Source: a virus
Lineage: Duplodnaviria > Caudoviricetes
DNA length: 54,142 nucleotides
Direction: 5' to 3' (one strand)
Virus record (IMG/VR): IMGVR_UViG_3300007623_000010
Location: 1 to 54,142 of that record
Of this stretch, positions 1 to 54,142 are shown one piece after another (position 1 is the first letter of the stretch; each line of letters begins with the position of its first letter). A program made the position numbers and the translations under genes. The notes under the pieces were generated by a model. That model saw nothing but the letters and a program-made list of their open reading frames with translations. It made no database searches and was not told the origin of the DNA.

Positions 1-1
1 C

Positions 2-151
2 GAAGGTATGATTATCGCTCGCATCGAAGAATATCGTAATCTCGTAACATCGGCTATTAATACAGACCCAGCTATGGCTAGTATTGTTGATGGTGTTACT
101 GATCTTCAAGAAGTCATTGACAGTAAACTGTACAAATTTAAAATGGATTAA
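2..151 (+). CDS. 3' end of a helical protein, possibly phage Dps/ferritin-like (partial)
   Basis: Manual translation from base 2: EGMIIARIEEYRNLVTSAINTDPAMASIVDGVTDLQEVIDSKLYKFKMD*. The ending resembles, from memory, phage ferritin-like proteins. Confidence 0.4.
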   Translation, partial: EGMIIARIEEYRNLVTSAINTDPAMASIVDGVTDLQEVIDSKLYKFKMD

Positions 152-156
152 AAATT

Positions 157-593
157 ATGGGTTTTAAAGATTATTTAAACGAGAAAGTTTCATGGGCAAC
201 ATATAAAGGTCCTTACGTTCTCGGTGCAGAATATGAGGGCAAAGCATACGTCGCTAAGGGAGATCTTGATTTCACTGTAGCTTATGTAGATGGTGCTTGG
301 CGGATTCAAGATCCTAACGGTGAAGAATACGAACAAGGATTTAAAACTGCTGCTCTTGCTAAAAAAGCTGCTGCTGATTATATCGAAGGTTTAATGGAAT
401 CTGAAGATCTTAGTGAAGCATCTGCTAAAGAGAATAAAGAAAAAGCTCAGGATGCTTTGATGGCGCAGCGCAAGCCGCTTTTGAATCTGATGATGCCGAA
501 GATTCAGCTGTTTTTAAAGCTATGGATAAAGAGTTTGCCAGAATTGAAAAACTATTCGGTTATTCTCCAGGTTCTTGGACACGCGGCGTATAA
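157..593 (+). CDS. Putative capsid-targeted internal protein with an apparent 1-nt frameshift near 464
   Basis: Starts MGFKDYLNE. The -1 frame from about 465 reads AAQAAFESDDAEDSAVFKAMDKEFARIEKLFGYSPGSWTRGV* and ends in a TAATG overlap with the next gene at 591-595. Confidence 0.6.
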
Positions 594-874
594 TGACATT
601 TAAAGAATTTCTAGAAGAGAGTGTTGGAAAGTTCGAAAAAGAATATTTCCAACCTCTTAAACCAGCACAGAAAGCAGCAATTGAACGTGCCTTAGTTCCA
701 GATATCAAAATGTATTTAGGGGATGGGTATGACGTGACTCTACGCACTACTAAGGATGATGACCGCGGCACAGCTGTATTATTATACATTAAAAAGGGAA
801 GTGGCTTATCTACATTGGTTGCCCATAAGTCAATGGGTCCTAACGGAAAATTGGTTGATAAAAATATTAACTAA
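593..874 (+). CDS. Putative capsid-targeted internal protein
   Basis: ATG at 593 gives MTFKEFLEE, matching the T4 capsid-targeting-sequence pattern. Preferred over the TTG at 575. Confidence 0.65.
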   Translation: MTFKEFLEESVGKFEKEYFQPLKPAQKAAIERALVPDIKMYLGDGYDVTLRTTKDDDRGTAVLLYIKKGSGLSTLVAHKSMGPNGKLVDKNIN

Positions 875-888
875 ATGTGAAAAAAGTT

Positions 889-917
889 GTTTACATTAAC
901 TTCTAGTGTGATATAAT
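889..917 (+). promoter_or_regulatory. Early-type promoter for the DNA modification operon
   Basis: A-tract, GTTTAC at 889-894 and TATAAT at 912-917. Also has TTAA at 896-899, 12 nt before the -10. Confidence 0.75.
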
Positions 918-919
918 TC

Positions 920-953
920 AAAGGTAATCTGGTGAACAGATTGCCTTTTTTAT
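920..953 (+). terminator. Intrinsic terminator-like hairpin immediately downstream of the promoter
   Basis: AAAGGTAATCTG-GTGAA-CAGATTGCCTTT running into a T-tract. Confidence 0.65.
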
Positions 954-972
954 TAAGAAGTAAAGGATAGAT

Positions 973-1299
973 ATGAAATACGATAAAGGTAAACCAAAAA
1001 TGCACCTTATTCCACCAGAAGCATTAGAGTCTATGGCTATAGTGCTAGGTTTTGGTGCTGAAAAATATGGTGAAAACAACTGGCGCAAAGACATAAATAA
1101 TACTAGTTTCGGTCGAACATATTCATCCTTACAGCGTCATCTTAATGCATTTTGGTCAGGTGAAGACTTTGATCCAGAGTCTGGATTACCTCATCTTGAT
1201 CACGCTTTAACACAGCTTATGATCCTAAAGATGCAAACATTAGAATGCACAAACCAAGATATGGACGACCGTTTTAAGAAGGAAGAAACAAATGATTAA
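973..1299 (+). CDS. dATP/dGTP diphosphohydrolase-like protein (DUF5664-type)
   Basis: Signature motifs KYDKGKP..LIPP, VLGFGAEKYGENNW, RHLNAFWSGEDFDPESGLPHLDHA. Confidence 0.8.
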   Translation: MKYDKGKPKMHLIPPEALESMAIVLGFGAEKYGENNWRKDINNTSFGRTYSSLQRHLNAFWSGEDFDPESGLPHLDHALTQLMILKMQTLECTNQDMDDRFKKEETND

Positions 1300-1963
1300 T
1301 GACTATCTAAAAGTAAAAGATATTCGCAAACTATTCAAGATTGCGTACGACAACGAAGAATTTACGATTGATCGCACGGGTTCTAAAACTATTGAAATCC
1401 TAGGCGCAACGTTTATTGCAGATGAAGATCACATCATTCGTACTCCAGCTTATGAATATATCGAGCGTGAACTTGACTGGTATAAGTCTATGTCGCTATA
1501 TGTAGAAGACATCCCTGGAACCACTCCAACGATTTGGAAACAGATCGCGTCAGAAGAAGGAAAGATTAATAGCAACTACGGATGGTGTATCTATTCATCC
1601 GATAATGGCCAACAGTACGATAATGTTCTAGCTGAATTGAAATCTAATCCAGATTCTCGACGTGCCACAATGATCTACAATCGTCCATCTATGCATATTG
1701 ATTTTGAAAAGAACGGAATGAATGATTTCATGTGCACATTCGCTAACTCATTCTTTATCCGCGATGGCAAACTTATATCTCATTATATTATGCGCTCAAA
1801 TGATTCAGTTTTTGGATACAACAATGATTACGCCTGGGCTCGACATGTTCAAAAGGAATTAGCTGATGATCTTGGCGTAGAAGTTGGCGATCTTATCTGG
1901 ACCGTATCTAATATCCATGTATATGAACGTCACTTTGATCAGCTTGAGGCATTAAAAGTATGA
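1292..1963 (+). CDS. 42: dCMP hydroxymethyltransferase (T4 gp42 homolog)
   Basis: Close match to T4 gp42 motifs: KTIEILGATFIAD, YIERELDWYKS, INSNYGW, DSRRATMIYNRPSM, DFMCT (catalytic Cys), MRSND..FG..NDYAW (dCMP-specific Asp), HVYERHF. Confidence 0.93.
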   Translation: MINDYLKVKDIRKLFKIAYDNEEFTIDRTGSKTIEILGATFIADEDHIIRTPAYEYIERELDWYKSMSLYVEDIPGTTPTIWKQIASEEGKINSNYGWCIYSSDNGQQYDNVLAELKSNPDSRRATMIYNRPSMHIDFEKNGMNDFMCTFANSFFIRDGKLISHYIMRSNDSVFGYNNDYAWARHVQKELADDLGVEVGDLIWTVSNIHVYERHFDQLEALKV

Positions 1964-2499
1964 TAGGCGATTTTTTTAATAATGCTAGCGAACTATTCGA
2001 AGACGAACGTGAAATTTGCTCGCCTATGTTTGGGTTATCTTTTGATAATCCAGCAGCAGCATTAAAAGATGGCAACGACTATTATAATAATATGCTTAAT
2101 GAAACAATCGTCGAACGAAATAAAATTGAGCAATATTACTATGAGCGAATTAGAAATGGGTTAATGTCTAAATTAATTGAGATTAAATCATACTCTAATG
2201 TAAGTATTTTTGACACAAGACGATGGATTACAACGAATGATGACTGCATTAGTTCTGTACAAATTCTAATCAGAGATAAAATTTTCATAAATATATTTAT
2301 GAGAAGTTCGGATTTTGATGGAGCGCTTTCGTCAGATTTGAAGTTCTTTTCATCGTTGCCAACGTGGCTCATTAATCAGCTTATTAACATGAAAGATGAT
2401 TATAGATTTAACGAGGTTACTGATGAAAGCATAAATACGTTAAATAACATGGGTGTAGATATAAACATAATGTTTGGATCATTACACCGAACAAACTAA
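1960..2499 (+). CDS. Truncated thymidylate-synthase-fold protein
   Basis: DTRRW, DDCISSVQILIRD, MRSSD..SSDL and FGSLH correspond to TS/gp42 core motifs. ATGA overlap with gp42. Confidence 0.7.
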   Translation: MIGDFFNNASELFEDEREICSPMFGLSFDNPAAALKDGNDYYNNMLNETIVERNKIEQYYYERIRNGLMSKLIEIKSYSNVSIFDTRRWITTNDDCISSVQILIRDKIFINIFMRSSDFDGALSSDLKFFSSLPTWLINQLINMKDDYRFNEVTDESINTLNNMGVDINIMFGSLHRTN

Positions 2500-2510
2500 A
2501 GGAAGGAAAA

Positions 2511-3734
2511 ATGATTGGATTGTTCTTAGGCAAAGGCCTTGAAGGTTGCGGAGTTACAAAATACGCAATCGAAATGATGACATATCTTAAACAAAGTAAT
2601 ATAGACTATAAGTTATTCATCGCTGACGACAAAAAACATTCACGCAATAAATCACATGATTTGAGTGAATTCAACGTTGGGTTCTATCGAGCAATCCCAC
2701 CAAAACGAAAAGTCGTACCCACATTCGACGATATGATTAATGAAGCGAAAGAATGCGACACGATCGTTATTCTATCGATGCCTGTTAAAGGTTATGACGA
2801 ACAAATTTTATCTGAAACTAAGCGTTTCTTTGACTCGATTAAAGATAAAAATGTCGTTGTAACTCATCATAATCATAGTTCATTATACATGAAAAAAGAG
2901 GTGTTGCTTGATGATGTATTGGAAATCACTAACACTATCTTTACTCATAGCGCAGTAAACCCTGTAAACAAATATATTATAAACAAATATCCAAACGCGA
3001 AAATTTTTAACTTGAATCCTTCAATGTTTATTGATTCATTTAAAAAGTTTTGGAAACCCGTAAGCGAAATTGATACAAGTGTCGTTAATTGGATCGGTAG
3101 AACTACACCATGGAAAGGATACGATTTAGCTGTTAATTTTCATACAGATCATTTGAAGGGTCTAGGATTTAGCACATCAATGCATGGTATGGACCGTGGT
3201 CCAGCATTTATTGGTTTTAAAGCACTTCACGCAGGAAAATTCATACTGCAAGACAAAGAAATCCAAGATAATAAAGACAATCTTTGTGAAATCTTTGGAC
3301 CGTACGTTCAAGACAAAATGCTCGATAAAATGAGTAAATCTGGTTTTGTATTACAATTGACAAAAATTAAACCAGAAGAATTACAGCAGTCTTATTCACT
3401 TGAATTTACACATATTGAGGCTTTGTCTATTGGCTCAATTCCTGTATTTAGAACTGAACATGGTAATGCAGTAATTAGTCGTAAAGATGATCGTCCAATT
3501 ATTGAACACGATACTGGAATCCTTTGGCTGAACGAAAATAATCAAGCAGAAGTAGCTGCAAAAATGAAAGAAATCGCTAATGATCCTGCATTATTTGAAG
3601 AGCATAGAACAAAAGCGTATAATTTCGCTAAAGAACAATGCGACAGTAAAGTAGTATTCGATGAATTCTTTAGAGTAGTTAAAGAAGAAAATTCAAACTT
3701 AAACAAAGCTGATACCATAGGAGATGAATGGTAA
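2511..3734 (+). CDS. agt: DNA alpha-glucosyltransferase homolog
   Basis: GLEGCGVTK, HNHS, WIGRTTPWKG, MSKSGF, SLEFTHIE, GSIPVF and HDTGILW match T4 alpha-gt along its length. Confidence 0.9.
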   Translation: MIGLFLGKGLEGCGVTKYAIEMMTYLKQSNIDYKLFIADDKKHSRNKSHDLSEFNVGFYRAIPPKRKVVPTFDDMINEAKECDTIVILSMPVKGYDEQILSETKRFFDSIKDKNVVVTHHNHSSLYMKKEVLLDDVLEITNTIFTHSAVNPVNKYIINKYPNAKIFNLNPSMFIDSFKKFWKPVSEIDTSVVNWIGRTTPWKGYDLAVNFHTDHLKGLGFSTSMHGMDRGPAFIGFKALHAGKFILQDKEIQDNKDNLCEIFGPYVQDKMLDKMSKSGFVLQLTKIKPEELQQSYSLEFTHIEALSIGSIPVFRTEHGNAVISRKDDRPIIEHDTGILWLNENNQAEVAAKMKEIANDPALFEEHRTKAYNFAKEQCDSKVVFDEFFRVVKEENSNLNKADTIGDEW

Positions 3735-4966
3735 TGAAGTGGATTACAATTATACCATTGGCAGGTGGATATCCAGTGGGTGCTCAGAAAGATCTAGGTA
3801 CTGTTCCAGAAGCAGTTATCTCTTGGCCTGCATTTAAAGCAAACGACTCACATTATCAAAACTATTTGAGAACTGAGTATAATTATCCTGAAGAAAATTT
3901 TGTTCTTTTAGATGAAGAAAATAACGTAACACAAGGTAGTACGAATTACCTTTCAAAGGACATTGATATTGTTATTAGCACACCGCCATGTGCCGGATTG
4001 TCAATGCTAAATACTGGTAATTCTAAGGATTCAGATTCCGGACGTGGCGCATGTGCTGCACAGAATGAATGGATGAAACGAGCGTCTGAATATGCATTAG
4101 ATGTCATTAAACCGAAGGTTCTAATATTTGAGAACGCGCCAGGTCTGTACACGTCAAAAGATGGCGAAGAAGTTATGGACTATTTGAATAGTGTTGCTGA
4201 AAAATTTGGTTATAGTACGTCAGCAATCATGACTAGCACTGATCTTCATGGTATTCCACAAATTCGTAAAAGAACATTCTTTTATTTTTGGAAGTCTGAA
4301 ACTTCGCCACTAATTGAATTTAGCTCAACCGATGAAGTTGCACCTTCAATTAAAGAATATCTTTCTAAGAAACCTCCTTTTAAACAAGACAACATTTATC
4401 CAAAAGAAGGTTTACAAAACGACCCATTTTTTCAGTTTGTTAAAACGAACTATGATGACTTTAGATCTGATATGAATGAATCACGTAAACGTACAATGAC
4501 TCATCATATTATTAAAAGCGGAAAATTTGATGAATTTCATGATTACATTCTTGAGAATCACTCCGGTACTCCTGCTGCAAAATTCGTTCAGCACGCTAAG
4601 AAAAAGTTAGCAGATAATAAGAACTTCTTCGACCCTTCACCTAATTACTTCGGTGATGATAGATTGAATGGAATTGTAGGGAAAACAGTTACTCATACAG
4701 TGCATCCAATTGAAGATCGTTTCTTGTCTTATGGTGAATTGCTGTATTTTATGGGTTATCCTAACACATTTGAGTTATTAGAACCTAAGAAAAATACGAA
4801 TCATATTGCTCAGAACGTCCCAGTCACCACAGGTGCATGGTCAGTGAAACAAGCTAGATTATTCATCGAAGGAAAACTGCAAGAAACTGATAAAAAATTC
4901 GTTAAGCAGAACAACATTAAGAAAACAACTGACACTTTAGTCGCAACACAAATGGAGGAGTGGTAA
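3734..4966 (+). CDS. C5-cytosine DNA methyltransferase-fold protein with atypical motif I
   Basis: PPCAGLS (motif IV), IFENAP (VI), PQIRKRTFF (VIII), HPIEDRFLSYGE..MGYP (IX), IAQNVPV (X). Motif I reads IIPLAGG instead of F-x-G-x-G. TAATG overlap with agt. Confidence 0.8.
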   Translation: MKWITIIPLAGGYPVGAQKDLGTVPEAVISWPAFKANDSHYQNYLRTEYNYPEENFVLLDEENNVTQGSTNYLSKDIDIVISTPPCAGLSMLNTGNSKDSDSGRGACAAQNEWMKRASEYALDVIKPKVLIFENAPGLYTSKDGEEVMDYLNSVAEKFGYSTSAIMTSTDLHGIPQIRKRTFFYFWKSETSPLIEFSSTDEVAPSIKEYLSKKPPFKQDNIYPKEGLQNDPFFQFVKTNYDDFRSDMNESRKRTMTHHIIKSGKFDEFHDYILENHSGTPAAKFVQHAKKKLADNKNFFDPSPNYFGDDRLNGIVGKTVTHTVHPIEDRFLSYGELLYFMGYPNTFELLEPKKNTNHIAQNVPVTTGAWSVKQARLFIEGKLQETDKKFVKQNNIKKTTDTLVATQMEEW

Positions 4967-4983
4967 CACTCTTCCTAATTTTT
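4954..4983 (+). terminator. GNRA-loop hairpin terminator ending the modification operon
   Basis: GGAGGAGTG-GTAA-CACTCTTCC followed by TAATTTTT. Confidence 0.6.
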
Positions 4984-5032
4984 AAACAGTACTATGTTAT
5001 AATATCAATAAATTGAAAAAAGGAAAGAAAAG

Positions 5033-5461
5033 ATGATTAAAGAATTTGAAGACGTTCGTCAGTGGAAAAAAATTCGTGGTATCGGTGGAGCAGAAGACGC
5101 ACCTATGAAAGATCGACTGCAATCTCAATATCAGCGTGTTATGCAAGAATGTATTGAAATTCACGAAGCAATTGTTCTTGAAGATGATGAAGAATTTATG
5201 GACGCAATTGGCGATACGATTGTGACTCTTATTAATCTAGCTGATATCAAAGGCGTTAAAGCAGAAGATTGCTTAGCACAGGCATTTGGTGTAATTGATC
5301 TACGTAAAGGTTTGACACGTCCTACTGGTGACTTTGTCCGTTATGCTAAACTATCTTTTTCTGATCAAGAAATCTGTGATAATAAACAAGGCAATACTGC
5401 TTCAGAATATTTCCTAGAAGAAGATAAGAGCACACTTACCCCAGATTGTTTTAAGAAATAA
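5033..5461 (+). CDS. MazG-like nucleotide pyrophosphohydrolase
   Basis: QECIEIHEA..DAIGDTIVTLI..EDCLAQAFGVI..RKG, an all-alpha NTP-PPase pattern. Confidence 0.75.
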   Translation: MIKEFEDVRQWKKIRGIGGAEDAPMKDRLQSQYQRVMQECIEIHEAIVLEDDEEFMDAIGDTIVTLINLADIKGVKAEDCLAQAFGVIDLRKGLTRPTGDFVRYAKLSFSDQEICDNKQGNTASEYFLEEDKSTLTPDCFKK

Positions 5462-5472
5462 TGTAAAAAACC

Positions 5473-5502
5473 GTTTACACGCCGTTAATGTTTAGGTATA
5501 AT
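5473..5502 (+). promoter_or_regulatory. Early-type promoter
   Basis: A-tract, GTTTAC at 5473, TATAAT at 5497. Confidence 0.7.
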
Positions 5503-5530
5503 AGAGATAGCAAATAACCAAAGGAAAGAT

Positions 5531-6463
5531 ATGAAAATCATCGATAATAGCAAATCAGTTTGGTACGAAAAATATAAGCCAGCTTGCATCGAAGATCTTG
5601 TTATTCCAAACGAGATCAAAACAAAGTTAACTAGATATGTACAAACACAGGATATACCTAACATCGGCTTGTTCTCGTCTAATCCTGGGACGGGTAAATC
5701 TAGCTCAGCACATGCCATTATCAAGGAAATCGGTGGTGAAGCTCTATGGATTAACGCATCTATGGAGAAAGGTATCGATGTTCTTCGTGGCAAAGTGCAG
5801 AAATTTGCCTCGCAGTCATCATTTGATGATAACATTAAAATTGTTGTTATGGACGAGTTTGATCACTTCTCTAAAGATGGTCAAGCAGCATTCCGTGGAT
5901 TCATTGACGAATTCAGTGTAAATTGTCGTTTTATTTTTACTGGCAATTATAAAGAAAAGATTATTCAACCTTTGCTTGATCGACTAGAAGTATATGATTT
6001 CAACTCATTCAGCAAAGAGGAAATGATCAAGCCTATATTCGAAAGACTAAAATGGATTTTAGAAAACGAAAATGTACAGTACGACCCTAAATCTCTTGTG
6101 CCAGTCATTAATACGTACTATCCGCGTATTCGCTCAATGGTTGGAGCACTACAAAAGTTTAGCAAAGACGGCGTTTTTACTGTATCTGAACATGAACTTG
6201 ACGATGTCAATGTATTCGATAAAGTGATGCAACTTGTTCATATGAATACATTTACTGATATGATTACAGAGGTAAATAAACTAAACGCTCCAGATAATAT
6301 GTATACGTACCTCTATACTAATGCTGCAAAATATTTTGCACCACAGGTATACCCACAAGTCGTATTGATTATTGCAAAATACCAGCATATGTCTGATTCA
6401 GTTCGTAATAAAAACTTGAATTTGGCTGCTTGTCTCACAGAATTAATTAAGTTAAAAGGATAG
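5531..6463 (+). CDS. 44: Clamp loader large subunit (gp44)
   Basis: WYEKYKP, Walker A PGTGKS, INAS, Walker B VVMDEFD, QAAFRGFIDEFS..CRFIFTGN. Confidence 0.93.
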   Translation: MKIIDNSKSVWYEKYKPACIEDLVIPNEIKTKLTRYVQTQDIPNIGLFSSNPGTGKSSSAHAIIKEIGGEALWINASMEKGIDVLRGKVQKFASQSSFDDNIKIVVMDEFDHFSKDGQAAFRGFIDEFSVNCRFIFTGNYKEKIIQPLLDRLEVYDFNSFSKEEMIKPIFERLKWILENENVQYDPKSLVPVINTYYPRIRSMVGALQKFSKDGVFTVSEHELDDVNVFDKVMQLVHMNTFTDMITEVNKLNAPDNMYTYLYTNAAKYFAPQVYPQVVLIIAKYQHMSDSVRNKNLNLAACLTELIKLKG

Positions 6464-6466
6464 ATA

Positions 6467-6682
6467 ATGTTACAGACAATTTCAGAATATTCTCATATGA
6501 TAGGCTTGTATTGCTATATGGCACTTTTCGTCTGGCTATTTAACGCCTTTCTTGCTGGATATAATGGCACAGCACCTAGCCGTGAAGATTTTTTTCAAAG
6601 TGTTCTCTGGCCAATCTCAATTGTAGTACTACTTGGAATAACAACAAAAATCATCGTACAGTCGATTACAAAAAATAAATAA
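6467..6682 (+). CDS. Small membrane protein
   Basis: Two hydrophobic segments with an LWP motif; AGGA RBS. Confidence 0.65.
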   Translation: MLQTISEYSHMIGLYCYMALFVWLFNAFLAGYNGTAPSREDFFQSVLWPISIVVLLGITTKIIVQSITKNK

Positions 6683-6690
6683 GGGATCAA

Positions 6691-7872
6691 ATGAACGTAA
6701 AATTACAAGTATCACATAACCCAGAAGAGCTTTCTGTCGATGAAGCGGTACTCGTTTACAAGGACATAGACGAAGGTTATACTTGCACAATTTCTGATGC
6801 ACAATTTAAACATGAAGAATTCAATAAATTCATAGGTGATATTGAAGCAGCATACGGAAAGTTTAGAGTTTTTGATTATTCACGAGGAAAAACCAATTTC
6901 TTTAAGAAATATTTTGGAAGCAAAATCCGAATTTATTCTCGTGGAAATTCATTAGATATGTTCGCGTCTGTCTTCTGTAAAGATGAAGAAGATCTCAATG
7001 AAGTTTGGAAGATCTACATGAAACATAAACCGATTGAAGATTCGGTTGATATGTTTATGACTTCATATTACATGAATGGAGGACAAGTAGACGAAACTGC
7101 TAAAGTTATGGATTCAAAGGATATTCAGTACATATCGGAAAAATATTACCCATATATTGATACTGAAATCATGTTCGACAGATTCTTTACTGGCGACGAA
7201 AATATTCTACTTCTTGTTGGCGATCCGGGTTTAGGTAAATCTAAACTAAGCACCTTAGCATTAAAGCACGCTTATACGAACGATGATAAATTGCCGTACG
7301 ACAAACTATCAATGAATCCAGCATTAGAAAATCAATATATCAGTATTGGATATGTCAAAAGCACAGATGTATTGGCGAATGATAAATTTTGGAGGATTAT
7401 TGAAAAGGCAAATCATGACTTTGTTATTATTGACGATTTAGACTACATGCTGACTAAACGCGATTCAGAAGTAATGTCTATTGATGATGCTAAAAAGAAT
7501 GATTTCTTGAACCAATTCCTATCATTTACCGATGGTGTAGAAAAACATAAAACAAAGTTTATTATAACAACTAACCAAAAATATGACGACATTGATTCTG
7601 CGCTATTGCGTAAAGGTCGATTGTTTGACATACTTGAACTGCGCGAGCTATCTAAAGATGAAGCTCTTGAAATTTGGAAAGATAACAGTTTAGAACCTGA
7701 TACGTTCTATCAAATATTCTCTCATCTGGACAATATTGCAGCAGCAGAACTTGGATCTGAAATTAAGAAACGTTTGAACACACGTATTGACTCAGCAACT
7801 GCAGAATATCTCAAAGAAAGTGGCATCTCTAAAATTCAGAAAGCTACCCGCAAGAAAAAAATCGGTCTTTAA
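6691..7872 (+). CDS. AAA+ ATPase
   Basis: GDPGLGKS, IIDDLD, FLSFTDG, IITTN, IDSALLRKGRLFD (second region of homology with Arg finger). Confidence 0.85.
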   Translation: MNVKLQVSHNPEELSVDEAVLVYKDIDEGYTCTISDAQFKHEEFNKFIGDIEAAYGKFRVFDYSRGKTNFFKKYFGSKIRIYSRGNSLDMFASVFCKDEEDLNEVWKIYMKHKPIEDSVDMFMTSYYMNGGQVDETAKVMDSKDIQYISEKYYPYIDTEIMFDRFFTGDENILLLVGDPGLGKSKLSTLALKHAYTNDDKLPYDKLSMNPALENQYISIGYVKSTDVLANDKFWRIIEKANHDFVIIDDLDYMLTKRDSEVMSIDDAKKNDFLNQFLSFTDGVEKHKTKFIITTNQKYDDIDSALLRKGRLFDILELRELSKDEALEIWKDNSLEPDTFYQIFSHLDNIAAAELGSEIKKRLNTRIDSATAEYLKESGISKIQKATRKKKIGL

Positions 7873-7883
7873 GACCGGTTTTT
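7861..7883 (+). terminator. Hairpin terminator
   Basis: ATCGGTCT-TTA-AGACCGGT followed by TTTT. Confidence 0.55.
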
Positions 7884-7913
7884 GTTTACTTTTAAGTAAA
7901 AAGTCTATATAAT
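7884..7913 (+). promoter_or_regulatory. Promoter of the DNA polymerase
   Basis: GTTTAC at 7884, TTAA at 7892, TATAAT at 7908, followed by AGATCTAT. Confidence 0.75.
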
Positions 7914-7941
7914 AGATCTATTATTATTTTGAAGGATTGAC

Positions 7942-9537
7942 ATGAAGAAGTTTGAAGCAACTTGGCGCGACGGTTTTAAGTTTTACGAAAGATACTACGA
8001 TACTGATCTAAACCGTTCAATGCATCGTGTAATTAATCTCCCATACGAGTGGTACGAACCATCAAGCACCGGACTTTATTCATATATTCTTGATGACTCA
8101 ATTAAGCTTGACAAAAAGCAAGGTAATGCTAAGCAAGGCCGTGATCATTACGGTTTTCTTGATCCAATGTACCGTAACATTCGTGATAATTACTGGAACA
8201 AAGATGCTTACAATCTTAAGCCACGTGTTTGGTATCTAGATATTGAAACGCGTGTTGGTACGTGTAGCACTGGTTTTCCTGTTCCCGAGAAAGCAGCAGA
8301 ACCTATATCTTTGATCCAGATCTTTGATTCTGAAACTGACGCGGTTATTATGCTTGGCGTACGTGAATGGAAACATCAGAATTCATACGATTTTGAATAC
8401 CCAGTAAAATACATCAAATGTGATGATGAAATCCATCTAATCGAAACATACCTAAAACTATTCCAAGCAATGAACCCGTTAATCATCTACGCTTGGAACG
8501 GCTTAGGATTCGATTATCCTTACATTTACAATCGTCTCAAAAATCTTGGCATGGATACTAATAAACTTAGTAACTATGGTGGTGTATCGTATTCAGAAAG
8601 CGAATTCCAAGGCCGTCTTGAATTTAAATTTAACGCTAATGGCCACTTCTATATTGATTTGATGAATGTTTACAAAAAGTTTGTATTCAGTCCTCGTCCA
8701 TCATATTCGTTGGACTCTATTGCTGAAATTGAACTAGGTGAAAACAAAGTTGATCACTCCGAGTATTCAGGGTTTGACGACTTTTACACCGGTAAATACA
8801 ACATTCCAGAAAATCCAAACGAAAAACAGTTGAACTCAGCAATCTATAAAGAAGCGATCGCTGGCAATATAGAAGAAGTAAAAGAATTAGCACACTCTGA
8901 ATTCTGTTACTACGGCTATAAAGATCCATTGCTTATTAAAAAGATCGACGACAAACAGAACTTTACAGCTCTTATGCTTATGATTGCTGAAAAAATGGGT
9001 GTACAAATTGGTGACAGTACAGGAACGGTAAAGCCGTGGTCACAGTATATCCTTAATAAATCAATGATGAATATGCAGGTAATGCCTCCACGTACGGAAA
9101 ACGATTCACCCCACGTTGTTGGCGGTTATGTACGTGATCCGAATAAAGGTAAACACAAATGGGTAATATCTGCCGACGTTAACTCAATGTATCCTCTTCT
9201 TGGAATGGTTGGTTTCAATATGAGTCCTGAAACTTATGTTGAAAAATATAACCTTCCTCCAGAACTTAGAGATATTGTACTCGCTAAGTTTAATGACCAA
9301 GATGAAGAAAAACGATTAAATATGGATGAATCAATTTGGAATGCAACTACCGAATTGTTGAACAAACATAATCTTGCACTAGGTATCAATGGTGCGGTAT
9401 TTAAGAAAGATAAGATTGGCATGGTTCCTGAAATGGTGCAAGACATCTATGATTCAAGGAAACAAGCTAAGAAAACGATGTTCAAATATCAACAGCAAAA
9501 AATCAAAATCAATGAGTTAATTAAGGAAAAATCATGA
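7942..9537 (+). CDS. 43A: Family B DNA polymerase, N-terminal part (gp43A: exonuclease and palm motif A)
   Basis: YLDIET (ExoI), WNGLGFDYPY (ExoII), SYSLD, YGYKD (ExoIII), GGYV, DVNSMYP (motif A). Ends in the fingers helix RKQAKK. Confidence 0.93.
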   Translation: MKKFEATWRDGFKFYERYYDTDLNRSMHRVINLPYEWYEPSSTGLYSYILDDSIKLDKKQGNAKQGRDHYGFLDPMYRNIRDNYWNKDAYNLKPRVWYLDIETRVGTCSTGFPVPEKAAEPISLIQIFDSETDAVIMLGVREWKHQNSYDFEYPVKYIKCDDEIHLIETYLKLFQAMNPLIIYAWNGLGFDYPYIYNRLKNLGMDTNKLSNYGGVSYSESEFQGRLEFKFNANGHFYIDLMNVYKKFVFSPRPSYSLDSIAEIELGENKVDHSEYSGFDDFYTGKYNIPENPNEKQLNSAIYKEAIAGNIEEVKELAHSEFCYYGYKDPLLIKKIDDKQNFTALMLMIAEKMGVQIGDSTGTVKPWSQYILNKSMMNMQVMPPRTENDSPHVVGGYVRDPNKGKHKWVISADVNSMYPLLGMVGFNMSPETYVEKYNLPPELRDIVLAKFNDQDEEKRLNMDESIWNATTELLNKHNLALGINGAVFKKDKIGMVPEMVQDIYDSRKQAKKTMFKYQQQKIKINELIKEKS

Positions 9538-9824
9538 AAATTGTAGAAAATGGCAAAGTAGCAGTAGCAGTTAGTTATGGCTTTGGCGCAGGATGGAGTA
9601 CATGGAACAGCGTCTCTCCATTTGATGCGCAGTTTAATCAACTCTTTTTAGAAGGTCGTCACGAAGAAGCAGTTCTATTGGCTGATCGCCACGGGCATGT
9701 TTCTGATGGAATTTTTGATATTGAGATCGTATGGGTACCAGAAGGAACTGAATTTTTCATCCGCGAAGATGACGGTGCAGAATCAATTCACTTTAAACAG
9801 GACATCCCATGGCAAGTGGCGTAA
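9534..9824 (+). CDS. Conserved phage hypothetical protein inserted between the polymerase halves
   Basis: VAVAVSYGFGAGWSTWN motif and EDDGAESI; ATGA overlap and AAGGA RBS. Confidence 0.7.
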   Translation: MKIVENGKVAVAVSYGFGAGWSTWNSVSPFDAQFNQLFLEGRHEEAVLLADRHGHVSDGIFDIEIVWVPEGTEFFIREDDGAESIHFKQDIPWQVA

Positions 9825-10027
9825 ATGAAATAACGTCTAAGACTTGCAAAACTTGTGGTAAAACGAAAGAATTAAAAAAGTTTTATCACAAGTTCAAACA
9901 TGAAAAGTTGCAGTGTTGTGCACATTGTAAAGATTGCTGTAAAGTTTTGCGTCAGCAGAAAGAAACAAAGCAAATTAAGCAAGTACTAGGTATAATATCT
10001 AATATGAATTTAGAAGGACGACTATGA
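9809..10027 (+). CDS. Zinc-finger protein, possibly a homing endonuclease remnant
   Basis: CKTCGKTKELKKFY..CKDC resembles the N-terminal Zn module of HNH/EndoVII-type homing nucleases. No nuclease domain follows. Confidence 0.5.
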   Translation: MASGVNEITSKTCKTCGKTKELKKFYHKFKHEKLQCCAHCKDCCKVLRQQKETKQIKQVLGIISNMNLEGRL

Positions 10028-11142
10028 AAGACCCATTAGATTATACAGACGATGAACTAAACGCAATGTCAGTCGACGAACTAAAACAACTTGCACAAGA
10101 AGCAGAATACAAAGAAGGACTCTTCAATACGAGACAGCTCGTTGAAAAGGTACTTATTAACTCACTTTATGGTGCTCTTGCGAATAAGTACTTTCCACTA
10201 TTCAATGAACAAATGGCAGCTGCTATCACCGGTAATGGTAGATACTTTATTCAAAAGCTAGCTAACTACATTGAGAATACACTTCAGGGTCTTCTACCGC
10301 AGGAAAAACCGTATATTGTTTATGGCGATACTGACTCAGTTTATTATCATGTTGAACCTTTCGTAGAAAAATACATTGAAAATAACCCTGGGCAAAGCAT
10401 TGATCACTATGTTACATGGGCTGATTCATTTGAACAAAAAGTAATCCAACCCGTTATTCAGAAAACAATTGACGATTTTGCTACTGAACTAAATGCATAT
10501 AACGTAGGTGCTATCGGCGCAGAACGTGAAATCATTGCTGATGCAGCAGTCTTTACAGCTAAGAAAAAGTACTATGCACGTGTTAGAGATTCAGAAGGTA
10601 CACGTTTCCCCGAGTCAGACCCTTACATTAAAGTTATGGGCCTTGAAATCGCTAAATCAAGTACTCCTACATGGGCTAAGAAAAAGCTTAAAGAAGCTAT
10701 TCCTCATATTCTTGATAAAGATGAAAATGATTTACGCGACTGGGTTAACGAAATTAAGCAAGAATTCATTACTACCAATCCAAACAATATCGCATTGATC
10801 GGTGGTGTATCCAATCTTAACTATGATCTTCAAAAAGATAAAGGTGTGCCAATTGGTTCTCGTGCTGCTTTAGTACATAATGATTATGTTCAAACTCATG
10901 GACTAGCAGAAAAGTATTCACCTATTCAAGCTGGCGATAAGTGTAAGCGTCTATTTTTACAACAACCCAATGTATTTAATAGCAACATTATTGCTTATAC
11001 AAATGATGCTTTCGTTAACGAAATTGATTGTATTGATTTTGATACAAACTTTGAAAAAGGTTTCTTATCGGCGTTGAAATTAATGGTTGAACCTTTGAAC
11101 TACGATCTTGAAAAAGAAACAGCGAATTTAGATGATTGGTAA
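10024..11142 (+). CDS. 43B: Family B DNA polymerase, C-terminal part (gp43B)
   Basis: KVLINSLYG (motif B), YGDTDS (motif C), KKKY, IKVMGLEIAKSSTP; C-terminus NLDDW. Confidence 0.93.
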   Translation: MKDPLDYTDDELNAMSVDELKQLAQEAEYKEGLFNTRQLVEKVLINSLYGALANKYFPLFNEQMAAAITGNGRYFIQKLANYIENTLQGLLPQEKPYIVYGDTDSVYYHVEPFVEKYIENNPGQSIDHYVTWADSFEQKVIQPVIQKTIDDFATELNAYNVGAIGAEREIIADAAVFTAKKKYYARVRDSEGTRFPESDPYIKVMGLEIAKSSTPTWAKKKLKEAIPHILDKDENDLRDWVNEIKQEFITTNPNNIALIGGVSNLNYDLQKDKGVPIGSRAALVHNDYVQTHGLAEKYSPIQAGDKCKRLFLQQPNVFNSNIIAYTNDAFVNEIDCIDFDTNFEKGFLSALKLMVEPLNYDLEKETANLDDW

Positions 11143-11147
11143 AAAAA

Positions 11148-11354
11148 ATGAAAATTAACGATGAAGAAATTACAGATATTGTTATTGATAGTTTATCAGA
11201 TTTGTTAGAATCACTTGAAAATGACATTAAAGATCTTATCACTTTTACTGCAGGCTCAGATCACGTACCAGGAGACGTTGTGGCTTCACTCCAATTATTG
11301 ACAAAAAAGAGAAGCGCAGTCTCACAAGTTTTAAAATTGTACATGGCTGAATGA
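11148..11354 (+). CDS. Hypothetical protein
   Basis: Short ORF directly after the polymerase; start uncertain. Confidence 0.55.
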   Translation: MKINDEEITDIVIDSLSDLLESLENDIKDLITFTAGSDHVPGDVVASLQLLTKKRSAVSQVLKLYMAE

Positions 11355-11409
11355 ATGTTTAGCTTAAGTGTGGTATAATTGATAAATTACAACGAAAGGA
11401 CATGTTCTT

Positions 11410-11796
11410 ATGTTTAAAACAATGACCGGTGTGTTGGACCCTAAGAAAAATCCAAAACCAGAAGAAATTCAAAAGATTCCTTCGTACATTTTTTGTCAAT
11501 GGTTGGCAGGTAATCCTCACACAATTCTTGCCGCTAATCAGATCAATTACTACGATGACATTCCTATTGAATGCCAATACCAAATGATTAAAACTGTATT
11601 TGCTGGAAAAGTCAAATACATTCCATACGTTAAAGGAGCAACAATAGATAAACAAAAATCAATTGAATATGTTTCTAAACACTTCAAAATATCAGAAGAA
11701 AAGGCAAGAGAATATGTTGAATTGATTGATCCTGAAGAACTAGAAAACATCAAAAAAATCTATTCTGAATACGAATTGAAGAAAGGTAAATCATGA
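11410..11796 (+). CDS. 62: Clamp loader small subunit (gp62-like)
   Basis: Pattern YIFCQWL..ANQIN..QYQM..KYIPYVK..IEYVSKHFKISEEKAREY, typical of short gp62 proteins. Confidence 0.75.
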   Translation: MFKTMTGVLDPKKNPKPEEIQKIPSYIFCQWLAGNPHTILAANQINYYDDIPIECQYQMIKTVFAGKVKYIPYVKGATIDKQKSIEYVSKHFKISEEKAREYVELIDPEELENIKKIYSEYELKKGKS

Positions 11797-12722
11797 GTGA
11801 ATTAATCGTCGGAACACATAACGACTTAGACGCGCTAGGCTCAATGTTGAATATTGAATTCGCGTATCCTAATATTAAAAAGAAGTATTTTCACACAAAT
11901 TATGCGGACATTCCAAAATTTGTTGATGAAATGATTGTATATGCGCAACAGAACGGTATTAAAGGTTTTCTACTTCCTGACGTGTCGTTCTCTGATAATA
12001 AAGATTCACTACGAAAGCTATATAACGCTGGTAAAGTTGTTGTTATCGACCATCATATGTATCCTGAAGGATTTTGGGATGAGTTTCCAGAAATGACAAT
12101 TGTTCATGATAAAACAAAATCTGCAACTAAATTGTGCAATGAATATTTTAAAAATACTGGTAAAAATAAACATCTAGATCAATTAACGACAGTGATTGAT
12201 ATTTACGACATTTGGCAAAAAGATGAAAAGGCTTTTTCATTTTCACAAGATCTTAATGAATATTTTTGGCATAAAGTTCGTGCAACATCTATTGAAACTT
12301 TATTAAACGAGATCGTTGATGTTGATTACAATCTGCCAAGTGATTTTACCGGTGTCGTCCAAAACATCAAAGAAACATACACTAAAGCGATGGATGAATA
12401 TGAAACACGTAAGTTGATTCATAGAAGTGGCGATATTACTATTTGTTTTATTGACGATTGGTTTAACCAAGTAATGTTGAAAGAACATGAAAATAATCAA
12501 AATTTCGTTATAGGAATTAATTCATATGGAATTACGCGTATCAGGATTAACCAAGACTCGCCGTATAGTGTTGAGCAAATTAATAAGCTAAGATTGGCTC
12601 TTACCGGAAATGCAGAATACGGACACCTACATGCTTTTACGTATAAAGTTGATAATGGACTTGACAATCTGATGAAAGAAGCGCAAAGAATCGTCGAATC
12701 TATAAACAGTATTAAGGAGTAG
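11793..12722 (+). CDS. DHH-family phosphoesterase
   Basis: HNDLDA, PDVS, IDHH, SATKL, DIYDIW, GHLHA. Confidence 0.8.
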   Translation: MSELIVGTHNDLDALGSMLNIEFAYPNIKKKYFHTNYADIPKFVDEMIVYAQQNGIKGFLLPDVSFSDNKDSLRKLYNAGKVVVIDHHMYPEGFWDEFPEMTIVHDKTKSATKLCNEYFKNTGKNKHLDQLTTVIDIYDIWQKDEKAFSFSQDLNEYFWHKVRATSIETLLNEIVDVDYNLPSDFTGVVQNIKETYTKAMDEYETRKLIHRSGDITICFIDDWFNQVMLKEHENNQNFVIGINSYGITRIRINQDSPYSVEQINKLRLALTGNAEYGHLHAFTYKVDNGLDNLMKEAQRIVESINSIKE

Positions 12723-12724
12723 CA

Positions 12725-12895
12725 ATGTGGGCAATTTGGGCTAAAGCTCTTGGTAGCAAGGCTTATGAAGATGATAAATCTGCAGACAAAGTTGCTATAA
12801 TTCGGAGTGTTATTGTTGTTTTTGAACTTTTAGTCGGAGTTTTTATTATTTTGAATGCAATTGCTAACCACGGTGTAAGTTTACTTGGTTTTTAA
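12725..12895 (+). CDS. Small membrane protein, 56 aa (not in ORF track)
   Basis: MWAIWAKALGSKAYEDDKSADKVAIIRSVIVVFELLVGVFIILNAIANHGVSLLGF with an AAGGAG RBS. Confidence 0.7.
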   Translation: MWAIWAKALGSKAYEDDKSADKVAIIRSVIVVFELLVGVFIILNAIANHGVSLLGF

Positions 12896-12943
12896 ACAAT
12901 TATTTGATATAATACTACAAATCGAAATTATTGAAGGAATGTT

Positions 12944-14503
12944 ATGAACGAATTCGAACCTATACTCTTGAAAAAACTTACGCATAATGGCGAATTCTTT
13001 GGCAAGGTTATGCCTATTCTCAAGAGCAAATATTTTGTTGATATTGGCAACAAAGAGTTGTTTAAACTAGTCAAAGAATATTATAGCGAATATCGTAACA
13101 TCCCTTCATTGACTGAACTTGTTGCTAAAGTTAAAAACGTTAGTAATGCAGAAATTCGTGCAGAAATTATTAAATCGTTGCAATCACTAAACGCAACAGA
13201 CGAAGTTCAGAATATCGATTTTATGTGTGATGAAACTGTACAATGGGTTAAAGACGCCATGTACATGGAATCACTTCAGATCGGTTCAGATGGTCTGATG
13301 AAAAAAGACGATGCGCTAAAACTAAAAGCAAAGGCCATTATGGAAGACATGGCTAAGGTCAGTATTGATAGTGATCTTGGACTTGACTTTGACGATATTG
13401 ATTCAATGATCGAATATTATTCTGAACGACATACTGGTATCAAGACTGCGCACAAGGAACTAAACTATCGTCTTGGACCGGGTTTCTTGCCCGGTACGTT
13501 ATCAGTTATTTTGGCAGCTTCTGGCGTAGGTAAATCATTGTTGATGACTGATCTTATTTCAGGTATGATTAAGAAAGGTAAAAATTGTCTATTGATTTCG
13601 CTAGAAATGGCGGATAAAGAAATCATGAAACGTGTTCATGCTAACGCAATGGATTTGCCTATTAACTCATTGATTGATTTGTCTAAAACCAAAGGTGAAC
13701 TTGACAAAATTACTGATCGACCTATTCTAGACAAAGAACAAATTTTATCCGCATACAATCGAATGAAAACAAGTGGTGATTGTGGTAAGTTCTTCGTTAA
13801 AGATTATCCTTCTGGTAGTTTTTCACCGCTGATGCTTGAACAATTGGTTGAGTCTTTTAAAATCGAAAAGAATATTGAATTTGACATTGTTTTCGTTGAC
13901 TATCTTGGCATTATGAAATCGGATCTATTGTCTCCAGCGGCAGGTCTATATTCTTACATCAAATCAATTGCTGAAGAAACTCGTGCAGTTGCTAAGAAAC
14001 TTCAATTACCAATTATCTCAGCGTCTCAGTTGAATCGTTCAGCAACTAATAATATCGATGATGCAGATAACTCAAACGTATCTGATTCCATGGGTACTGT
14101 TATGACTGCTGACTTTATGATGTTTCTTCTTCAAAATGAAGAAATGAAGGAAAAGAAAGAAATCGTTTGTAAAATTACAAAGAACCGTTTTGCTGGTCGC
14201 ACTGATACATGGATGATGAATATCGATTATGAACACATGCGTTTCAGTGATATGCTTATACAGAATGCTGGTACAGATATGAGCAATCTTGATGTAAGTA
14301 CAACACTTGGAATTAATGATAATAATATCAATGACGATTTTGGAATCATTACTGCAGAAAAACAAGAAAAGGCAGAAGCATTTGCTAATCAAGAAGTGAA
14401 AGATATTGTTCGTGAAGATGTTGTAAAAGTTATTGAATCCGATAAAAAGAAAGATCCTTTTGCTAACGACATCGATGATATTTTTAAAGAATTAGGAATT
14501 TAA
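12944..14503 (+). CDS. 41: Replicative DnaB-like helicase (gp41)
   Basis: AASGVGKS, ISLEM, VFVDYLGIM, SASQLNR, SDSMG..TADFM, KNRF. Confidence 0.93.
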   Translation: MNEFEPILLKKLTHNGEFFGKVMPILKSKYFVDIGNKELFKLVKEYYSEYRNIPSLTELVAKVKNVSNAEIRAEIIKSLQSLNATDEVQNIDFMCDETVQWVKDAMYMESLQIGSDGLMKKDDALKLKAKAIMEDMAKVSIDSDLGLDFDDIDSMIEYYSERHTGIKTAHKELNYRLGPGFLPGTLSVILAASGVGKSLLMTDLISGMIKKGKNCLLISLEMADKEIMKRVHANAMDLPINSLIDLSKTKGELDKITDRPILDKEQILSAYNRMKTSGDCGKFFVKDYPSGSFSPLMLEQLVESFKIEKNIEFDIVFVDYLGIMKSDLLSPAAGLYSYIKSIAEETRAVAKKLQLPIISASQLNRSATNNIDDADNSNVSDSMGTVMTADFMMFLLQNEEMKEKKEIVCKITKNRFAGRTDTWMMNIDYEHMRFSDMLIQNAGTDMSNLDVSTTLGINDNNINDDFGIITAEKQEKAEAFANQEVKDIVREDVVKVIESDKKKDPFANDIDDIFKELGI

Positions 14504-14504
14504 T

Positions 14505-14939
14505 ATGCAAGAAATAAAAGAACCAGAAGTAACAGCGTTTGTCGGTGTATCATTCGGAAATCATGTAATATATAATGTTGTTGAGCGAGAAGGAGAATTT
14601 GAATATACTGGAATGAGTATTATTCATTTTCTCAAAAGCGACAAAAACGCGTTTGCAGCTCGAATAGTTGAGAGCCAGAATTATCAATCAATCAAGGTTA
14701 TTCTAGATGACTCTGTTGTTTTTGGCGAAAGAAATCTATACGCAGATTCTAATATCGATTCATTTACTAGTGTATATAACCATATGCACACCGCAGGTGG
14801 CAGTGATTATTACTATATTTACGATATTATTAAAGACATCATTTATATTAAAACACCTGAGATGAGCCGTGTAATTGCTGTTGACTTTCATTCAAGTTTA
14901 GATGTTAGAAAATTTATAAATAAAATTAAAACTAACTAA
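14505..14939 (+). CDS. Hypothetical protein
   Basis: ORF immediately after the helicase. Confidence 0.6.
   Translation: MQEIKEPEVTAFVGVSFGNHVIYNVVEREGEFEYTGMSIIHFLKSDKNAFAARIVESQNYQSIKVILDDSVVFGERNLYADSNIDSFTSVYNHMHTAGGSDYYYIYDIIKDIIYIKTPEMSRVIAVDFHSSLDVRKFINKIKTN
14915..14922 (+). promoter_or_regulatory. T4-type late promoter
   Basis: TATAAATA 28 nt upstream of the ATG at 14950. Confidence 0.75.
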
Positions 14940-14949
14940 GGAATTACGT

Positions 14950-15681
14950 ATGGGCTCTTTCAAATCGTTTCTTGCAGAGAATGAAGATTTATTTCAACAG
15001 ATTACCGATATTTTAGATGAATTGTCTGAAGATGAAATTGACGAATTAGGATATGTGTTATATAGTGACTTCTTCACAGATACAGATGATGTAGAAGACG
15101 ACGAAGATATTCAAGAATTCAGTAAAGAAGACGTCATTGACATGATTAAGGAACTAGGTCCTGATATGTACGAAGCAATTCTTGAGATGCTCGAAGATGA
15201 TGATGAAGACGATGATGATGAAGACGACGATGATGAAGACGACGATGATGATGAAGACATGGATGAATCTTCTCCTCTAGAAATGATTAAAAAATTCCTA
15301 GGAAAGAAAATTTTCCATAAAAATTATCAAGCTGCTCTCGAAATGATGAAGAAAACTGGTAGATCAGCAGCTGATATTGCTCGTGTTTTTGATCATGTAG
15401 ATGCACGTGAACTTGACAAACTAGCGACTCAAATGAACGAAGCTGTTTCAAGATTCATGAAAGCTCGTAACATGAATAAGAAAAAACGAAAATTTATGTC
15501 AACGTCAAAGGCTGAACTACGTAGAACCAAAGCACAACGTCGCCGAGATGCTCGCAAAAATAAAGCAAAGGCTAGAAGATATTACAAAGCAAATAAAGCC
15601 AAAATCGCTAAATATCAGAAATCAAGAAGTGATGCTATAAAGAAAGGCAAACATAAAGTTAAGAAAAGACGCAACGCTTAA
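14950..15681 (+). CDS. Putative prohead core/internal protein with acidic N-half and very basic C-terminus
   Basis: MGSFKSFLAE start, poly-D/E tract, K/R-rich last ~75 aa; late promoter upstream. Confidence 0.7.
   Translation: MGSFKSFLAENEDLFQQITDILDELSEDEIDELGYVLYSDFFTDTDDVEDDEDIQEFSKEDVIDMIKELGPDMYEAILEMLEDDDEDDDDEDDDDEDDDDDEDMDESSPLEMIKKFLGKKIFHKNYQAALEMMKKTGRSAADIARVFDHVDARELDKLATQMNEAVSRFMKARNMNKKKRKFMSTSKAELRRTKAQRRRDARKNKAKARRYYKANKAKIAKYQKSRSDAIKKGKHKVKKRRNA
15195..15258 (+). repeat. GAY/GAA low-complexity repeat encoding poly-Asp/Glu
   Basis: Iterated GATGATGAAGAC-type units. Confidence 0.8.
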
Positions 15682-15751
15682 CCTGTTTAAACGCTTAAAG
15701 CGGCTTTAAGACAATAATAAATACATTAAAGCCGCACATAAGGAAATAAAA

Positions 15752-15967
15752 TTGTTTGAATTATACTTTAAAGAAATCCTAGAAAACACAGATGTACTTT
15801 ATTATAATTATAGAGGGATTTCAAAAAAGGAATACCCAAAGTGGGAAGGTTGGAAAATCATAGCTCAATATAAAGAATTGAACTATGACATTAAAGAAAT
15901 ACAAGACGAAAAATTGGATACATTAGTAAAAAATTTTTATTACATCAAATATCTCGAAGAAGGTTAA
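15752..15967 (+). CDS. Hypothetical protein
   Basis: TTG start with AAGGA RBS; convergent with the terminase. Confidence 0.55.
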   Translation: MFELYFKEILENTDVLYYNYRGISKKEYPKWEGWKIIAQYKELNYDIKEIQDEKLDTLVKNFYYIKYLEEG

Positions 15968-17784
15968 TTAAACTCTTCAATAATTGGATGACCGTTCCAA
16001 AACTTTTGCTCTTTCCCAAAAAACTCTTCGTCTGCGCCATCATCAAAAGAGCCGATTGTTAGCATTTCACTAAAATTAGTTCTATCTTCTTCAGATAATT
16101 CGTTTTCATCAGTGTAAAGATTTTTGACTAGCTTTTTCATATCTTCGAAGTTTCTAGTGTTAGTAAACGGCGCAAACACTAGAGCCAACGACATAATCAT
16201 ATCGTCATGGCAGCCATCGTCTGCTTGATATTTTCCGTTGTGAAGAATGAATGTAAAAAATTCATTAATGGTTGATTTATCATTAATTTCCAGCTTATCG
16301 TTCTCAATGAACAATTTCATTGTTTGTAATATTTGTTTACGTGTCTTAGGTGTTGTTCTAAAGCCTGGGTACTTTTTCTTTTTATTACGGCCGACATCTT
16401 TATCAAAATGTAAATTTTCATATTCATAAGTCTGATAAAGTTGGTCCGCAATCGATTGTCCAGCGCCTTCATTATTTTCAATTATTAAATACGCGTTATT
16501 GTAATCTTGTGCCCATTCATATATGAATTCAGGCATCAATAGATAATCAATTTGTATTTGTGCAGCCGCGACTTGTTTAAACGTAAAATCAGTGATGTCA
16601 ATAATCTGCACAGCAAAGGCATCATTACCATCTTTAGCTGCATCAATTGACATGATATAGTTATGTCCCCTTTCGGGGTAATGATAAATTTTTAGTTTAC
16701 CGTCTCTAATTTCATGCAGTTCACCTTCACCCATTAATTGAAGCTTGTTGGCGCTTATCAGCGTATAGGATGATCCTAAGAACTCATTCGCGTAGTTCTG
16801 ATTAAAGTAAACAATACCGTGTTTAGCAATAATCTTTTCTTGGAATTCTTCAGGCTTCATTTGAGAACCATCAGGGTTGTATCTCGGCACATCTTTCCAA
16901 TCAACTTCGTAAATGTTCATACCATTTACGCCGTCTCTAGCACCTTTAACCATTTGATAAAAATGGTTCATACCGTTAGCTGTACTCAGAATAATATTTT
17001 TCTTCCAAGCAAGACCAGATTGTGATGGGAAAATAGAATCTGCGAACTCTTCCCAAACAGTTGGCCGAATAAACGCACACTCATCTACGACGAGAATAGC
17101 GATAGTATAACCACGGAAAGCATCTGAGTTTGGAACATCTGTTAGAATGCGCATTTTAGATTCGTTTTCTATTGAACCTTTATTCCACATATTGGTGCCT
17201 TGCTGCATCCAGATTGGAAGTTCAATAAGAATATTCTTAGTATTAGCCAAGAATTCTCTTGCCTGAGCGCCTTTGTTACCTACTATACCAATATTAATGT
17301 CTTTACCGAAATTAAATACCCATGCTAAGTAAATCGCTGTACTGATTGACTTACCAGATTGACGACCCATTAATCCGATGTTATCTTCATTTTCGTCTGG
17401 TATAATGCTGTTGATGAACTCATCTTGATATGGGCGAATGTCAGGAAAGTTTACGCCGGATTTTGTTTTGATTTTAATGTAGTTATCTTTGAAATAGTGA
17501 ATGTCACTTGCACATTTTTCCATTTCTTCGATATGTATAGGAGATAACGGAAGCTTTGTGAAAGGCTTTTTAAGTCGTCGGTTGCCATTAAATGAAATTC
17601 TATTCTGATAAGAATCTAAATAATATTGTTCATTGTCTTTTTCTAGATCTAAAATATCAATCGCTATTTGTTTACCTTCGTTGCCTTGACTGCGTAACTC
17701 AGCAAGCAACTCAGATGTTACTTCAGACTTATTAGATCGAAGATGCTCAATCACATCATCAGTAAAAATTTTCTTAATAGACAT
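15964..17784 (-). CDS. 17: Terminase large subunit (gp17)
   Basis: YQ adenine motif, GRQSGKS, VVDECAF, STANGMNHFY, FNQNYANEF, SIDAAKDGND, IENNEGAG, HDDMIMSL. Confidence 0.95.
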   Translation of the reverse strand: MSIKKIFTDDVIEHLRSNKSEVTSELLAELRSQGNEGKQIAIDILDLEKDNEQYYLDSYQNRISFNGNRRLKKPFTKLPLSPIHIEEMEKCASDIHYFKDNYIKIKTKSGVNFPDIRPYQDEFINSIIPDENEDNIGLMGRQSGKSISTAIYLAWVFNFGKDINIGIVGNKGAQAREFLANTKNILIELPIWMQQGTNMWNKGSIENESKMRILTDVPNSDAFRGYTIAILVVDECAFIRPTVWEEFADSIFPSQSGLAWKKNIILSTANGMNHFYQMVKGARDGVNGMNIYEVDWKDVPRYNPDGSQMKPEEFQEKIIAKHGIVYFNQNYANEFLGSSYTLISANKLQLMGEGELHEIRDGKLKIYHYPERGHNYIMSIDAAKDGNDAFAVQIIDITDFTFKQVAAAQIQIDYLLMPEFIYEWAQDYNNAYLIIENNEGAGQSIADQLYQTYEYENLHFDKDVGRNKKKKYPGFRTTPKTRKQILQTMKLFIENDKLEINDKSTINEFFTFILHNGKYQADDGCHDDMIMSLALVFAPFTNTRNFEDMKKLVKNLYTDENELSEEDRTNFSEMLTIGSFDDGADEEFFGKEQKFWNGHPIIEEFN

Positions 17785-17816
17785 ATCTTTCCTTTAGTCA
17801 TCTCTATATTATTGAG

Positions 17817-17824
17817 TATTTATA
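17817..17824 (-). promoter_or_regulatory. Late promoter for the terminase
   Basis: TATTTATA on the + strand, i.e. TATAAATA on the - strand. Confidence 0.75.
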
Positions 17825-17845
17825 ATGAAAAAAATTGCAAAAAAG

Positions 17846-17875
17846 GTTTACTTTTCAGAAAAACCGTGGTAGAAT
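17846..17875 (+). promoter_or_regulatory. Early-type promoter
   Basis: A-tract, GTTTAC at 17846, TGG-TAGAAT at 17870, then ACATCTAT. Confidence 0.7.
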
Positions 17876-17927
17876 ACATCTATAGAATGAAAAAGGTTTA
17901 TATGCCGACAAAAATTCGGAGAAAACG

Positions 17928-18461
17928 ATGAATATTTTTTACTTAGACAAAGATCCACAAACTTGTGCAGAAATGCATAACGATAAACATGTCGTTAAGA
18001 TGATCTTAGAAGTAGGTCAGCTGCTTAGCACTGCTCATCGTGTTATCGATGGTGAACAATATATAGATGCTAGTTCTGGCCGCAAAATCAAACGTTGGAA
18101 GTTAAACGATTCACGTGAAAATATTTTATATAAAGCGACACACGTCAATCACCCTTCAAACATTTGGGCACGTGAAACTGAAGCTAATTATAATTGGTTG
18201 TATAAACTGTTTATGCATCTTTGTTTAGAGTACACCCATCGTTATGGCAAGACTCACATGACGCAAGTAAAATTAGCAATAGATCTTTCACGACCGCCTA
18301 TAAATATTAAGAAAGCAGGTATGACTGCGATGCCTCAAGCAATGCCAGATTATTGTAAAGTGGAGGGTGATAGTGTCGCAGCATACCGTAAGTACTACAT
18401 TAACGAAAAAGCATCATTTAACGTCTACACAAATAGAGAGAAACCAGAATGGCTAAAGTAA
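17928..18461 (+). CDS. Pyrimidine-dimer DNA glycosylase/endonuclease V-like family protein
   Basis: MNIFYLD..HNDKHVVKMILE..QLLSTAH, YKATHVNHPS..W, EYTHRYGKTH, PQAMP, AYRKYY. Confidence 0.8.
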   Translation: MNIFYLDKDPQTCAEMHNDKHVVKMILEVGQLLSTAHRVIDGEQYIDASSGRKIKRWKLNDSRENILYKATHVNHPSNIWARETEANYNWLYKLFMHLCLEYTHRYGKTHMTQVKLAIDLSRPPINIKKAGMTAMPQAMPDYCKVEGDSVAAYRKYYINEKASFNVYTNREKPEWLK

Positions 18462-18625
18462 AAAAGAAATACTCACACGCTAAAGCGGGCAAAATAGCAA
18501 TAATTAGTAGTCCTTATACTAATAATAAAAGGGTGCTTGTTGGTGAGGATTGGAAATTATCTGATTGGAATAAAATCGTTAGATTCTGGTCAAAACATCC
18601 AACGTATTCAATTCACGTCGAATAG
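18449..18625 (+). CDS. Hypothetical protein, 58 aa (not in ORF track)
   Basis: MAKVKKKYSHAKAGKIAIISSPYTNNKRVLVGEDWKLSDWNKIVRFWSKHPTYSIHVE; fills the gap, GAGAG RBS. Confidence 0.5.
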   Translation: MAKVKKKYSHAKAGKIAIISSPYTNNKRVLVGEDWKLSDWNKIVRFWSKHPTYSIHVE

Positions 18626-18696
18626 ATTTAAACACACCTGCTCTTTATAAATATTTTAATTAAAACTGTGTTATAATAACGAAAAAAAGGAAAGCC

Positions 18697-18900
18697 ATGC
18701 ACAATTATGTTTTAAAGAAAATGTTTAAAACAAAAGATATTCCAGAAAATCTAATATCGCCTTACGCAATTCAATTAGGGCATTCAATCTTATTCAACAT
18801 TGATGCTAACAGTACAATAAAACAACAAAAAAATTTGTCGCTTTGGCTAATTGAGTCTGGTGCATTAGATTTGGAGCAGGTTTTTCTCTTTCATGATTAA
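18697..18900 (+). CDS. Hypothetical protein
   Basis: AAGGA RBS and upstream TTAA-N12-TATAAT. Confidence 0.6.
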   Translation: MHNYVLKKMFKTKDIPENLISPYAIQLGHSILFNIDANSTIKQQKNLSLWLIESGALDLEQVFLFHD

Positions 18901-18912
18901 AGAGGAAAGGAT

Positions 18913-19473
18913 TTGAAAATATATGCAACTAGCGATCAACACTTCACGCACTTTAACATAATTAAATACGCTAATAGACCGTTTGAATTAACAACAGAAG
19001 GCGTTAAAGATTGCATTAATACCATTGTTAATAATCATAATAAAATAGTAACAAACGACGACTTGGTCATTCATGTCGGAGATTTAGCACACGGTCGAAA
19101 TCAAACTAAAGATAACATAAAATATATTATTGAAGGCCACAAGGGTAAGCGTATTCTTGTTAAAGGCAATCACGATCAATGGGAAAAAGAATACTATTTG
19201 TCGTTGTTCGATGAGGTTCATGATTATATAATTAAAGACAATATTTTCATTTGTCATTATCCATGTTATCAGTCTAGATGGACGAGCCCTGAAGAGAAAG
19301 AAATGATTAAAATTCTTGAAGAGTCTGGGTGCGACACCATTATTCATGGACACGTACACAATAAGAATCCAGATGATTGGGAACCCGACGGATATAAACG
19401 TATTAATGTTTGTGTAGATTACGAAAAAAATAATTTTTTTCCAGTTGAAATCACTGATTTATTTTATAAATAA
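18913..19473 (+). CDS. Calcineurin-like metallophosphoesterase
   Basis: SDQHFTH, VGD, GNHD, CHYP, HGHVH. Confidence 0.88.
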   Translation: MKIYATSDQHFTHFNIIKYANRPFELTTEGVKDCINTIVNNHNKIVTNDDLVIHVGDLAHGRNQTKDNIKYIIEGHKGKRILVKGNHDQWEKEYYLSLFDEVHDYIIKDNIFICHYPCYQSRWTSPEEKEMIKILEESGCDTIIHGHVHNKNPDDWEPDGYKRINVCVDYEKNNFFPVEITDLFYK

Positions 19474-19560
19474 AATTGTCGTAAGGAAAAAGATATTCTT
19501 TACGCGAAAAAACGTCAAGATGACGTATTCAACTAAACTAAACTCAAGATGAGTAAGGAG
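19465..19560 (+). promoter_or_regulatory. Late promoter and structured 5' leader of hsp20
   Basis: TATAAATA at 19465; hairpins at 19480-19504, 19512-19526 and 19542-19554; RBS AAGGAG at 19555-19560. Confidence 0.55.
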
Positions 19561-19567
19561 AAATGAG

Positions 19568-19948
19568 ATGTTTACAGAAAGAGAAATTGAAAGATTTTTT
19601 CGCCCTTTACACGAAACTGGCAAAATTGCTAGGTATCCACTAACTAACATTGCTAAAGATGAACACAACAATCTTTTGATTGAAGTTGCAGTTGCAGGCT
19701 TTAATAAACAAGATTTGTCTGTTGAACTTAAAGGCAATGAACTTCACATTACTGGACAATCTGATGAGGCACAAATTGAAGGCGTGACTTATCTGCAGCG
19801 TCATATTAGCACGAATACTTTTAATCGTATCGTCATTTTACACGAAAAATATGTAGGTGGTGACATTAGTGCTTCTGTCGCAAACGGCATATTGTCGGTA
19901 ATGGTCATTCCAAAAGATCAACCTAAAAAACTTATTGAAATTAACTAA
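19568..19948 (+). CDS. Small heat shock protein (Hsp20, IbpA-like)
   Basis: YPLTNI, IEVAVAGF, LHITG, YLQRHIS..FNR, A..ANGILSV. Confidence 0.9.
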   Translation: MFTEREIERFFRPLHETGKIARYPLTNIAKDEHNNLLIEVAVAGFNKQDLSVELKGNELHITGQSDEAQIEGVTYLQRHISTNTFNRIVILHEKYVGGDISASVANGILSVMVIPKDQPKKLIEIN

Positions 19949-19974
19949 TAATTTCGTCGAAGGATAGATACGAT

Positions 19975-20001
19975 GGGTCTGCTCTTGCAGGCCCTTTTTT
20001 T
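19975..20001 (+). terminator. Intrinsic terminator
   Basis: GGGTCTGC-TCTT-GCAGGCCC followed by T7. Confidence 0.85.
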
Positions 20002-20057
20002 AACTTTTTTTCATCAAAACTATATACACACTCATTTTATTTTGATATAATTACTGG

Positions 20058-20222
20058 ATGAATATTAATAATTTAGCTGGAATTTATTATACGCCGCCGA
20101 AGAAATACGAACGTAAGGTTGAACCTGTACATAAGTCTTCTGTGAAAGATCAGAACAAGATCACACAGAAAGATAAGGTTCATCAGGATTCTGAGCCTTC
20201 AAAAATTTCTTTATACGCTTAG
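20058..20222 (+). CDS. Hypothetical protein, 54 aa, possibly leaderless (not in ORF track)
   Basis: MNINNLAGIYYTPPKKYERKVEPVHKSS...ISLYA; TATAAT at 20046-20051 just upstream of the ATG. Confidence 0.4.
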   Translation: MNINNLAGIYYTPPKKYERKVEPVHKSSVKDQNKITQKDKVHQDSEPSKISLYA

Positions 20223-20224
20223 TG

Positions 20225-20232
20225 TATAAATA
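20225..20232 (+). promoter_or_regulatory. Late promoter of the 20264-24336 operon
   Basis: TATAAATA. Confidence 0.75.
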
Positions 20233-20263
20233 ATATAGAATAGAATATTTTGGAGTAAGATAC

Positions 20264-21454
20264 ATGGGTGGTAACGTAACCGCAAAGAATTGGACTACTG
20301 GTGAAGAAACTAGAGCTGAGAAAATCCAAGTAAAAGACATTGGACGCCAAGAGTTCATTAAAACTTTCGTTGAAATCTTTAAGAAAATGAATAAGGATTT
20401 TAAAGCGAAATACAAAAAGCCAATCTGGGTTAATGAAGATATTTTGACATCTGGTTTTGCGTTTAATGGCAGCACATCCTTTATAATGGACCCAACATTA
20501 TCTGACGAAGAAGTCATGAAATACAAGCCATCTGCCGGTGATTTAGACATTACTGTGCCAGAAGAAATCGGTACAGAATTATGGGAATTCTTAAATAAAT
20601 TAGAAGGTAAAGAAATTTTACCCGGTGCACGCTACATGGGTTCTAATCGTGGTAATAAAGATGCGATCGGAGACCAAATTAACGCTGTCATCATGGTAGA
20701 TTTCAAAAATGGACAACGTGCTTATGCACAAGTTGACTTTGAACTATTACCATTTGAAAATGATAAACCAACTGAATGGGCTAAATTTAGTCACTCTTCT
20801 TCGTTTGAAGATGCGAAAGCTGGCGTTAAAGCTGTTCACCATAAGTTCTTAATTTCTTCAATTGTCGGTGGAGCTTCAGTACGTGACGATATTGTTATTG
20901 CGACACCAGCATCTACACCTGAAAAAATTAGACTTAAGAAAATGGCACAGCTACCGCGTATGCTAAAATTCTCAGTTACACGTGGTATTCGTATTGCTTA
21001 TGAGCCAATGATTGGAGAAGACGGTAAAATTATAGAAATCGATGGAAAACAAGTTTATCGTGAAATTCCAACTAAGGATAGTACATACGAAACTGTTATT
21101 GCTGAAATCTATAAATTAGCCTTTAGACAATTAGTTGGGCATGAGGCTGACGTTAGAAAATTTGAATCTTTTGTTGGAGTTCTTGAATTGATGAAACAAT
21201 TCATGACTAAACAGGAAATTGATCGTACACATGATCGTTATTTACAGATGCTCTTTGAACCAACTAAAGGTAGAGCACAAGAATTAGAAGCTGGTAATCC
21301 ACAATTAGATTATCAAGTAAAATCAGCTGGTTATCAGCGATTCATAAAAGAATTAAAACTTAAAGATAAATCTCAGAAAATGGTCGAAGAATATTACAAA
21401 ACATACCGATTAAGAGAATCTTTTAGAGACTATTTAAATACATTAGGAGAATAA
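20264..21454 (+). CDS. Pol-beta superfamily nucleotidyltransferase-like protein
   Basis: FNGSTS..AGDLDITV..AQVDF fits the hG[GS]..DhD..hD signature. Confidence 0.65.
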   Translation: MGGNVTAKNWTTGEETRAEKIQVKDIGRQEFIKTFVEIFKKMNKDFKAKYKKPIWVNEDILTSGFAFNGSTSFIMDPTLSDEEVMKYKPSAGDLDITVPEEIGTELWEFLNKLEGKEILPGARYMGSNRGNKDAIGDQINAVIMVDFKNGQRAYAQVDFELLPFENDKPTEWAKFSHSSSFEDAKAGVKAVHHKFLISSIVGGASVRDDIVIATPASTPEKIRLKKMAQLPRMLKFSVTRGIRIAYEPMIGEDGKIIEIDGKQVYREIPTKDSTYETVIAEIYKLAFRQLVGHEADVRKFESFVGVLELMKQFMTKQEIDRTHDRYLQMLFEPTKGRAQELEAGNPQLDYQVKSAGYQRFIKELKLKDKSQKMVEEYYKTYRLRESFRDYLNTLGE

Positions 21455-21455
21455 A

Positions 21456-21677
21456 ATGGCATTCGGTAAAAAACTAACTGATGATAGATACTCTGTCGAG
21501 TTAAAAGAAACAGTACAAGAACGCATTGGTTACTTAGTAAACTTTGATGTTATGCTAACTACTAACGGTGATGAAATATTTTCATTCAAATCAAAAGATG
21601 TTCAGGCTGATCTAGCAGCTTTATCAGATACTAAATACACAGTAACTTTTGGTCAATCTACTATATTCGTAAAATAA
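21456..21677 (+). CDS. Hypothetical protein
   Basis: AGGAG RBS; lies within the operon. Confidence 0.65.
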   Translation: MAFGKKLTDDRYSVELKETVQERIGYLVNFDVMLTTNGDEIFSFKSKDVQADLAALSDTKYTVTFGQSTIFVK

Positions 21678-21686
21678 GGTTTTAAT

Positions 21687-23198
21687 ATGAACTTTGTCCA
21701 ATACATAAATGAGGGAAAAGAGCAGCTGGATATTAGTATCCTAGCTGCTGGTAAATACCTTACGAATCAAAAACGAATTGAAGAATTTCTTTCGTCTAAC
21801 GTCACAATTGAACATAAAACTGATGGTATTAAGCTAACTGTCATTAAGAAAGATAACAATGGTACACTAGACGATTACGTTTTTGCTTATAAAGGTCAGG
21901 TTCTTTATAGCGCAGAGTATGCTTACAATTCTAAAACTAAAGTTAAGAAAGAATCTATTGGTCCTTCACAGTTTGGATTAGTGTTTGATCATTTTAAAAA
22001 ACTTGGTAAGAATAGTATTCCAGTTGATACAGAATTATTCATTGAATTCTTAATGTCAAAACCGACACTATCATCTAACTATAACACTAAACATAAGATG
22101 GTTCTCATTGGTTACGCTAAAACCAAATGGCAAGAAAAGTTCGGTAGACTAATAAGTAATCCAGCGCCTATGCAAGAAGCTAAGAGAAACGATTACGCTA
22201 AACAAATTAAAATTGACATCCCTCAATTATTGTTTGTAGGCTCTATGGGTTCTCAAATAAGTTTTAGTGCAGGTATTAAAAACAATGCGCTGAAAGCAGA
22301 ATTTGAATCTAGCAAATTGTCAATGAACTGGGATAATGCTGAATTGTTATTGGATGACATTCGTCAATTATTCTTAAATGTTGAGTCTAAATATGGCGGC
22401 AAAGAAGAAGGTGTTGTAATTAAATACAACAACATGATTCTAAAATGGCAGCAAGAATATCAATTAGACCAAACTGCCAGAGCGGCTATTAAAGCTAAAT
22501 ATAGAGAAGACGACATTTTAGCAGAAAATCGTTATTGGGAGTACGTTAATAATCAAGCTTATCGTTTATCAAATTCTATTGTTGTTAAATCTAGAAAATT
22601 GAATGACGTTCTTGAAGAATTAGCTTTAGAACTTAAAAAACTAAAAATAGAAATTACTCATAGCAAAAAGACTGATGTCATGATTAAAGACGACATTCAG
22701 CTAAATACTAAAACCTTGCTTGTCAAGAAAATGCGTGGAAATAATAACGCATTGATTTTGGGCAAATTCAGAGTATTGACCAAAGAAGGTCATTATAAAT
22801 TGATTAAGCGTGCAGCGACATTATATGATAATGTTGTGGTTTGTATTGTTACTTCGAAAGATACTAAAGATACTAAAGATCTACGCGAAGAAATGATGAG
22901 AAAGGCATTCCCGAATGTTGAAATAATTCATCATAATTCTGGAAACATTAGCGGTATTTTGAATAAATCGCCAATAAATATTAATGCGGTTTATGCTGGC
23001 ACAGACAGGGTTGCTGCTTACAAAGAACAACTTAAGTATCGTCTTGGCGTTGAAGTTAGAGAGATGCCTCGTACTGATTCAGATATTAGCGCGAGTAAAG
23101 TCATCGATAATATTGCGAATCAAGAATTCTTTGAGAAAAATACTCCGAAAGAACTCCACTCAATGTATAATAAGATTAAAAAGGTATATGAAAAATGA
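21687..23198 (+). CDS. Fusion of an ATP-dependent (RNA) ligase-like domain and a HIGH-type nucleotidyltransferase domain
   Basis: N-terminal EHKTDG (motif I), FIEFL (III), EEGVVIK (IV), ILKW (V). C-terminal LGKFRVLTKEGH, YAGTDR, ISASKV. Confidence 0.7.
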   Translation: MNFVQYINEGKEQLDISILAAGKYLTNQKRIEEFLSSNVTIEHKTDGIKLTVIKKDNNGTLDDYVFAYKGQVLYSAEYAYNSKTKVKKESIGPSQFGLVFDHFKKLGKNSIPVDTELFIEFLMSKPTLSSNYNTKHKMVLIGYAKTKWQEKFGRLISNPAPMQEAKRNDYAKQIKIDIPQLLFVGSMGSQISFSAGIKNNALKAEFESSKLSMNWDNAELLLDDIRQLFLNVESKYGGKEEGVVIKYNNMILKWQQEYQLDQTARAAIKAKYREDDILAENRYWEYVNNQAYRLSNSIVVKSRKLNDVLEELALELKKLKIEITHSKKTDVMIKDDIQLNTKTLLVKKMRGNNNALILGKFRVLTKEGHYKLIKRAATLYDNVVVCIVTSKDTKDTKDLREEMMRKAFPNVEIIHHNSGNISGILNKSPININAVYAGTDRVAAYKEQLKYRLGVEVREMPRTDSDISASKVIDNIANQEFFEKNTPKELHSMYNKIKKVYEK

Positions 23199-24091
23199 AA
23201 TTTAGAGATGTTTTAGAGGGAAAAGTCAACGTAAAAAGACTTAACGAAAGCAATGTCATGTCTATGGCGGAAAGTCAGGGCGCAGAAGCTACTGATGCGT
23301 TAAGAAAGCATGTTAATGAAAAACTAGGTATTAAAGCCGACATCCCAAAAATTAAAACAAATAATTTTAGTGCGTTCGCTAGCCAATACAATTCTTTGTA
23401 TAATCAGTTTAAGAAAGAGTTCATCTCTATTTTTAATTACGAAGTAAAGGGTATCGGTAGAGGCGAAATTTTGCTTTCTTATCTTGCTGATAACATTAGT
23501 ATTAATGGCGGTAAGGGTGATTACGACGTAAACTTTGGTAACACTAAAATGGAAGTTAAAGAAGTTGCAACAACTGCAACTTATTTTAAAAACTTTAGAC
23601 TAGGTGTACTTTCAAGAGAGTATTTGCAAAAAGCATATAATGATATTAAGTATCTTTACGGCGTTGCAAAATATCACATTCCAGAAATTAATACTGCTGC
23701 ATTTGAAGCAAAAGTCGCAAAAGGTGAGTTAACTACGTTAATTAAACCATTAAAAGACTTCGTTCCAACTAATCTAGGTGATGTTCAACGAATAGCTGTA
23801 GAAATTACAAAAACCGGCAAATTGTTTTTCGAAGGGCGTGAAGTAGGTAATATCAAGAATGCACAAGCAATTATAACTGATATTCTTGATAAAGAAACTC
23901 ACAAGTTCAAATCTTTTAATATGATAGAAACCGAATTAAGAAATAATCTTAATAAGAAAACAATGCCTTACATTTTCTTTGGTGATAATAAAGGTAAAGA
24001 AACGGCAATGCTGTTTTATAGAAAGGATTTAGGCGATCTTGAAATTGATACTATCACACAGGGTAATGTTAAGGTCAAAATTCCTAGATAA
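23195..24091 (+). CDS. PD-(D/E)xK nuclease-like protein, putatively capsid-targeted
   Basis: GIGRGEILL..GDYDV..MEVK; starts MKFRDVLE. Confidence 0.5.
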   Translation: MKFRDVLEGKVNVKRLNESNVMSMAESQGAEATDALRKHVNEKLGIKADIPKIKTNNFSAFASQYNSLYNQFKKEFISIFNYEVKGIGRGEILLSYLADNISINGGKGDYDVNFGNTKMEVKEVATTATYFKNFRLGVLSREYLQKAYNDIKYLYGVAKYHIPEINTAAFEAKVAKGELTTLIKPLKDFVPTNLGDVQRIAVEITKTGKLFFEGREVGNIKNAQAIITDILDKETHKFKSFNMIETELRNNLNKKTMPYIFFGDNKGKETAMLFYRKDLGDLEIDTITQGNVKVKIPR

Positions 24092-24092
24092 T

Positions 24093-24135
24093 TAAACAAC
24101 AATATGTTATATTAATAATGTAAACAACAATATGT
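24093..24135 (+). repeat. 15-bp direct repeat in an intergenic promoter region
   Basis: TAAACAACAATATGT at 24093-24107 and 24121-24135. Confidence 0.75.
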
Positions 24136-24147
24136 AAGGTTGAAAAA

Positions 24148-24336
24148 ATGAAGTTCAAGAAATATCTCAAAAGCATTTCTGAAGTAACAACATCCGGTGA
24201 TATTGCTACAGTAGACACAAAATTAGACATGACAAAAAGATACGAAAAGCATCATAATAAAGGCAAAAAGTGCAAGACTCACAAACAGTTTAATTGTGAA
24301 ATTTGCGAGAACGAAAAGTTCGAAAACCAAAAGTAA
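24148..24336 (+). CDS. Small Cys/His protein, putatively capsid-targeted
   Basis: MKFKKYLKSISE start; CKTH..CEIC. Confidence 0.6.
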   Translation: MKFKKYLKSISEVTTSGDIATVDTKLDMTKRYEKHHNKGKKCKTHKQFNCEICENEKFENQK

Positions 24337-24357
24337 ATTATACACGAAGGAAAGAAT

Positions 24358-24780
24358 ATGAGAGTAGGATTCACGGCCAGTTCGTTCGACCTTCTTCATG
24401 CAGGACATGTGGCAATGCTAGAAGAAAGTCGAAAGAATTGTGATTATTTAATTGTTGGTTTAAATGTCAATCCATTTAAAAACGGACGTTATCCTGTACA
24501 AGGTTTGTTTGAAAGGTTTAAACAACTCCAAGCAGTTAAATGGGTTGACGAAATCATTCCTTACAATGGTGAAAATGAGCTGATTGAAATTTTTAATACG
24601 ATACACATTGACGTTCGATTTATTGGATCAGACTACAAAAATTCACCATTCACCGGGCAAGAAATAAACGAAAGGAACCATACTGAGATCTTCTTTAATC
24701 GAAGAGATCATAATTTTAGTTCGAGTCGCTTAAAGAAACAAGTCGTCGACAATCAATTAGAAGTAAAGGAAGAAGGATAA
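24358..24780 (+). CDS. Cytidylyltransferase (TagD/glycerol-3-phosphate CT-like)
   Basis: FDLLHAGH, LIVGL, ER..L..VDEIIPY, IGSDY, RDHNFSSS. Confidence 0.88.
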   Translation: MRVGFTASSFDLLHAGHVAMLEESRKNCDYLIVGLNVNPFKNGRYPVQGLFERFKQLQAVKWVDEIIPYNGENELIEIFNTIHIDVRFIGSDYKNSPFTGQEINERNHTEIFFNRRDHNFSSSRLKKQVVDNQLEVKEEG

Positions 24781-24782
24781 CC

Positions 24783-25088
24783 ATGTCGGAAAAAATCAAA
24801 AGAGTTTTCAAACTGATTAACAATGAAGTCGTTTTTGGCGAAGTTGAATCAGTTCAAGTTAACGAACAACAAGTCGAAATTCTTATTAAACAGCCGTTTA
24901 GCGCAATTAGTGGAAACATCTTTCCATACATGGCAGATGTCTTTGGCAATGCACCAGCCGCAATTCAGATTCACCCAATGAATATTGTTTGGAGTACGCC
25001 CCTAGAAGATTTTCCAGAGGCTGAACGTGTTTACAATGAAGCTACTGGTGGAATTGTCACCGAAAGAAAAGAAAGTATTATACTGTAA
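24783..25088 (+). CDS. Hypothetical protein (Sm/SH3-like beta fold suspected)
   Basis: FKLINNEVVFGEV..ILIKQP..YNEATGGIV pattern common in T4-like phages. Confidence 0.6.
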   Translation: MSEKIKRVFKLINNEVVFGEVESVQVNEQQVEILIKQPFSAISGNIFPYMADVFGNAPAAIQIHPMNIVWSTPLEDFPEAERVYNEATGGIVTERKESIIL

Positions 25089-26079
25089 ACACTTTATTTG
25101 ACGAAGTATAATTGCCAAAAGCATCAGTAATTATAACTTGAACTTCGATAGATCCAGTGCCACTTACGTCTAGTACTGCTCTATCGAGGTCACCGTCAAT
25201 GACTGCACTCCCAGAAATTACTGACCATTCAAATGTTAATTCGGACAATTTGTTATCCTTATCATCATAAATTACAGAAATATCATTTGTACCTTCACCG
25301 ACAATCCCTGTGCTAACAATATCGATAATCATTGGAGCGTGCTGATCAGAATAATCTGCAATCTGAGTCAATTCTTCATTTTCTACTTCACCAGCAAGAT
25401 TAACGTCCCAACCAAAAATAGATTTACGAGTAAATGTACCATCTTGCTGTTCGTTGATGTACATTTTTAGTTCTGTGATGCGTTCAACTGATTTAACTGG
25501 TGGGTATAGGTTACCAACTAACTCGAGATTAAACGTTACAGTAACTATGTTGGTGCTTAAATCTTCGTATTCTTCATTCTCAAAATCAATGCCAGCGAGT
25601 TTAAGAGGAATTCTAGTTGGTTCGTCTAGATTAGTAGCATCCCAAATGTCAATATTTTTTGTAGGATTAAATTTTGGTGCAACCTGCTCAATAATCATTG
25701 TGGCTTCATTCATACCACGGCATTGAACTACTAACGAATAATTAAATAAATAAGGTACAGAATTGTACATGAATTCGAGAGTATTATCATTCTTAAAAGT
25801 TGCCATCTTAATGTTTTTATTAGTTACACGATCATCTAATTTTGACAACGAATCAAACGTTAAGGACGCTCTAGGCAATGCATTCGTATTACCGGACGTA
25901 ATTTGCTCAGACGTGTAACTATCAAGCACTGTAGCTTTTTCACGCGAACTATACTTTATAGGTATATTTTTAGAAATCAATACACCATTAGAATTCTTGT
26001 ATTGTATCTCTAGATCATTGAACATGTCCAACAAAGCAGAAGTGTACTTTCTAATTGTGCCATGATGATAAAATGACAT
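25078..26079 (-). CDS. 15: Tail sheath terminator/stabilizer (gp15-like) with C-terminal Ig-like extension
   Basis: FYHHGTIRKY..FND, IPIKY..REK, LPRAS, VPY, IIEQVAPKFNP; late promoter at 26100-26107 on the - strand. Confidence 0.85.
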   Translation of the reverse strand: MSFYHHGTIRKYTSALLDMFNDLEIQYKNSNGVLISKNIPIKYSSREKATVLDSYTSEQITSGNTNALPRASLTFDSLSKLDDRVTNKNIKMATFKNDNTLEFMYNSVPYLFNYSLVVQCRGMNEATMIIEQVAPKFNPTKNIDIWDATNLDEPTRIPLKLAGIDFENEEYEDLSTNIVTVTFNLELVGNLYPPVKSVERITELKMYINEQQDGTFTRKSIFGWDVNLAGEVENEELTQIADYSDQHAPMIIDIVSTGIVGEGTNDISVIYDDKDNKLSELTFEWSVISGSAVIDGDLDRAVLDVSGTGSIEVQVIITDAFGNYTSSNKVFTV

Positions 26080-26099
26080 AGTTAATCCTCTTTTATTGT

Positions 26100-26107
26100 T
26101 ATTTATA
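26100..26107 (-). promoter_or_regulatory. Late promoter
   Basis: TATAAATA on the minus strand. Confidence 0.75.
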
Positions 26108-26135
26108 TTAAGCTAAAAGGTTGTATAATATTACC

Positions 26136-26834
26136 ATGAAAACATACATCATTTATTTAAAAGACAACGATTTATCAATCAAGTTAGCGAAGGATGCGCA
26201 AAAATCCTGCGAACGTTTTGGTTTAGAGTACGAAATGTTTGACGGAGTGCCAGCTGATAAAGCAATTGACGTTATGAAACTACATGATCTTAAGCCTTCA
26301 AACAGCGTTAAGAAGGAAGTATGGACTAAAGGAACAATTGGCTGTGTTGCTAGTCATTTCTTACTTTGGAAGAAATGTTCTGAGCAAGACGAAAATTTCG
26401 TCATAATGGAACATGATGGTCTTATTATTCGAGATCCACGATTAATAGAAAATGATGTTGTGCATGCTTGCCATCTTGATGCATCAGTCGCTTTCAATTC
26501 GAATTACGATGCTGATAGCGAAGAATGGTTTTACCACTATGAAAAATCATTTATTGATAATAACAAACCGGGTGTTCGTGATCATCCTTCAGTCAAATTT
26601 TATGGCAACCAAGATATAATAGGTGGTACATTTAGAGGTGCATACGGATATATGATTACACCAGCAGGTGCGAAACGTTTGGTAAATTTCGTTAGAAAAT
26701 ACGGCGTGTATCCAGCAGATCAGTGCCTATGCGAAACTGCGGTTAAGCTTCAAAGAGCTAAATCTACGTATGTACGACTGCATCCGTTCTTTAAGACGTT
26801 GAACAAGCAACGAGAAAATACGACTCGTCTATAA
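26136..26834 (+). CDS. Glycosyltransferase family 25-like protein
   Basis: TYIIYL, FDGV, GCVASHFLLW, IMEHD, GAYGYMITPAGA..PAD. ATG is 7 nt after TATAAT (26124-26129). Confidence 0.82.
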   Translation: MKTYIIYLKDNDLSIKLAKDAQKSCERFGLEYEMFDGVPADKAIDVMKLHDLKPSNSVKKEVWTKGTIGCVASHFLLWKKCSEQDENFVIMEHDGLIIRDPRLIENDVVHACHLDASVAFNSNYDADSEEWFYHYEKSFIDNNKPGVRDHPSVKFYGNQDIIGGTFRGAYGYMITPAGAKRLVNFVRKYGVYPADQCLCETAVKLQRAKSTYVRLHPFFKTLNKQRENTTRL

Positions 26835-26858
26835 AATGTGAAATAAATGAAAAAAACT

Positions 26859-26888
26859 GTATACTTTTTAAGAAAAACTGTGTATAAT
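26859..26888 (+). promoter_or_regulatory. Early-type promoter
   Basis: A-tract, GTATAC, TGTG-TATAAT, AGCTCTAT. Confidence 0.7.
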
Positions 26889-26921
26889 AGCTCTATTACA
26901 AAATGTGAAAAGGATTAGATA

Positions 26922-28721
26922 ATGAGTATTAGAAAACTCTCTGAACGTGAACATATTATCCAGCGCCCATCGATGTACATCGGTGCTGTTGATCTAACAA
27001 AGACGAATGAATACATTTTTGAAGATGGAAATATCATATACAAAGAAATCTCATATGTTCCGGGTCTAATTAAGATCATTAATGAGATTATCGATAACTC
27101 GGTAGATGTGGCAATCAAAACCAACTTTGAAGGCTGTAACGAAATCTCTGTCAAAATGGCAGCTGATACAATCGAAGTACAAGACAACGGTACTGGTATT
27201 CCTGTCCAGAAAAACTCAGACGGTCACTATCTAGCAGAATTGGCATGGGGTCATGCGCGTGCTGGTTCAAACTTTGATGATGACAGCAACCGTACTCAAA
27301 TCGGTATGAATGGCGTAGGTTCGTTTGCGACTAACTGTTTCAGTACAAAATTTGTTGGAAAAACAGATGACGGATCGAATAACTACACCATCACTTTCAA
27401 AAACAATGCTGAATCGTTCACCGATAAAGTTGAAAAATCAAAAGGAAAATCAGGTGTACACGTCAAGTTTTGGCCAGATCTTAAAAAGTTTGGTTTAACT
27501 GAAATTGATAGTGTTCATATGAATGTAATCTATCAACGGTTGATAAATTTGAGCATGTCGTTCCCTGACATAACGTTTAAGTTCAATGGTAAGAAAATCA
27601 ATGTCAATTCGTTTAAAAAATACGTTCAGATGTTTAGCGATTCTGCAGAAATCTATGAAACTCAAGATTACAAATTTGCTATCTTGCCTAATGCCGAAGA
27701 CGATTTTAGACAGTTTAGTTATGTTAACGGTCTTAAAATTCCTGACGGTGGTACTCATATTGACATTATAACACATAACGTCGTAAGTGGTCTGCGTGAG
27801 AAACTGGCTAAAAAGTTCAAAACTATCAAGCCGGGCGACATCAAGAACAAGCTTATGGTTATTGCATTCCTCAAAAATGTCAAGAACACTAAATTTAATT
27901 CTCAATCGAAGGAGAAAATAACAAATGGAGCTGCTGAAATCAATTCGTACTTCGGTGACATTCCTTTTGATCAAATTGTCAATAAAATTTTTAGAAACAA
28001 AGATATTATTGATCCAATCACCGAAGTTTATCGAATTAAAGAAGAGTTTAAGAAACGTCAAGAACTCAAAGGTCTGCAGAAAACTGTCAAGAAAATTAAA
28101 TCTGATAAGTACTTACCTTCAATCGGTGTTAAAAAATATCTACTCTTGGTTGAAGGGGAATCAGCATTAGGCGGTCTATCTCCTGTCCTTGGACGCAAAG
28201 AATGCGGTTACTACACTCTAAAGGGTAAACCTCTCAATTCTTACAGTGCACCACAAGCTAAGTTCACGGCGAACAAAGAACTATCTGAATTGTATAAAAT
28301 CATACAAAATGAAAATTACGAATATGTGATATATGCAACTGACCAAGACCTAGACGGTTATCACATCAGAGGTCTATTGACTGGTTTCTTTGTGAGGTAT
28401 TTGCCTGAGCTTAAAGGTAGAATTGGTATGCTTCAAACTCCAGTAATCGGTGTCACAAAGAAAGATAAACTAACATCTTGGTATTACAACCTTAGTGATG
28501 ACGTTAAGTTGAAATCTGGTGAACACTCAAACTACTACAAAGGTTTAGGTTCTTGGGATTCAGAAGATCTTAAGGAAGTCGTAAAAGCTGATGGTCTATC
28601 AAAGATGATTAATATTCTTGATTTCGACTCTGATGAAATTATTGAAGAATGGCTGGGCAATGACTCTGAACCACGTAAAAAATACATTTTAGCAAATGAT
28701 TTTAGTATTGCAAAATTGTAA
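26922..28721 (+). CDS. 39: Type II topoisomerase large subunit (gp39+gp60 fused, GyrB/ParE-like)
   Basis: EHIIQRPSMYIG, EIIDNSVD, DNGTGIP, GMNGVG, EGESA, LKGK, TDQDLDG, YYKGLG. Confidence 0.95.
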   Translation: MSIRKLSEREHIIQRPSMYIGAVDLTKTNEYIFEDGNIIYKEISYVPGLIKIINEIIDNSVDVAIKTNFEGCNEISVKMAADTIEVQDNGTGIPVQKNSDGHYLAELAWGHARAGSNFDDDSNRTQIGMNGVGSFATNCFSTKFVGKTDDGSNNYTITFKNNAESFTDKVEKSKGKSGVHVKFWPDLKKFGLTEIDSVHMNVIYQRLINLSMSFPDITFKFNGKKINVNSFKKYVQMFSDSAEIYETQDYKFAILPNAEDDFRQFSYVNGLKIPDGGTHIDIITHNVVSGLREKLAKKFKTIKPGDIKNKLMVIAFLKNVKNTKFNSQSKEKITNGAAEINSYFGDIPFDQIVNKIFRNKDIIDPITEVYRIKEEFKKRQELKGLQKTVKKIKSDKYLPSIGVKKYLLLVEGESALGGLSPVLGRKECGYYTLKGKPLNSYSAPQAKFTANKELSELYKIIQNENYEYVIYATDQDLDGYHIRGLLTGFFVRYLPELKGRIGMLQTPVIGVTKKDKLTSWYYNLSDDVKLKSGEHSNYYKGLGSWDSEDLKEVVKADGLSKMINILDFDSDEIIEEWLGNDSEPRKKYILANDFSIAKL

Positions 28722-28738
28722 AAAAAATGTAAAAAACG

Positions 28739-28768
28739 GTGTACAATCCTTTTTCACTGTAGTATAAT
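28739..28768 (+). promoter_or_regulatory. Early-type promoter
   Basis: A-tract, GTGTAC, TATAAT at 28763, AGATCTATC. Confidence 0.7.
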
Positions 28769-28799
28769 AGATCTATCAGTTGAAATAGGAGCTGTACAC

Positions 28800-29030
28800 A
28801 TGACTAGACTATCACCAAAGCAAACAGCAAAATTGATTCTCAAACTAGGTAAAAAGCGTATTGCTAAACTAGAAGATTTTGGTTACGAAGGATCAGGATT
28901 TGATATTGTTCTAAATGAAGGTTTAGAAAGTGCATGGGGAACAACCATGAGATATTATGAATTCGAAGAATACAAAACTCAAGCAGAATTGCTAGATGAT
29001 ATGAAGTCATTTATTGACAGCACAGAATAA
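28800..29030 (+). CDS. Hypothetical protein between the topoisomerase subunits
   Basis: AGGAG RBS and its own promoter. Confidence 0.65.
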   Translation: MTRLSPKQTAKLILKLGKKRIAKLEDFGYEGSGFDIVLNEGLESAWGTTMRYYEFEEYKTQAELLDDMKSFIDSTE

Positions 29031-29038
29031 GGAAGCAT

Positions 29039-30346
29039 ATGAAAATCACAGAATTTTTTAACAAGGATTACGTAGATCAGGCGTCATACGATAACCTTCG
29101 CAAGATCGCATCTCTCGTAGATGGCCAGAAAAACGCATCACGTAAGATCCTTTATACGGTTCTTGAGAAAAATATTAAAGATAAAATTAAGGTATCTCAG
29201 CTCGGCTCAAAAGTAGCTGAGTTTGCTGAATATCTGCACGGTAGTTTAGATGGTGTAATTGTAAATCTAGGTCAAGATTTCCAAGGCACTAACAATATAC
29301 CGTTGTTACAGAAGAAAGGTAACTTTGGTACTCGATTTGCACAAGAAGCTTCAGCGTCAAGGTACATTTATACTTATGGAACCTCTGAATTCTTTCAACT
29401 ATTTAAGAAAGAAGATTCTGCAGTGTTGAAGCATCAATTCTTCGAAGGGCAACAGATAGAGCCAATGTTCTATGTACCATCATTGCCTATCCTTTTAATT
29501 AATGGCAGTGAAGGTGTATCATCTGGTTTTGCTCAGAAGATTCTTCCACGTGATCCTGATAAAATTAAAGGGTATATTGTTAATAAACTTAATGGGAAGG
29601 CCTCACGTTACGATTTTACTCCGTTTTATAAAGGATTCAAAGGTGTAATTGAACAAGGCGAAACAAGTAATCAGTGGCTGATCAAAGGTGTCGTCCAGAG
29701 ACAAGGTATCAACCGCGTACTTATTACAGAGGTCCCTATTGGTTATGATCTAAAGGGATACATTAATGTTCTTGACGATCTAGAAGACAAGAAGATTATT
29801 CAAGGTTATAGGGACCTTTCTGAAGATGATAACTTTAAATTCGAAGTATCAATCGCTAGTAAAGAATTAAAAACGTGGTGTGACGAAACTCTATTAGCTA
29901 AACTTAAGCTCATTAAAAAAGTTTCAGAAAACTATACTGTTATTGACGAAAATAACAAAATTCAAGTACTAGACTGTGCAAAGGATATTATTGACCACTA
30001 CATCGATGTGAAACTTGAATATGTTGCTAAACGTAAGTCGCATCAGTGTGAAATCCTTGAAACAGAAATACGATTTGACTTTAGTAAGTATCTATTCATC
30101 AAAATGATTGTTGAAGATAAGCTTATTGTGAATAATCGAAAGAAAGTCGATATCGAGGCTGACTTAAATAAGGTTGAAAATATTCTTAGCAAAGATGGAT
30201 CGTATGATTATCTATTGAATATGAATATTTTATCATTGACAAAAGAACGATTGGCAAAACTTGAAAAGGATATTGCTGATAAGAAACAAACGTTGGATGA
30301 ATTGCTTAAGAAATCTATTGAAGAAATTTGGATAGATGAGTTATAA
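29039..30346 (+). CDS. 52: Type II topoisomerase medium subunit (gp52, GyrA/ParC-like)
   Basis: DGQKNASRK, YLHG, GNFGTR, ASASRY (catalytic Tyr), P..LINGSEG, ITEVP. Confidence 0.95.
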   Translation: MKITEFFNKDYVDQASYDNLRKIASLVDGQKNASRKILYTVLEKNIKDKIKVSQLGSKVAEFAEYLHGSLDGVIVNLGQDFQGTNNIPLLQKKGNFGTRFAQEASASRYIYTYGTSEFFQLFKKEDSAVLKHQFFEGQQIEPMFYVPSLPILLINGSEGVSSGFAQKILPRDPDKIKGYIVNKLNGKASRYDFTPFYKGFKGVIEQGETSNQWLIKGVVQRQGINRVLITEVPIGYDLKGYINVLDDLEDKKIIQGYRDLSEDDNFKFEVSIASKELKTWCDETLLAKLKLIKKVSENYTVIDENNKIQVLDCAKDIIDHYIDVKLEYVAKRKSHQCEILETEIRFDFSKYLFIKMIVEDKLIVNNRKKVDIEADLNKVENILSKDGSYDYLLNMNILSLTKERLAKLEKDIADKKQTLDELLKKSIEEIWIDEL

Positions 30347-30379
30347 ATAATTTTACATTATAACTATTAAAGGTACGAA

Positions 30380-31036
30380 ATGTACATTACCATTGATCCG
30401 TATTATTCTAATACGTTTTACAACGAATCATTAGAAGCATTGAAAAATAATGGCGTCGAATACAAAGAATTTATTAGTGTTAAGACGCCATTTGACTGGT
30501 ATATTCAACTTGACAAAGAACCAATCATGGTTAATTATGATAAGTTGCCAGAAAAGGATGTTCGTTGGCTTGTTAATAAGGTACAGCCATTACGCCCAAA
30601 TGAAGAATATTTGTTATATCGTCGTGAACAAGACGAAGGGCCTAAAGCACTATTAAAATACATAGAAAACGAAGCGCTAAAAGAAGCAAGAACTTCTAAT
30701 TATGCTGTGTTTTTTACTATCAAAAATCGTGAAGAAGGAGAACAGATCACTAAAGATTTCCCTGGCAAAATATGGTATTTTGGAAAATACTACAAAAATA
30801 AATTCCGTGTTTGTTTATCTACAAACGAAATGATAAAGAACTATATTAACAGAGATCAAATTTTACTTGAAAAGGGCGACATAAAAGAGCCCGGTCGATT
30901 TGAAGCTGACTTCAATTGGCGAGTTTTACGAGGTCAAGATATGCTTCTTAAATTTACAGAAATGCCGTTTTTTAAAGATGGCCAATATAATAGAGTGAAA
31001 ATAAGTCCTGAAGTTTCGGCACGTTTTAATCTCTAA
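30380..31036 (+). CDS. Hypothetical late protein
   Basis: 218-aa ORF; TATAAATA at 30342-30349. Confidence 0.65.
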   Translation: MYITIDPYYSNTFYNESLEALKNNGVEYKEFISVKTPFDWYIQLDKEPIMVNYDKLPEKDVRWLVNKVQPLRPNEEYLLYRREQDEGPKALLKYIENEALKEARTSNYAVFFTIKNREEGEQITKDFPGKIWYFGKYYKNKFRVCLSTNEMIKNYINRDQILLEKGDIKEPGRFEADFNWRVLRGQDMLLKFTEMPFFKDGQYNRVKISPEVSARFNL

Positions 31037-31079
31037 TTTGTTATAATATATATTCAACAATCCACAAGAAGGAATTAAC

Positions 31080-32459
31080 TTGAGATACGAAAAGATTTAT
31101 GTTCTTGATACGAACATTATTTTAGAGGATGCCAATCAATTAATTACGATCGGGCAGGAAGGTAAGAATCTTATCGTTCTTCCGGAAACAGTAATCGATG
31201 AATTGGATGCCAAGAAATCAGGTTTTAACGAAATCAATTTCCAAGCCCGTGAGTTTGGGCGGATTCTATCAGAAGCTGAAGTAATTGGAACAAAGCGCGC
31301 TGGTAGCAAAAAAGATGTTACAGTTATGTCGTTGAAAGTTAGGGATATAATGATTGACATCATATCGTTTAAGGATTATGAGATGGTGAACGTCGATAAA
31401 TCCGTGCTAAACGATCGCAAAATTATTAAGGTTGCGCAATTCGCCACTAACTATTATAAAGATACTGAAGAAACTATTCTTCTTTCAAATGATATTATGT
31501 GCCGTACCCGTGCCATTTCATTGAATGTTAAGACAGAAGGTATTCAGCAAAACCAGCAAGTTCTTACAAATGAATACATTAAGGTTTTGGATAATGTAAA
31601 GAGTACTGATTTTAATGTAATGGAATACAAAAATATCAAAGATTATGATCCAGACTATGCGCCAGAAAACTACTGCTATCATTTAAAAGCAGATGATGGT
31701 AATGAGCAATTGGCTTATATCGTAGATGATAGAATTCACTTTGTTGATGAAGACGAACTTCGAAGAAACGTCGTTAAACCATTAAACGTTGGTCAGTTAT
31801 TCGCAATGCAAGGCATGATGGACGATCGAATTGATATTTGCGTTATTGAAGCATTGGCTGGTTCTGGTAAAACACTCCTAGCAATTGCGGCTGGCATGAA
31901 ACTAGTTCGTAAAGGTGTATATGACAAAATCATCTACATTCGTAACTCAGTTGAATCAGTCGATAAAGCTGAAGAGGTTGGATTCTTGTCTGGCAACGAC
32001 GAAAAATTCAAAATTTACAACTTTCCGCTGTACGATACTCTTGAATTTATTGCTCAAAAAGATATTAAGAATCAAAAGAACAAGGATAACCAAGAGTCAA
32101 TCGATTCGAAGATTGAAGAACTACAAAGTAAATACAATATTGAAACAATGTGGCCTGGGTCTATCCGCGGACGAACTATTTCAAACGCATTCGTTATTGT
32201 AGACGAAGTTCAAAACTTTGCTAAAACCTCTTTGCAGACGGTTCTATCTCGTATGGATCAGGAATGTAAAGTCGTATGTATCGGTTCAAACCGTCAGATT
32301 GACCACCCATATATTAACAAATATACGAACGGTCTATCAGTATTGATGAAGGCGCTTAGGACAGAACACGATAATGTGAATATGTTTGGTACGGAATTGA
32401 ATAAAGTTGTTCGTGGACGTATCACTGAATGGACAGAGAAAATCTTCGAAACAAAATAA
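31080..32459 (+). CDS. phoH: PIN-PhoH (PhoH2-type) protein
   Basis: YVLDTN..ELD..ND..SND PIN domain; AGSGKT, GFLSG, IRGRTI, VDEVQN, SR..GSNRQID. Confidence 0.9.
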   Translation: MRYEKIYVLDTNIILEDANQLITIGQEGKNLIVLPETVIDELDAKKSGFNEINFQAREFGRILSEAEVIGTKRAGSKKDVTVMSLKVRDIMIDIISFKDYEMVNVDKSVLNDRKIIKVAQFATNYYKDTEETILLSNDIMCRTRAISLNVKTEGIQQNQQVLTNEYIKVLDNVKSTDFNVMEYKNIKDYDPDYAPENYCYHLKADDGNEQLAYIVDDRIHFVDEDELRRNVVKPLNVGQLFAMQGMMDDRIDICVIEALAGSGKTLLAIAAGMKLVRKGVYDKIIYIRNSVESVDKAEEVGFLSGNDEKFKIYNFPLYDTLEFIAQKDIKNQKNKDNQESIDSKIEELQSKYNIETMWPGSIRGRTISNAFVIVDEVQNFAKTSLQTVLSRMDQECKVVCIGSNRQIDHPYINKYTNGLSVLMKALRTEHDNVNMFGTELNKVVRGRITEWTEKIFETK

Positions 32460-32480
32460 CTTAATTTTTTGTTAAGCATG

Positions 32481-32516
32481 TTGGTGGTATAATTATTATT
32501 AAGGTTATACCACCAA
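32481..32516. promoter_or_regulatory. 12-bp perfect inverted repeat overlapping the -10 box (operator-like)
   Basis: TTGGTGGTATAA-N12-TTATACCACCAA; TATAAT at 32488. Confidence 0.7.
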
Positions 32517-32536
32517 TTTAATTTTAGGATTATGAA

Positions 32537-32791
32537 ATGATTATTGAAATAAAAGATTTACCAGTAAATCGAAACGTCAAGAAAGTTACTTTTGATATTG
32601 AATTCGAAGATGGCGAAGTTAGTTCAGTAAAACCGAATCTAGAGAGCACTCAGGTGAATGAAGAGGTAGTAACTACACATACTGAAATTCCATGCACACA
32701 GGACACCGAATCAAAAGTCACTGCACCAATCATTGAAGAAAATCGTCCTAAAAAAGCAATTCCCCAAGAAATGCAGGATCTTGAATTCTAA
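32537..32791 (+). CDS. Small acidic protein, paralog of the next ORF
   Basis: N-terminal beta-rich ..FEDGEV, disordered linker, C-terminal ENRPKKAIPQEMQDLEF. Confidence 0.7.
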   Translation: MIIEIKDLPVNRNVKKVTFDIEFEDGEVSSVKPNLESTQVNEEVVTTHTEIPCTQDTESKVTAPIIEENRPKKAIPQEMQDLEF

Positions 32792-33096
32792 TGTTTGAAC
32801 TTCATATAACTTGCAGTAAGGATATCGACGAACTACATATCAATTTCAGTGACGGTACTGTTGTTACTTCAAATAATCCTACTGATAAGAAACGAAATAA
32901 AGATGAAAAGTCTAATAAAGGAACTGATTCAGAAAAACCAAAAAGTAGAAGTACTGCGCCAGCTAGAAAAGAACAAGTCTTAGATACTGACGTTGATTTT
33001 GGTGGAGTATCACAAGAAGTTGTCGAAAAACCAGTAATTGGTGGTGACGAAAGACCAGTAAAAATCGCTGAAGAATTACAAAACTTCGATTTCTAA
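32791..33096 (+). CDS. Small protein, paralog of the previous ORF
   Basis: ..FSDGTV, disordered linker, C-terminal DERPVKIAEELQNFDF; TAATG overlap. Confidence 0.7.
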   Translation: MFELHITCSKDIDELHINFSDGTVVTSNNPTDKKRNKDEKSNKGTDSEKPKSRSTAPARKEQVLDTDVDFGGVSQEVVEKPVIGGDERPVKIAEELQNFDF

Positions 33097-33157
33097 TAAA
33101 ATATTAACTAAACATTTAGTATAATTATCTTGAACTTTAAATAAAGGTAAAACAGAA

Positions 33158-34114
33158 ATGAAAAACATCCTCGGAATTGACATTGGCTTTGGAGACGTAA
33201 AGGTGACTTTCGGTACATCCGATGGTAACATCTCAAAGCAATTCAAATTCACAAGCACAATCGGAATCACTAAACGCAATGAACACGTTTCTGATTCACG
33301 TATCTATGACTATAAGGAACATAGTTACTACGTTGGTGAAAACGCTCTACATCTTCCAAGCGAAAACTTGATTGATATAACTGACTATAAAAATCTAGAG
33401 TATTATGCTCCACTATTCTTGTTCCATGTAATTAAACAGACTGGTTTTAATCCAGATATTATTGTTTCTGGTCTCTCAAAGGCACAGATCGAAAATTCTG
33501 GTCACTTTAAAGAAGGTCTAATGAACTTCACAGTGAACGGCGAAAACTTTAAATACGACGAAGTTTATATTCTTCCACAAGGTGCTGGATCGAAGCTTAC
33601 CATTGACAAATTTGGTAATAACTTCCCGCATCCTCAACAAGAATTTACTGGTACGACATCTTTCGTAGGCTGTGATATTGGTTTTAATACACTTGATATG
33701 TTCTTAGTCACTGATGGTAAAACATCGCCAAACTTGTTTGAAGGCATTGAGCGTGAAGGTGTTATGAAAATTGCTACATTGGTTGCTAAGAAAGTCAAAG
33801 AGCTTCATGGTCGCCAAATCACTCTTCACGAAGCTAAAGAAATCATTGATACAGGTATCTATAAACTTCGAGGTCAAAAACACCCGTTTAAAGATTTTGT
33901 CGACGAAGTTAAAAAATCATATCTTAAAGAACTATTAGCATTGGTTGAAAACAAATACGGTAAAATTCTGGACAAATGTGATTTTATCTCGCTAAGTGGT
34001 GGTGGCTCAACTATCTTTAAATCAACTGACGACGGGTTCATTCGTGTTCCAAAAACTAAACATGAATATTACAATTCAATCGGGTTCAAACTCTTCGGTG
34101 ATACAAAAGCATGA
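33158..34114 (+). CDS. ParM/StbA-family actin-like ATPase
   Basis: GIDIGFGDVK (phosphate 1), YYVGE, SGL, LPQGAG (connect 1), CDIGFNTLD (phosphate 2), LSGGGS (adenosine), NSIGF. Confidence 0.88.
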   Translation: MKNILGIDIGFGDVKVTFGTSDGNISKQFKFTSTIGITKRNEHVSDSRIYDYKEHSYYVGENALHLPSENLIDITDYKNLEYYAPLFLFHVIKQTGFNPDIIVSGLSKAQIENSGHFKEGLMNFTVNGENFKYDEVYILPQGAGSKLTIDKFGNNFPHPQQEFTGTTSFVGCDIGFNTLDMFLVTDGKTSPNLFEGIEREGVMKIATLVAKKVKELHGRQITLHEAKEIIDTGIYKLRGQKHPFKDFVDEVKKSYLKELLALVENKYGKILDKCDFISLSGGGSTIFKSTDDGFIRVPKTKHEYYNSIGFKLFGDTKA

Positions 34115-34202
34115 ACCCGGTAATTACCGTAGATAGGGAGGATCTCACTGTTACATACAGTGATCCTCTAACTTTGGAGACAATTAAGGTAAGGCATAAA
34201 AC

Positions 34203-34466
34203 ATGGAAGTGCCAGCGATCCAATATATGATTCATGGCAATCAAGTGTTATCCGTCATCGATATCGGTGGCGGGTATTGCGTACTTGCTGGAGATATGAT
34301 TCGCACGAATGGTTCAACGTTATTTGACTCGAAAAACGATGCAATGTACGCAAAATTGTTATATGAACTCGAAAGAGGAAAGGACCTCCGAAAATATAAG
34401 TCTTCGAAATACTACAAATACTATATCGAACGCTTGAAAAAAGAGAATCCAGAATATTTAATTTGA
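34203..34466 (+). CDS. Hypothetical protein (may extend to 34111 via a frameshift)
   Basis: From ORF track; ends ENPEYLI. Confidence 0.55.
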   Translation: MEVPAIQYMIHGNQVLSVIDIGGGYCVLAGDMIRTNGSTLFDSKNDAMYAKLLYELERGKDLRKYKSSKYYKYYIERLKKENPEYLI

Positions 34467-34474
34467 AAAAAATG

Positions 34475-34740
34475 AAAAAAAGTGTTTACTTTCTCTGAAA
34501 GCTATTGTATAATAGCTCTATCATTAAACAAATGGATAAAAATCATGACAAACACATTCACATTTGACATCGATCACAATACCACTATTGACCAACTTCT
34601 TACATACCTTTCACAAAATAATTTAACTCTAATCTCAATTAACCCTCAACCTGACCTACCACTGCCTTCAATAACTGTCAAACACAAATAAAAAAATTCA
34701 AAAAAAGTGTTTACTTTCTCTGAAAGCTATTGTATAATAG
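34475..34740 (+). repeat. 41-bp perfect direct repeat of an early promoter
   Basis: AAAAAAAGTGTTTACTTTCTCTGAAAGCTATTGTATAATAG at 34475-34515 and 34700-34740. Confidence 0.9.
34545..34691 (+). CDS. Small early protein
   Basis: MTNTFTFDIDH.. downstream of promoter copy 1. The GTG at 34482 lies inside the promoter. Confidence 0.6.
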   Translation: MTNTFTFDIDHNTTIDQLLTYLSQNNLTLISINPQPDLPLPSITVKHK

Positions 34741-34773
34741 ATCTATCAAATGAAGAAAAGAGAGATATTTGAC

Positions 34774-34983
34774 ATGAAAAACTACACTCTACGCAAAATC
34801 GAAAAGCTGGCTTCTGAATTGGCTCACCTATTAGAAGATAACAAAGCTGCTGGTTTTCATTGGAATACCAAAGAAAATGGTATCAAAGCCGAAGAGAAAT
34901 TCATCGAAGAGCTTTTGGATTTAGCATTCTCTGCCGATATGACGATCGAAACCGATTTGCAGAAAGATGAAATTTTTGGATAA
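34774..34983 (+). CDS. Small early protein
   Basis: MKNYTLRK.. after a GAGAG RBS downstream of promoter copy 2. Confidence 0.65.
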   Translation: MKNYTLRKIEKLASELAHLLEDNKAAGFHWNTKENGIKAEEKFIEELLDLAFSADMTIETDLQKDEIFG

Positions 34984-34988
34984 AAACT

Positions 34989-35045
34989 GTTTACAATCAC
35001 GACCGAAGTGATATAATAGTTCTATCAAATGAAGAAAAGAGAGAT
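34989..35045 (+). promoter_or_regulatory. Early promoter with a leader shared with the 34700 module
   Basis: GTTTAC..TATAAT, then TCTATCAAATGAAGAAAAGAGAGAT identical to 34742-34766. Confidence 0.8.
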
Positions 35046-35052
35046 TCTTGTC

Positions 35053-35460
35053 ATGATTAAACTTACTTTCAAAAACCGTTCAAGCGACGCTTACAAGTTC
35101 ACTACTACGGACGCCAACTGCCCAGAGGTTTTAGAGCTCAAAGAGACAGTTAAAGAAAGAAATGCTCAAATTCGTGAAAGGATGATGCGCTTCAACCCAA
35201 ATAAAAAGTTCATCAAACAATACCGTATTCGCATTCGTCCACGTGGTCCTCGCAACGGCAACTACCACGACACTCCAAAGGCTAATGCTACTCACTTCGA
35301 TATCTACTGCGATCAATACGAACGTCGTACTTACGCTTACCAAAAGTTTTGTGATAAAGCGTTTGCATCTCTTCTAATGGTTCAAAAAGAGTACGGACAC
35401 AATAGCGAAGTAGCTAGAGCCGCTTTGCGCGAATACCGAGATGCAGTCGATAATTACTAA
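35053..35460 (+). CDS. Basic early protein
   Basis: MIKLTFKNR..YRIRIRPRGPR..ATHFDIY. Confidence 0.7.
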   Translation: MIKLTFKNRSSDAYKFTTTDANCPEVLELKETVKERNAQIRERMMRFNPNKKFIKQYRIRIRPRGPRNGNYHDTPKANATHFDIYCDQYERRTYAYQKFCDKAFASLLMVQKEYGHNSEVARAALREYRDAVDNY

Positions 35461-35514
35461 AAATTATTGATGAAATAAATAAACGTAATAATCTTTATAA
35501 ACAAGGAGAAAAAA

Positions 35515-35619
35515 TTGAAAAGGCGCCCAATTGTGTTTACAACAGTCCCACGAATTCGTACTAAGCCAGTAGAAGGTCTACCGAGATCAATTCTAAAAAG
35601 TTTAAGCAAAACACAATAA
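35515..35619 (+). CDS. 34-aa basic peptide (not in ORF track)
   Basis: TTG start after AAGGAG: MKRRPIVFTTVPRIRTKPVEGLPRSILKSLSKTQ. Confidence 0.4.
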   Translation: MKRRPIVFTTVPRIRTKPVEGLPRSILKSLSKTQ

Positions 35620-35691
35620 TGCAAAAAATATTAATTTTTTTAATAACATCTTTGTTATAATTGACTGAGTAAATAAAAGAAAGGAAGGAAA

Positions 35692-36396
35692 ATGTTTAAT
35701 AAAAATGTAACCGAAGTATTGTCACAAATCAATGGCATTACGGACTCAGTTATTCTCAAATATCCCGTTACAGTCGCGGTATCTGAGTCTCAAGATATGA
35801 TGGTGTATGCTGACATTTCTAAGCTGGACTCAGATCCCTTTGGTGATATTGGTTTGATGAATTCACTAAGTGACTTTTTGAATTTGTTTAAATTGTTCCC
35901 TGAAGATCGTAATATTGAAATCGATGGCAATACTATCAATGTATCAAGCGGAAGTACATCTTCATCGTATATTGTAGATAATGTCGCTTTGATGGACGCT
36001 TACGACAAGTCACCTGAACAGTTTGATAAAACTGAAGCCGTGCCAAGTGTCGCAAGTTTTAGTATTTCTGTAGAAGATATTAAAAATATCAAATCAGCAA
36101 CCGGCGTCTTTAAAGATCTATCAGAGGTATTGATTACTTCACAAGATGGTGACATTAAGGTATCACTTGGAGCAACGAACAAGTTCAACGCTAAAAGTAA
36201 TACGTACTCCGTGACTAAAAGTGCGACAACTTCAAAAGAATTTGAAATTAAAATTCCAGTTGATAACTTTAAAATGCTGCCAGTTTCTGATTACACTGTT
36301 GAGGTAAAATACAACTCAGCCCGTGATTCTTATCGCATTCTATTGATTAACGACTCACTTGAAGGATTTAAAGTTCTTATGAGTGTAAAAGTTTAG
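35692..36396 (+). CDS. 45: Sliding clamp (gp45-like)
   Basis: Length 234 aa; EVLSQINGITDSVIL, FGDIGL..LSDFL, DNFKMLPVSDYTVEV match the gp45 pattern; replication context. Confidence 0.8.
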   Translation: MFNKNVTEVLSQINGITDSVILKYPVTVAVSESQDMMVYADISKLDSDPFGDIGLMNSLSDFLNLFKLFPEDRNIEIDGNTINVSSGSTSSSYIVDNVALMDAYDKSPEQFDKTEAVPSVASFSISVEDIKNIKSATGVFKDLSEVLITSQDGDIKVSLGATNKFNAKSNTYSVTKSATTSKEFEIKIPVDNFKMLPVSDYTVEVKYNSARDSYRILLINDSLEGFKVLMSVKV

Positions 36397-36474
36397 TAAA
36401 AAACGTCTATGAATATAAATATAAAGTATAGAATTTAGTGTTCTACAATTTATATAATAGAGGAAAATAACAAA

Positions 36475-36711
36475 ATGAATTTCAGAAATTTCTTATCAGA
36501 AAACAAAAATAAAGAAAAAGCCGTAGGCAATGTTGCTAAAAGCTTAGGGTGGAAAGAAGTTGATGGTGGTTATGAAGACAAAAACGGAAACCGTTTGATT
36601 TACGTTGACCCTGGTAAATTTGCAGTATCAAGTAAATCAGGACAGACTATCATCCCGCCTAAACCATTTATGACGTTTGACGATATTTCTAAAGCAATAA
36701 AAGATTTATAA
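36475..36711 (+). CDS. Putative capsid-targeted small protein
   Basis: MNFRNFLSE start; TATAAATA at 36414-36421. Confidence 0.65.
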   Translation: MNFRNFLSENKNKEKAVGNVAKSLGWKEVDGGYEDKNGNRLIYVDPGKFAVSSKSGQTIIPPKPFMTFDDISKAIKDL

Positions 36712-36848
36712 ATAAATTTAGAATATGGGTAATTATTAAGTGAAATAATATTATAATTACCCTGTTCTTTGGCAATAACGCCATTTTGAATATGTCCGCA
36801 AAGACAATAAAATAGTGAAACATTTCGATTAAAATTAGGAGAATATAT
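36707..36848 (+). promoter_or_regulatory. gp32 promoters and structured leader
   Basis: TATAAATA at 36707; TTAA-N12-TATAAT (36736/36752) inside the inverted repeat GGGTAATTAT..ATAATTACCC (36727-36762); small hairpins, then an A/T-rich RBS region. Confidence 0.6.
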
Positions 36849-37787
36849 ATGATCGACGCAAGCGCATTTAACTTCGACGCAATGAAAGAAGCAGTAGGTG
36901 TAGACCCTTTCGCAGATAAAACTAACAAGTACGCATCTGACGACCGATTCTACAAATTGACTAAAGACAAAGACGGCAATGGCGCCGCACTTATCCGATT
37001 CCTTCCAGATTCTGAGAAAGGAATGATCCAAAAAATGTTCAAAATCAATACGACAATTACTAAAAATGGTAAGAAGCGTTTTGTTTCTGAATTCTCACCA
37101 TCTACTATCGGTCAACCATGTCCATTCCAAGAAGAGTGGCAGAAACTTTGGAACGCCGGTGATAAAGAAAATTCACGTACATTTGGCCGTGGCGTAAAAT
37201 ACATCGCCAATATTAAAGTAATTAAAGACCCAGCTAATCCAGCAAATGAAGGCAAAATCTTCTTGTTTGAAATGTCTGGCGCTATGAAAGACAAAATCCA
37301 GCAAGCAGTTGATCCAGCAGAATCTGACCGTGCGCTTGGTGCTGAACCTAAGCAGTTGTTCAATCCACTAGCAGGCAATTCTTTCAGACTTGTAAGTAAG
37401 AAAGGTGCTAATGGCTTCATTAACTATGATACATCAGAAGTTATCAACGAAGTAACTTCAATTTATGATTCTGTTGAAGCAGCTTTGGAAGATATTCGAT
37501 CTAATACCTATAAGCTATCGGATCTACTAAAACCTGAAGCATTCATGACATACGAAGAACTTCAGAAAAAACTTCAGTGGGTAACATTTGCTGATCAGGA
37601 AGTTGTTCAACCAACAACTGCACCAACATTGACTGCTGAAGTTGCTCCAGCGCCTGCACAGGTTGCAGAAGTTCAGCCCGCAGTTGCTCAAGTTGCAGCG
37701 GCACAACCTGAACCAGCTCAGCCTGCTCCTGCACCCGCTCCATCATCAAGTGCAAGTCTAGATGACCTATTGAACGGGCTAGTGTAA
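36849..37787 (+). CDS. 32: Single-stranded DNA-binding protein (gp32)
   Basis: DDRFYKL.KDKDGNGAALIRFLP, PSTIGQPCP, YIANIKVIKDPANPANEGKIFLF, FNP..G.SF, NYD.S; tail SLDDLLNGLV. Confidence 0.93.
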   Translation: MIDASAFNFDAMKEAVGVDPFADKTNKYASDDRFYKLTKDKDGNGAALIRFLPDSEKGMIQKMFKINTTITKNGKKRFVSEFSPSTIGQPCPFQEEWQKLWNAGDKENSRTFGRGVKYIANIKVIKDPANPANEGKIFLFEMSGAMKDKIQQAVDPAESDRALGAEPKQLFNPLAGNSFRLVSKKGANGFINYDTSEVINEVTSIYDSVEAALEDIRSNTYKLSDLLKPEAFMTYEELQKKLQWVTFADQEVVQPTTAPTLTAEVAPAPAQVAEVQPAVAQVAAAQPEPAQPAPAPAPSSSASLDDLLNGLV

Positions 37788-37805
37788 GACTTCGGTCTTA
37801 CCTTC
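37784..37805 (+). terminator. CUUCGG hairpin after gp32
   Basis: GTAAGAC-TTCG-GTCTTAC with a weak U-tract; a T4-type stabilising or terminating hairpin. Confidence 0.7.
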
Positions 37806-37819
37806 CCTAGGAGGTTGCT

Positions 37820-38923
37820 ATGATACTTATAGATTTCAGTTCGATTATACATCGAATGATACATACTTCGGTTGCTTCAATAAAGCCGAATAAAAAGGAT
37901 GGAAAGTATGTTACTTCTGAATTCATTGGATTGACGAAGTACTACATTCTTCAAGATTTGTTTGGCATCAAACAGGAGCACGAGGCAAAGTTCGGCAACT
38001 TAGTTATCTGTCTAGATAAATCAGCAAATGGTTACTGGCGTAAAGATGTTTACGCTGGTTACAAATCAAGTCGCAAAAAAGGTCGTGATGAATCGGAAAT
38101 TAACTTTGGCGAAGTGTTCAAAGAAATTGACGAATTGATCGAGCAAATCAAAAATAACCTTCCTTGGAAAGTTATTGAAGTACCTAAGGCTGAAGCTGAC
38201 GACATTATGCTTGTATTAGCGAAAGAATACAACAAATACGAAAATGTTTTAATTCATTCGCCAGATAAGGATATGATTCAAGCACAGCGTGATAACGACA
38301 CAGTATTCCAATATTCGGCTCTAACTAAAAAATGGCTAGTACCCGAAAACAAACATGATCATATGGATCATTGGATTATGGAACACGTGTGTCTTGGTGA
38401 TGCTTCTGATGATGTCCCGAAAGTAGTTGATGGAACAGAATTTAGCAAAAACTTTGTGCAACATTTGTCTGATGCAGGATATAACATCAAAGACCCAATG
38501 GAGTTTAAGGCTGCACCAATATCTTCTGATATTAAAAAGCAGATGATTGAATCTTTCGATGTTTATAAACTGAATCGTAAAGGCGAATCAACTGGTGTTA
38601 AAGACATCTACAAAGATATAAAATTCGGTCCAGCGACACTTAAGAAAAAGGTTGCAGAACATGGCTCATTAGATGCTTGGCTCGATTCACATCCTTTGTA
38701 TCGCAAAAACTATGACAGAAACTTTACGCTTGTTATGGCTGAAGGTATTCCCTCCAACATTTGGAATGAAATTATTCTACAGTATAAGCAAGCACGAGCA
38801 GAATACAACAATAAAGAATTTGAGGAATATTTAAATAAAAATGAATTAAAATCTATATTAATGGATTTGCCCTCAATCTTTAAAGTTGACCGTGAACTTA
38901 CCGCAGAAGATTTCGGCTGGTAA
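37820..38923 (+). CDS. rnh: RNase H / 5'-3' flap exonuclease (T4 rnh)
   Basis: ILIDFS, YWRK..YK..R, EADD, SPDKDMIQ, GDASDDVP. Confidence 0.92.
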   Translation: MILIDFSSIIHRMIHTSVASIKPNKKDGKYVTSEFIGLTKYYILQDLFGIKQEHEAKFGNLVICLDKSANGYWRKDVYAGYKSSRKKGRDESEINFGEVFKEIDELIEQIKNNLPWKVIEVPKAEADDIMLVLAKEYNKYENVLIHSPDKDMIQAQRDNDTVFQYSALTKKWLVPENKHDHMDHWIMEHVCLGDASDDVPKVVDGTEFSKNFVQHLSDAGYNIKDPMEFKAAPISSDIKKQMIESFDVYKLNRKGESTGVKDIYKDIKFGPATLKKKVAEHGSLDAWLDSHPLYRKNYDRNFTLVMAEGIPSNIWNEIILQYKQARAEYNNKEFEEYLNKNELKSILMDLPSIFKVDRELTAEDFGW

Positions 38924-38943
38924 GATTTACTTGAAGGATAGAT

Positions 38944-39936
38944 ATGTTAGACAGACTAGACATAAAATACTTCAAATTGGCTGTAGGAATGGACAGCATC
39001 GGTAAAGAAACTGATGTTGACATTTCTGCTCGTTGTCCAATTTGTGGCGATAGTCGCAAAAAGAAAAGCGCAAAACGATTACATCTTTATACAAAAGGAA
39101 ATGTAACAAACGTTAACTGTTTTAATGGAGACTGCTCTTGTAAAAATAAAACAGTTTATTCGTTTCTACGCGATTTTTTTCCGGCTTTGTTAGGTCAATA
39201 TAAAAAGGAAAACTTTGGTAACACTATTGAGAAATTAGCTAAAGGCGACACAGAAGATGTCTTTGGCCAATTTAAGAAGGAAGAAAAGAAAGTTACTGAG
39301 GTTTTAATTCACGACCTCTCCCCTTACTTTAAAGATATTTCTAAAGTTCCAGCTGCTTTAGAGTATCTAGAGGGGCGAGGTTATTCCTACAAAGAGCACC
39401 GTTATGGTAAATGGTATTTCGCTGAACAAGATTTAAAGATTGGCGAAACACTCTATCGAACAAATAATTCGCTAGTAATTCCTCTATATTATAATAATCA
39501 AATGTATGGGTTTTATTCGCGCAATATTTATGATAAAACATTTGCCACATATATGCATGATGCAAATATAGGATACAAAATATGGAATTGGTTCAATATT
39601 AAAAAGGATCAACCTGTATTCATTTACGAAGGCATCTTTGACGCTATTGCAGGTGGTCTCCCAAATAGTATTGCACTTATGGGTGCTAAAATACCAGATG
39701 AACGATTAAATGAATTAAAACATCCCGTTTTTGTTCTTGATAACGACAAAACTGGGCTTATAAATAGTCTTAGTTATGCCGAAAAGGGTCATTCTGTTTA
39801 TGTTCAACCAAACAATTTCGTTGAAAAAGACATGAATGAATTATTATTAAACAATGATATTGACGTATCGGATCTAATTCAGAATAATCTTTATAATGGC
39901 ATTGCTGCACAAATAAGAATAAAAGCAAAATTATAA
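38944..39936 (+). CDS. 61: DNA primase (gp61)
   Basis: RCPICGDS..CFNGDC zinc finger; EGIFDA, LDNDKTG, KDMNE (TOPRIM). Confidence 0.92.
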   Translation: MLDRLDIKYFKLAVGMDSIGKETDVDISARCPICGDSRKKKSAKRLHLYTKGNVTNVNCFNGDCSCKNKTVYSFLRDFFPALLGQYKKENFGNTIEKLAKGDTEDVFGQFKKEEKKVTEVLIHDLSPYFKDISKVPAALEYLEGRGYSYKEHRYGKWYFAEQDLKIGETLYRTNNSLVIPLYYNNQMYGFYSRNIYDKTFATYMHDANIGYKIWNWFNIKKDQPVFIYEGIFDAIAGGLPNSIALMGAKIPDERLNELKHPVFVLDNDKTGLINSLSYAEKGHSVYVQPNNFVEKDMNELLLNNDIDVSDLIQNNLYNGIAAQIRIKAKL

Positions 39937-39946
39937 GGAGAAGGAA

Positions 39947-40414
39947 TTGTTCTTACAAGCTGGAGACAGGTTGATAAACCTGCAAAATGTTAGTAACATC
40001 AATTTATTGCGAGATCGCAAACGAATAGTTTTTAATATGAATTATAACATTCAAATTAATTCGCGTAATGGAAGTAAATTGATTAGTGATTATGTTTATT
40101 GGGATTGCGACGATAGCAAAGAATTTCAACATAACATGTATAATTTAACCACGAATGAGTATTTTGTCAACAATTTTATTGATAAAATAAATTATGAAGG
40201 TTACATTAATTTAAACGAAATTAGTTCAATTAAGTATAGTTTTAAGAAAAACCGTGTTATATTTAACTTGAGCCACCCAGTTACTTTTACAGATTTTGAT
40301 GGACGAGATAAGATTACATCTGAATTCGTTTACGTTAATTGTAAAGATAGCAAACAGTTTTCTGAATATTCAGAATATATAGAAAAAACATTAGGAGAGA
40401 AGAATGGAAATTAG
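39947..40414 (+). CDS. Hypothetical protein with an internal tandem duplication
   Basis: INLQNVSNI..RIVFNMNYNI..ISDYVY versus INLNEISSI..RVIFNLSHPV..TSEFVY. Confidence 0.7.
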   Translation: MFLQAGDRLINLQNVSNINLLRDRKRIVFNMNYNIQINSRNGSKLISDYVYWDCDDSKEFQHNMYNLTTNEYFVNNFIDKINYEGYINLNEISSIKYSFKKNRVIFNLSHPVTFTDFDGRDKITSEFVYVNCKDSKQFSEYSEYIEKTLGEKNGN

Positions 40415-40691
40415 ATCAACTGAAGAAGCGCGTTCAAACGTCGAAGAGTTCGCAGACCGATACACGAATCTTTTGCTTGAAAAGAAGAAGCTTGATGACG
40501 ACATTAAAGCTTTGAAAAACGAGTTCAAAGAAGAAGGTGTACCAGTTGGGATTGTTTGCAAAGCACTTAACGTATTGAAAGCACAGAAGAAGAAAACCGA
40601 CTCTCAGATCTTTGAAGAAGAAACAATTCAAGATTGGTTGGAAAATAACGCTAAGATTGACGACAAAGTTGGCCAACTAATAGCAAAATAA
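40404..40691 (+). CDS. dsDNA-binding protein (T4 DsbA/GapR-like)
   Basis: Helical L.LEKK.LDDDIK.LK.E.KEEG pattern; near rnh as in T4. Confidence 0.6.
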   Translation: MEIRSTEEARSNVEEFADRYTNLLLEKKKLDDDIKALKNEFKEEGVPVGIVCKALNVLKAQKKKTDSQIFEEETIQDWLENNAKIDDKVGQLIAK

Positions 40692-40702
40692 GCGAATAGA
40701 TA

Positions 40703-41380
40703 ATGAAGTATACGCCTTATAGTTTTTCGAAAATAAGCACTCACAAAAAGTGCAATCGAAAATTCAAATATAGTTACATCGATAAGGCTCCAAAGTCTGA
40801 GGTAGATTTGACCCCGCTGCTGAAAGGTGGCGCGGTTCATTCTATCTTAGAACATTATCCGAACGAAAGTACTCATAAGTTAGCTCCAAAATATCAGCAT
40901 ATTGCCGATAAATTCATTTCTACAAAGCTTGGAAAAAAATACCTATCTCAAGATAGTATTCGTGAATTTGATTTTGGTCTATCTAAAGAATTAACACCTA
41001 CTGAATATCGTGATAAGGAAGCGCTATTCCGTGGAAGTGTTGACTTCATTTGTACAATAGAAGATACGCTTCATCTTATCGATTGGAAAACGGGAAAATA
41101 TAGAGAACAAAAGTGGCAAGAATATGATCAACTTATGTTCTATGGAATCTATTTCTTCCAACGTTACCCATCAATTAATACGATTAAAATATCTTACGTT
41201 TATATAGAGCATCCTGAAACTGAGAATGATCTAATGCTTGAGCGAAAATATTTAGATACGTATATAAGCGAACTACGAGACCTTATAAATAATGCAGAAA
41301 AGGATGAAGATTTTGTTAAAAATCCATCGCCGTTATGCCAATGGTGTGAATATAGGGTTCACTGCGAATCAGATAATTAA
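40703..41380 (+). CDS. Cas4/RecB-like PD-(D/E)xK exonuclease
   Basis: SFSKI..C.RKF, G.AVH.ILE, GSVD..IDWKTG, QL..Y, CQWCEY..C (split 4-Cys Fe-S pattern). Confidence 0.85.
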   Translation: MKYTPYSFSKISTHKKCNRKFKYSYIDKAPKSEVDLTPLLKGGAVHSILEHYPNESTHKLAPKYQHIADKFISTKLGKKYLSQDSIREFDFGLSKELTPTEYRDKEALFRGSVDFICTIEDTLHLIDWKTGKYREQKWQEYDQLMFYGIYFFQRYPSINTIKISYVYIEHPETENDLMLERKYLDTYISELRDLINNAEKDEDFVKNPSPLCQWCEYRVHCESDN

Positions 41381-41390
41381 ATCTTCCTCG

Positions 41391-41398
41391 TATAAATA
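41391..41398 (+). promoter_or_regulatory. Late promoter
   Basis: TATAAATA. Confidence 0.75.
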
Positions 41399-41442
41399 TA
41401 AATAAGATATAATAAACTTTTAAACAAAGGAAGATATAAACC

Positions 41443-42330
41443 ATGGAAAATATCGAAAACAAAAACCCTTTGCTTGAAGATACTACTGGTCCTAATGCAC
41501 CGGAAATCGCGACTACAGACGAGAATCTTTCGGTAGATGCCATGTATCAACAAGCGGCTCTGCCATCTTTAGGTAGACAAATCTTTTCAGTAATTCCTAT
41601 GAATGGCCCAACTGCGGCACTATTCAATATTCGTAAAAAATCAGGTACAACTGATTTTGAATTAGTTAGAGCTGAAGTAGAAGTTGAACCGTCGACTTCG
41701 ATTCATACTGGCATTTCCCAAGAAGCAATTCAGGATTTAAAAGCACAATACGGTAAAGAAGTAGGTACCGTCGTAGGTACTTTATTGCGCGGTCTTGCTA
41801 ACGATCAAGAAAATGAAGCTACATTGGCATTCCTAGCCTCTAACTCCGTTGAAATAACTGTTGGTGATGCACTTGATTTAACAGAGTCTACAAATGCAGA
41901 ATACAACGCGTTTGAGATTCAACAGAAAGTCCATGAATTAGTTCTAAGAGCTAACTCTAAAACTATGAGAACATACGAATCTTTCTGTGTTTTACCATAC
42001 ACCACTGCCGCAACATTTGCTGCATTGAATAACTATGTAGGTGGTATGGATAAAGACGAACGTGGTCTGTTTATCGCCGAGATTGGTAACACTAAATACT
42101 TTATGAACCCTGATCCTACTGCGACGACTGCTTATGTCGGATTAAAAGATTCGCTTAACCCGTCTAAATCATCCGCAGTATTCTCACCATATCGTAGTGA
42201 AGTTGTGGAAGCGACTAACGCAAATACAGGTGAGGCTACTTATCATATCTATAACAGATTCGCAATCACTGCTTCTCCATTATCAGAAGCTGGTAACGAG
42301 ATGTTGTTTAAGTTCACCATCAATCTTTAA
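41443..42330 (+). CDS. gp23/gp24-family capsid protein paralog (short)
   Basis: IFSVIPMNGPTAALF, SQEAIQDLKAQYG, AYVGLK..AVFSPY..RFAIT.SP; LLE cleavage-like site near the N-terminus. Confidence 0.8.
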   Translation: MENIENKNPLLEDTTGPNAPEIATTDENLSVDAMYQQAALPSLGRQIFSVIPMNGPTAALFNIRKKSGTTDFELVRAEVEVEPSTSIHTGISQEAIQDLKAQYGKEVGTVVGTLLRGLANDQENEATLAFLASNSVEITVGDALDLTESTNAEYNAFEIQQKVHELVLRANSKTMRTYESFCVLPYTTAATFAALNNYVGGMDKDERGLFIAEIGNTKYFMNPDPTATTAYVGLKDSLNPSKSSAVFSPYRSEVVEATNANTGEATYHIYNRFAITASPLSEAGNEMLFKFTINL

Positions 42331-42337
42331 GGGGTGA

Positions 42338-42607
42338 ATGATGAGTTTTTTAGAGATTTTTAACAATGAAAAAACTTCTAAACAACCTGAAGCAAGCATC
42401 ACAGAATCTAAAATGCAGGTTGAAGCGAAAGCACAAGAACCTGAAAAAATACTACGAGGAGCAGGTTACAAAATCAAACTTGTAACCCCAACCTCTTTTG
42501 GTACCCAGATAGATTTTGCTAAACTGTATGATGAAGAAGAAATTAAACAGCTATTAAAAGATTTTACAATAAAAATAAAACAAAAAAGTGTTTTCATTGT
42601 CGATTAA
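42338..42607 (+). CDS. Hypothetical late protein, putatively capsid-targeted
   Basis: MMSFLEIFNNE start; co-transcribed with the capsid paralog. Confidence 0.6.
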   Translation: MMSFLEIFNNEKTSKQPEASITESKMQVEAKAQEPEKILRGAGYKIKLVTPTSFGTQIDFAKLYDEEEIKQLLKDFTIKIKQKSVFIVD

Positions 42608-42633
42608 TAGTGATATAATAAAGGAAATTAAAA

Positions 42634-43017
42634 ATGAAATTTAAAACATTCTTGGAAGAACAACGATTGGTCGAACTTGAAGAAGCTACAATGGCTAACA
42701 TCAAGAAAGAAGTTCAAGCTGAACTCGACAAAATGAGCGATGCTGAACTGAAAGCTGCAGTTAAGAAACAAAAGACAACTAAGCCGATTGATCACAACCG
42801 TGGTATGATCGCAATGGATGTTATGAACGCTGAAATGAAAAAGCGTGGTCTGAAAGAAGAAGTTGAAGAACAATCAGATAAGCAAAAAGCATATCAAGAA
42901 TTCTTCGAAAAAACTCTTAAAAAGTACGGCGTAAAATCTCCTTCAGAGCTATCAGACGAAGATAAGAAAAAATTCTTTGATGAAGTTGATGCTGGTTGGA
43001 ACGCTGACGACGAATAA
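42634..43017 (+). CDS. Putative prohead core/internal protein
   Basis: MKFKTFLEE start; several L-x-E sites; C-terminal YQEFF..LKKYGVKSPSELS..KKKFF..W domain. Confidence 0.65.
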   Translation: MKFKTFLEEQRLVELEEATMANIKKEVQAELDKMSDAELKAAVKKQKTTKPIDHNRGMIAMDVMNAEMKKRGLKEEVEEQSDKQKAYQEFFEKTLKKYGVKSPSELSDEDKKKFFDEVDAGWNADDE

Positions 43018-43043
43018 TAAAAACATAAAATAATAATATTTTA

Positions 43044-43069
43044 GGATAGCTTCGGCTATCCATTTTTTT
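43044..43069 (+). terminator. Intrinsic terminator with CUUCGG loop
   Basis: GGATAGC-TTCG-GCTATCC-ATTTTTTT. Confidence 0.88.
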
Positions 43070-43129
43070 CTCTAATTTATTAACCGAATAGTATATATAA
43101 TACTATAGTAACATAAATGAAGGAAGGTC

Positions 43130-45793
43130 ATGAAGGAAAATATAACGGTTTTTCACGCCAAGAAAACCACAAATAAAACGCCGATGTCACCTTATGACGA
43201 CAACACGTTCGTCTTTGAAACATATCAAGCAACGTCGAACTTGCAGATGTATTCTGTATTGGTCTCGCATTTCATACTCAATATCCCACTTGATAAGCTC
43301 GACAAACCAGTTCGCACATTTAGACGTAAAGCTAATCTTGAGCCGCTTTATGGCGATTGTATTAATTACTTTATTCTTGATATCGACGACGTAAAATCCG
43401 AATATGACAAACAGCAGATCCTTGAGTATTTCAAGGATTACAAGGTTATTCTTGGCGAGTCTAAAAGTTACAATGGCATTAACAATTTCAATATGAAAGG
43501 TTTTTTATTCACCGAAAGTATTGATTTTAAAGATGCCAAAATGGCTTTATCTGTTATTCATCATGACCTTTCTCATTTATGTACAATTGATGAATCTGTT
43601 ATTCGCAAAGCTTCATTGAATGCACCTATTCTTAAGAATAACGTGTTCCTTAATAACGAAGATGGAACTAGATTTAAGTTTGTAAAACAAACTGCAATTG
43701 AACACATCAACGAAGTTAAGAAAGAGTACATCGGTGAAGGTGTCGAAATCAATGTTAATGAAATCCAAAACATTGAAGCAGATACTATGGAAAAACTTTG
43801 TCTAAAGGTTTTTCAATCGATGGGCTTTGAAGCCATGCGCAATAACCCAAATGATAGCATTAGCTTTAAACACCCGTCTGAAGAAAAGTCTCCAGGCGGG
43901 TACTTTTGGTTTAGTTCATCACCTTACACTATGCATCATGGCAATAGCGTAAAGAGTATTAACATTTTTGAAAGTGTACGTAAACTTCCTATCGCAAAAG
44001 AATTGATGAAAAAAGAAATCAACTATGATGATGAATTTCTTCAATTTAATACTGACACATCTGTCGTTACTGTTAATGAAAAATATCTAGAAGTTTCTGA
44101 AGATATTCATAAAACCGTAGATACTTTTTTAAATAACCGTAATGGTTTGCTCAGTATTCGTTCACCGATGGGTACGGGCAAAAGTACATTAATCAACCAC
44201 ATCATTCAAGAGTGTCATGAACAAGACATGAAAGTCCTTATCGTGACGAATAGGATTTCAGTAGCACAAGACTTTGGTAAAAAATATGGCATTAAAGTCT
44301 ATAATCAAGACCAATACAATATTGGCGATTCATTAGTGTGCCAGTTTGATTCTTTGTGGAAATATAATATTAAGTTCTTTGACATCGTGATAATGGACGA
44401 ATTTATTTCGTTAATGATGCACAGTCGTTCTAATCTTAATAACAGTTCTATCAATATCGCTAAATTCTTTGGATGTTTTAATAAAAAATTAGTTATTGCT
44501 GATGCATTTTTAACTGGATACGAAAACTTCTTGCTAAATAATAAAGAAACGAATATTCATTTGATCGATAACATTTATCGTGATCCGACGACATTGTATA
44601 GTTATGACGATTTGAATTATTTCGTTGATTCGTTAGTTTATCATACGTCGAAACACAAAATTACAGTTAGTGCAACATCGCTTTCGTTTATTAATTCGTT
44701 GCAAATGCTACTAGCAAAACGTGGTCTAAAGGTTGTCACATTGACAGCAGAAACGCCTGAAAGTACTAAGAAGTTAGTATACGAATTATTTGAAAAGGAA
44801 GATCATGATAAGTGGGACGTATTGATTTATTCACCGACCTTGACAGTTGGCGTATCTAATCTAAACAATGTACATTATCACTTTCATTATGATAGTTCAA
44901 TGAGTACTGACGTCATTTCATCAATTCAGATGATTAAACGTACTCGAAAAACGAAAGAAATACATATGTTCATAAAGGAAAAGATTAACTATCTAAAAAC
45001 TAGTTACAACGATATTCGCGATGAATATATGGGCAACATTGGTCGAAATATAGAACAAAATTATCTATTTGATATTGACGATTATGGCGAATCAAAATTA
45101 TCAGAAATTGGCAAAAAAGCAATTAAAATTGATACATTTAAAAATATTCTTGAATTCAACCATAAAGAAGCAATGAATTGGCTATTGAAATATCACTTTA
45201 TGAAAGAACCACGTGTAATTGATAAAACGTTTTCATCGAACATTCTTAGTAAATATCAGAAGCAAATTCGAGAAGACAAGCAGAATTTGTTGATGAATAA
45301 TATTGAGCAGTTTATGATGCTGAACGACATGGAAAAAACATCGTTATTGATGGACGCAGACGCAGATAAAACATTAAGAATTCTTGCAGAAATCGACGAC
45401 GAAATACGTGATTGTTCGCCAACTGTTAAAAGTAAAATTCTAGATTGTTCATTACATGACCGTTCATTTATTCAAAAGTGCAAGTATTATAAAGTAGTTT
45501 TTAATTACACTAAAAAGATATGGGACGAAACAGATGTTAAAAATCTAGTGTCAAGATCTGTAATTACATCAAATAATGATGATCTTCATTTTTATAATGT
45601 ACTATTAGCTTATGGTCAAAAAGAAATATTTGATGAATATCTTCCAAAACATATTAATCAAAATAAGCATTTGAAGTACATTCTTGATAAATGTGGGTAC
45701 AAAGTAACTAAACAAAATGCGCCTGGTGTAGTTGGTCATCGCGGTTATTGCGTTGATCAAAACATTAAGGAATTATACGGGTATATTAAATAG
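43130..45793 (+). CDS. Origin-binding-protein-like SF2 helicase (UL9-like) with N-terminal primase-like region
   Basis: IRSPMGTGKS, VTNRISVA, CQFDSL, IMDE, IADA, IYSPTLTVGVS, QMIKRTR; N-terminal FILDIDD..ESKS. Confidence 0.78.
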   Translation: MKENITVFHAKKTTNKTPMSPYDDNTFVFETYQATSNLQMYSVLVSHFILNIPLDKLDKPVRTFRRKANLEPLYGDCINYFILDIDDVKSEYDKQQILEYFKDYKVILGESKSYNGINNFNMKGFLFTESIDFKDAKMALSVIHHDLSHLCTIDESVIRKASLNAPILKNNVFLNNEDGTRFKFVKQTAIEHINEVKKEYIGEGVEINVNEIQNIEADTMEKLCLKVFQSMGFEAMRNNPNDSISFKHPSEEKSPGGYFWFSSSPYTMHHGNSVKSINIFESVRKLPIAKELMKKEINYDDEFLQFNTDTSVVTVNEKYLEVSEDIHKTVDTFLNNRNGLLSIRSPMGTGKSTLINHIIQECHEQDMKVLIVTNRISVAQDFGKKYGIKVYNQDQYNIGDSLVCQFDSLWKYNIKFFDIVIMDEFISLMMHSRSNLNNSSINIAKFFGCFNKKLVIADAFLTGYENFLLNNKETNIHLIDNIYRDPTTLYSYDDLNYFVDSLVYHTSKHKITVSATSLSFINSLQMLLAKRGLKVVTLTAETPESTKKLVYELFEKEDHDKWDVLIYSPTLTVGVSNLNNVHYHFHYDSSMSTDVISSIQMIKRTRKTKEIHMFIKEKINYLKTSYNDIRDEYMGNIGRNIEQNYLFDIDDYGESKLSEIGKKAIKIDTFKNILEFNHKEAMNWLLKYHFMKEPRVIDKTFSSNILSKYQKQIREDKQNLLMNNIEQFMMLNDMEKTSLLMDADADKTLRILAEIDDEIRDCSPTVKSKILDCSLHDRSFIQKCKYYKVVFNYTKKIWDETDVKNLVSRSVITSNNDDLHFYNVLLAYGQKEIFDEYLPKHINQNKHLKYILDKCGYKVTKQNAPGVVGHRGYCVDQNIKELYGYIK

Positions 45794-45801
45794 GAATAAC
45801 A

Positions 45802-46092
45802 ATGAAATTGATACGCGACAAATATGTACACATTATCCACCCAGATCGATTAGAGTATGCTCCGTCTAGTGTGTTAAAGGAAAGTCTTTTGATTGAAAAA
45901 ATTCAAGAAGAACTTGGAGAATTAAAGGAATCAGAATATACAGATTGTAATGAGTTTGCCGATGTTATAGAAGTCTTATATGCCTTAGCTAAAACCAAAG
46001 GTATTTCCGAAAAAGAAATAAACATTGCTCGTGAATTCAAAAATGACAAACGTGGTTCATTTGATGACGGTTTGATTCTAAAAGATGGATAG
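45802..46092 (+). CDS. MazG/PRA-PH-like pyrophosphohydrolase
   Basis: KLIRDK, KIQEELGE, EFADVIEV, KRGSF. Confidence 0.8.
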   Translation: MKLIRDKYVHIIHPDRLEYAPSSVLKESLLIEKIQEELGELKESEYTDCNEFADVIEVLYALAKTKGISEKEINIAREFKNDKRGSFDDGLILKDG

Positions 46093-46144
46093 ATTTAAAC
46101 AATTCTAAGATATAATTACCTTATAAAATTGTTTAGGACATCTA

Positions 46145-47650
46145 ATGATAGTACATAAATTAAACGAAAGTTACTCCGTTATTGACGCCGATCCTCAAAC
46201 GTTGAAAAACATGTTTGAGTACTTAAAAGTAGAAAGACCCGGCGCATATTTTGAACCCGCCGTGAAAGCTGGTTTCAAATCGCCTTATCAATACTTTGGT
46301 AACATTCAAAATAAAAAGCTCTTAGTGATGAATGGTCATTTAGATCTGCTTAGAGCTTTTGGCGTTGAATCTGAAGTACTAAAATCAGAATATCGTGAAG
46401 AATATATTGATGAGTATTTAAAAGATGTTAAGAATATTCTACCCTTTCCACCTTACGATTTCCAAGAGAAGGCGTTTAAAGAATCAATAATTAACGTTAA
46501 GCAAATAAATAAAATGTGTACTGGGTCCGGGAAATCGATGACAATTTCTTTGATCGCTGAATTTATGCGTAGAAATAAAAAGAAAGGACTTTTACTAGTA
46601 CCAAACATTAATCTATTAACACAGTTTAAAAATGACATCAAAGACTATAATCTTATTGACCTTTATAACGATACTCACACCATTGGTGGCGGTTCTTCTG
46701 ATAAACACTTTGGCTGCTCTTTAACCATATCTACTTGGCAATCAATGCAGAATTGGAAAGATGAGCTAGACAAACTTGATTACGTGATTACTGACGAAGC
46801 TCATCGCTTTGCTTCTGATGAAACCGCAGCGATCGTAAAAGAAACAGTCAATTGTCGATATAAATGGGGATTCACTGGAACTTTACCAGAAGATCCAATT
46901 ATGAAAATGGAACTTTTTGGTCTATTTGGATTGCCTAAAACATATATCACCAGTGCAGGCCTAATTGAACGTGGATTAGCTACACCCATAAAAATAAATA
47001 GTATAATCTTTAAATATAGTCAAAACGACAAAAACATTTTTAAAGAAAGTGGCAATTACGCGAAACAATTAAAGTTCATAAAAGAACACGAGCCTCGCAA
47101 CGAATTTATTGTCAATTTAACGACGAGACTCAGAAATGTCGGAAATACTCTTGTATTATTTCAACACACTGATCACGGTAAAGGGTTGTTTATCGATGTA
47201 ATGAATAAACTTTACCCCGATGTCGAAGTGCAAAATAAAGATATTACTGGAAAAAAATCTTTTGAGTTTCAAGAACAATATGGAGTATATTTCTTAAATG
47301 GTGAAGACGACGCCAAAACACGTGAGAAAACGAGACAAGTACTTGAAGGACATGAAGATGCTATTCTTATTGCAAACTTCGCTCTGCTTAGCACTGGTGT
47401 TAATATTAAAAAGTTGCACAATATGGTTTTAAGCTCACCGCTAAAATCTTATACTACTGTAACACAATCAATTGGCCGCGGAATGAGATTGCATAAATCT
47501 AAAAAAGAATTCGCCGTTTACGATTTAGTAGATGATTTTGGATTTCGTAAACCGGGTGGAATTTTTTACAAACAATATCAACATAGAAAAAATACAAGCT
47601 ATAATCCGGAACAATTTCCGGTCTATGAACGAGATTTTAACTTATTCTAA
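46145..47650 (+). CDS. uvsW: UvsW helicase
   Basis: PYDFQ, TGSGKS, LVPNINL..Q, ISTWQS, DEAH, GFTGT, STGVNIKKLHN, QSIGRGMR. Confidence 0.92.
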   Translation: MIVHKLNESYSVIDADPQTLKNMFEYLKVERPGAYFEPAVKAGFKSPYQYFGNIQNKKLLVMNGHLDLLRAFGVESEVLKSEYREEYIDEYLKDVKNILPFPPYDFQEKAFKESIINVKQINKMCTGSGKSMTISLIAEFMRRNKKKGLLLVPNINLLTQFKNDIKDYNLIDLYNDTHTIGGGSSDKHFGCSLTISTWQSMQNWKDELDKLDYVITDEAHRFASDETAAIVKETVNCRYKWGFTGTLPEDPIMKMELFGLFGLPKTYITSAGLIERGLATPIKINSIIFKYSQNDKNIFKESGNYAKQLKFIKEHEPRNEFIVNLTTRLRNVGNTLVLFQHTDHGKGLFIDVMNKLYPDVEVQNKDITGKKSFEFQEQYGVYFLNGEDDAKTREKTRQVLEGHEDAILIANFALLSTGVNIKKLHNMVLSSPLKSYTTVTQSIGRGMRLHKSKKEFAVYDLVDDFGFRKPGGIFYKQYQHRKNTSYNPEQFPVYERDFNLF

Positions 47651-47685
47651 TATATAATATTTTTTTCAGACAAAAAGAGGACATT

Positions 47686-47856
47686 ATGGATTTACAAGAA
47701 ATTTATGAAAAATACGACGAACGTGTAGATGAGCTTCGACAGATGCTAGGTGAAAGTGATGAATATGATCGTTTGTTGTATGAACAGATTGAAGTTCTTA
47801 CTGAGGTGTTAGAGGATATTAAAGAAATTCTTTTAAATGAAGGTTATGATTTTTAA
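47686..47856 (+). CDS. Small highly acidic helical protein, 56 aa (not in ORF track)
   Basis: MDLQEIYEKYDERVDELRQMLGESDEYDRLLYEQIEVLTEVLEDIKEILLNEGYDF; GAGGA RBS; own TTAA-N12-TATAAT. Confidence 0.7.
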   Translation: MDLQEIYEKYDERVDELRQMLGESDEYDRLLYEQIEVLTEVLEDIKEILLNEGYDF

Positions 47857-47859
47857 ATA

Positions 47860-47882
47860 AAAAGGGGAATTATTCCCCTTTT
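47860..47882. terminator. Bidirectional terminator between convergent genes
   Basis: AAAAGGGGAA-TTA-TTCCCCTTTT. Confidence 0.7.
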
Positions 47883-48073
47883 GTTCTTTCTATATATTCT
47901 TTAAACGTTTCGTTCAAACCGAGCATCTTCTTCAAAATTCCCGTTATATATGCGTAATCTTCTTCACGTCCAGATTCTTTAGCGATTTTCTTTGCTTTAT
48001 CCCATAATTTTTCTACTTCAGCTTCTGACTTCCCAGTTTTATCAGCGAAAGACTTCACTATATTCGACGGCAT
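47870..48073 (-). CDS. Small conserved phage late protein
   Basis: MPSNIVKSFADKTGKS..EVEKLWDKAK..YAYITGILKKMLG; GAGGA RBS; late promoter. Confidence 0.75.
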   Translation of the reverse strand: MPSNIVKSFADKTGKSEAEVEKLWDKAKKIAKESGREEDYAYITGILKKMLGLNETFKEYIERTKGE

Positions 48074-48093
48074 ATTATGTTCCTCTTTAGTTT

Positions 48094-48105
48094 TATTTAT
48101 AAATA
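48094..48105. promoter_or_regulatory. Overlapping divergent late promoters
   Basis: Palindrome TATTTATAAATA contains TATAAATA on both strands; another TATAAATA lies at 48165. Confidence 0.7.
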
Positions 48106-48193
48106 AGATTAAGATTAAGATATTGGTACATACAGTTCAATGAATTTAAGCAACAATATTGTATTATAAATAATTAGAAAATAGGAAACAATA

Positions 48194-48679
48194 ATGGGAT
48201 ATATTACAAGACCCGTTTATCAATTTGATGACGAAACAAGTACAGGCATCGATTCAATTCCATTGAATGAGTTGGTGCTTGTAGAAAGTTTGAATGGTTC
48301 TCCAACGATGTTTTATTACAACAACTCGACTAACGTAACTGAGACGTCGACTATTGGCGAAATTATCGGCGATCAAAAACGAGTTCTAGCTGGTGAAACA
48401 ATCGTAAGCATTGATGCTGATCATGATGCAAGAGATGGTGATTCAATTTTCGCCGATGCTACATCTGGTGCTATCACTATTACTCTGCCTGCTAATCCAG
48501 CTGTTGGTGTACGTGTAAGAGTATACGACGCGGCTAGTTCATTCACAGCAAATAACGTCACAATTGCTAGAAATGGCGAAACAATTATGGGTATCGATGA
48601 TGACATTCTTTTAGATGTCGATGATCAATCTATTGAATTAATCTACGCAAATAGCGATTGGAAGGTGTATAATGTCTAG
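48194..48679 (+). CDS. Tail fibre/baseplate-associated structural protein
   Basis: DATSGAITITLPANP.VG..V...D....F..NNVTIARNG..IMG..D...LIY...W module. Confidence 0.7.
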   Translation: MGYITRPVYQFDDETSTGIDSIPLNELVLVESLNGSPTMFYYNNSTNVTETSTIGEIIGDQKRVLAGETIVSIDADHDARDGDSIFADATSGAITITLPANPAVGVRVRVYDAASSFTANNVTIARNGETIMGIDDDILLDVDDQSIELIYANSDWKVYNV

Positions 48680-49031
48680 AAGATTACGTGAATTTATCAA
48701 AACAGAAGACGAAAATCTTTACAAACAAAATGGTGGTGGCATAGTAATTATTGACATAAATGTTTCAAACTACTACAAAGTCACGCTTGATCAAAATTTA
48801 ACAGTTACCTTTGTTCCTGGGACGCCGAATCAAATTAACGATTATGTTATTGAACTTGTTAATGCAGGCTCTTACGCTATTACATGGGATACACCAACTC
48901 AGATTAAATGGGTTCAAGTTGACGGAACAATGCAGAATGCTCCTAACACTTCTTTTAATAGTGATGGAACAAGTGATTTCGTTTTACTATTCGAATCAGA
49001 TGGAAATCTATACGGGAAGGTGCTTAGATAA
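48672..49031 (+). CDS. Tail-fibre-associated beta protein
   Basis: YYKVTL..N.TVTF, ELVNAGSYAITW..IKW..G..D...F..DG..YG module. Confidence 0.65.
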   Translation: MSRRLREFIKTEDENLYKQNGGGIVIIDINVSNYYKVTLDQNLTVTFVPGTPNQINDYVIELVNAGSYAITWDTPTQIKWVQVDGTMQNAPNTSFNSDGTSDFVLLFESDGNLYGKVLR

Positions 49032-49912
49032 TGAATGCAAAAATGTGGGCAATGTTTTATAAACTTGATGCCATAACTCGTGAAACATCTGCAACTACAA
49101 GCAGAACGTCAACGTGGTCAACTTCTTGGGAAACAATAGAGTCGCAAGTTAGCACATTCACTGACACTTCTTGGACTTCCCAGTGGAGTACTTCTGTGCC
49201 TACATCAAGAACAACTAGTTGGACGTCTATTATTAATTATAATCAGACAACGAGCACACCCACATCTAGAACAACCAATTATAATTCAAGTTATACGACT
49301 TCATGGACGACATCACAAACTACAAACACGTATGTTGTAAATGGCACAAACTTCTATGTTTCTAAACCGTATAGTGATGCTAGAGCGAATCTGGTTTGGG
49401 ACACTTATATTACTTATCTTCGTAGATACCCAGACCTTAATGGATGGTATTATTGGTACAACGTTGCGCCAGAAGAAGGCTCAACTCTAGTTCAAGCAAT
49501 AAAAAATGCGGCAGATCAGGATCTAGCCAGTTCAGGACAATCAACATTGCAGCTTTATTATAACAGTGCATACTGTGGGTCTACTGCAAATACATTTTTC
49601 GGATTGAGCTCAAAGTCTATTGACGGTGGCGCTTATCAACCATATTGTAGTATTACAACGTCATACAGCGCGTCTAGAACGACATCCGTTAATACGAGTT
49701 ACACCACGAATTGGACGTCAACATATATGACATATTGGACTAGTGAATTCCCAATGAGTAGAACAACATCTTATGATAGTGTTTCAACGCTAACTACAGA
49801 TAAAACAAGTACGACGACTAATATTATAAACAATTATATTACTACATCGCAATCAACTTCTAACGCAACTGATTGGATAAGTTATTGGAATACGGTCTGG
49901 GCAACGTCATAA
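49031..49912 (+). CDS. Thr/Ser/Trp-rich repetitive virion protein with a central globular insert
   Basis: Repeated TSRTT/TSWT units flanking YITYLRRYPDLNGWYYW. Confidence 0.7.
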   Translation: MNAKMWAMFYKLDAITRETSATTSRTSTWSTSWETIESQVSTFTDTSWTSQWSTSVPTSRTTSWTSIINYNQTTSTPTSRTTNYNSSYTTSWTTSQTTNTYVVNGTNFYVSKPYSDARANLVWDTYITYLRRYPDLNGWYYWYNVAPEEGSTLVQAIKNAADQDLASSGQSTLQLYYNSAYCGSTANTFFGLSSKSIDGGAYQPYCSITTSYSASRTTSVNTSYTTNWTSTYMTYWTSEFPMSRTTSYDSVSTLTTDKTSTTTNIINNYITTSQSTSNATDWISYWNTVWATS

Positions 49913-49938
49913 AAAAAATTTAAAAGAAGGAGAGAAGA

Positions 49939-50817
49939 ATGAAATTTGCTGAAAGAAGAATACAAGATAACGACAAGGCCTTACCAACGAAACGTTCGCA
50001 AGAACGTTTAAAATGGGCAAAAGAAATAGAAGAAACTGTGAGAGATCTTGCTCCGTTCCCAATCACATATGATGTAGATGCGAAACAAGATATTAATTTC
50101 TCTGAGTTTGCATATACAGAATTTATGAATGGTCTGTATCTAAAAACGCAAAACATTGAAATTAATGCGCGAGTAATGGATTTTGCTTATAAAGAGCCCG
50201 CCGAAAAAGATCTTGTTAAAGAACTGGAATCAATTGAAGATAAGTACGTTCAAGTTATTCCTGATATTGATATGAAAATGCCTGAGCACGTAGTATTCTT
50301 TGTTGGTCACAATATGTTCGATATGGTTGACAGAGATAAAGTCGCAAGAGCGGCATATGAAAATGATGGAAATTTTGCAATTAAATTGCATCCTTTAACT
50401 AACGATGAATATGCTGGTAAGTTAGCGAAAGTGGTTGGTTGGAATCACATTTTACCTCAGCAAGTATCTGCTGACTGGGTATTGAGAAACGGAAAGATCA
50501 TTTACATTACATCTGCAACTGAGATGGCTACAAAGGCAGTCATACATGATAAGGAAATCGTAAATGTGAGTGCGTTTGGTGCAGAAGCAAGTGGGTGCTA
50601 TTACGCTCTAAATAGAGTATATTTTGAAGCAGAAAAATATGGAATTACGAAACGTGAAGCTTTAAACAATATGCTAAACTGTAAATATTCAGGATTAATC
50701 CTTCCATTTATGGATGATGTTGAAGAAAGAATTAAAGCGTTTTACGATAAATCTCTTGAATTACGTGAAATTTATAAACCTATTTCACTTAAACTTACGA
50801 GAAACGTTAAACAATAA
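49939..50817 (+). CDS. Glycosyltransferase-like protein (capsule biosynthesis KpsS/KpsC-like GT-B region)
   Basis: IKLHP motif followed by IYITSATEMATKAVIHDKEIV, resembling the T.NS..G.EA...GK.V motif. Confidence 0.5.
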   Translation: MKFAERRIQDNDKALPTKRSQERLKWAKEIEETVRDLAPFPITYDVDAKQDINFSEFAYTEFMNGLYLKTQNIEINARVMDFAYKEPAEKDLVKELESIEDKYVQVIPDIDMKMPEHVVFFVGHNMFDMVDRDKVARAAYENDGNFAIKLHPLTNDEYAGKLAKVVGWNHILPQQVSADWVLRNGKIIYITSATEMATKAVIHDKEIVNVSAFGAEASGCYYALNRVYFEAEKYGITKREALNNMLNCKYSGLILPFMDDVEERIKAFYDKSLELREIYKPISLKLTRNVKQ

Positions 50818-50837
50818 TAATAATTAGGAGTTAAAAA

Positions 50838-51308
50838 ATGTTATACGGTAAACTTAATGAAGATGGTACGGTAAATCCGAATCTCATAACAGAGACAGAA
50901 CTTCGAGATTTGCATGCGCCGAATGTAACTTTGCCAGCTATGTTAAGTGCCGATGCGCTTGAGCCTCTTGGCTGGGTTATGGTGCCGCCCTATGAAGGTA
51001 TTATAGAGCAGCATCATGATAAAAGACCCGTTTGGTCTGTAACAAAAGACGAAGAAACTAACACATATAAACGTAGCTATGTTTACGAAAATTACGATGA
51101 GGAAACTGCTAAAGCTCGTTTCGAACGTAAACTTTCTGAAAACAGACAAAAGCGCGATTTACTACTATTCCAATCTGATTGGACGCAAGTAAATGATGCA
51201 CCTTTAACTGAAGAGCAAAAGACGGCATGGGCTGAATACCGCCAAGCGTTAAGAGACATCACTGCTGTTGCTGACCCATATCATGCGCAGTGGCCACAAA
51301 AACCATAA
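50838..51308 (+). CDS. Tail fibre assembly chaperone
   Basis: R..RD.LL..SDWTQ..DAPL....W..YRQALRDIT....WP..P. Confidence 0.85.
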   Translation: MLYGKLNEDGTVNPNLITETELRDLHAPNVTLPAMLSADALEPLGWVMVPPYEGIIEQHHDKRPVWSVTKDEETNTYKRSYVYENYDEETAKARFERKLSENRQKRDLLLFQSDWTQVNDAPLTEEQKTAWAEYRQALRDITAVADPYHAQWPQKP

Positions 51309-51320
51309 GGATAATTAAAG

Positions 51321-52628
51321 ATGGCGCAATACAAAACTAGAACTGGAAAAATGAGCCAAAGGAATGACGACGTCTTTGAAGTCGTCATGCTCGCGGATCA
51401 ATACGGAAAAATAACAAACACTACGCGAAGATATAGTTCTGATGCTTGGGGTAGGCCTAAGGCGGTTTTAGACGAATCATTATTCTCTTCTACTTGGACA
51501 TTTGGCATATCTGAAAGAATTTGGGAAGAATGGGCATATACTGAAGGTTCTGGATGGGCGCCACAAGTTGGATTCACAAATGCTGCATCAGAAGATCATA
51601 TGCTTACAGTTAAAAGCACTACTGTCCAAGGTGGTGGGTGCACAATTGCTTCAAAAGTGCATCCTAAGTATCAACCAAACAGAGGACACTTATATAGTAC
51701 TGCGTTAATTCATCCAAACGCAACTGATGTTGGTTTAACAAGATTTGGGTTAGGTTCACCTCAGGATGCATGTGCATTTGAAATTGAAGGTGACGGTGCA
51801 GATTGGGACATATTTGCGTTTAGAAGATATTCAGGTGTAACGGCAAATAGAGTATCAGTTAAAGATAAAATTCTTGAAATTTTCCCGGATTTTGATCCTG
51901 CAAAGGGTCACGTTTTTGATATTCAATTCCAATGGCGCGGTGTTGGCAATTATTATTATTTCGTTGATTTAGAATTAGTGTATACTGAAGAAGTTCTTGG
52001 AAGTAGAACAGAACTGTCAATGTCAGATCCTGCTCTTCAGGCGTTCTTTAGCACTTATTGTACCCAAGAAGGTGTTGAACGAATTGCTAAATTCGGGTGT
52101 GTCGATGTAACATCTGAAGGAGGAAACGGTCATAATAAACAATTTGGTTCTATTAACAGTGGCGATGCTCTATTATCAACAGGCAACCAAATCAGTACCG
52201 CTATGGTAGCATTACGTGTACCAAGATACATTAACTACGAGGGAGATCCTACTCATATTAACTCTCGTGGTGCAGTTATGGACATGTTAAATACGTTTTG
52301 CGATAAGGCATATCAAACAAAAGTTTGGTATTTTAGAGATACGACTGGAACAAATCTCGAAGGCTTAACTTGGACTACAAATCCAGATTCCGATTTAGGA
52401 ATGTTAACTGGTGGGATATCTTCTGATTTAGATATTGCATTCCAAGCCGACAAACCGAATGGTACGGTTATTCTTTCCGAGTTTGCGCAGTCTGGCGCTA
52501 AAACATCAATTAAAAATAATTCAACCAGTGCGGTCTTTGAGTTGACGCCTGGAGACATTATAGTATTCTCAGTAAAAAGTACTTCGGGTAATGCTGCTTG
52601 TACTGCATACTATTCTGAAGAAGTCTAA
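51321..52628 (+). CDS. Putative structural beta-sandwich protein
   Basis: DAWGRPK, YQPNRG, IQFQWRGVG motifs; lies in the late operon. Confidence 0.6.
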   Translation: MAQYKTRTGKMSQRNDDVFEVVMLADQYGKITNTTRRYSSDAWGRPKAVLDESLFSSTWTFGISERIWEEWAYTEGSGWAPQVGFTNAASEDHMLTVKSTTVQGGGCTIASKVHPKYQPNRGHLYSTALIHPNATDVGLTRFGLGSPQDACAFEIEGDGADWDIFAFRRYSGVTANRVSVKDKILEIFPDFDPAKGHVFDIQFQWRGVGNYYYFVDLELVYTEEVLGSRTELSMSDPALQAFFSTYCTQEGVERIAKFGCVDVTSEGGNGHNKQFGSINSGDALLSTGNQISTAMVALRVPRYINYEGDPTHINSRGAVMDMLNTFCDKAYQTKVWYFRDTTGTNLEGLTWTTNPDSDLGMLTGGISSDLDIAFQADKPNGTVILSEFAQSGAKTSIKNNSTSAVFELTPGDIIVFSVKSTSGNAACTAYYSEEV

Positions 52629-52692
52629 AATTCTTTAATTTTTTAACCTTCCTTTTGGTATAATACTCTTATATCAATTGGAAGGATTAAAA

Positions 52693-54027
52693 ATGATCTA
52701 CGAAATAATCAAAGAATTAAATTCCGATAATGGGTCAAACTATAAAATTGAAGTTCTAAAAAAACATAAAGATAACAAACTCTTCAAAGATGTGCTTGAA
52801 ATGACATACGATCGTGTAAAGTACACTTACGGCGTAACAAATGCGCAAATTGAAAAATTTACCCCAGAAGATATCGATTTGCCTCTCAATTTAGAATTTG
52901 CGCTGGCTTCTTTAAAAAGTAATCTTTGCACTCGTAAATACACTGGCCACGCGGCACTTCAGCTTGCTGCTAATCTTCGTCACAATTTATCGAACCATGG
53001 CGACAAAATCGTTTTCGATCTAATCATTAATCGTGATCTTAAAGCAAATATTGGCAAAACAATAATCAATAAGGTGTTTAAGGGACTAATAACAAAGCCA
53101 GTGTACATGCGATGCGACACATATAATCAAAAAACAGCTAAAAATATTTCTTATCCTGCTCTAGTGCAATTAAAGGCCGATGGAACATATCGTGAGTTTA
53201 CTGTAGAAAACGGAAATGTAACTGCTAGATCAAGAAGTGGAGAAGAGTATGAGTATCCAATTCTATTCAACGCATTGAAGTTCTACCCAGATGGAGTTTA
53301 TGTTGGCGAACTAACTGTTCGCGGTCACAAAGATCGTGCTAAAGGTAATGGTTTAATAAATAGTGATAATCCACCCCATGACGACATTATGCTCGATCTA
53401 TGGGATATGATTTCATTAGAAGAATATGCCAAAGCCGCGAAAAAGGACAAGAAAGATCCATGTACAACACCTTACATGGAGCGTTGGACAGAATTAAATA
53501 CTGTTGAATTTAATTTGCCGCATAAGAATATTCGCATCATTGAAGCATTTGTAGTCGAAAATCTTCAAGAAGCGCTAGAAGCAACTTCTAACTGGATGAA
53601 CAGTGGATACGAAGGCGCAATATTAAAAGATACTAGCGGGGTATTCAAAGATGGGACAAGTAAACAACAGCTTAAGCTTAAATTGGAAATCTCTGCTGAG
53701 ATGCGATGCACTGGATTCCAAGAAGGCACAAAGGGAACTAAGCGCGAAGGAAAGGTCGGAAGTATTATATTCTCAAATGATGAAGGTACAATCAAAGGTA
53801 AATGTTCCGGATTCACTGATAAAGAGTTGGACTTCTTCACTGAGAAACAGGATGAACTCATTGGAAAAATAATGGAAGTTCAGTTTAATGACTTAACTAA
53901 AGCCGAACATAACGATTTCTATGCTCTATCACATCCGAGATTTATTGAGTGGAGAGACGACAAAAACGAAACTGATACCTTAGAAAAGGTGTTCAAGCTA
54001 CGTGAAATGGCGATGGAGCTGTCTTAA
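52693..54027 (+). CDS. 30: ATP-dependent DNA ligase (gp30)
   Basis: QLKADG, SRSG, VGEL, LWD, YEGAILK, KLK, SGFTD, HPRFIEWRDDK. ATG at 52693 follows AAGGA. Confidence 0.93.
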   Translation: MIYEIIKELNSDNGSNYKIEVLKKHKDNKLFKDVLEMTYDRVKYTYGVTNAQIEKFTPEDIDLPLNLEFALASLKSNLCTRKYTGHAALQLAANLRHNLSNHGDKIVFDLIINRDLKANIGKTIINKVFKGLITKPVYMRCDTYNQKTAKNISYPALVQLKADGTYREFTVENGNVTARSRSGEEYEYPILFNALKFYPDGVYVGELTVRGHKDRAKGNGLINSDNPPHDDIMLDLWDMISLEEYAKAAKKDKKDPCTTPYMERWTELNTVEFNLPHKNIRIIEAFVVENLQEALEATSNWMNSGYEGAILKDTSGVFKDGTSKQQLKLKLEISAEMRCTGFQEGTKGTKREGKVGSIIFSNDEGTIKGKCSGFTDKELDFFTEKQDELIGKIMEVQFNDLTKAEHNDFYALSHPRFIEWRDDKNETDTLEKVFKLREMAMELS

Positions 54028-54142
54028 TGAACTATCAAAAGCTTTCTAAGGATCTTTTTGAAGAACACCGAGAACTAATAAGACTAAGAGCTTATCTTAA
54101 TGCAAAAGAAAACAAAATTCTCAACCTTAGAAAAAAAGTTGA
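54027..54142 (+). CDS. Hypothetical protein (5' part, runs off the window)
   Basis: TAATG overlap with the ligase stop; MNYQKLSKDLFEEHRELIRLRAY... Confidence 0.55.
   Translation, partial: MNYQKLSKDLFEEHRELIRLRAYLNAKENKILNLRKKV

What the first reader, a model, noticed from the sequence alone, without database searches (positions are those of the whole stretch)
973..5461. Cytosine hypermodification locus: gp42 and alpha-GT plus a second TS-fold enzyme and an atypical C5-MTase-fold protein
Seen: five tightly packed or overlapping genes between one promoter and one terminator (DUF5664 pyrophosphatase, gp42, truncated TS paralog, alpha-GT, C5-MTase fold), followed by a MazG-like gene. Established: T4 makes glucosyl-hmC with gp42, alpha/beta-GT and a dCTPase, and uses no C5-MTase; C5 of hmC is already occupied. 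Inference: this locus makes a cytosine chemistry different from T4's, such as a mixed mC/hmC/glycosyl-hmC genome or a further-derivatised hmC. This is the best candidate for an undescribed system in the window.
Basis: partly seen in the sequence, partly recalled or inferred. Interest (0 to 1): 0.9.

Follow-up and report, generated by a model that had tools for sequence, protein, structure and literature searches.

The report
Phage hydroxymethylcytosine cassette with odd methyltransferase
A marine T4-like phage carries the known genes for making glucosylated hydroxymethylcytosine DNA, together with a small extra thymidylate-synthase-like protein and an unusual virus-only cytosine-C5 methyltransferase-like enzyme that recurs at the end of such gene sets in many uncultured phages and whose role has not been described.

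Summary
Window 973-4966 has five co-directional, overlapping or nearly abutting genes:
- a PF18909 NTP pyrophosphatase domain protein;
- a T4-type dCMP hydroxymethylase;
- a 179-aa minimal thymidylate-synthase (TS) fold paralog (ORF3);
- a full-length T4-type alpha-glucosyltransferase;
- a C5-MTase-fold protein (MT).

A MazG-like gene follows.

- The MT belongs to a virus-only subfamily with at least 577 IMG/VR relatives. It keeps Cys, Glu, QxRxR and the motif X Asn. Motif IV reads PCA, motif VI reads ENA, and cofactor motifs I and II are remodelled.
- All 52 MT-anchored loci with at least 5 kb upstream carry a hydroxymethylase-type TS, a glycosyltransferase or sugar or DNA-kinase genes.
- MT lies at the 3' edge of a variable glyco island that starts at gp42.
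- In the reverse direction, 28 of 45 gp42-anchored loci have the MT. For gp42 at 66% identity or more, 19 of 19 do.
- No TET was found in 46 records.
- In the four close loci, ORF3 homologs sit directly after gp42.

The chemistry is not known. My best guess is alpha-glucosyl-hmC DNA, with MT modifying cytosines after replication. I found no paper describing this linkage. I rate it a new variant of a known kind.

The parts
890..917 (+). sigma-70-like promoter (TTTACA, 16 nt, TATAAT, extended -10 TG) upstream of the cassette
   Evidence: Consensus match only; promoter-like sites in the region are not enriched over shuffles.
920..948 (+). 12-bp hairpin followed by a T-run, directly after the promoter. 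It is either the terminator of the upstream gene (575-874) or a 5' leader structure.
973..1299 (+). ORF1, 108 aa: all-alpha NTP pyrophosphohydrolase domain (PF18909). It is a candidate dCTPase that clears dCTP. The substrate is inferred.
   Evidence: 7.6e-31; PHROG 801, 3e-36. Homologs sit directly upstream of gp42 in L025, L073 and L074 and in L141 and L169. No PDB or NCBIfam match.
1292..1963 (+). ORF2, 223 aa: dCMP hydroxymethylase (T4 gp42 type)
   Evidence: T4 dCH, 2.9e-75, residues 1-216. Catalytic Cys (DFMC), Asp at the ThyA N177 position, Asp at the L143 position and Asp kept at the D169 position.
1960..2499 (+). ORF3, 179 aa: minimal TS-fold paralog. It keeps the RR pair, the Cys, RSxD, the cytosine-type Asp and the C-terminal His. 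It lacks an alignable folate-side region.
   Evidence: family of 68 representatives; invariant residues; pLDDT 96.8; TS-fold hits; profile links to the gp42 family; follows gp42 in L088-L091.
2511..3734 (+). ORF4, 407 aa: DNA alpha-glucosyltransferase (T4 AGT family)
   Evidence: PF11440, 1.6e-56, profile positions 1-354 of 355; T4 AGT, 7.4e-68, residues 2-390 against 4-399.
3734..4966 (+). ORF5 (MT), 410 aa (412 aa from the alternative ATG at 3728): DNA cytosine-C5 methyltransferase fold, virus-only PCA/ENA subfamily
   Evidence: Start at 3734 preferred: GGAG 9-10 nt upstream, TAATG coupling to AGT, and the database cluster is 410 aa.
4954..4985 (+). terminator-like hairpin (9 bp, loop holds the MT stop codon) followed by a T-run
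5033..5461 (+). ORF6, 142 aa: MazG-like NTP pyrophosphohydrolase, probably with its own promoter. It stays linked to the cassette in relatives.
   Evidence: below the Pfam cut-off; PHROG 715, 4e-13. Homologs at 54-87% identity lie downstream of MT in L088, L090 and L091 and L096.

Best explanation
The locus is an early-expressed cytosine-replacement and decoration cassette of a T4-like marine phage.

Steps supported by homology:
1. ORF2 converts dCMP to 5-hydroxymethyl-dCMP.
2. After phosphorylation, the phage polymerase incorporates hmC. No dNMP kinase lies in the 54 kb seen, so that step is unassigned.
3. ORF4 then transfers glucose in alpha linkage to hmC in DNA.

Steps that are inferred:
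- ORF1 and/or the MazG-like ORF6 hydrolyse dCTP so that C is excluded from the DNA.
- ORF3 is a folate-independent dCMP- or hm-dCMP-binding TS-fold protein that works beside gp42. It is possibly a subunit or hand-over module towards the dNMP kinase, because some homologs are fused to a thymidylate-kinase-like domain.
- ORF5 (MT) is a dedicated, DNA-level cytosine-C5 enzyme of hmC cassettes. It keeps the full covalent-catalysis set (Cys, Glu, two Arg, and the Asn of motif X). It acts after replication.
- My committed guess is that MT methylates cytosines that escaped replacement. Virion DNA would then be mostly alpha-glucosyl-hmC with a minor 5mC fraction and no bare C.

The link between MT and hmC cassettes is shown. 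The substrate and cofactor of MT are not.
For: Enzyme identities:
- ORF2 against T4 dCH: 2.9e-75. It carries the hydroxymethylase residue signature, read against the criteria in PMC13326640 sections 24 and 28.
- ORF4 against T4 AGT: 7.4e-68, full length.

MT fold and motifs:
- The AF2 model has pLDDT 88. The top PDB fold hits are DNA C5-MTases, with M.HaeIII at TM 0.65 and M.HhaI at 0.63 normalised to the target.
- The profile-profile comparison with canonical phage C5-MTases gives probability 99.4%.
- In 24 aligned sequences P85-C86-A87, E133-N134-A135, Q176, R178, R180 and Q360-N361-V362-P363 are invariant.

Linkage of MT to hmC cassettes:
- At least 577 relatives exist in IMG/VR.
- Of the 80 best loci, ORFs for MT were called in 78. 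All 52 with at least 5 kb upstream hold cassette genes. Of these 52, 32 have a cytosine-type TS and 39 have a GT of four recognised clusters.
- The 9 loci with none of these genes all have less than 1.7 kb upstream.
- The two loci dropped from the count (L014, L020) are TGA-recoded. They also have a GT next to MT.
- MT sits at the 3' end of the cassette in front of at least four different downstream gene contexts.
- 41 of 44 TS-cluster proteins have Asp at the N177 position. Of these, 40 also have Asp at the L143 position and keep D169.
- Reverse test, anchored on gp42: 28 of 45 loci with at least 6 kb downstream have MT. For gp42 at 66% identity or more, 19 of 19 do.
- The genes between the deaminase and MT are varied GTs and sugar enzymes.
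- TET/JBP: 0 of 46 records over the cut-off.
- A TS-family gene is present in 31 of 46 records, and in 4 of 4 that are at least 90% complete.
- The nearest cultured relatives by polymerase (the Vibrio phage Va1 group, 65% identity) lack the cassette and the MT. Positive controls for that MT search rang.

ORF3:
- Searches support the fold and the conserved residues.
- In L088-L091 the order is gp42, ORF3, sugar genes, GT, MT, MazG.
- Kinase fusions: 2 of the 10 hits scanned (the long ones and a few others, picked from the 68) exceed Pfam's Thymidylate_kin cut-off. Two more score below it.
Against: - If dCTP is fully removed, as in T4, a plain C5-methyltransferase has almost no substrate. The backstop role therefore needs incomplete replacement, which is not shown.
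- The cofactor side of MT is not canonical. Motif I FxGxG aligns to (I/V)-P-L-x-G. The acidic residue of motif II aligns to Ser or Thr.
- Pfam's alignment of the window MT starts only at residue 62. The PDB profile search aligns only motifs IV-VIII and IX-X.
- The protein scores 49.9 bits against NCBIfam's dcm cut-off of 100.65. SAM binding is therefore uncertain.
- The small Ala residues after the Cys and in ENA would fit a bulkier C5 substituent or transferred group. That reading rests on recalled engineering work, not on a call.
- 17 of 45 gp42-anchored loci with enough flank lack MT, and T4 itself has none. MT is therefore not essential for hmC DNA.
- In S-TIM5 the MT stands about 2.4 kb from the TS homolog on the opposite strand, without a recognised GT.
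- I ran no control set of ordinary phage C5-MTases; the one attempt found no loci.
Confidence: 0.5

Rival explanations
1. MT is not a plain SAM methyltransferase. It uses the C5-MTase covalent mechanism (Cys attack at C6) on DNA for hmC-related chemistry. It either converts residual C to hmC after replication, with a one-carbon donor other than SAM, so that the transferases can decorate every site, or it activates or processes the 5-CH2-OX group of hmC or decorated hmC.
For: - MT is tied to the hmC core gene whatever decoration genes lie between them: alpha-GT, GT-B or GT4-like, GT8, TAGT, UDP-Galp mutase, or inositol-phosphate synthase with HAD and a 5-hmdU-DNA-kinase-like protein.
- Cofactor motifs I and II are remodelled but invariant within the family: P8, L9, G11, G12, and S or T at position 30.
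- PCQ is PCA and ENV is ENA in all 24 aligned sequences.
- A natural C5-MTase-fold enzyme with another cofactor exists: CmoX with Cx-SAM (PMC12783734, abstract and sections 10 and 13).
- Recalled, with no call behind it: bacterial C5-MTases without SAM can add formaldehyde to C, remove it from hmC, and couple thiols to hmC in vitro.
Against: - No such natural enzyme is known.
- The motif X Asn that faces the methyl group in M.HhaI is kept, unlike the Arg of CmoX.
- A Ser or Thr could still bind the SAM ribose.
- No one-carbon or cofactor-synthesis gene recurs next to MT in the maps.
Confidence: 0.2
2. MT is an ordinary orphan anti-restriction cytosine methyltransferase with no functional tie to hmC. 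It lies beside the cassette only because DNA-metabolism genes are syntenic in these phage lineages.
For: - All catalytic motifs of C5-MTases are present.
- MT borders conserved replication genes (clamp loader, polymerase, helicase clusters) in most loci.
- In S-TIM5 it is not inside a glyco cassette.
- The similarity of MT to other MTs tracks neither the GT nor the TS strongly: Spearman 0.23-0.50 and 0.18-0.34.
Against: - 52 of 52 loci with enough flank carry cassette genes.
- The downstream neighbours differ between lineages while the upstream cassette stays.
- 19 of 19 close gp42 loci have MT.
- Every record at least 90% complete, and both complete isolate genomes with MT, also have a TS-family gene. 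Where it lies in a fetched locus, it is of the cytosine type.
- The subfamily is virus-only in the Atlas neighbours.
Confidence: 0.15
3. MT acts on something other than phage DNA, namely host DNA or RNA, as a take-over function. ORF3 is a decayed, inactive duplicate of gp42.
For: - hmC-substituted phage DNA offers no C5-H to methylate (established chemistry).
- ORF3 lacks any alignable folate-side region.
- ORF3 has no Pfam, PHROG or NCBIfam match.
Against: - ORF3 is under clear constraint. Invariant residues are E18, E57, R87, C96, R115-S116-S117, D126 and FGSLH across 28 sequences at 23-50% identity. The model is very confident.
- Nothing in the data points to RNA or the host as the target of MT.
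- The Foldseek hits include DNMT2, but DNA MTases rank above it.
Confidence: 0.05

Closest known systems
T4 glucosyl-hmC pathway (gp42 dCMP hydroxymethylase, gp56 dCTPase, gp1 dNMP kinase, alpha- and beta-glucosyltransferases)
   Same: ORF2 and ORF4 are clear homologs of T4 gp42 and alpha-GT. NTP pyrophosphatase candidates flank them. The logic is replacement before replication, then glucosylation on DNA.
   Different: - T4 has no C5-MTase-fold gene and no minimal TS paralog (recalled knowledge of T4).
- No beta-GT, dNMP kinase or dCMP deaminase was found in the 54 kb seen.
- The pyrophosphatases here are PF18909 and MazG-like. Their relation to gp56 was not tested.
Phage C5-MT / TET (5mYOX) / glycosyltransferase clusters (Burke et al. 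2021, PMC8256090; bioRxiv 10.1101/2023.12.21.572611; passages read)
   Same: A phage C5-MTase-fold gene is clustered with DNA glycosyltransferases. TAGT-type GTs (PF20691) occur in some MT loci here.
   Different: - No TET/JBP was found in 46 records. Here hmC comes from a TS homolog, so MT is not needed to make the hydroxymethyl handle.
- The preprint lists methyltransferases among the neighbours of ThyS-linked GTs without further comment.
- Whether their MT clades include the PCA/ENA subfamily could not be checked, because the supplements are closed.
CmoX/CmoA/CmoY 5-carboxymethylcytosine system of Synechococcus phage S-B43 (PMC12783734; abstract and sections 10 and 13 read)
   Same: A phage C5-MTase-fold enzyme with a small residue after the catalytic Cys (PCS in 8yf3) makes a handle for further modification. 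8yf3 is among the sequence and fold hits.
   Different: - The Arg that defines CmoX, at the M.HhaI N304 position, is an invariant Asn here.
- The motif here is T/V/S-P/C-P-C-A rather than SPPC.
- S-B43 was not among the tblastn hits of the MT.
- CmoA was not searched for.
5-hydroxy-dCMP synthases and arabinosyl-5hoC clusters of RB69 and DLP3 (PMC13326640; abstract and sections 24 and 28 read) and phage HY126 dCMP hydroxylase (PDB 9iqu/9iqc)
   Same: These are TS-fold enzymes acting on dCMP without folate chemistry. 9iqu is the best Foldseek hit of ORF3 (1e-6).
   Different: The diagnostic D169N change is absent from both ORF2 (RSND) and ORF3 (RSSD). ORF3 is about 55 residues shorter than these enzymes. 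No flavin evidence exists.
Xp12-type dCMP methylase phages (5mC replaces C before replication; passages of bioRxiv 10.1101/2024.12.05.627091 read)
   Same: A cytosine-type TS homolog next to a dCMP deaminase is the core of many MT loci found here.
   Different: The window ORF2 has Asp at the L143 position, which is the hydroxymethylase type. Only the S-TIM5 homolog has a non-acidic residue (Cys) there.

Membership tests
T4-type dCMP hydroxymethylase (ORF2) | TS fold and family match, with close similarity to T4 gp42 | tested here: met
   PF00303 at 80.7 bits against a cut-off of 24.3. T4 dCH 2.9e-75 against E. coli TS 3e-15.
T4-type dCMP hydroxymethylase (ORF2) | Catalytic Cys; Asp at the ThyA N177 position (dCMP specificity); acidic residue at the L143 position; Asp kept at D169 (not the Asn of 5hoC synthases) | tested here: met
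   DFMC, NNDYAW, Asp three residues before the Cys, and RSND. The criteria come from PMC13326640 sections 24 and 28.
T4-type dCMP hydroxymethylase (ORF2) | The product is 5-hydroxymethyl-dCMP | not testable with these tools
   Needs an enzyme assay or LC-MS.
DNA alpha-glucosyltransferase, PF11440 (ORF4) | Full-length family match and similarity to T4 AGT | tested here: met
   192.4 bits against a cut-off of 25, profile positions 1-354 of 355. 1xv5 at 7.4e-68.
DNA alpha-glucosyltransferase, PF11440 (ORF4) | UDP-glucose donor and alpha linkage to hmC | not testable with these tools
   Other AGT-cluster members in the MT loci are only 20-35% identical, so the sugar may differ.
DNA (cytosine-5) methyltransferase, PF00145 (ORF5) | Fold and Pfam family score | tested here: met
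   71.9 bits against a cut-off of 22. The Foldseek top hits are all DNA C5-MTases. hhalign probability 99.4%.
DNA (cytosine-5) methyltransferase, PF00145 (ORF5) | Catalytic motifs: IV Pro-Cys, VI Glu-Asn, VIII QxRxR, X Asn-Val-Pro | tested here: met
   Invariant in 24 sequences. Variants: PCA instead of PCQ, and ENA instead of ENV.
DNA (cytosine-5) methyltransferase, PF00145 (ORF5) | SAM-binding motif I (FxGxG) and the acidic residue of motif II | tested here: not met
   These align to (I/V)-P-L-x-G and to Ser or Thr. The N-terminal 60 residues fall outside the Pfam and PDB profile alignments. Actual SAM binding was not testable.
DNA (cytosine-5) methyltransferase, NCBIfam TIGR00675 dcm (ORF5) | Score over the curated cut-off | tested here: not met
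   49.9 bits against a cut-off of 100.65.
CmoX DNA cytosine C5-carboxymethyltransferase | Arg at the M.HhaI N304 position, with an SPPC motif | tested here: not met
   Invariant Asn361 in QNVP, and TPPCA in the window protein.
Phage C5-MT / TET / GT post-replicative system | A TET/JBP dioxygenase beside the MT | tested here: not met
   PF12851: 0 of 46 records over the cut-off, one 13-bit match. The window record is only about 28% complete. No control genome holds a TET.
Thymidylate synthase superfamily (ORF3) | Fold, plus the nucleotide-side residues: RR pair, catalytic Cys, RSxD, the residue at N177, and the C-terminal His | tested here: met
   fold; invariant residues; R87-R88 = R123-R124, C96 = C148, RSSD = RSND; D126 falls on D179 by the same offset.
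Thymidylate synthase superfamily (ORF3) | Pfam family score and the folate-side elements (the W80/W83 and Y94 region of ThyA) | tested here: not met
   No PF00303 match. Only 36 core columns align to the gp42 profile. The stretch between E57 and R87 is about 30 residues, against about 63 in ORF2.
5-hydroxy-dCMP synthase (ORF2, ORF3) | Asn at the ThyA D169 position | tested here: not met
   RSND in ORF2 and RSSD in ORF3.
MazG NTP pyrophosphohydrolase (ORF6) | Family score | tested here: inconclusive
   PF03819 at 18.9 bits against a cut-off of 22. PHROG 715 MazG-like at 4e-13.

The most novel reading that the evidence does not exclude
The PCA/ENA C5-MTase-fold proteins are a new class of DNA cytosine-C5 enzymes dedicated to hmC phages and are not SAM methyltransferases. 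They would either hydroxymethylate cytosines that escaped replacement, acting as a post-replicative proof-reader so that every C can be glycosylated, or use Cys-C6 catalysis to exchange or process the substituent on the 5-methylene of hmC. In parallel, ORF3 would be a new folate-independent TS-fold enzyme acting on dCMP or hm-dCMP.
Probability: 0.2. Interest if true: 0.9.

Novelty: new variant of a known kind. Interest (0 to 1): 0.7.

Why it matters
Phage DNA hypermodification pathways are a source of anti-defence biology and of enzymes used in epigenome sequencing.

These data define a virus-only C5-MTase-fold subfamily with at least 577 relatives in IMG/VR. It is a near-constant companion of TS-type hydroxymethylcytosine cassettes and marks the far border of a highly variable glyco-gene island.

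Either these phages do not fully replace cytosine and need a second, DNA-level modifier, or the methyltransferase fold has been recruited to new C5 chemistry. Both options can be tested with a few expression constructs and LC-MS.

The same maps point to undescribed decorations, such as inositol-phosphate synthase with HAD and a DNA-kinase-like protein, or UDP-Galp mutase. They also point to a minimal TS-fold protein family of unknown role.

Tried and rejected
- Megablast of 900-5500 against isolate phages found no match. tblastn of ORF3 against isolate phages found no match.
- BLASTP of ORF2 against ORF3 was not significant. Homology rests on profiles and fold.
- PDB sequence search with ORF3 gave only chance-level hits, with E of 0.06 or more.
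- TET as a partner of MT is rejected: 0 of 46 records.
- I first took cluster 6 beside MT for a possible TET. Pfam shows a sugar epimerase/dehydratase.
- The CmoX-type reading is rejected on the diagnostic Arg. The 5hoC-synthase reading of ORF2 and ORF3 is rejected on D169.
- A co-variation test of whether MT tracks the GT more than the TS gave weak, mixed correlations. I draw no conclusion from it.
- Complex prediction of the gp42 family with the ORF3 family gave 'no answer'. It counts neither for nor against binding.
- A control set of ordinary phage C5-MTases could not be built. The scan with the HCTV-16 MT found no loci.
An 8-row alignment was used instead.
- Literature searches for the TS-homolog plus C5-MT linkage, XG4 and S-TIM5 DNA modification found nothing on point. 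Iyer et al. 2013 (recalled) was not retrieved and not read. Supplementary files, for example the MT alignments of Burke et al., could not be seen.

Full report
**What is there.** The window is a 54,142-bp IMG/VR virus record, judged about 28% complete. It has 31-41% G+C and T4-like replication genes.
- These include a clamp loader, a split family-B polymerase, a DnaB-like helicase and topoisomerase II.
- The polymerase N-terminal part is 65% identical to the Vibrio phage Va1/phiKT1024 group, whose genomes are 191-196 kb.
- Between a sigma-70-like promoter (890-917) and a hairpin plus T-run that spans the last stop codon (4954-4985) lie five + strand genes. Their junctions are an 8-nt overlap, a 4-nt overlap, an 11-nt gap and a TAATG overlap.
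- The signals are consensus matches only. Promoter-like sites are not enriched over shuffles in 1-7000 (25 against 30.4), and terminator-like sites number 6 against 2.9.

**The known parts.**
- ORF1 (973-1299) is a PF18909 NTP diphosphohydrolase domain protein (7.6e-31).
- ORF2 (1292-1963) matches T4 dCMP hydroxymethylase at 2.9e-75 over residues 1-216. E. coli thymidylate synthase scores only 3e-15.
- A 2026 paper shows that some phage TS homologs make 5-hydroxy-dCMP. It gives residue criteria: N177D for dCMP, an acidic residue at L143 for hydroxymethylation, and D169N for 5-hydroxylation (PMC13326640, sections 24 and 28).
- ORF2 has the Cys, Asp at N177, Asp at L143 and Asp at D169. It is therefore the hydroxymethylase type.
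- ORF4 (2511-3734) is a full-length homolog of T4 DNA alpha-glucosyltransferase (PF11440 at 1.6e-56; 1xv5 at 7.4e-68).
- ORF6 (5033-5461) is MazG-like. It is below Pfam's cut-off, and PHROG 715 gives 4e-13.
- The core reading is therefore a T4-like glucosyl-hmC pathway.

**ORF3.** The 179-aa ORF3 has no Pfam, PHROG, NCBIfam or PDB sequence match and no BLASTP similarity to ORF2.
- An exhaustive HMMER search finds 68 representatives at E of 1e-3 or better, 23 of them at 1e-10 or better.
- In 28 aligned sequences at 23-50% identity to ORF3, the invariant residues are E18, E57, R87, C96, R115-S116-S117, D126 and a C-terminal FGSLH.
- The AF2 model is very confident (pLDDT 96.8). Its best PDB fold hits are TS-fold enzymes that act on (d)CMP: phage HY126 dCMP hydroxylase (1e-6), T4 dCMP hydroxymethylase (1e-5) and MilA.
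- The ORF3 profile hits gp42-like proteins at about 1e-5.
- hhalign against a gp42 alignment (E 6e-5, probability 65%) puts R87-R88 on R123-R124, C96 on C148 and RSSD on RSND. D126 then falls on the cytosine-specifying D179 by the same offset.
- Only this 36-column core aligns. The stretch that carries the folate-side Trp and Tyr residues in TS enzymes is much shorter in ORF3.
- ORF3 is thus a minimal TS-fold protein with an intact nucleotide and covalent-catalysis side and no recognisable folate side.
- I scanned 10 hits picked from the 68, the long ones and a few others. Two carry an N-terminal thymidylate-kinase domain over Pfam's cut-off, and two more carry it below the cut-off.
- In IMG/VR, 8 loci matched. 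The four close ones (L088-L091) all have ORF3 directly after a gp42 ortholog at 75-87% identity. Sugar-activation genes, a GT, the MT (only partly matched in L091) and, in three of them (L088, L090, L091), the MazG-like gene follow.
- The other four loci are weak partial matches in other contexts.
- A complex prediction of gp42 with ORF3 gave no verdict.

**The C5-MTase-fold protein.** ORF5 passes Pfam PF00145 (71.9 bits), but the alignment starts only at residue 62. It scores 49.9 bits against NCBIfam's dcm cut-off of 100.65.
- It has 210 relatives at E of 1e-3 or better in the word-indexed protein search. Most are 35-40% identical and the closest are 56% and 51%.
- Its Atlas neighbours are clusters labelled 100% viral.
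- Among isolates, only Pseudoalteromonas phage vB_Psh_XG4 and the S-TIM5 cyanophage group have full-length relatives, at 34-35% identity.
- In 24 aligned sequences the catalytic set is invariant: P85-C86, E133-N134, Q176, R178, R180 and Q360-N361-V362-P363. The residue after the Cys is always Ala (PCA) and ENV is always ENA.
- The AF2 model (pLDDT 88) matches M.HaeIII, M.HhaI, DNMT1, ZMET2 and also CmoX.
- Profile-profile alignment to three canonical phage C5-MTases (probability 99.4%) places motif I FxGxG on (I/V)-P-L-x-G. It places the acidic motif II residue on an invariant Ser or Thr.
- The Arg that lets CmoX use carboxy-SAM is an Asn here.
- The protein is therefore a C5-MTase-fold enzyme with an intact base-side machinery and an unusual, family-conserved cofactor side.

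**Co-occurrence, forward.** A scan of IMG/VR found at least 577 relatives, of which the 80 best loci were fetched.
- I called ORFs, clustered them and named clusters with Pfam.
- MT ORFs were called in 78 loci. The other two, L014 and L020, have 6-7 in-frame TGA codons at Trp positions. That suggests a recoded host. They also have a GT next to the MT.
- All 52 loci with at least 5 kb upstream contain cassette genes. Of these, 32 have a cytosine-type TS homolog and 39 have a GT of four recognised clusters. The 9 loci with nothing all have less than 1.7 kb upstream.
- The usual order is (small ORFs), gp42-like, dCMP deaminase, variable genes, MT.
- The variable genes include alpha-GT-like, GT-B, TAGT (PF20691), nucleotidyltransferase-kinase fusions, cytidylyltransferase, epimerase, or inositol-1-phosphate synthase with HAD and a 5-hmdU-DNA-kinase-like protein.
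- MT is followed by at least four different replication-gene contexts.
- XG4 has the same design at its left end.
- Of 44 TS-cluster proteins, 41 have Asp at N177. Of these, 40 also have Asp at L143 and keep D169. The three with Asn are second, canonical TS copies. S-TIM5's homolog has Cys at L143.
- TET/JBP was absent from all 46 whole records searched.
- A TS-family gene was present in 31 of 46 records, in 4 of 4 that are at least 90% complete, and in both isolate genomes.

**Co-occurrence, reverse.** I took the 80 IMG/VR loci whose gp42 is most like the window's (54-80% identity).
- 45 have at least 6 kb downstream, and 28 of these carry the MT.
- For gp42 at 66% identity or more, 19 of 19 carry it. 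For 54-61% identity, 9 of 26 do.
- Where my GT queries found nothing between deaminase and MT, Pfam shows GT1/GT4-like proteins (one over Pfam's cut-off, two only weak matches below it), GT8, UDP-galactopyranose mutase or unknown proteins of 360-370 aa.
- MT is therefore not bound to one transferase. It marks the far border of a variable island that begins at the hydroxymethylase.
- Va1, the nearest isolate by polymerase, lacks the cassette next to its clamp loader, has only a canonical-scoring TS, and has no MT. Positive controls for the MT search rang. The cassette is thus accessory in this lineage.

**How it most likely works.**
- Shown by homology: dCMP is converted to hm-dCMP by ORF2, and hmC-DNA to alpha-glucosyl-hmC-DNA by ORF4.
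- Inferred: dCTP is removed by ORF1 and/or ORF6. ORF3 is a nucleotide-binding partner in the hm-dCTP supply line. MT acts on DNA at cytosine C5 and C6.
- Because the base-side residues are those of true methyltransferases and the motif X Asn is kept, I commit to methylation of leftover cytosines as the most likely role. My confidence in the whole statement is about 0.5.
- The main rival (0.2) is that the remodelled cofactor side and the two Ala substitutions reflect a different reaction on C or hmC.
- That C5-MTases can add or remove formaldehyde and derivatise hmC without SAM, and that Q82A-type changes enlarge the pocket, are recalled from the literature and were not checked here.
- A pure synteny explanation (0.15) is hard to square with the changing downstream contexts and the 52 of 52 and 19 of 19 counts. 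However, I have no control set of ordinary phage C5-MTases.

**Comparison with what is known.**
- The preprint on viral DNA glycosyltransferases notes that GT-B pathways are often near ThyS, and lists methyltransferases among neighbours without further analysis (passages).
- Burke et al. tie phage C5-MTs to TET (passages).
- The MetaGPA paper does not mention methyltransferases in its main text.
- The deaminase preprint describes the ThyS-deaminase pair.
- My eight searches found no paper on a ThyS-linked C5-MTase subfamily or on a minimal TS paralog. Supplements and non-open papers were not visible.
- I therefore rate the locus a new variant of a known kind, with interest of about 0.7.

Noticed in passing
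window 20264-26834: This may be a second sugar-related group. It holds two large proteins of unknown function (396 and 503 aa; PHROGs 19290 and 27149), a 298-aa unknown, a cytidylyltransferase-like protein (24358-24780, PF01467) and a family-25 glycosyltransferase (26121-26834, PF01755). The cytidylyltransferase-like protein is 41-53% identical to the gene that sits inside MT cassettes of other phages (cluster 47). The DNA glycan may therefore be more than glucose, or these genes may serve another target.
   Followed up: partly
L054, L055, L062, L077, L083, L084 (also L130, L153, L155): In these loci the genes between the gp42-type hydroxymethylase and the MT are a myo-inositol-1-phosphate synthase, a HAD phosphatase, a 5-hmdU-DNA-kinase-like protein (PF18723) and an unknown protein of about 352 aa. 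This looks like an undescribed phospho- or inositol-type decoration of hmC.
   Followed up: partly
L014 10001-11155; L020 7347-8504: The MT genes of two viral contigs have 6 and 7 in-frame TGA codons at positions where relatives have Trp, so these phages probably read TGA as Trp. Their motif IV reads P-I-C-S.
   Followed up: partly
L002 (cyanophage S-TIM5, NC_019516.2) 2757-3593 minus strand of the locus: The annotated 'thymidylate synthase' has Asp at the N177 position (dCMP type) but Cys at the L143 position. It may be a dCMP methylase rather than a TS or a hydroxymethylase. The MT homolog lies about 2.4 kb away on the other strand.
   Followed up: partly
L001 (PP712099.1, Pseudoalteromonas phage vB_Psh_XG4) 100-6580: This unannotated isolate genome starts with a complete cassette: gp42-like, a 131-aa protein, a nucleotidyltransferase-kinase fusion, two GTs and the MT. 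It is a cultured system in which the MT could be studied.
   Followed up: partly
window 7942-11142: The family-B DNA polymerase is split into two ORFs (7942-9537 and 10024-11142) with a 96-aa ORF between them. In Vibrio phage Va1 a MobE homing endonuclease lies between the two halves.
   Followed up: no
window 15964-17784 (minus strand): A large terminase subunit gene lies on the opposite strand in the middle of replication genes. A tail sheath stabiliser-like gene (25078-26079) is also on the minus strand.
   Followed up: no
L068 4039-5046; L171 7540-8559: UDP-galactopyranose mutase genes lie directly upstream of the MT in gp42 cassettes. This suggests galactofuranose on hmC, by analogy with the mutase discussed for the RL38JI 5hoC glycans (PMC13326640 section 28).
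   Followed up: no

Follow-up and report, generated by a model that had tools for sequence, protein, structure and literature searches.

Several described systems resemble the protein encoded by ORF 3734-4966 of the phage DNA analysed here (the window: the whole 54,142-nucleotide stretch, positions 1 to 54,142 of IMG/VR record IMGVR_UViG_3300007623_000010). With M.HhaI and M.HaeIII, it shares the fold (Z 24-25), the catalytic Cys, Glu and Arg-x-Arg residues, and the framework of motifs IX and X. CmoX (PDB 8YF3) is a phage protein with the C5-methyltransferase fold and an altered motif X position, and was matched structurally in VIA at Z 24.4. According to the accessible text of PMC12783734, CmoX is a DNA cytosine C5-carboxymethyltransferase whose product is not 5mC; its Arg350, located at the same motif X position, binds the carboxymethyl group of Cx-SAM, the adenosine contacts Phe25, Glu47, Phe48 and Asp69 are kept, and CmoA is its partner. 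Likeness to the clusters of C5-methyltransferase (C5-MT), TET (5mYOX) and glycosyltransferase genes lies in gene order, a gene for the methyltransferase fold adjoining DNA glycosyltransferases in either case; in these clusters, as described in the accessible portions of Burke 2021 (PMC8256090) and Pyle 2023, the enzyme makes 5mC and TET then oxidises it. The available part of the Pyle 2023 preprint records methyltransferases among glycosyltransferase neighbours and contains no discussion of them in connection with ThyS. Finally, C5-methyltransferases undergo side reactions on 5-substituted cytosines that use the same Cys-C6 chemistry: the accessible text of PMC11347137 describes how 5hmC loses its hydroxymethyl group through the action of methyltransferases in vitro, as well as reactions that depend on thiols, and attributes methyl transfer to 5hmC DNA to such enzyme-driven loss. 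An earlier reading of the window from sequence alone (the sequence-only reading) had invoked SAM-free chemistry of this kind on hmC, and to this extent the literature agrees with it.

The window protein is distinct from each of these precedents. Whereas M.HhaI and M.HaeIII have FxGxGG, PCQ, ENV and, in motif X, G-N, the family to which it belongs, here called PLxGG, has [IVQ]-P-L-x-G-G, PCA, ENA-P and x-Q-N, and no acid at strand 2. Compared with CmoX, it lacks equivalents of the Phe and Glu contacts, has TPPC instead of SPPC and carries Gln360 at the Arg position. CmoX-like carboxymethylation is ruled out by this last substitution; the PHROG scans of the window also gave no second methyltransferase-family ORF that might be a CmoA-like partner. 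In contrast to the C5-MT/TET clusters, the hydroxymethyl group is made before replication in the window, by an orthologue of T4 gp42. Tet_JBP (PF12851) had 0 matches in the window (~28% of the genome) and 0 in 5 related records, the search of which also matched none of its control genomes. Some inactive clade III-VI enzymes of C5-MT/TET clusters may belong to the PLxGG family, as compared by description only. The engineered M.HhaI variants Q82A/N304A are altered at the same two pocket positions (accessible text of PMC3526304), but the PLxGG substitutions are natural and conserved, and Asn gives way to the longer Gln, not to the shorter Ala.

The gene, its array and its fold

ORF 3734-4966 is the last gene of a tightly packed array, preceded in order by a pyrophosphatase-like gene, the gp42 orthologue, orf179 and an alpha-glucosyltransferase gene (Table 1); the DUF550-like and gp42 genes overlap by 8 nt. 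The coordinates and frame of the sequence-only reading are correct; P0003, the 410-aa product of the public gene call, likewise starts at 3734. This ATG overlaps the stop codon of the alpha-glucosyltransferase gene (TAATG) and has GGAG 10 nt upstream; another in-frame ATG, at 3728, is a less likely start. Coupled translation of the two genes had been asserted as well; the stop/start overlap was found, and is consistent with coupling. Placement of the gene in an hmC-making operon is supported by the gp42 orthologue and the alpha-glucosyltransferase in the same array: the former keeps the Asp in NDYAW (equivalent to T4 D179) and RSND (the retained ThyA-D169), so that the window combines an Asp-type hydroxymethylase with a DNA glucosyltransferase, a T4-type hmC context. 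The DUF550-like protein is a candidate dNTP pyrophosphatase of the hmC pathway, and the MazG-like protein another candidate dCTPase. orf179 has no match in Pfam, PHROG or NCBIfam, all its PDB matches are insignificant, and a homologue is absent from the 81 related loci; a role as hm-dCMP kinase was rejected, since profile and PDB searches give it no support. Promoter-like sites in the region (25) do not exceed those in shuffled sequences (mean 30.4), and terminator-like sites number 6 compared with 2.9 in shuffles; the hairpin across the stop codon is likely to be the end of the transcription unit.

Table 1 Features of the array and motifs of the ORF 3734-4966 protein, in window coordinates
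Feature	Position	Strand	Basis
Sigma-70-like promoter match, TTTACA-16-TATAAT with TG, 5' of array	890..917	+	Consensus match only
DUF550 / dATP-dGTP diphosphohydrolase N-domain-like protein	973..1299	+	PF18909 E 7.6e-31; phrog_801
dCMP hydroxymethylase, T4 gp42 orthologue	1292..1963	+	PDB 1b49/1b5e E 2.9e-75, residues 1-216
orf179, without family	1960..2499	+	No match in Pfam, PHROG or NCBIfam
Alpha-glucosyltransferase for DNA	2511..3734	+	PF11440 E 1.6e-56; phrog_2888 E 1.5e-82
PLxGG-family C5-methyltransferase-fold gene	3734..4966	+	PF00145 71.9 bits, AF2 model, VIA matches
Altered motif I, IIPLAGG	3749..3769	+	hhalign against canonical enzyme, VIA register, 118-member columns
Strand 2 end / helix B start (AVISWPAF..ND)	3812..3847	+	AF2 secondary structure, family columns, alignments
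Motif IV, PPCAGLS, Cys86 kept	3983..4003	+	118-member columns
Motif VI, FENAPGL, Glu133 kept	4127..4147	+	118-member columns
Motif VIII, HGIPQIRKRTF, QxRxR kept	4247..4279	+	118-member columns
Motif X, NHIAQNVPV	4799..4831	+	hhalign and 118-member columns
Terminator-like hairpin and T-run across stop codon	4954..4975	+	9-pair stem, 5 GC pairs
MazG-like pyrophosphatase, just 3' of array	5033..5461	+	phrog_715 E 4.1e-13; Pfam MazG under cut-off

The C5-methyltransferase fold proposed from the sequence is borne out by the AF2 model (pLDDT 95, pTM 0.92) and its structural matches. In VIA, the model aligns with HaeIII, HhaI, DNMT1 and CmoX over 280-330 residues (Z 24-25, r.m.s.d. 3.0-3.4 Å), with Z 25.3 for 1dct_A (r.m.s.d. 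3.1 Å, 280 aligned) and Z 24.4 for HhaI 2i9k_A (r.m.s.d. 3.1 Å, 289 aligned); model residue 1 falls on HhaI residue 12 and CmoX residue 19. AF2, VIA and Pfam agree on a methyltransferase fold of two domains, the catalytic one being Rossmann-like. The PF00145 score is well above its cut-off of 22 bits, with the profile aligned from position 45 only and motifs I-III unaligned. The NCBIfam model TIGR00675 (dcm) reaches 49.9 bits, under the cut-off of 100.65, and aligns only over profile positions 57-312, whereas the control, the canonical phage enzyme P0267, aligns over positions 1-328 and reaches 206 bits.

Kept and altered motifs

Family columns were counted in an alignment of 118 members, with residues numbered as in P0003. 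The PC, EN and QxRxR motifs are kept, as the sequence-only reading had stated: Cys86, Glu133, Arg178 and Arg180 are present in 118/118 members, and Gln176 in 115/118. Its IIPLAGG for motif I also holds, with Ile7 in place of Phe and Leu9 in place of the first Gly of FxGxGG, so that the window protein has I-P-L-A-G where an FxGxG glycine loop would be expected. Leu9 is shared by 117/118 members, Pro8 by 110/118, and Gly11 and Gly12 by all 118; the Phe position is I, V or Q across the family.

Further changes, which the sequence-only reading did not mention, lie at the position of the strand-2 acid and within motifs IV, VI and X. The motif II acid, which contacts the ribose hydroxyls, is missing: residues 29-32 are I-S-W-P, in a register uncertain by at most 2 residues and with no acid in any register, and acids occupy these columns in at most 31/118 members. 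Strand 2 is followed by a conserved pair new to the PLxGG family, Asn37-Asp38; the aromatic residue after this strand is also conserved, and strand 3 has Asp, Asn or Glu in 102/118. In motif IV, the Gln of PCQ is replaced, the residue next to the catalytic Cys being Ala in 81 members, Ser in 30 or Gly in 6. ENV of motif VI has become ENA-P (E in 118/118, N in 116/118, A in 117/118, P in 115/118), and canonical I-G-N-A-V-P of motif X has become I-A-Q-N-V-P (Q360 in 116/118, N361 in 112/118). The accessible text of PMC3526304 places Gln82 and Asn304 of M.HhaI, in a model, beside the transferable group, and gives a ~16-fold decrease in methylation for Q82A. The target-recognition region, unlike the variable one of canonical enzymes, is conserved in the PLxGG family.

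To judge from the alignment, the altered motifs are not decay, and motif I is no chance lesion, because the changes are near-invariant across a phage-restricted family. The two determinants that are best conserved in canonical AdoMet sites are both changed in the predicted site, and we infer that AdoMet binding may have been lost. Alternatively, an adenosine-type cofactor could be bound in a shifted way, because Gly11-Gly12, the strand-3 acid or Asn, the aromatic residue and Asn37-Asp38 are all conserved.

Distribution and linkage to hydroxymethylation and sugar genes

PLxGG is a large uncharacterised phage family: it is phage-restricted, forms 265 clusters at 50% identity, and comprises at least 590 viral loci; no description of the subfamily was found in the searchable literature. 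An ESM Atlas search returned same-family viral clusters only. Full-length homologues occur in only 6/50,697 phage records, and a search of 185,579 species genomes gave 17 loci, every one on MAG contigs. The cultured carriers are Pseudoalteromonas phage vB_Psh_XG4 and cyanophage S-TIM5, which make the question of the reaction directly testable. Cultured T-even-type hmC phages are without the gene, which is therefore dispensable for hmC or glucosyl-hmC as such. No restriction-modification context was seen for the family. Like DNMT1-type proteins, the long eukaryote-like homologues bear a CXXC domain and zinc fingers, the former being a hint that unmodified CpG DNA may be acted on. The label 'site-specific DNA-cytosine methylase' that sources attach to members is an automatic name.

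Among the related viral loci, 54 have 5 kb or more of upstream sequence, and 40 of these carry a TS homologue; the same TS(Asp) neighbour is present at 10/17 of the loci on MAG contigs. All neighbouring TS homologues examined but one (L028, the copy of record G026, which carries Asn at the specificity position) have Asp at the ThyA-N177 position and keep ThyA-D169, a combination that marks the hydroxymethylase type and not the 5hoC-synthase type (accessible text of PMC13326640). A 5hoC (arabinosyl-type) pathway is ruled out, since ThyA-D169 is retained (RSND/RSCD) and not D169N. Searches of whole PLxGG-family records found a TS homologue in 4/4, 5/5 and 32/47, compared with 2/50 records of canonical GPPCQGFS methylases (32/47 versus 2/50, Fisher p = 8.6e-12, for loci that were not de-replicated); these control records were picked by a motif scan for GPPCQGFS, differ in phage type and include many proviruses, and part of the contrast may stem from kinship among T4-like phages. 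In two of the 32 positive records (G014 and G026), the sole TS is high-scoring (E about 1e-91 to 1e-95). A dCMP-hydroxymethylase-type gene is present in every high-completeness genome examined, namely S-TIM5, XG4, G002 (100%), G004 (91%) and G001 (84%). One subclade (L014-L019 and L021) yielded no TS homologue in its 7 fragments, which are 19-69 kb long and 6-25% complete; the L014-L021 subclade lies within large sugar clusters.

An ORF abuts the gene upstream at 71/81 related loci, usually encoding a DNA glycosyltransferase or a sugar-nucleotide enzyme, and stop and start codons often overlap. Clustered by representative, these ORFs comprise AGT (22 loci), epimerase/dehydratase (8), UDP-galactopyranose mutase (8), GT1/GT4-like proteins (6, weak), Glyco_trans_1_2 (5), cytidylyltransferase (4), 5-hmdU-DNA-kinase-like proteins (3), GT25 (2) and, at one locus, a TET-associated glycosyltransferase (TAGT). 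The S-TIM5 copy does not adjoin a glycosyltransferase. Viral contigs with modified cytosine show no enrichment of PF00145 in general (6 selected versus 846 unselected contigs, p = 0.40; supplementary table 2 of PMC8670742). The link of PLxGG genes to hmC-type pathways, by contrast with the canonical records, holds family-wide. That the PLxGG enzyme makes the 5hmC of S-TIM5 was also considered and ruled out: the single TS homologue there has Asp, so that a pre-replicative route is present.

Possible reactions of the PLxGG enzyme

The reading that we tentatively prefer is a post-replicative enzyme that would direct Cys-C6 chemistry at 5hmC DNA without canonically bound AdoMet. The family would represent a phage-specific branch of the C5-methyltransferase fold and a fixed part of cytosine hypermodification modules made up of dCMP hydroxymethylase and glycosyltransferases. 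The fold, the conserved target-recognition region and motifs VIII and IX suggest DNA binding with flipping of a cytosine-type base; Cys86 would then attack C6, assisted by Glu133 and Arg178/Arg180, and all these residues are conserved. The proposed substrate is the 5hmC of phage DNA, because the phage swaps C for 5hmC, the C5 pocket is rebuilt and the canonical AdoMet determinants are gone. The C6 adduct could allow the 5-CH2-OH group to leave, or to be exchanged via an exocyclic-methylene intermediate with a putative cosubstrate to give a putative new product, and this exchange would run parallel to glycosylation.

In its most specific form, this would be a natural AdoMet-independent 5hmC editor of aquatic phages that converts part of the virion 5hmC into a new 5-CH2-X cytosine hypermodification, which we regard as possible but rather doubtful. 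For 5hmU, a kinase/pyrophosphorylase route operates, and 5hmC editing would be its cytosine counterpart. The known AdoMet-independent methyltransferase reactions are slow side reactions, which counts against 5hmC editing. If the enzyme is not a simple 5mC maker, it would be the first natural one to exploit C5-methyltransferase side chemistry, and would reveal a base new to DNA in T4-like phages that abound in the sea and in fresh water. This would bear on how phages evade restriction, CRISPR and glycosylase defences, on the reading of 'methylase' annotations in viromes, and on enzymatic 5hmC-mapping tools.

Nearly as likely as action on 5hmC, although itself doubtful, is a genuine AdoMet-dependent C5-methyltransferase with a lineage-specific cofactor site, which would methylate specific sites or any C not exchanged for 5hmC (residual C, patches made in repair, or DNA replicated early), so that 5mC tops up protection; methylation of residual C was also one of the two options of the sequence-only reading. 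The PF00145 score, the full set of catalytic motifs, the CXXC and zinc-finger fusions of the eukaryote-like homologues and the automatic methylase names given to family members all speak for it, as do the conserved GG of motif I, strand-3 Asp/Asn/Glu and aromatic residue, and Asn37-Asp38 could take over ribose binding. It has to contend, however, with Leu at the first Gly in 117/118 members, the missing strand-2 acid, and a TIGR00675 score below cut-off with motifs I-III unaligned. The Gln of PCQ is missing too, and its loss cuts methylation by M.HhaI (accessible text of PMC3526304). A strict tie to pathways that remove the enzyme's own substrate would be odd, canonical records being without such a tie (2/50), and the flanking dNTP pyrophosphatase candidates, if dCTPases, would leave little C. 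If it proves to be an ordinary methylase, AdoMet binding would not require the two class I determinants that are most conserved, and hmC phages would have a second line of cytosine protection that acts after replication. A DNA-level cytosine 5-hydroxymethylase, which would turn leftover C into 5hmC with a non-AdoMet one-carbon donor (a formaldehyde equivalent or folate) and make every cytosine a sugar acceptor, would also agree with the linkage to modules for hmC and glycosylation and with a pocket rebuilt at positions beside the transferable group. Liutkeviciute et al. reportedly found in 2009 that C5-methyltransferases add formaldehyde to C in vitro, and the L014-L021 sugar clusters, on fragments without TS, fit a stand-alone maker of such handles. 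We nonetheless consider this unlikely: the high-completeness genomes examined already own a dCMP-hydroxymethylase-type gene, there is no evidence for a folate site, and we know of no such enzyme.

Rather than phage DNA, the target could be the host chromosome, where a cofactor-less enzyme would attack unmodified C, for instance by deaminating it to U or forming covalent adducts with it, and so help in shut-off or breakdown, with phage C masked as glycosyl-5hmC. Strict co-occurrence with cytosine replacement suits such self/non-self logic, the catalytic Cys is retained while the AdoMet determinants are gone, and methyltransferases are said to deaminate C without AdoMet (Shen et al. in 1992). 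This idea is less probable still, as the consistent place of the gene immediately behind sugar or glycosyltransferase genes, in many cases with stop and start codons that overlap, points to a modification pathway, the conserved cofactor-side GG, Gln360-Asn361 and Asn37-Asp38 suggest a bound ligand, and the array has no nuclease or glycosylase partner. Last and least credible is a non-catalytic DNA-binding or base-flipping accessory to the glycosyltransferases. Pseudo-methyltransferases do typically lose canonical cofactor motifs, and the overlap with the alpha-glucosyltransferase stop codon would fit translational coupling to such a partner; yet the invariance of Cys86, Glu133, Arg178 and Arg180 argues for catalysis, and the partner glycosyltransferase families vary among loci, which speaks against one specific complex.

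Fold and conserved motifs of the PLxGG protein

The predicted structure of the PLxGG protein (P0003) places it, without doubt, in the C5-methyltransferase fold. It matches PF00145 in Pfam with 71.9 bits, the profile being aligned from position 45 onward only, and reaches 49.9 bits against the NCBIfam model TIGR00675 (cut-off 100.65), to which a canonical haloarchaeal-virus enzyme, used as a control, aligns over the entire profile with 206 bits. The AlphaFold2 model, built with 118 homologues, is confident (pLDDT 95, pTM 0.92), gives Foldseek E values down to 7e-13, and superposes on M.HaeIII, M.HhaI, DNMT1, MET1, DIM2 and the phage carboxymethyltransferase CmoX (VIA Z 24–25, r.m.s.d. 3.0–3.6 Å, 280–330 residues aligned).

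In an alignment of 118 family representatives, Cys86 (motif IV), Glu133 (motif VI), and Arg178 and Arg180 (motif VIII) are invariant, and Gln176, the Arg/Glu of motif IX and the V-P of motif X nearly so. The positions that depart from the canonical motifs are themselves conserved: motif I reads [IVQ]-Pro (110 of 118)-Leu (117)-x-Gly (118)-Gly (118), the canonical PCQ has become PC-Ala (81), Ser (30) or Gly (6), ENV has become EN-Ala (117)-Pro (115), and motif X is I-x-Gln (116)-Asn (112)-V-P. Three lines concur on the register of motif I, namely profile alignment to a canonical enzyme, the secondary structure of the model (strand 3–6, loop 7–11, helix starting at residue 12) and structural superposition, in which model residue 1 corresponds to HhaI residue 12 and CmoX residue 19. 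Ile7 thus occupies the motif I Phe position (HhaI F18, CmoX F25), and Leu9 replaces the initial Gly of FxGxG. The canonical acid at the end of strand 2 has no counterpart: residues 29–32 of P0003 are I-S-W-P and, with a register uncertain by at most two residues, acids occur in at most 31 of 118 sequences at any candidate strand-2 column of the family. Elsewhere on the cofactor side, conservation extends to an Asp, Asn or Glu following strand 3 (102 of 118), to an aromatic residue beyond strand 2 and to Asn37-Asp38, a pair specific to the family.

Among the AdoMet determinants of class I methyltransferases, none is better conserved than the first Gly and the strand-2 acid. In CmoX, the adenosine of Cx-SAM is held by Phe25, Glu47, Phe48 and Asp69, and Arg350, which replaces HhaI Asn304, binds the carboxymethyl group (PMC12783734). 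In M.HhaI, modelling places Gln82 and Asn304 beside the group to be transferred, and methylation falls ~16-fold in Q82A (PMC3526304). The family therefore departs from canonical C5-methyltransferases in two respects: the contacts to adenosine and methionine, and the pair of residues flanking the transferred group.

A five-gene array with predicted hydroxymethylcytosine and glucosylation genes

The window (54 kb; GC ~35%; IMG/VR completeness estimate 28%) carries a T4-like myovirus gene set of clamp loader, split family-B polymerase, helicases, topoisomerase II, terminase, and tail and head genes. The PLxGG gene closes an array of five closely spaced plus-strand genes lying between a promoter-like site and a terminator-like hairpin.

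Features of the five-gene array in the window
Feature	Coordinates	Strand	Evidence
Promoter-like site	890-917	+	Consensus match only
DUF550 / dNTP-diphosphohydrolase-like protein	973-1299	+	PF18909, E 7.6e-31
Clear orthologue of T4 gp42 dCMP hydroxymethylase	1292-1963	+	PDB 1b49, E 2.9e-75, residues 1-216; specificity Asp in NDYAW retained
orf179, without family	1960-2499	+	Between gp42 orthologue and alpha-GT
DNA alpha-glucosyltransferase (alpha-GT, AGT)	2511-3734	+	PF11440, E 1.6e-56; phrog_2888, E 1.5e-82
PLxGG protein	3734-4966	+	Last array gene; public gene call P0003, 410 aa
Terminator-like hairpin over last stop codon of array	4954-4975	+	Consensus match only

The sequence-only reading had set this gene in an hmC-making operon and was correct, because the array contains the gp42 orthologue and alpha-GT, the ATG at 3734 shares TAATG with the alpha-GT stop and has GGAG 10 nt upstream, and the public gene call begins at this same ATG. 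The overlap is consistent with translational coupling. No homologue of orf179 was found in 81 related loci, and its sole similarity in the PDB, to the influenza PA endonuclease region, is insignificant (E 0.06).

Elsewhere in the window, the polymerase is divided into an exonuclease/N-terminal gene (7942-9537) and a C-terminal polymerase gene (10024-11142), separated by two small ORFs (9534-9824, 9809-10027); the polymerase pieces of a related locus (L019) contain intein-splicing domains. More sugar-related genes lie outside the array (21687-23198, 24358-24780 and 26121-26834), comprising a cytidylyltransferase-like protein (PF01467, E 9e-14), a 503-aa protein weakly matching the same family and a GT25 glycosyltransferase (PF01755, E 3.6e-18). 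These may indicate that the DNA carries an additional sugar or a more elaborate glycan, or may belong to an unrelated glycosylation.

Association with thymidylate synthase homologues and sugar genes

Neighboring genes were analyzed in the best 80 viral loci plus that of the cultured phage S-TIM5. A thymidylate synthase (TS) homologue lies within 6 kb in 50 of these 81 loci, and in 40 of the 54 having at least 5 kb upstream. All examined TS neighbors except that of L028, which has Asn, carry Asp at the ThyA-N177 position (TS(Asp)) and retain ThyA-D169, residues that, by the criteria of PMC13326640, distinguish hydroxymethylase-type enzymes specific for cytosine from 5-hydroxy-dCMP synthases. 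When whole records were searched with PF00303, 4/4, 5/5 and 32/47 family records were positive, the last set coming from 50 of the 80 best loci; in two of these 32 positives (G014 and G026) the sole TS is a high-scoring one, the copy in G026 being the Asn-bearing one of L028. Seven records of one subclade (L014–L019, L021) contain no TS homologue in fragments of 19–69 kb, and this TS-less subclade still lies within large sugar clusters (GT2, HAD, FkbM, nucleotidyltransferase, epimerase, DegT aminotransferase, GT1). Among 50 control viral records with the canonical GPPCQGFS motif, two were TS-positive, both with ThyA-like scores (32/47 versus 2/50, Fisher p = 8.6e-12, for family loci that were not de-replicated and come mostly from small fragments, and for control phages of other types, many of them proviruses). 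The supplementary table of the MetaGPA study, a published control, points the same way: PF00145 overall shows no enrichment in viral contigs with modified cytosine (6 vs 846, p = 0.40) and Thymidylat_synt heads the list (PMC8670742).

A same-strand upstream ORF ends between -30 and +200 nt from the PLxGG start in 71 of 81 loci. These ORFs group into 19 clusters, labeled by the Pfam match of the representative for the 17 scanned (all but L009 and L063): AGT (22 loci), NAD-dependent epimerase/dehydratase (8), UDP-galactopyranose mutase (8), GT1/GT4-like, below cut-off (6), Glyco_trans_1_2 (5), cytidylyltransferase-like (4), 5-hmdU DNA kinase-like (3), GT25 (2), and TAGT, a weak GT47-like match and a second PLxGG copy (L013) at one locus each. 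In L007 a second copy follows immediately downstream. The tandem paralogues (L007 5968-7182 and 7184-8401; L013 4781-5998 and 6001-7197) are all PLIGG, and the TS(Asp) homologue at these two loci belongs to a divergent clade with YDAPFF in place of NDYAW. The cultured phage XG4 has the order TS(Asp), small ORF, nucleotidyltransferase/kinase, GT, GT, PLxGG gene; in S-TIM5 the PLxGG gene is isolated, lying 2 kb away from the TS(Asp) gene and on the opposite strand, with an AGT-like gene elsewhere.

At three loci (L026, L027, L029) the abutting upstream ORF (for example, L026 4547-5989) encodes a 481-aa protein with the helical domain of 5-hmdU DNA kinase (PF18723, E 3.4e-7), in a 293-kb phage genome with terminal repeats, a hint that modification in this lineage passes through a phosphorylated hydroxymethyl-pyrimidine. 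On one viral contig (L010), a SET-domain protein (4424-4837; PF00856, E 4.1e-8) lies immediately 5' of the PLxGG gene.

Candidate activities and spread of the family

The data show a putative cytosine-C6 nucleophile enzyme that looks competent for catalysis, with a cofactor site that is both non-canonical and strongly constrained, in a family tied to pathways that replace C with 5-hydroxymethylcytosine (5hmC) and then glycosylate it. We tentatively rank first, while holding it to be somewhat short of probable, that the enzyme acts on 5hmC in phage DNA: it would form a Cys-C6 adduct and, using a cosubstrate, exchange or remove the 5-CH2-OH group. It leads because the catalytic set is kept, the cofactor site is altered yet constrained, an ordinary C methylase would be deprived of substrate in hmC phages, and canonical methylases show no comparable tie to 5hmC pathways (2/50 control records). 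Methyltransferase-driven hydroxymethyl loss offers a precedent (PMC11347137).

Near this reading in rank, and itself doubtful, is a divergent AdoMet-dependent methylase that clears residual C; the retained GG pair, strand-3 acid and aromatic residue speak for it, and Asn37-Asp38 might stand in for the missing acid. A DNA-level hydroxymethylase is improbable, a cytosine-damaging enzyme aimed at host DNA, with the phage shielded by its own modification, slightly more so, and an accessory protein without catalysis very improbable. That the family has a new enzymatic function is possible, if unlikely. A full-text literature search, with Iyer et al. 2013 and the sequence supplements of NEB papers outside its scope, found no description of the subfamily, and an earlier mention is possible; nor is it described in the available portions of PMC12783734, PMC13326640, PMC8256090, the Pyle 2023 preprint, PMC8670742, PMC3526304, PMC11347137, PMC10087341 and the 5mC-deaminase preprint. 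A figure legend of the TIM5 paper marks the gene simply as 'DNA meth'.

A phmmer search of 1.84 billion cluster representatives returned 265 proteins at E <= 1e-30, a word-indexed search found 210 relatives at E <= 1e-5, and at least 590 IMG/VR stretches encode one. Among 50,697 phage records, full-length homologues (34–35% identity) occur only in Pseudoalteromonas phage vB_Psh_XG4 and five TIM5-like cyanophage records, the remaining 11 matches being canonical methylases. A total of 185,579 prokaryotic species (one genome each) yielded 17 loci, every one on MAG contigs and 10 with the same phage module. The family is therefore phage-restricted, and it was not seen in restriction-modification settings. 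Four long homologues, P0128 (768 aa), P0152 (1462 aa), P0159 (598 aa) and P0172 (653 aa), share a PLIGG-type motif I and have C2H2-like zinc fingers and Arg/Gly-rich or Lys/Glu-rich tails of low complexity, with a CXXC domain in P0159 (PF02008, E 6.6e-7); their metagenome contigs are short and hold a single gene each, and the proteins look eukaryotic.

Follow-up and report, generated by a model that had tools for sequence, protein, structure and literature searches.

A ParM-type actin gene and two small partner genes form a conserved module in a T4-like lytic phage

In the window analysed here, i.e. the whole stretch of 54,142 nt that makes up positions 1 to 54,142 of the IMG/VR record IMGVR_UViG_3300007623_000010 (Duplodnaviria; Caudoviricetes), positions 32537-34114 hold three genes that form a conserved module among the replication genes of a T4-like lytic myovirus. 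Its fuller reading, in which a pair of small paralogous partner genes stands before that of a ParM-type actin and the module has a -10-like element of its own, has in our estimate about an even chance of being right. Very different phages carry members of the partner gene family together with members of this actin family, and it is this strongly conserved linkage, together with the fact that the small proteins match no known family, that is new here. The argument draws on the following features.

31080..32459, + strand: PIN-PhoH protein (context), which precedes the hairpin and the small ORFs
32480..32517, + strand: inverted repeat or RNA hairpin, with perfect 12-bp arms and 15 RNA pairs, then TTTAATTTTAGG
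32488..32493, + strand: TATAAT hexamer after TGG (extended -10-like), inside the left repeat arm; read by eye
32537..32791, + strand: ORF1, 84 aa, acidic, with the N-terminal beta motif MIIEIKDLP..VKKVTFDIEFEDG, an acidic linker and the tail RPKKAIPQEMQDLEF
32791..33096, + strand: ORF2, 101 aa, with the N-terminal beta motif MFELHITCSKDIDELHINFSDG and a Lys-rich linker; its start overlaps the ORF1 stop
33120..33125, + strand: second TATAAT hexamer, with the start of actin 32 nt downstream
33158..34114, + strand: ParM-type actin-fold ATPase, 318 aa, identified through Pfam, PHROG, alignment, AlphaFold2 model and Foldseek
35692..36396, + strand: gp45-type sliding clamp (context), a candidate alternative target of the tails

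The window carries a T4-like gene set (clamp loader, split gp43, gp41, gp45, gp32 and gp46/47-like genes, as well as primase, UvsW-like, TerL and sheath), which bears out the preliminary description of the DNA as that of a T4-like lytic phage and points to a lytic-type myovirus. The record represents about 28% of the complete genome. Among sequencing runs, three freshwater metagenome DNA sets that may stem from the source sample are listed, and none of RNA. The order from PhoH to actin is also present at the locus of Vibrio phage Va1 and in Campylobacter phage CP220. Downstream of actin, the clamp gene follows at 1.6 kb in the window, and 35 gp45-type clamp ORFs lie downstream of actin among the fetched loci.

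The ATPase has the ParM/Alp fold (two RNase-H-like domains with subdomains IA, IB, IIA and IIB) and an intact nucleotide-binding motif set. Its ORF matches the Pfam families ALP_N (5.3e-10) and MreB-like_C (1.7e-10), each above the cut-off, as well as phrog_691 'partition protein' at 2.7e-37, and among 129 aligned homologues MreB-like_C is matched by 128 and ALP_N by 104. This alignment shows little or no variation at residues D8, G10, K15, Q141, D173, G175, T178, D180, G281 and G282 (with invariance or at least 90% conservation recorded for the nine besides Q141, n=129), and we take the conserved columns to belong to the phosphate 1, phosphate 2 and adenosine motifs. The AlphaFold2 model (pLDDT 96.0, pTM 0.93) finds as its best Foldseek matches only actin-like proteins of the ParM kind, with Ta0583 (1.2e-18), pCBH ParM, BtParM and R1 ParM at the top (TM 0.65-0.79), while 4a62, the structure of R1 ParM with a ParR peptide, is found as well (E 1.4e-14). 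In the profile search against the PDB, pCBH ParM comes first (5.7e-37), followed by Ta0583 (5.1e-20), pSK41 ParM, Alp12, CorM and then R1 ParM (8.4e-12). The complete actin-fold motif set of ParM-like character that had been read from the sequence thus agrees with Pfam, alignment, model, Foldseek and PDB profiles alike, and from family membership the protein would be expected to form filaments in an ATP-dependent manner.

The closest solved relatives are pCBH ParM (6ixw/6izr) and Ta0583 (2fsj), at TM 0.75-0.76; unlike the phage actin, the former is plasmid-borne and the latter encoded on an archaeal chromosome, and the identity to solved ParMs amounts to only 17-20% in structural alignments. 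Neither of the two is known to have a partner consisting of a beta hairpin and a tail. In a quick FastTree, the window falls into one clade with 10 included loci and P0050/P0051 (support 0.978).

The two small ORFs overlap by one base (TAATG) and have in common the beta motif, a low-complexity linker and a tail of the form RP.K.I..E[ML]Q.[LF][DE]F. For the partner family as a whole, the architecture is a beta-hairpin motif of ~27 residues, a low-confidence linker of variable length (12-71 and 16-49 residues in the two families) and a conserved C-terminal peptide with the consensus [DNE]R-x3-[VI]-x-E-[LM]-x-[ND]-h-[DE]-[FIL]-COOH. The two tails of the window end in ...EMQDLEF and ...ELQNFDF, and their hydrophobic residues, as read from the sequence, are spaced i, i+4, i+7. 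In ORF2 a C-terminal region of ~40 residues is conserved (LDTD.DFG..SQEVV..P.I...RPVKIAEELQNFDF). The monomer model of ORF2 shows only a beta hairpin (strands 14-18 and 24-28) and a short terminal helix (94-97), with a linker of pLDDT <50, and a search of the ESM Atlas with ORF2 gave no usable match, its own model of ORF2 having a pLDDT of 0.26. No Pfam family was found for ORF1, ORF2 or 14 diverse homologues; the partner profile gave nothing below E 0.3 against the PDB and nothing below 0.016 against Pfam, the latter values coming from single members only. Nor did it show the similarity to the actin profile that would be expected if the hairpin were a mimic of the actin N-terminus (E 0.5). 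Fused or longer forms of the partners numbered 0 among 7999 candidates, which is weak evidence.

ORF1 and ORF2 are likely paralogous, as judged from sequence comparisons whose statistics are modest: a direct BLASTP aligns the tails only (E 0.023), the family profiles likewise align in the tails alone (E 5.4e-4, probability 30%), and phmmer with ORF1 finds one ORF2-type protein at 1.5e-3. In addition, one locus (L034) encodes a single hybrid protein that resembles ORF1 at its N-terminus and ORF2 at its C-terminus. Therefore, of the earlier claim of two coupled paralogous ORFs, the overlap and the shared motif, linker and tail stand, whereas the paralogy itself is likely without being statistically strong.

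Linkage was counted in 27 IMG/VR loci with at least 1000 nt upstream of actin. ORF2-type genes precede actin in 25 of these loci and ORF1-type genes in 24 (22/24 and 21/24, respectively, when three pairs of identical loci are reduced to distinct ones); L037 and L040 have neither partner, and L034 has the single hybrid. In seven loci other genes are inserted between ORF2 and actin with the linkage kept. Beyond these loci, a gut-derived contig with 57% actin identity holds both paralogues, and a single partner homologue lies immediately upstream of actin, or runs into its start, in Rhizobium phage TM30, Ralstonia phage RP13, the Vibrio phages 150E35-1 and 1.031.O and an uncultured contig with 35% actin identity. 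A tblastn of ORF2 against 50,697 phage records found it only in 6 Va1-like Vibrio phages, all 6 of which carry the actin, and in none of the remaining T4-like phages among 2448 records with a gp43-type polymerase. Of three single distant actins used as queries for related loci, two gave no viral contig. The preliminary description had made its reading depend on a conserved linkage of the three genes, and the linkage is indeed strongly conserved. The actin is also found alone: Campylobacter phage relatives (54% actin identity, same order from PhoH to actin) have unrelated genes in the partner position and no partner homologue within 45 kb, and L059, like L037 and L040, has actin without partners, which means that the actin can exist without them.

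It could be argued that the small ORFs are neighbours of actin and nothing else, i.e. small early proteins (e.g. host-takeover factors or inhibitors with acidic tails) that have no physical tie to actin and whose adjacency is inherited gene order in one phage lineage. Most of the loci do come from one clade (actin identity 62-89%), and both the intervening genes and the actin-bearing relatives without partners would fit this explanation. Against it, phages of quite different types and with different flanking genes keep the two side by side, in many cases with a stop that overlaps the next start; they comprise Kleczkowskaviridae of Rhizobium, Ralstonia phage RP13, Vibrio phages in which the locus lies beside a gene for a DNA-directed RNA polymerase subunit, and the contig at 35% actin identity. 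In addition, the tblastn of ORF2 did not find the partners in phages without the actin. Mere neighbourhood is therefore considered an unlikely explanation. The same low standing is given to the proposal that the hydrophobic-acidic C-terminal peptides bind the gp45-type clamp in the way of the C-termini of T4 gp43, gp33 and gp55, be it that the partners tie actin filaments to phage DNA that carries the clamp, the conserved N-terminal hairpin being on actin, or that they act on the clamp independently of actin. T4 sliding-clamp ligands are marked by a C-terminus that is both hydrophobic and acidic and that follows a linker of variable length (PMC2988020), and ORF1 and ORF2 show this layout. The polymerases of the window and of Va1 end in ...ANLDDW and ...SLDDW, a methyltransferase-like protein ends in ...QMEEW, and the clamp gene follows downstream of actin both here and in fetched loci. 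Furthermore, the partner family is conserved best in its N-terminal motif, and across distant phages better there than in the tail, which would fit the N-end rather than the tail as the actin-binding part. However, the partners track actin rather than clamps across phages, being undetected in the remaining T4-like records (which have polymerase and clamp without the actin), and the polymerases of the same genomes end in [NS]LDDW, unlike the partner tails with their consensus E[LM]x[ND]h[DE][FIL]. In five other partner-bearing phages, which are of other types, no gp45-like clamp was matched with phrog_223 and a clamp alignment, with which the controls likewise matched nowhere.

The DNA upstream of ORF1 bears on a further explanation, which is modelled on the preliminary description: ORF1 and ORF2 would together make a heteromeric adaptor of the ParR kind, with the inverted repeat serving it as operator and centromere, and this adaptor would control its own operon and couple phage DNA to the filaments. 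The repeat and the -10 hexamer that it encloses are both present, with the arm TTGGTGGTATAA (32481-32492) pairing with TTATACCACCAA (32505-32516) over a perfect 12 bp around a 12-bp spacer. The overlap of repeat and hexamer directly upstream of the operon speaks for such a model, as do the ParM type of the actin, the often Lys-rich linker of ORF2-type proteins (mean net charge +2, up to +11) and the order of adaptor before actin with adaptor sites in the promoter region, which is known for AlpAC of CGP3 (PMC4446434). As RNA, however, the repeat folds into a hairpin (dG -21.3 kcal/mol, z -4.5; 0/200 shuffles fold as well) with a 15-pair stem, an 8-nt loop and the tail TTAATTTTAG, starting 21 nt past the PhoH stop, so that it shows the stable stem-loop, T-rich run and position just after a stop codon by which intrinsic terminators are recognised, and it scores as a terminator-like site. 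The 12-bp repeat is absent from 23 of the 23 relatives examined, four of which form hairpins from different sequences in the 110 nt before ORF1; three of these hairpins are accompanied by a T-run, and in three of the four relatives PhoH ends in or just before the hairpin stretch. It is moreover a single site, not an iteron array, with no second exact copy in the 54-kb record. Finally, no ribbon-helix-helix or other DNA-binding domain was detected in ORF1 or ORF2 with Pfam and PDB profiles, and the proteins of both families are acidic as a whole, with an average net charge of -6 and -9. The partners are therefore not regarded as centromere-binding equivalents of ParR, and this model is held to be the least probable of the explanations weighed here. 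The claims of an operator and of autoregulation are likewise not supported. The repeat is most likely the intrinsic terminator of the PhoH gene, with the -10 hexamer overlapping its left arm. Its strength as a terminator is uncertain, given that only 4 of the pairs in the stem are G-C and that the run of T residues is broken.

The TATAAT at 32488-32493 has no match to a -35 element, and several relatives likewise have a -10-like TATAAT in front of ORF1 (read by eye). The second TATAAT at 33120-33125, whose site has GTATAATTAT in common with the site upstream of ORF1, makes it uncertain whether the partners are co-transcribed with actin.

The locus resembles type II partition by R1 ParMRC in the fold of its actin and in having, within one operon, a gene for a small partner whose flexible region leads into a conserved C-terminal peptide. 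It differs in that the partner gene lies upstream of actin (downstream in ParMRC), in that the partner is acidic, lacks a DNA-binding domain, ribbon-helix-helix or other, and exists as a pair of paralogues, in that there is one inverted repeat and no iterated centromere, and in that the carrier is a lytic T4-like phage and not a plasmid. It also resembles the CGP3 prophage of Corynebacterium glutamicum, in which an adaptor, AlpA, is encoded upstream of and co-transcribed with the actin AlpC, an early gene linked to phage DNA replication (PMC4446434). In both cases the actin is phage-borne and preceded by its putative adaptor gene, the likeness in co-transcription being uncertain. However, AlpA binds 24 alpS repeats in the promoter region, which have no counterpart here, and CGP3 itself is temperate and resides as a cryptic prophage in an actinobacterium.

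The partners probably dock onto actin filaments. In the mechanism that we propose, the actin would polymerise with ATP, and the amphipathic beta hairpins of the partners would pair (ORF1 with ORF2 here, homodimers where there is a single copy) to give a flexible adaptor or regulator with two tails; these C-terminal peptides would dock on actin as the ParR peptide does on ParM (PDB 4a62), and the docked partners could then nucleate, cap or tether filaments, the cargo of which might be a replication or packaging complex, a membrane or a part of the virion. This reading, an actin-plus-adaptor system of a lytic phage made of a ParM-type actin and a tailed partner pair with a terminator in place of an operator, seems to us about evenly balanced between right and wrong. 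A bolder version, in which a partner heterodimer, joined by the beta hairpins and bearing two flexible tails, couples ParM-like filaments of a centromere-free phage cytoskeleton to a protein handle instead of a DNA sequence, most attractively the sliding clamp that sits on replicating phage DNA, is improbable, ranking below the clamp-binding proposal and slightly above the ParR-like one. A complex prediction for actin, clamp and full-length ORF2, run without controls, scored 0.30 against a mark of 0.32 (individual runs 0.30, 0.35 and 0.15). Mutual information between the last and -3 residues of the tail and the columns of actin and clamp (24 and 22 sequences) gave no clear signal. At L035 and L036 both tails are changed to ..N/H-G/H-K-F/Y, and the actin there has 33 lineage-specific columns, including the loss of K188 and K212, which are too many to interpret.

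In public records the actin is labelled 'MreB-like ATPase' or 'partition protein' and the partners 'hypothetical', and literature searches found no study of this phage actin or of the partner family. Phage cytoskeletons have been described with the PhuZ tubulin of nucleus-forming jumbo phages and with one actin, AlpC, of a cryptic prophage. With PhuZ the present system would share the class of phage-encoded cytoskeletal polymers, PhuZ being used during lytic infection; PhuZ differs in having a tubulin instead of an actin fold, in belonging to another phage lineage and in having no known adaptor pair (PMC4244570). Relatives of the module come from metagenome contigs (freshwater, gut-derived and others) and from phages isolated on Vibrio, Rhizobium and Ralstonia, so that a ParM-type actin with a dedicated, unnamed partner family appears as a conserved module shared by lytic T4-like phages and other large ones, and it is open to direct tests in the cultured Vibrio phages Va1, phiKT1024 and pv27. 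A tiny pairing hairpin, joined by a disordered linker to a docking peptide and lacking a DNA-binding domain, would be a new way of connecting a bacterial actin filament to its cargo. If the bolder version holds, an actin of its own would serve a lytic T4-like phage to arrange or shift the centres in which it replicates and packages its DNA, which would make this actin the counterpart of PhuZ in a group of phages without a phage nucleus.

The actin module and its flanks comprise the following features.

31080-32459, PIN-PhoH gene, flanking the module upstream
32481-32492 and 32505-32516, 12-bp arms of an inverted repeat, with TATAAT at 32488-32493
32537-32791, + strand, ORF1 (84 aa)
32791-33096, + strand, ORF2 (101 aa), its reading frame overlapping that of ORF1 by 1 base
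33158-34114, + strand, ParM-type actin (318 aa)
34111-34230, 39-aa ORF, whose ATGA start overlaps the actin stop codon
35692-36396, gp45-type clamp, flanking the module downstream

In fold and in motifs the product of 33158-34114 belongs with ParM/Alp, and it is a ParM-type actin, as the preliminary description had proposed. It matches Pfam ALP_N and MreB-like_C above the cut-offs as well as phrog_691 ('partition protein'), and 368 relatives reach E ≤ 0.001 (41 of them E ≤ 1e-30) when 1.84 billion representative proteins are scanned in full with HMMER. Alignment of 129 sequences shows nucleotide-binding positions that do not vary or hardly vary, and members match MreB-like_C (128/129), ALP_N (104/129), Alp7A_like_C (65/129) and ParM_N (51/129). 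Searched against solved structures, the single sequence found no match; the profile matched pCBH ParM (5.7e-37), Ta0583 (5.1e-20) and R1 ParM (8.4e-12), and also pSK41 ParM, Alp12 and CorM. For the AlphaFold2 model (pLDDT 96.0, pTM 0.93), the top Foldseek matches were Ta0583, pCBH ParM, BtParM, R1 ParM (including 4a62, in which ParM carries the C-terminal peptide of ParR), CorM, BeeR, Alp12 and Alp7A, with MreB, MamK and Hsp70 ranking below these ParM-kind matches. We infer that the protein polymerises.

The main new result is the linkage of this actin to the two small partner proteins, which the preliminary description had listed among the tests of its reading. The actin occurs in 36 of 50,697 phage records by tblastn (Campylobacter 15, Rhizobium 10, Vibrio 9, Acinetobacter 1, Ralstonia 1) and in 42 loci of an IMG/VR scan, 40 of which show 49-90% identity. 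In 27 IMG/VR loci the sequence upstream of the actin extends for 1000 nt or more; 25 of these carry an ORF2-type and 24 an ORF1-type gene (22/24 and 21/24 when three identical locus pairs are counted once), L037 and L040 having neither and L034 one hybrid. In 17 loci a gap of 13-138 nt separates the end of ORF2 from the actin start, and in 7 loci extra genes are inserted between the two with the trio still together. Of eight named phage records inspected, that of Vibrio phage Va1 contains both paralogues, those of Rhizobium TM30 and Ralstonia RP13 contain a single ORF2-like gene directly 5' of the actin, and in Vibrio phages 150E35-1 and 1.031.O a single partner gene overlaps the actin start; Va2 has a protein sharing only the tail, and Acinetobacter Ab1-TPeters one partner gene 2.4 kb upstream. 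Campylobacter CP220 has no partner within 45 kb, with the PhoH-to-actin order retained. A partner also overlaps the actin start on a contig with actin identity as low as 35%, and a gut-derived contig (actin 57% identity) has both paralogues.

Two unrelated proteins, CP220 gp064 and gp065 (1957-2933 in locus L002, 20929-21905 in L057), lie at the partner position and may be non-homologous replacements; the C-terminal tail of gp065 is basic and Lys/Thr-rich. A 148-aa protein, ParB-nuclease-like by eye, lies ~1 kb 5' of the actin in L040 (1086-1532) and L059 (579-1025), both of which lack the partners. In L019/L020 (1717-2169) the ORF1-type frame is open further upstream, by eye into a ligase-like K-x-D-G stretch, and the cause is a fusion or else a missed start.

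As had been described, ORF1 and ORF2 share an N-terminus of alternating hydrophobic residues up to F-x-D-G, a low-complexity linker and a common tail, R-P-x-K-x-I-x-x-E-[ML]-Q-x-[LF]-[DE]-F. Neither has a Pfam family; ORF1 has a single weak PHROG match (phrog_38645, 0.0087, function unknown), and none of the 45 ORF2 homologues at E ≤ 0.01 carries a Pfam domain or has a name that says what it does. The ORF2 family (n = 25) conserves MFxLxIECSKDIDxLxIxFSDG and a C-region of ~40 residues (LDTDxDF..QEVV..PxI....RPVKVAxELQNxDF) around a linker of 16-49 residues without conservation, and the ORF1 family (n = 22) has MIIEIKDLPxxxKIKxIxVDIxFE, a linker of 12-71 residues and RExKEIPxEMxDxEF. Across 14 diverse members, M.K[IL].IE....I..[LI].I.F is retained, as is [DNE]R ~13 residues ahead of the hydrophobic C-terminus. 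On the whole, proteins of either family are acidic, with net charges averaging -6 and -9; the linker is mildly basic in the ORF2 family (mean +2, -5 to +11) and acidic in every ORF1 case. The ORF2 monomer model has strands at 14-18 and 24-28, a short helix at 94-97 and linker pLDDT <50, and its ESM Atlas model is just as unstructured. Sequence comparison gives real but modest evidence for paralogy: BLASTP E 0.023, family profiles E 5.4e-4 (probability 30%, alignment confined to the tails), one phmmer match crossing between the families, and the single L034 protein, ORF1-like at its N-end and ORF2-like at its C-end. The proposed paralogous pair is thus retained on modest statistics, but not as a ParR-like DNA-binding adaptor.

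The neighbourhood is conserved, and often translationally coupled, across unrelated phage backbones, an argument for a joint function of partners and actin. A serious rival explanation is that their tails are sliding-clamp ligands, since hydrophobic-acidic C-termini on variable linkers are the means by which T4 gp43, gp33 and gp55 bind gp45 (PMC2988020), and the polymerase of the window itself ends in ...NLDDW. However, the partner tail motif is unlike that of the polymerase, and the partner distribution tracks the actin, not the clamp; by tblastn, ORF2 occurs in at least 6 phage records (a lower bound, tblastn being insensitive for proteins this short), all six with the actin, and was not found in the other records holding a T4-type polymerase (2448 such records in all). 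Hydrophobic-acidic-aromatic C-termini are found on the DNA-acting proteins at 10024-11142 (...ANLDDW), 3728-4966 (...QMEEW) and 29039-30346 (...WIDEL), which may be the clamp-binding epitopes of this lineage; Vibrio phage Va1 retains ...SLDDW on its polymerase. Small, unrelated-looking ORFs near the actin end in P-E-x-[FL]-[ILF] (e.g. ...NPEYLI, ...HPEYAI, ...YPEKFI, ...IPELLI) in the window (34203-34466) and in related loci (L001 4301-4603; L030 984-1202; L028 1941-2198 and 867-1310; L041 1289-2155), possibly a further shared docking motif.

The inverted repeat is present exactly as described, but its reading as an operator was not borne out: none of the 23 relatives examined has it upstream of ORF1, there is no second exact copy in the record, and nothing supports that role. 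The repeat starts 21 nt past the PhoH stop, folds as RNA into a hairpin of 15 pairs (dG -21.3, z -4.5) followed by a T-rich run, and is the sole terminator-like site reported by a scan of 31000-35500. Hairpins of unrelated sequence lie within 110 nt 5' of ORF1 in L043, L007, L010 and L036; in the first three a T-run follows and PhoH ends in or just before the hairpin stretch, while L036 has a different gene before ORF1. What does recur 5' of ORF1 in several relatives, judged by eye, is TATAAT, at times with an upstream TG. Most simply, the repeat is read as a terminator whose left arm is overlapped by a -10 hexamer.

The window, which is an IMG/VR virus record in full (54,142 bases, estimated completeness 28%, G+C 35%), agrees with a lytic T4-like phage: PHROG matches of 49 larger ORFs include no lysogeny gene and a T4-type replication and morphogenesis set (clamp loader subunits, gp43 polymerase in two pieces, gp41-type helicase, topoisomerase II subunits, gp32-type SSB, primase, gp46/47-type exonucleases, UvsW-like and Dda-like helicases, ligase, large terminase and a sheath-related protein). 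The polymerase is split into 7942-9537 and 10024-11142, with a 96-aa ORF without known family between (9534-9824), and the nearest phage relatives of its C-terminal part are Va1-like Vibrio and CP220-like Campylobacter phages. Consecutive thymidylate-synthase-family (1292-1963), alpha-glucosyltransferase-like (2511-3734) and DNA-methyltransferase-like (3728-4966) proteins hint at modified phage DNA.

Two of the features that define ParMRC are an adaptor that binds DNA and a centromere built of repeats; the partners do not provide the former nor the actin locus the latter, and the system is therefore filed as working like, without being, a type II partition system. The preliminary observations were confirmed, and their interpretation was supported in part, for the ParM-type actin, the lytic T4-like phage and the linkage. 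An amphipathic hairpin, a linker of free length and a terminal peptide whose hydrophobic residues are spaced i, i+4, i+7 fit a pairing module bearing two flexible docking peptides. The short hairpin, not a stable domain alone, would pair, and the terminal peptides would dock on the actin by analogy with ParR-ParM (4a62) and AlpA-AlpC (PMC4446434), so that the pair may act as nucleator, end-binder or tether. With respect to DNA binding the partners do not resemble ParR, and the cargo might be a replication or packaging complex, the membrane or a virion part. Literature searches outside subscription journals and supplements turned up no work on this family of actins or on the partners. The interest of the module lies in its conservation, in its having no name so far and in the cultured Vibrio phages in which it could be tested.
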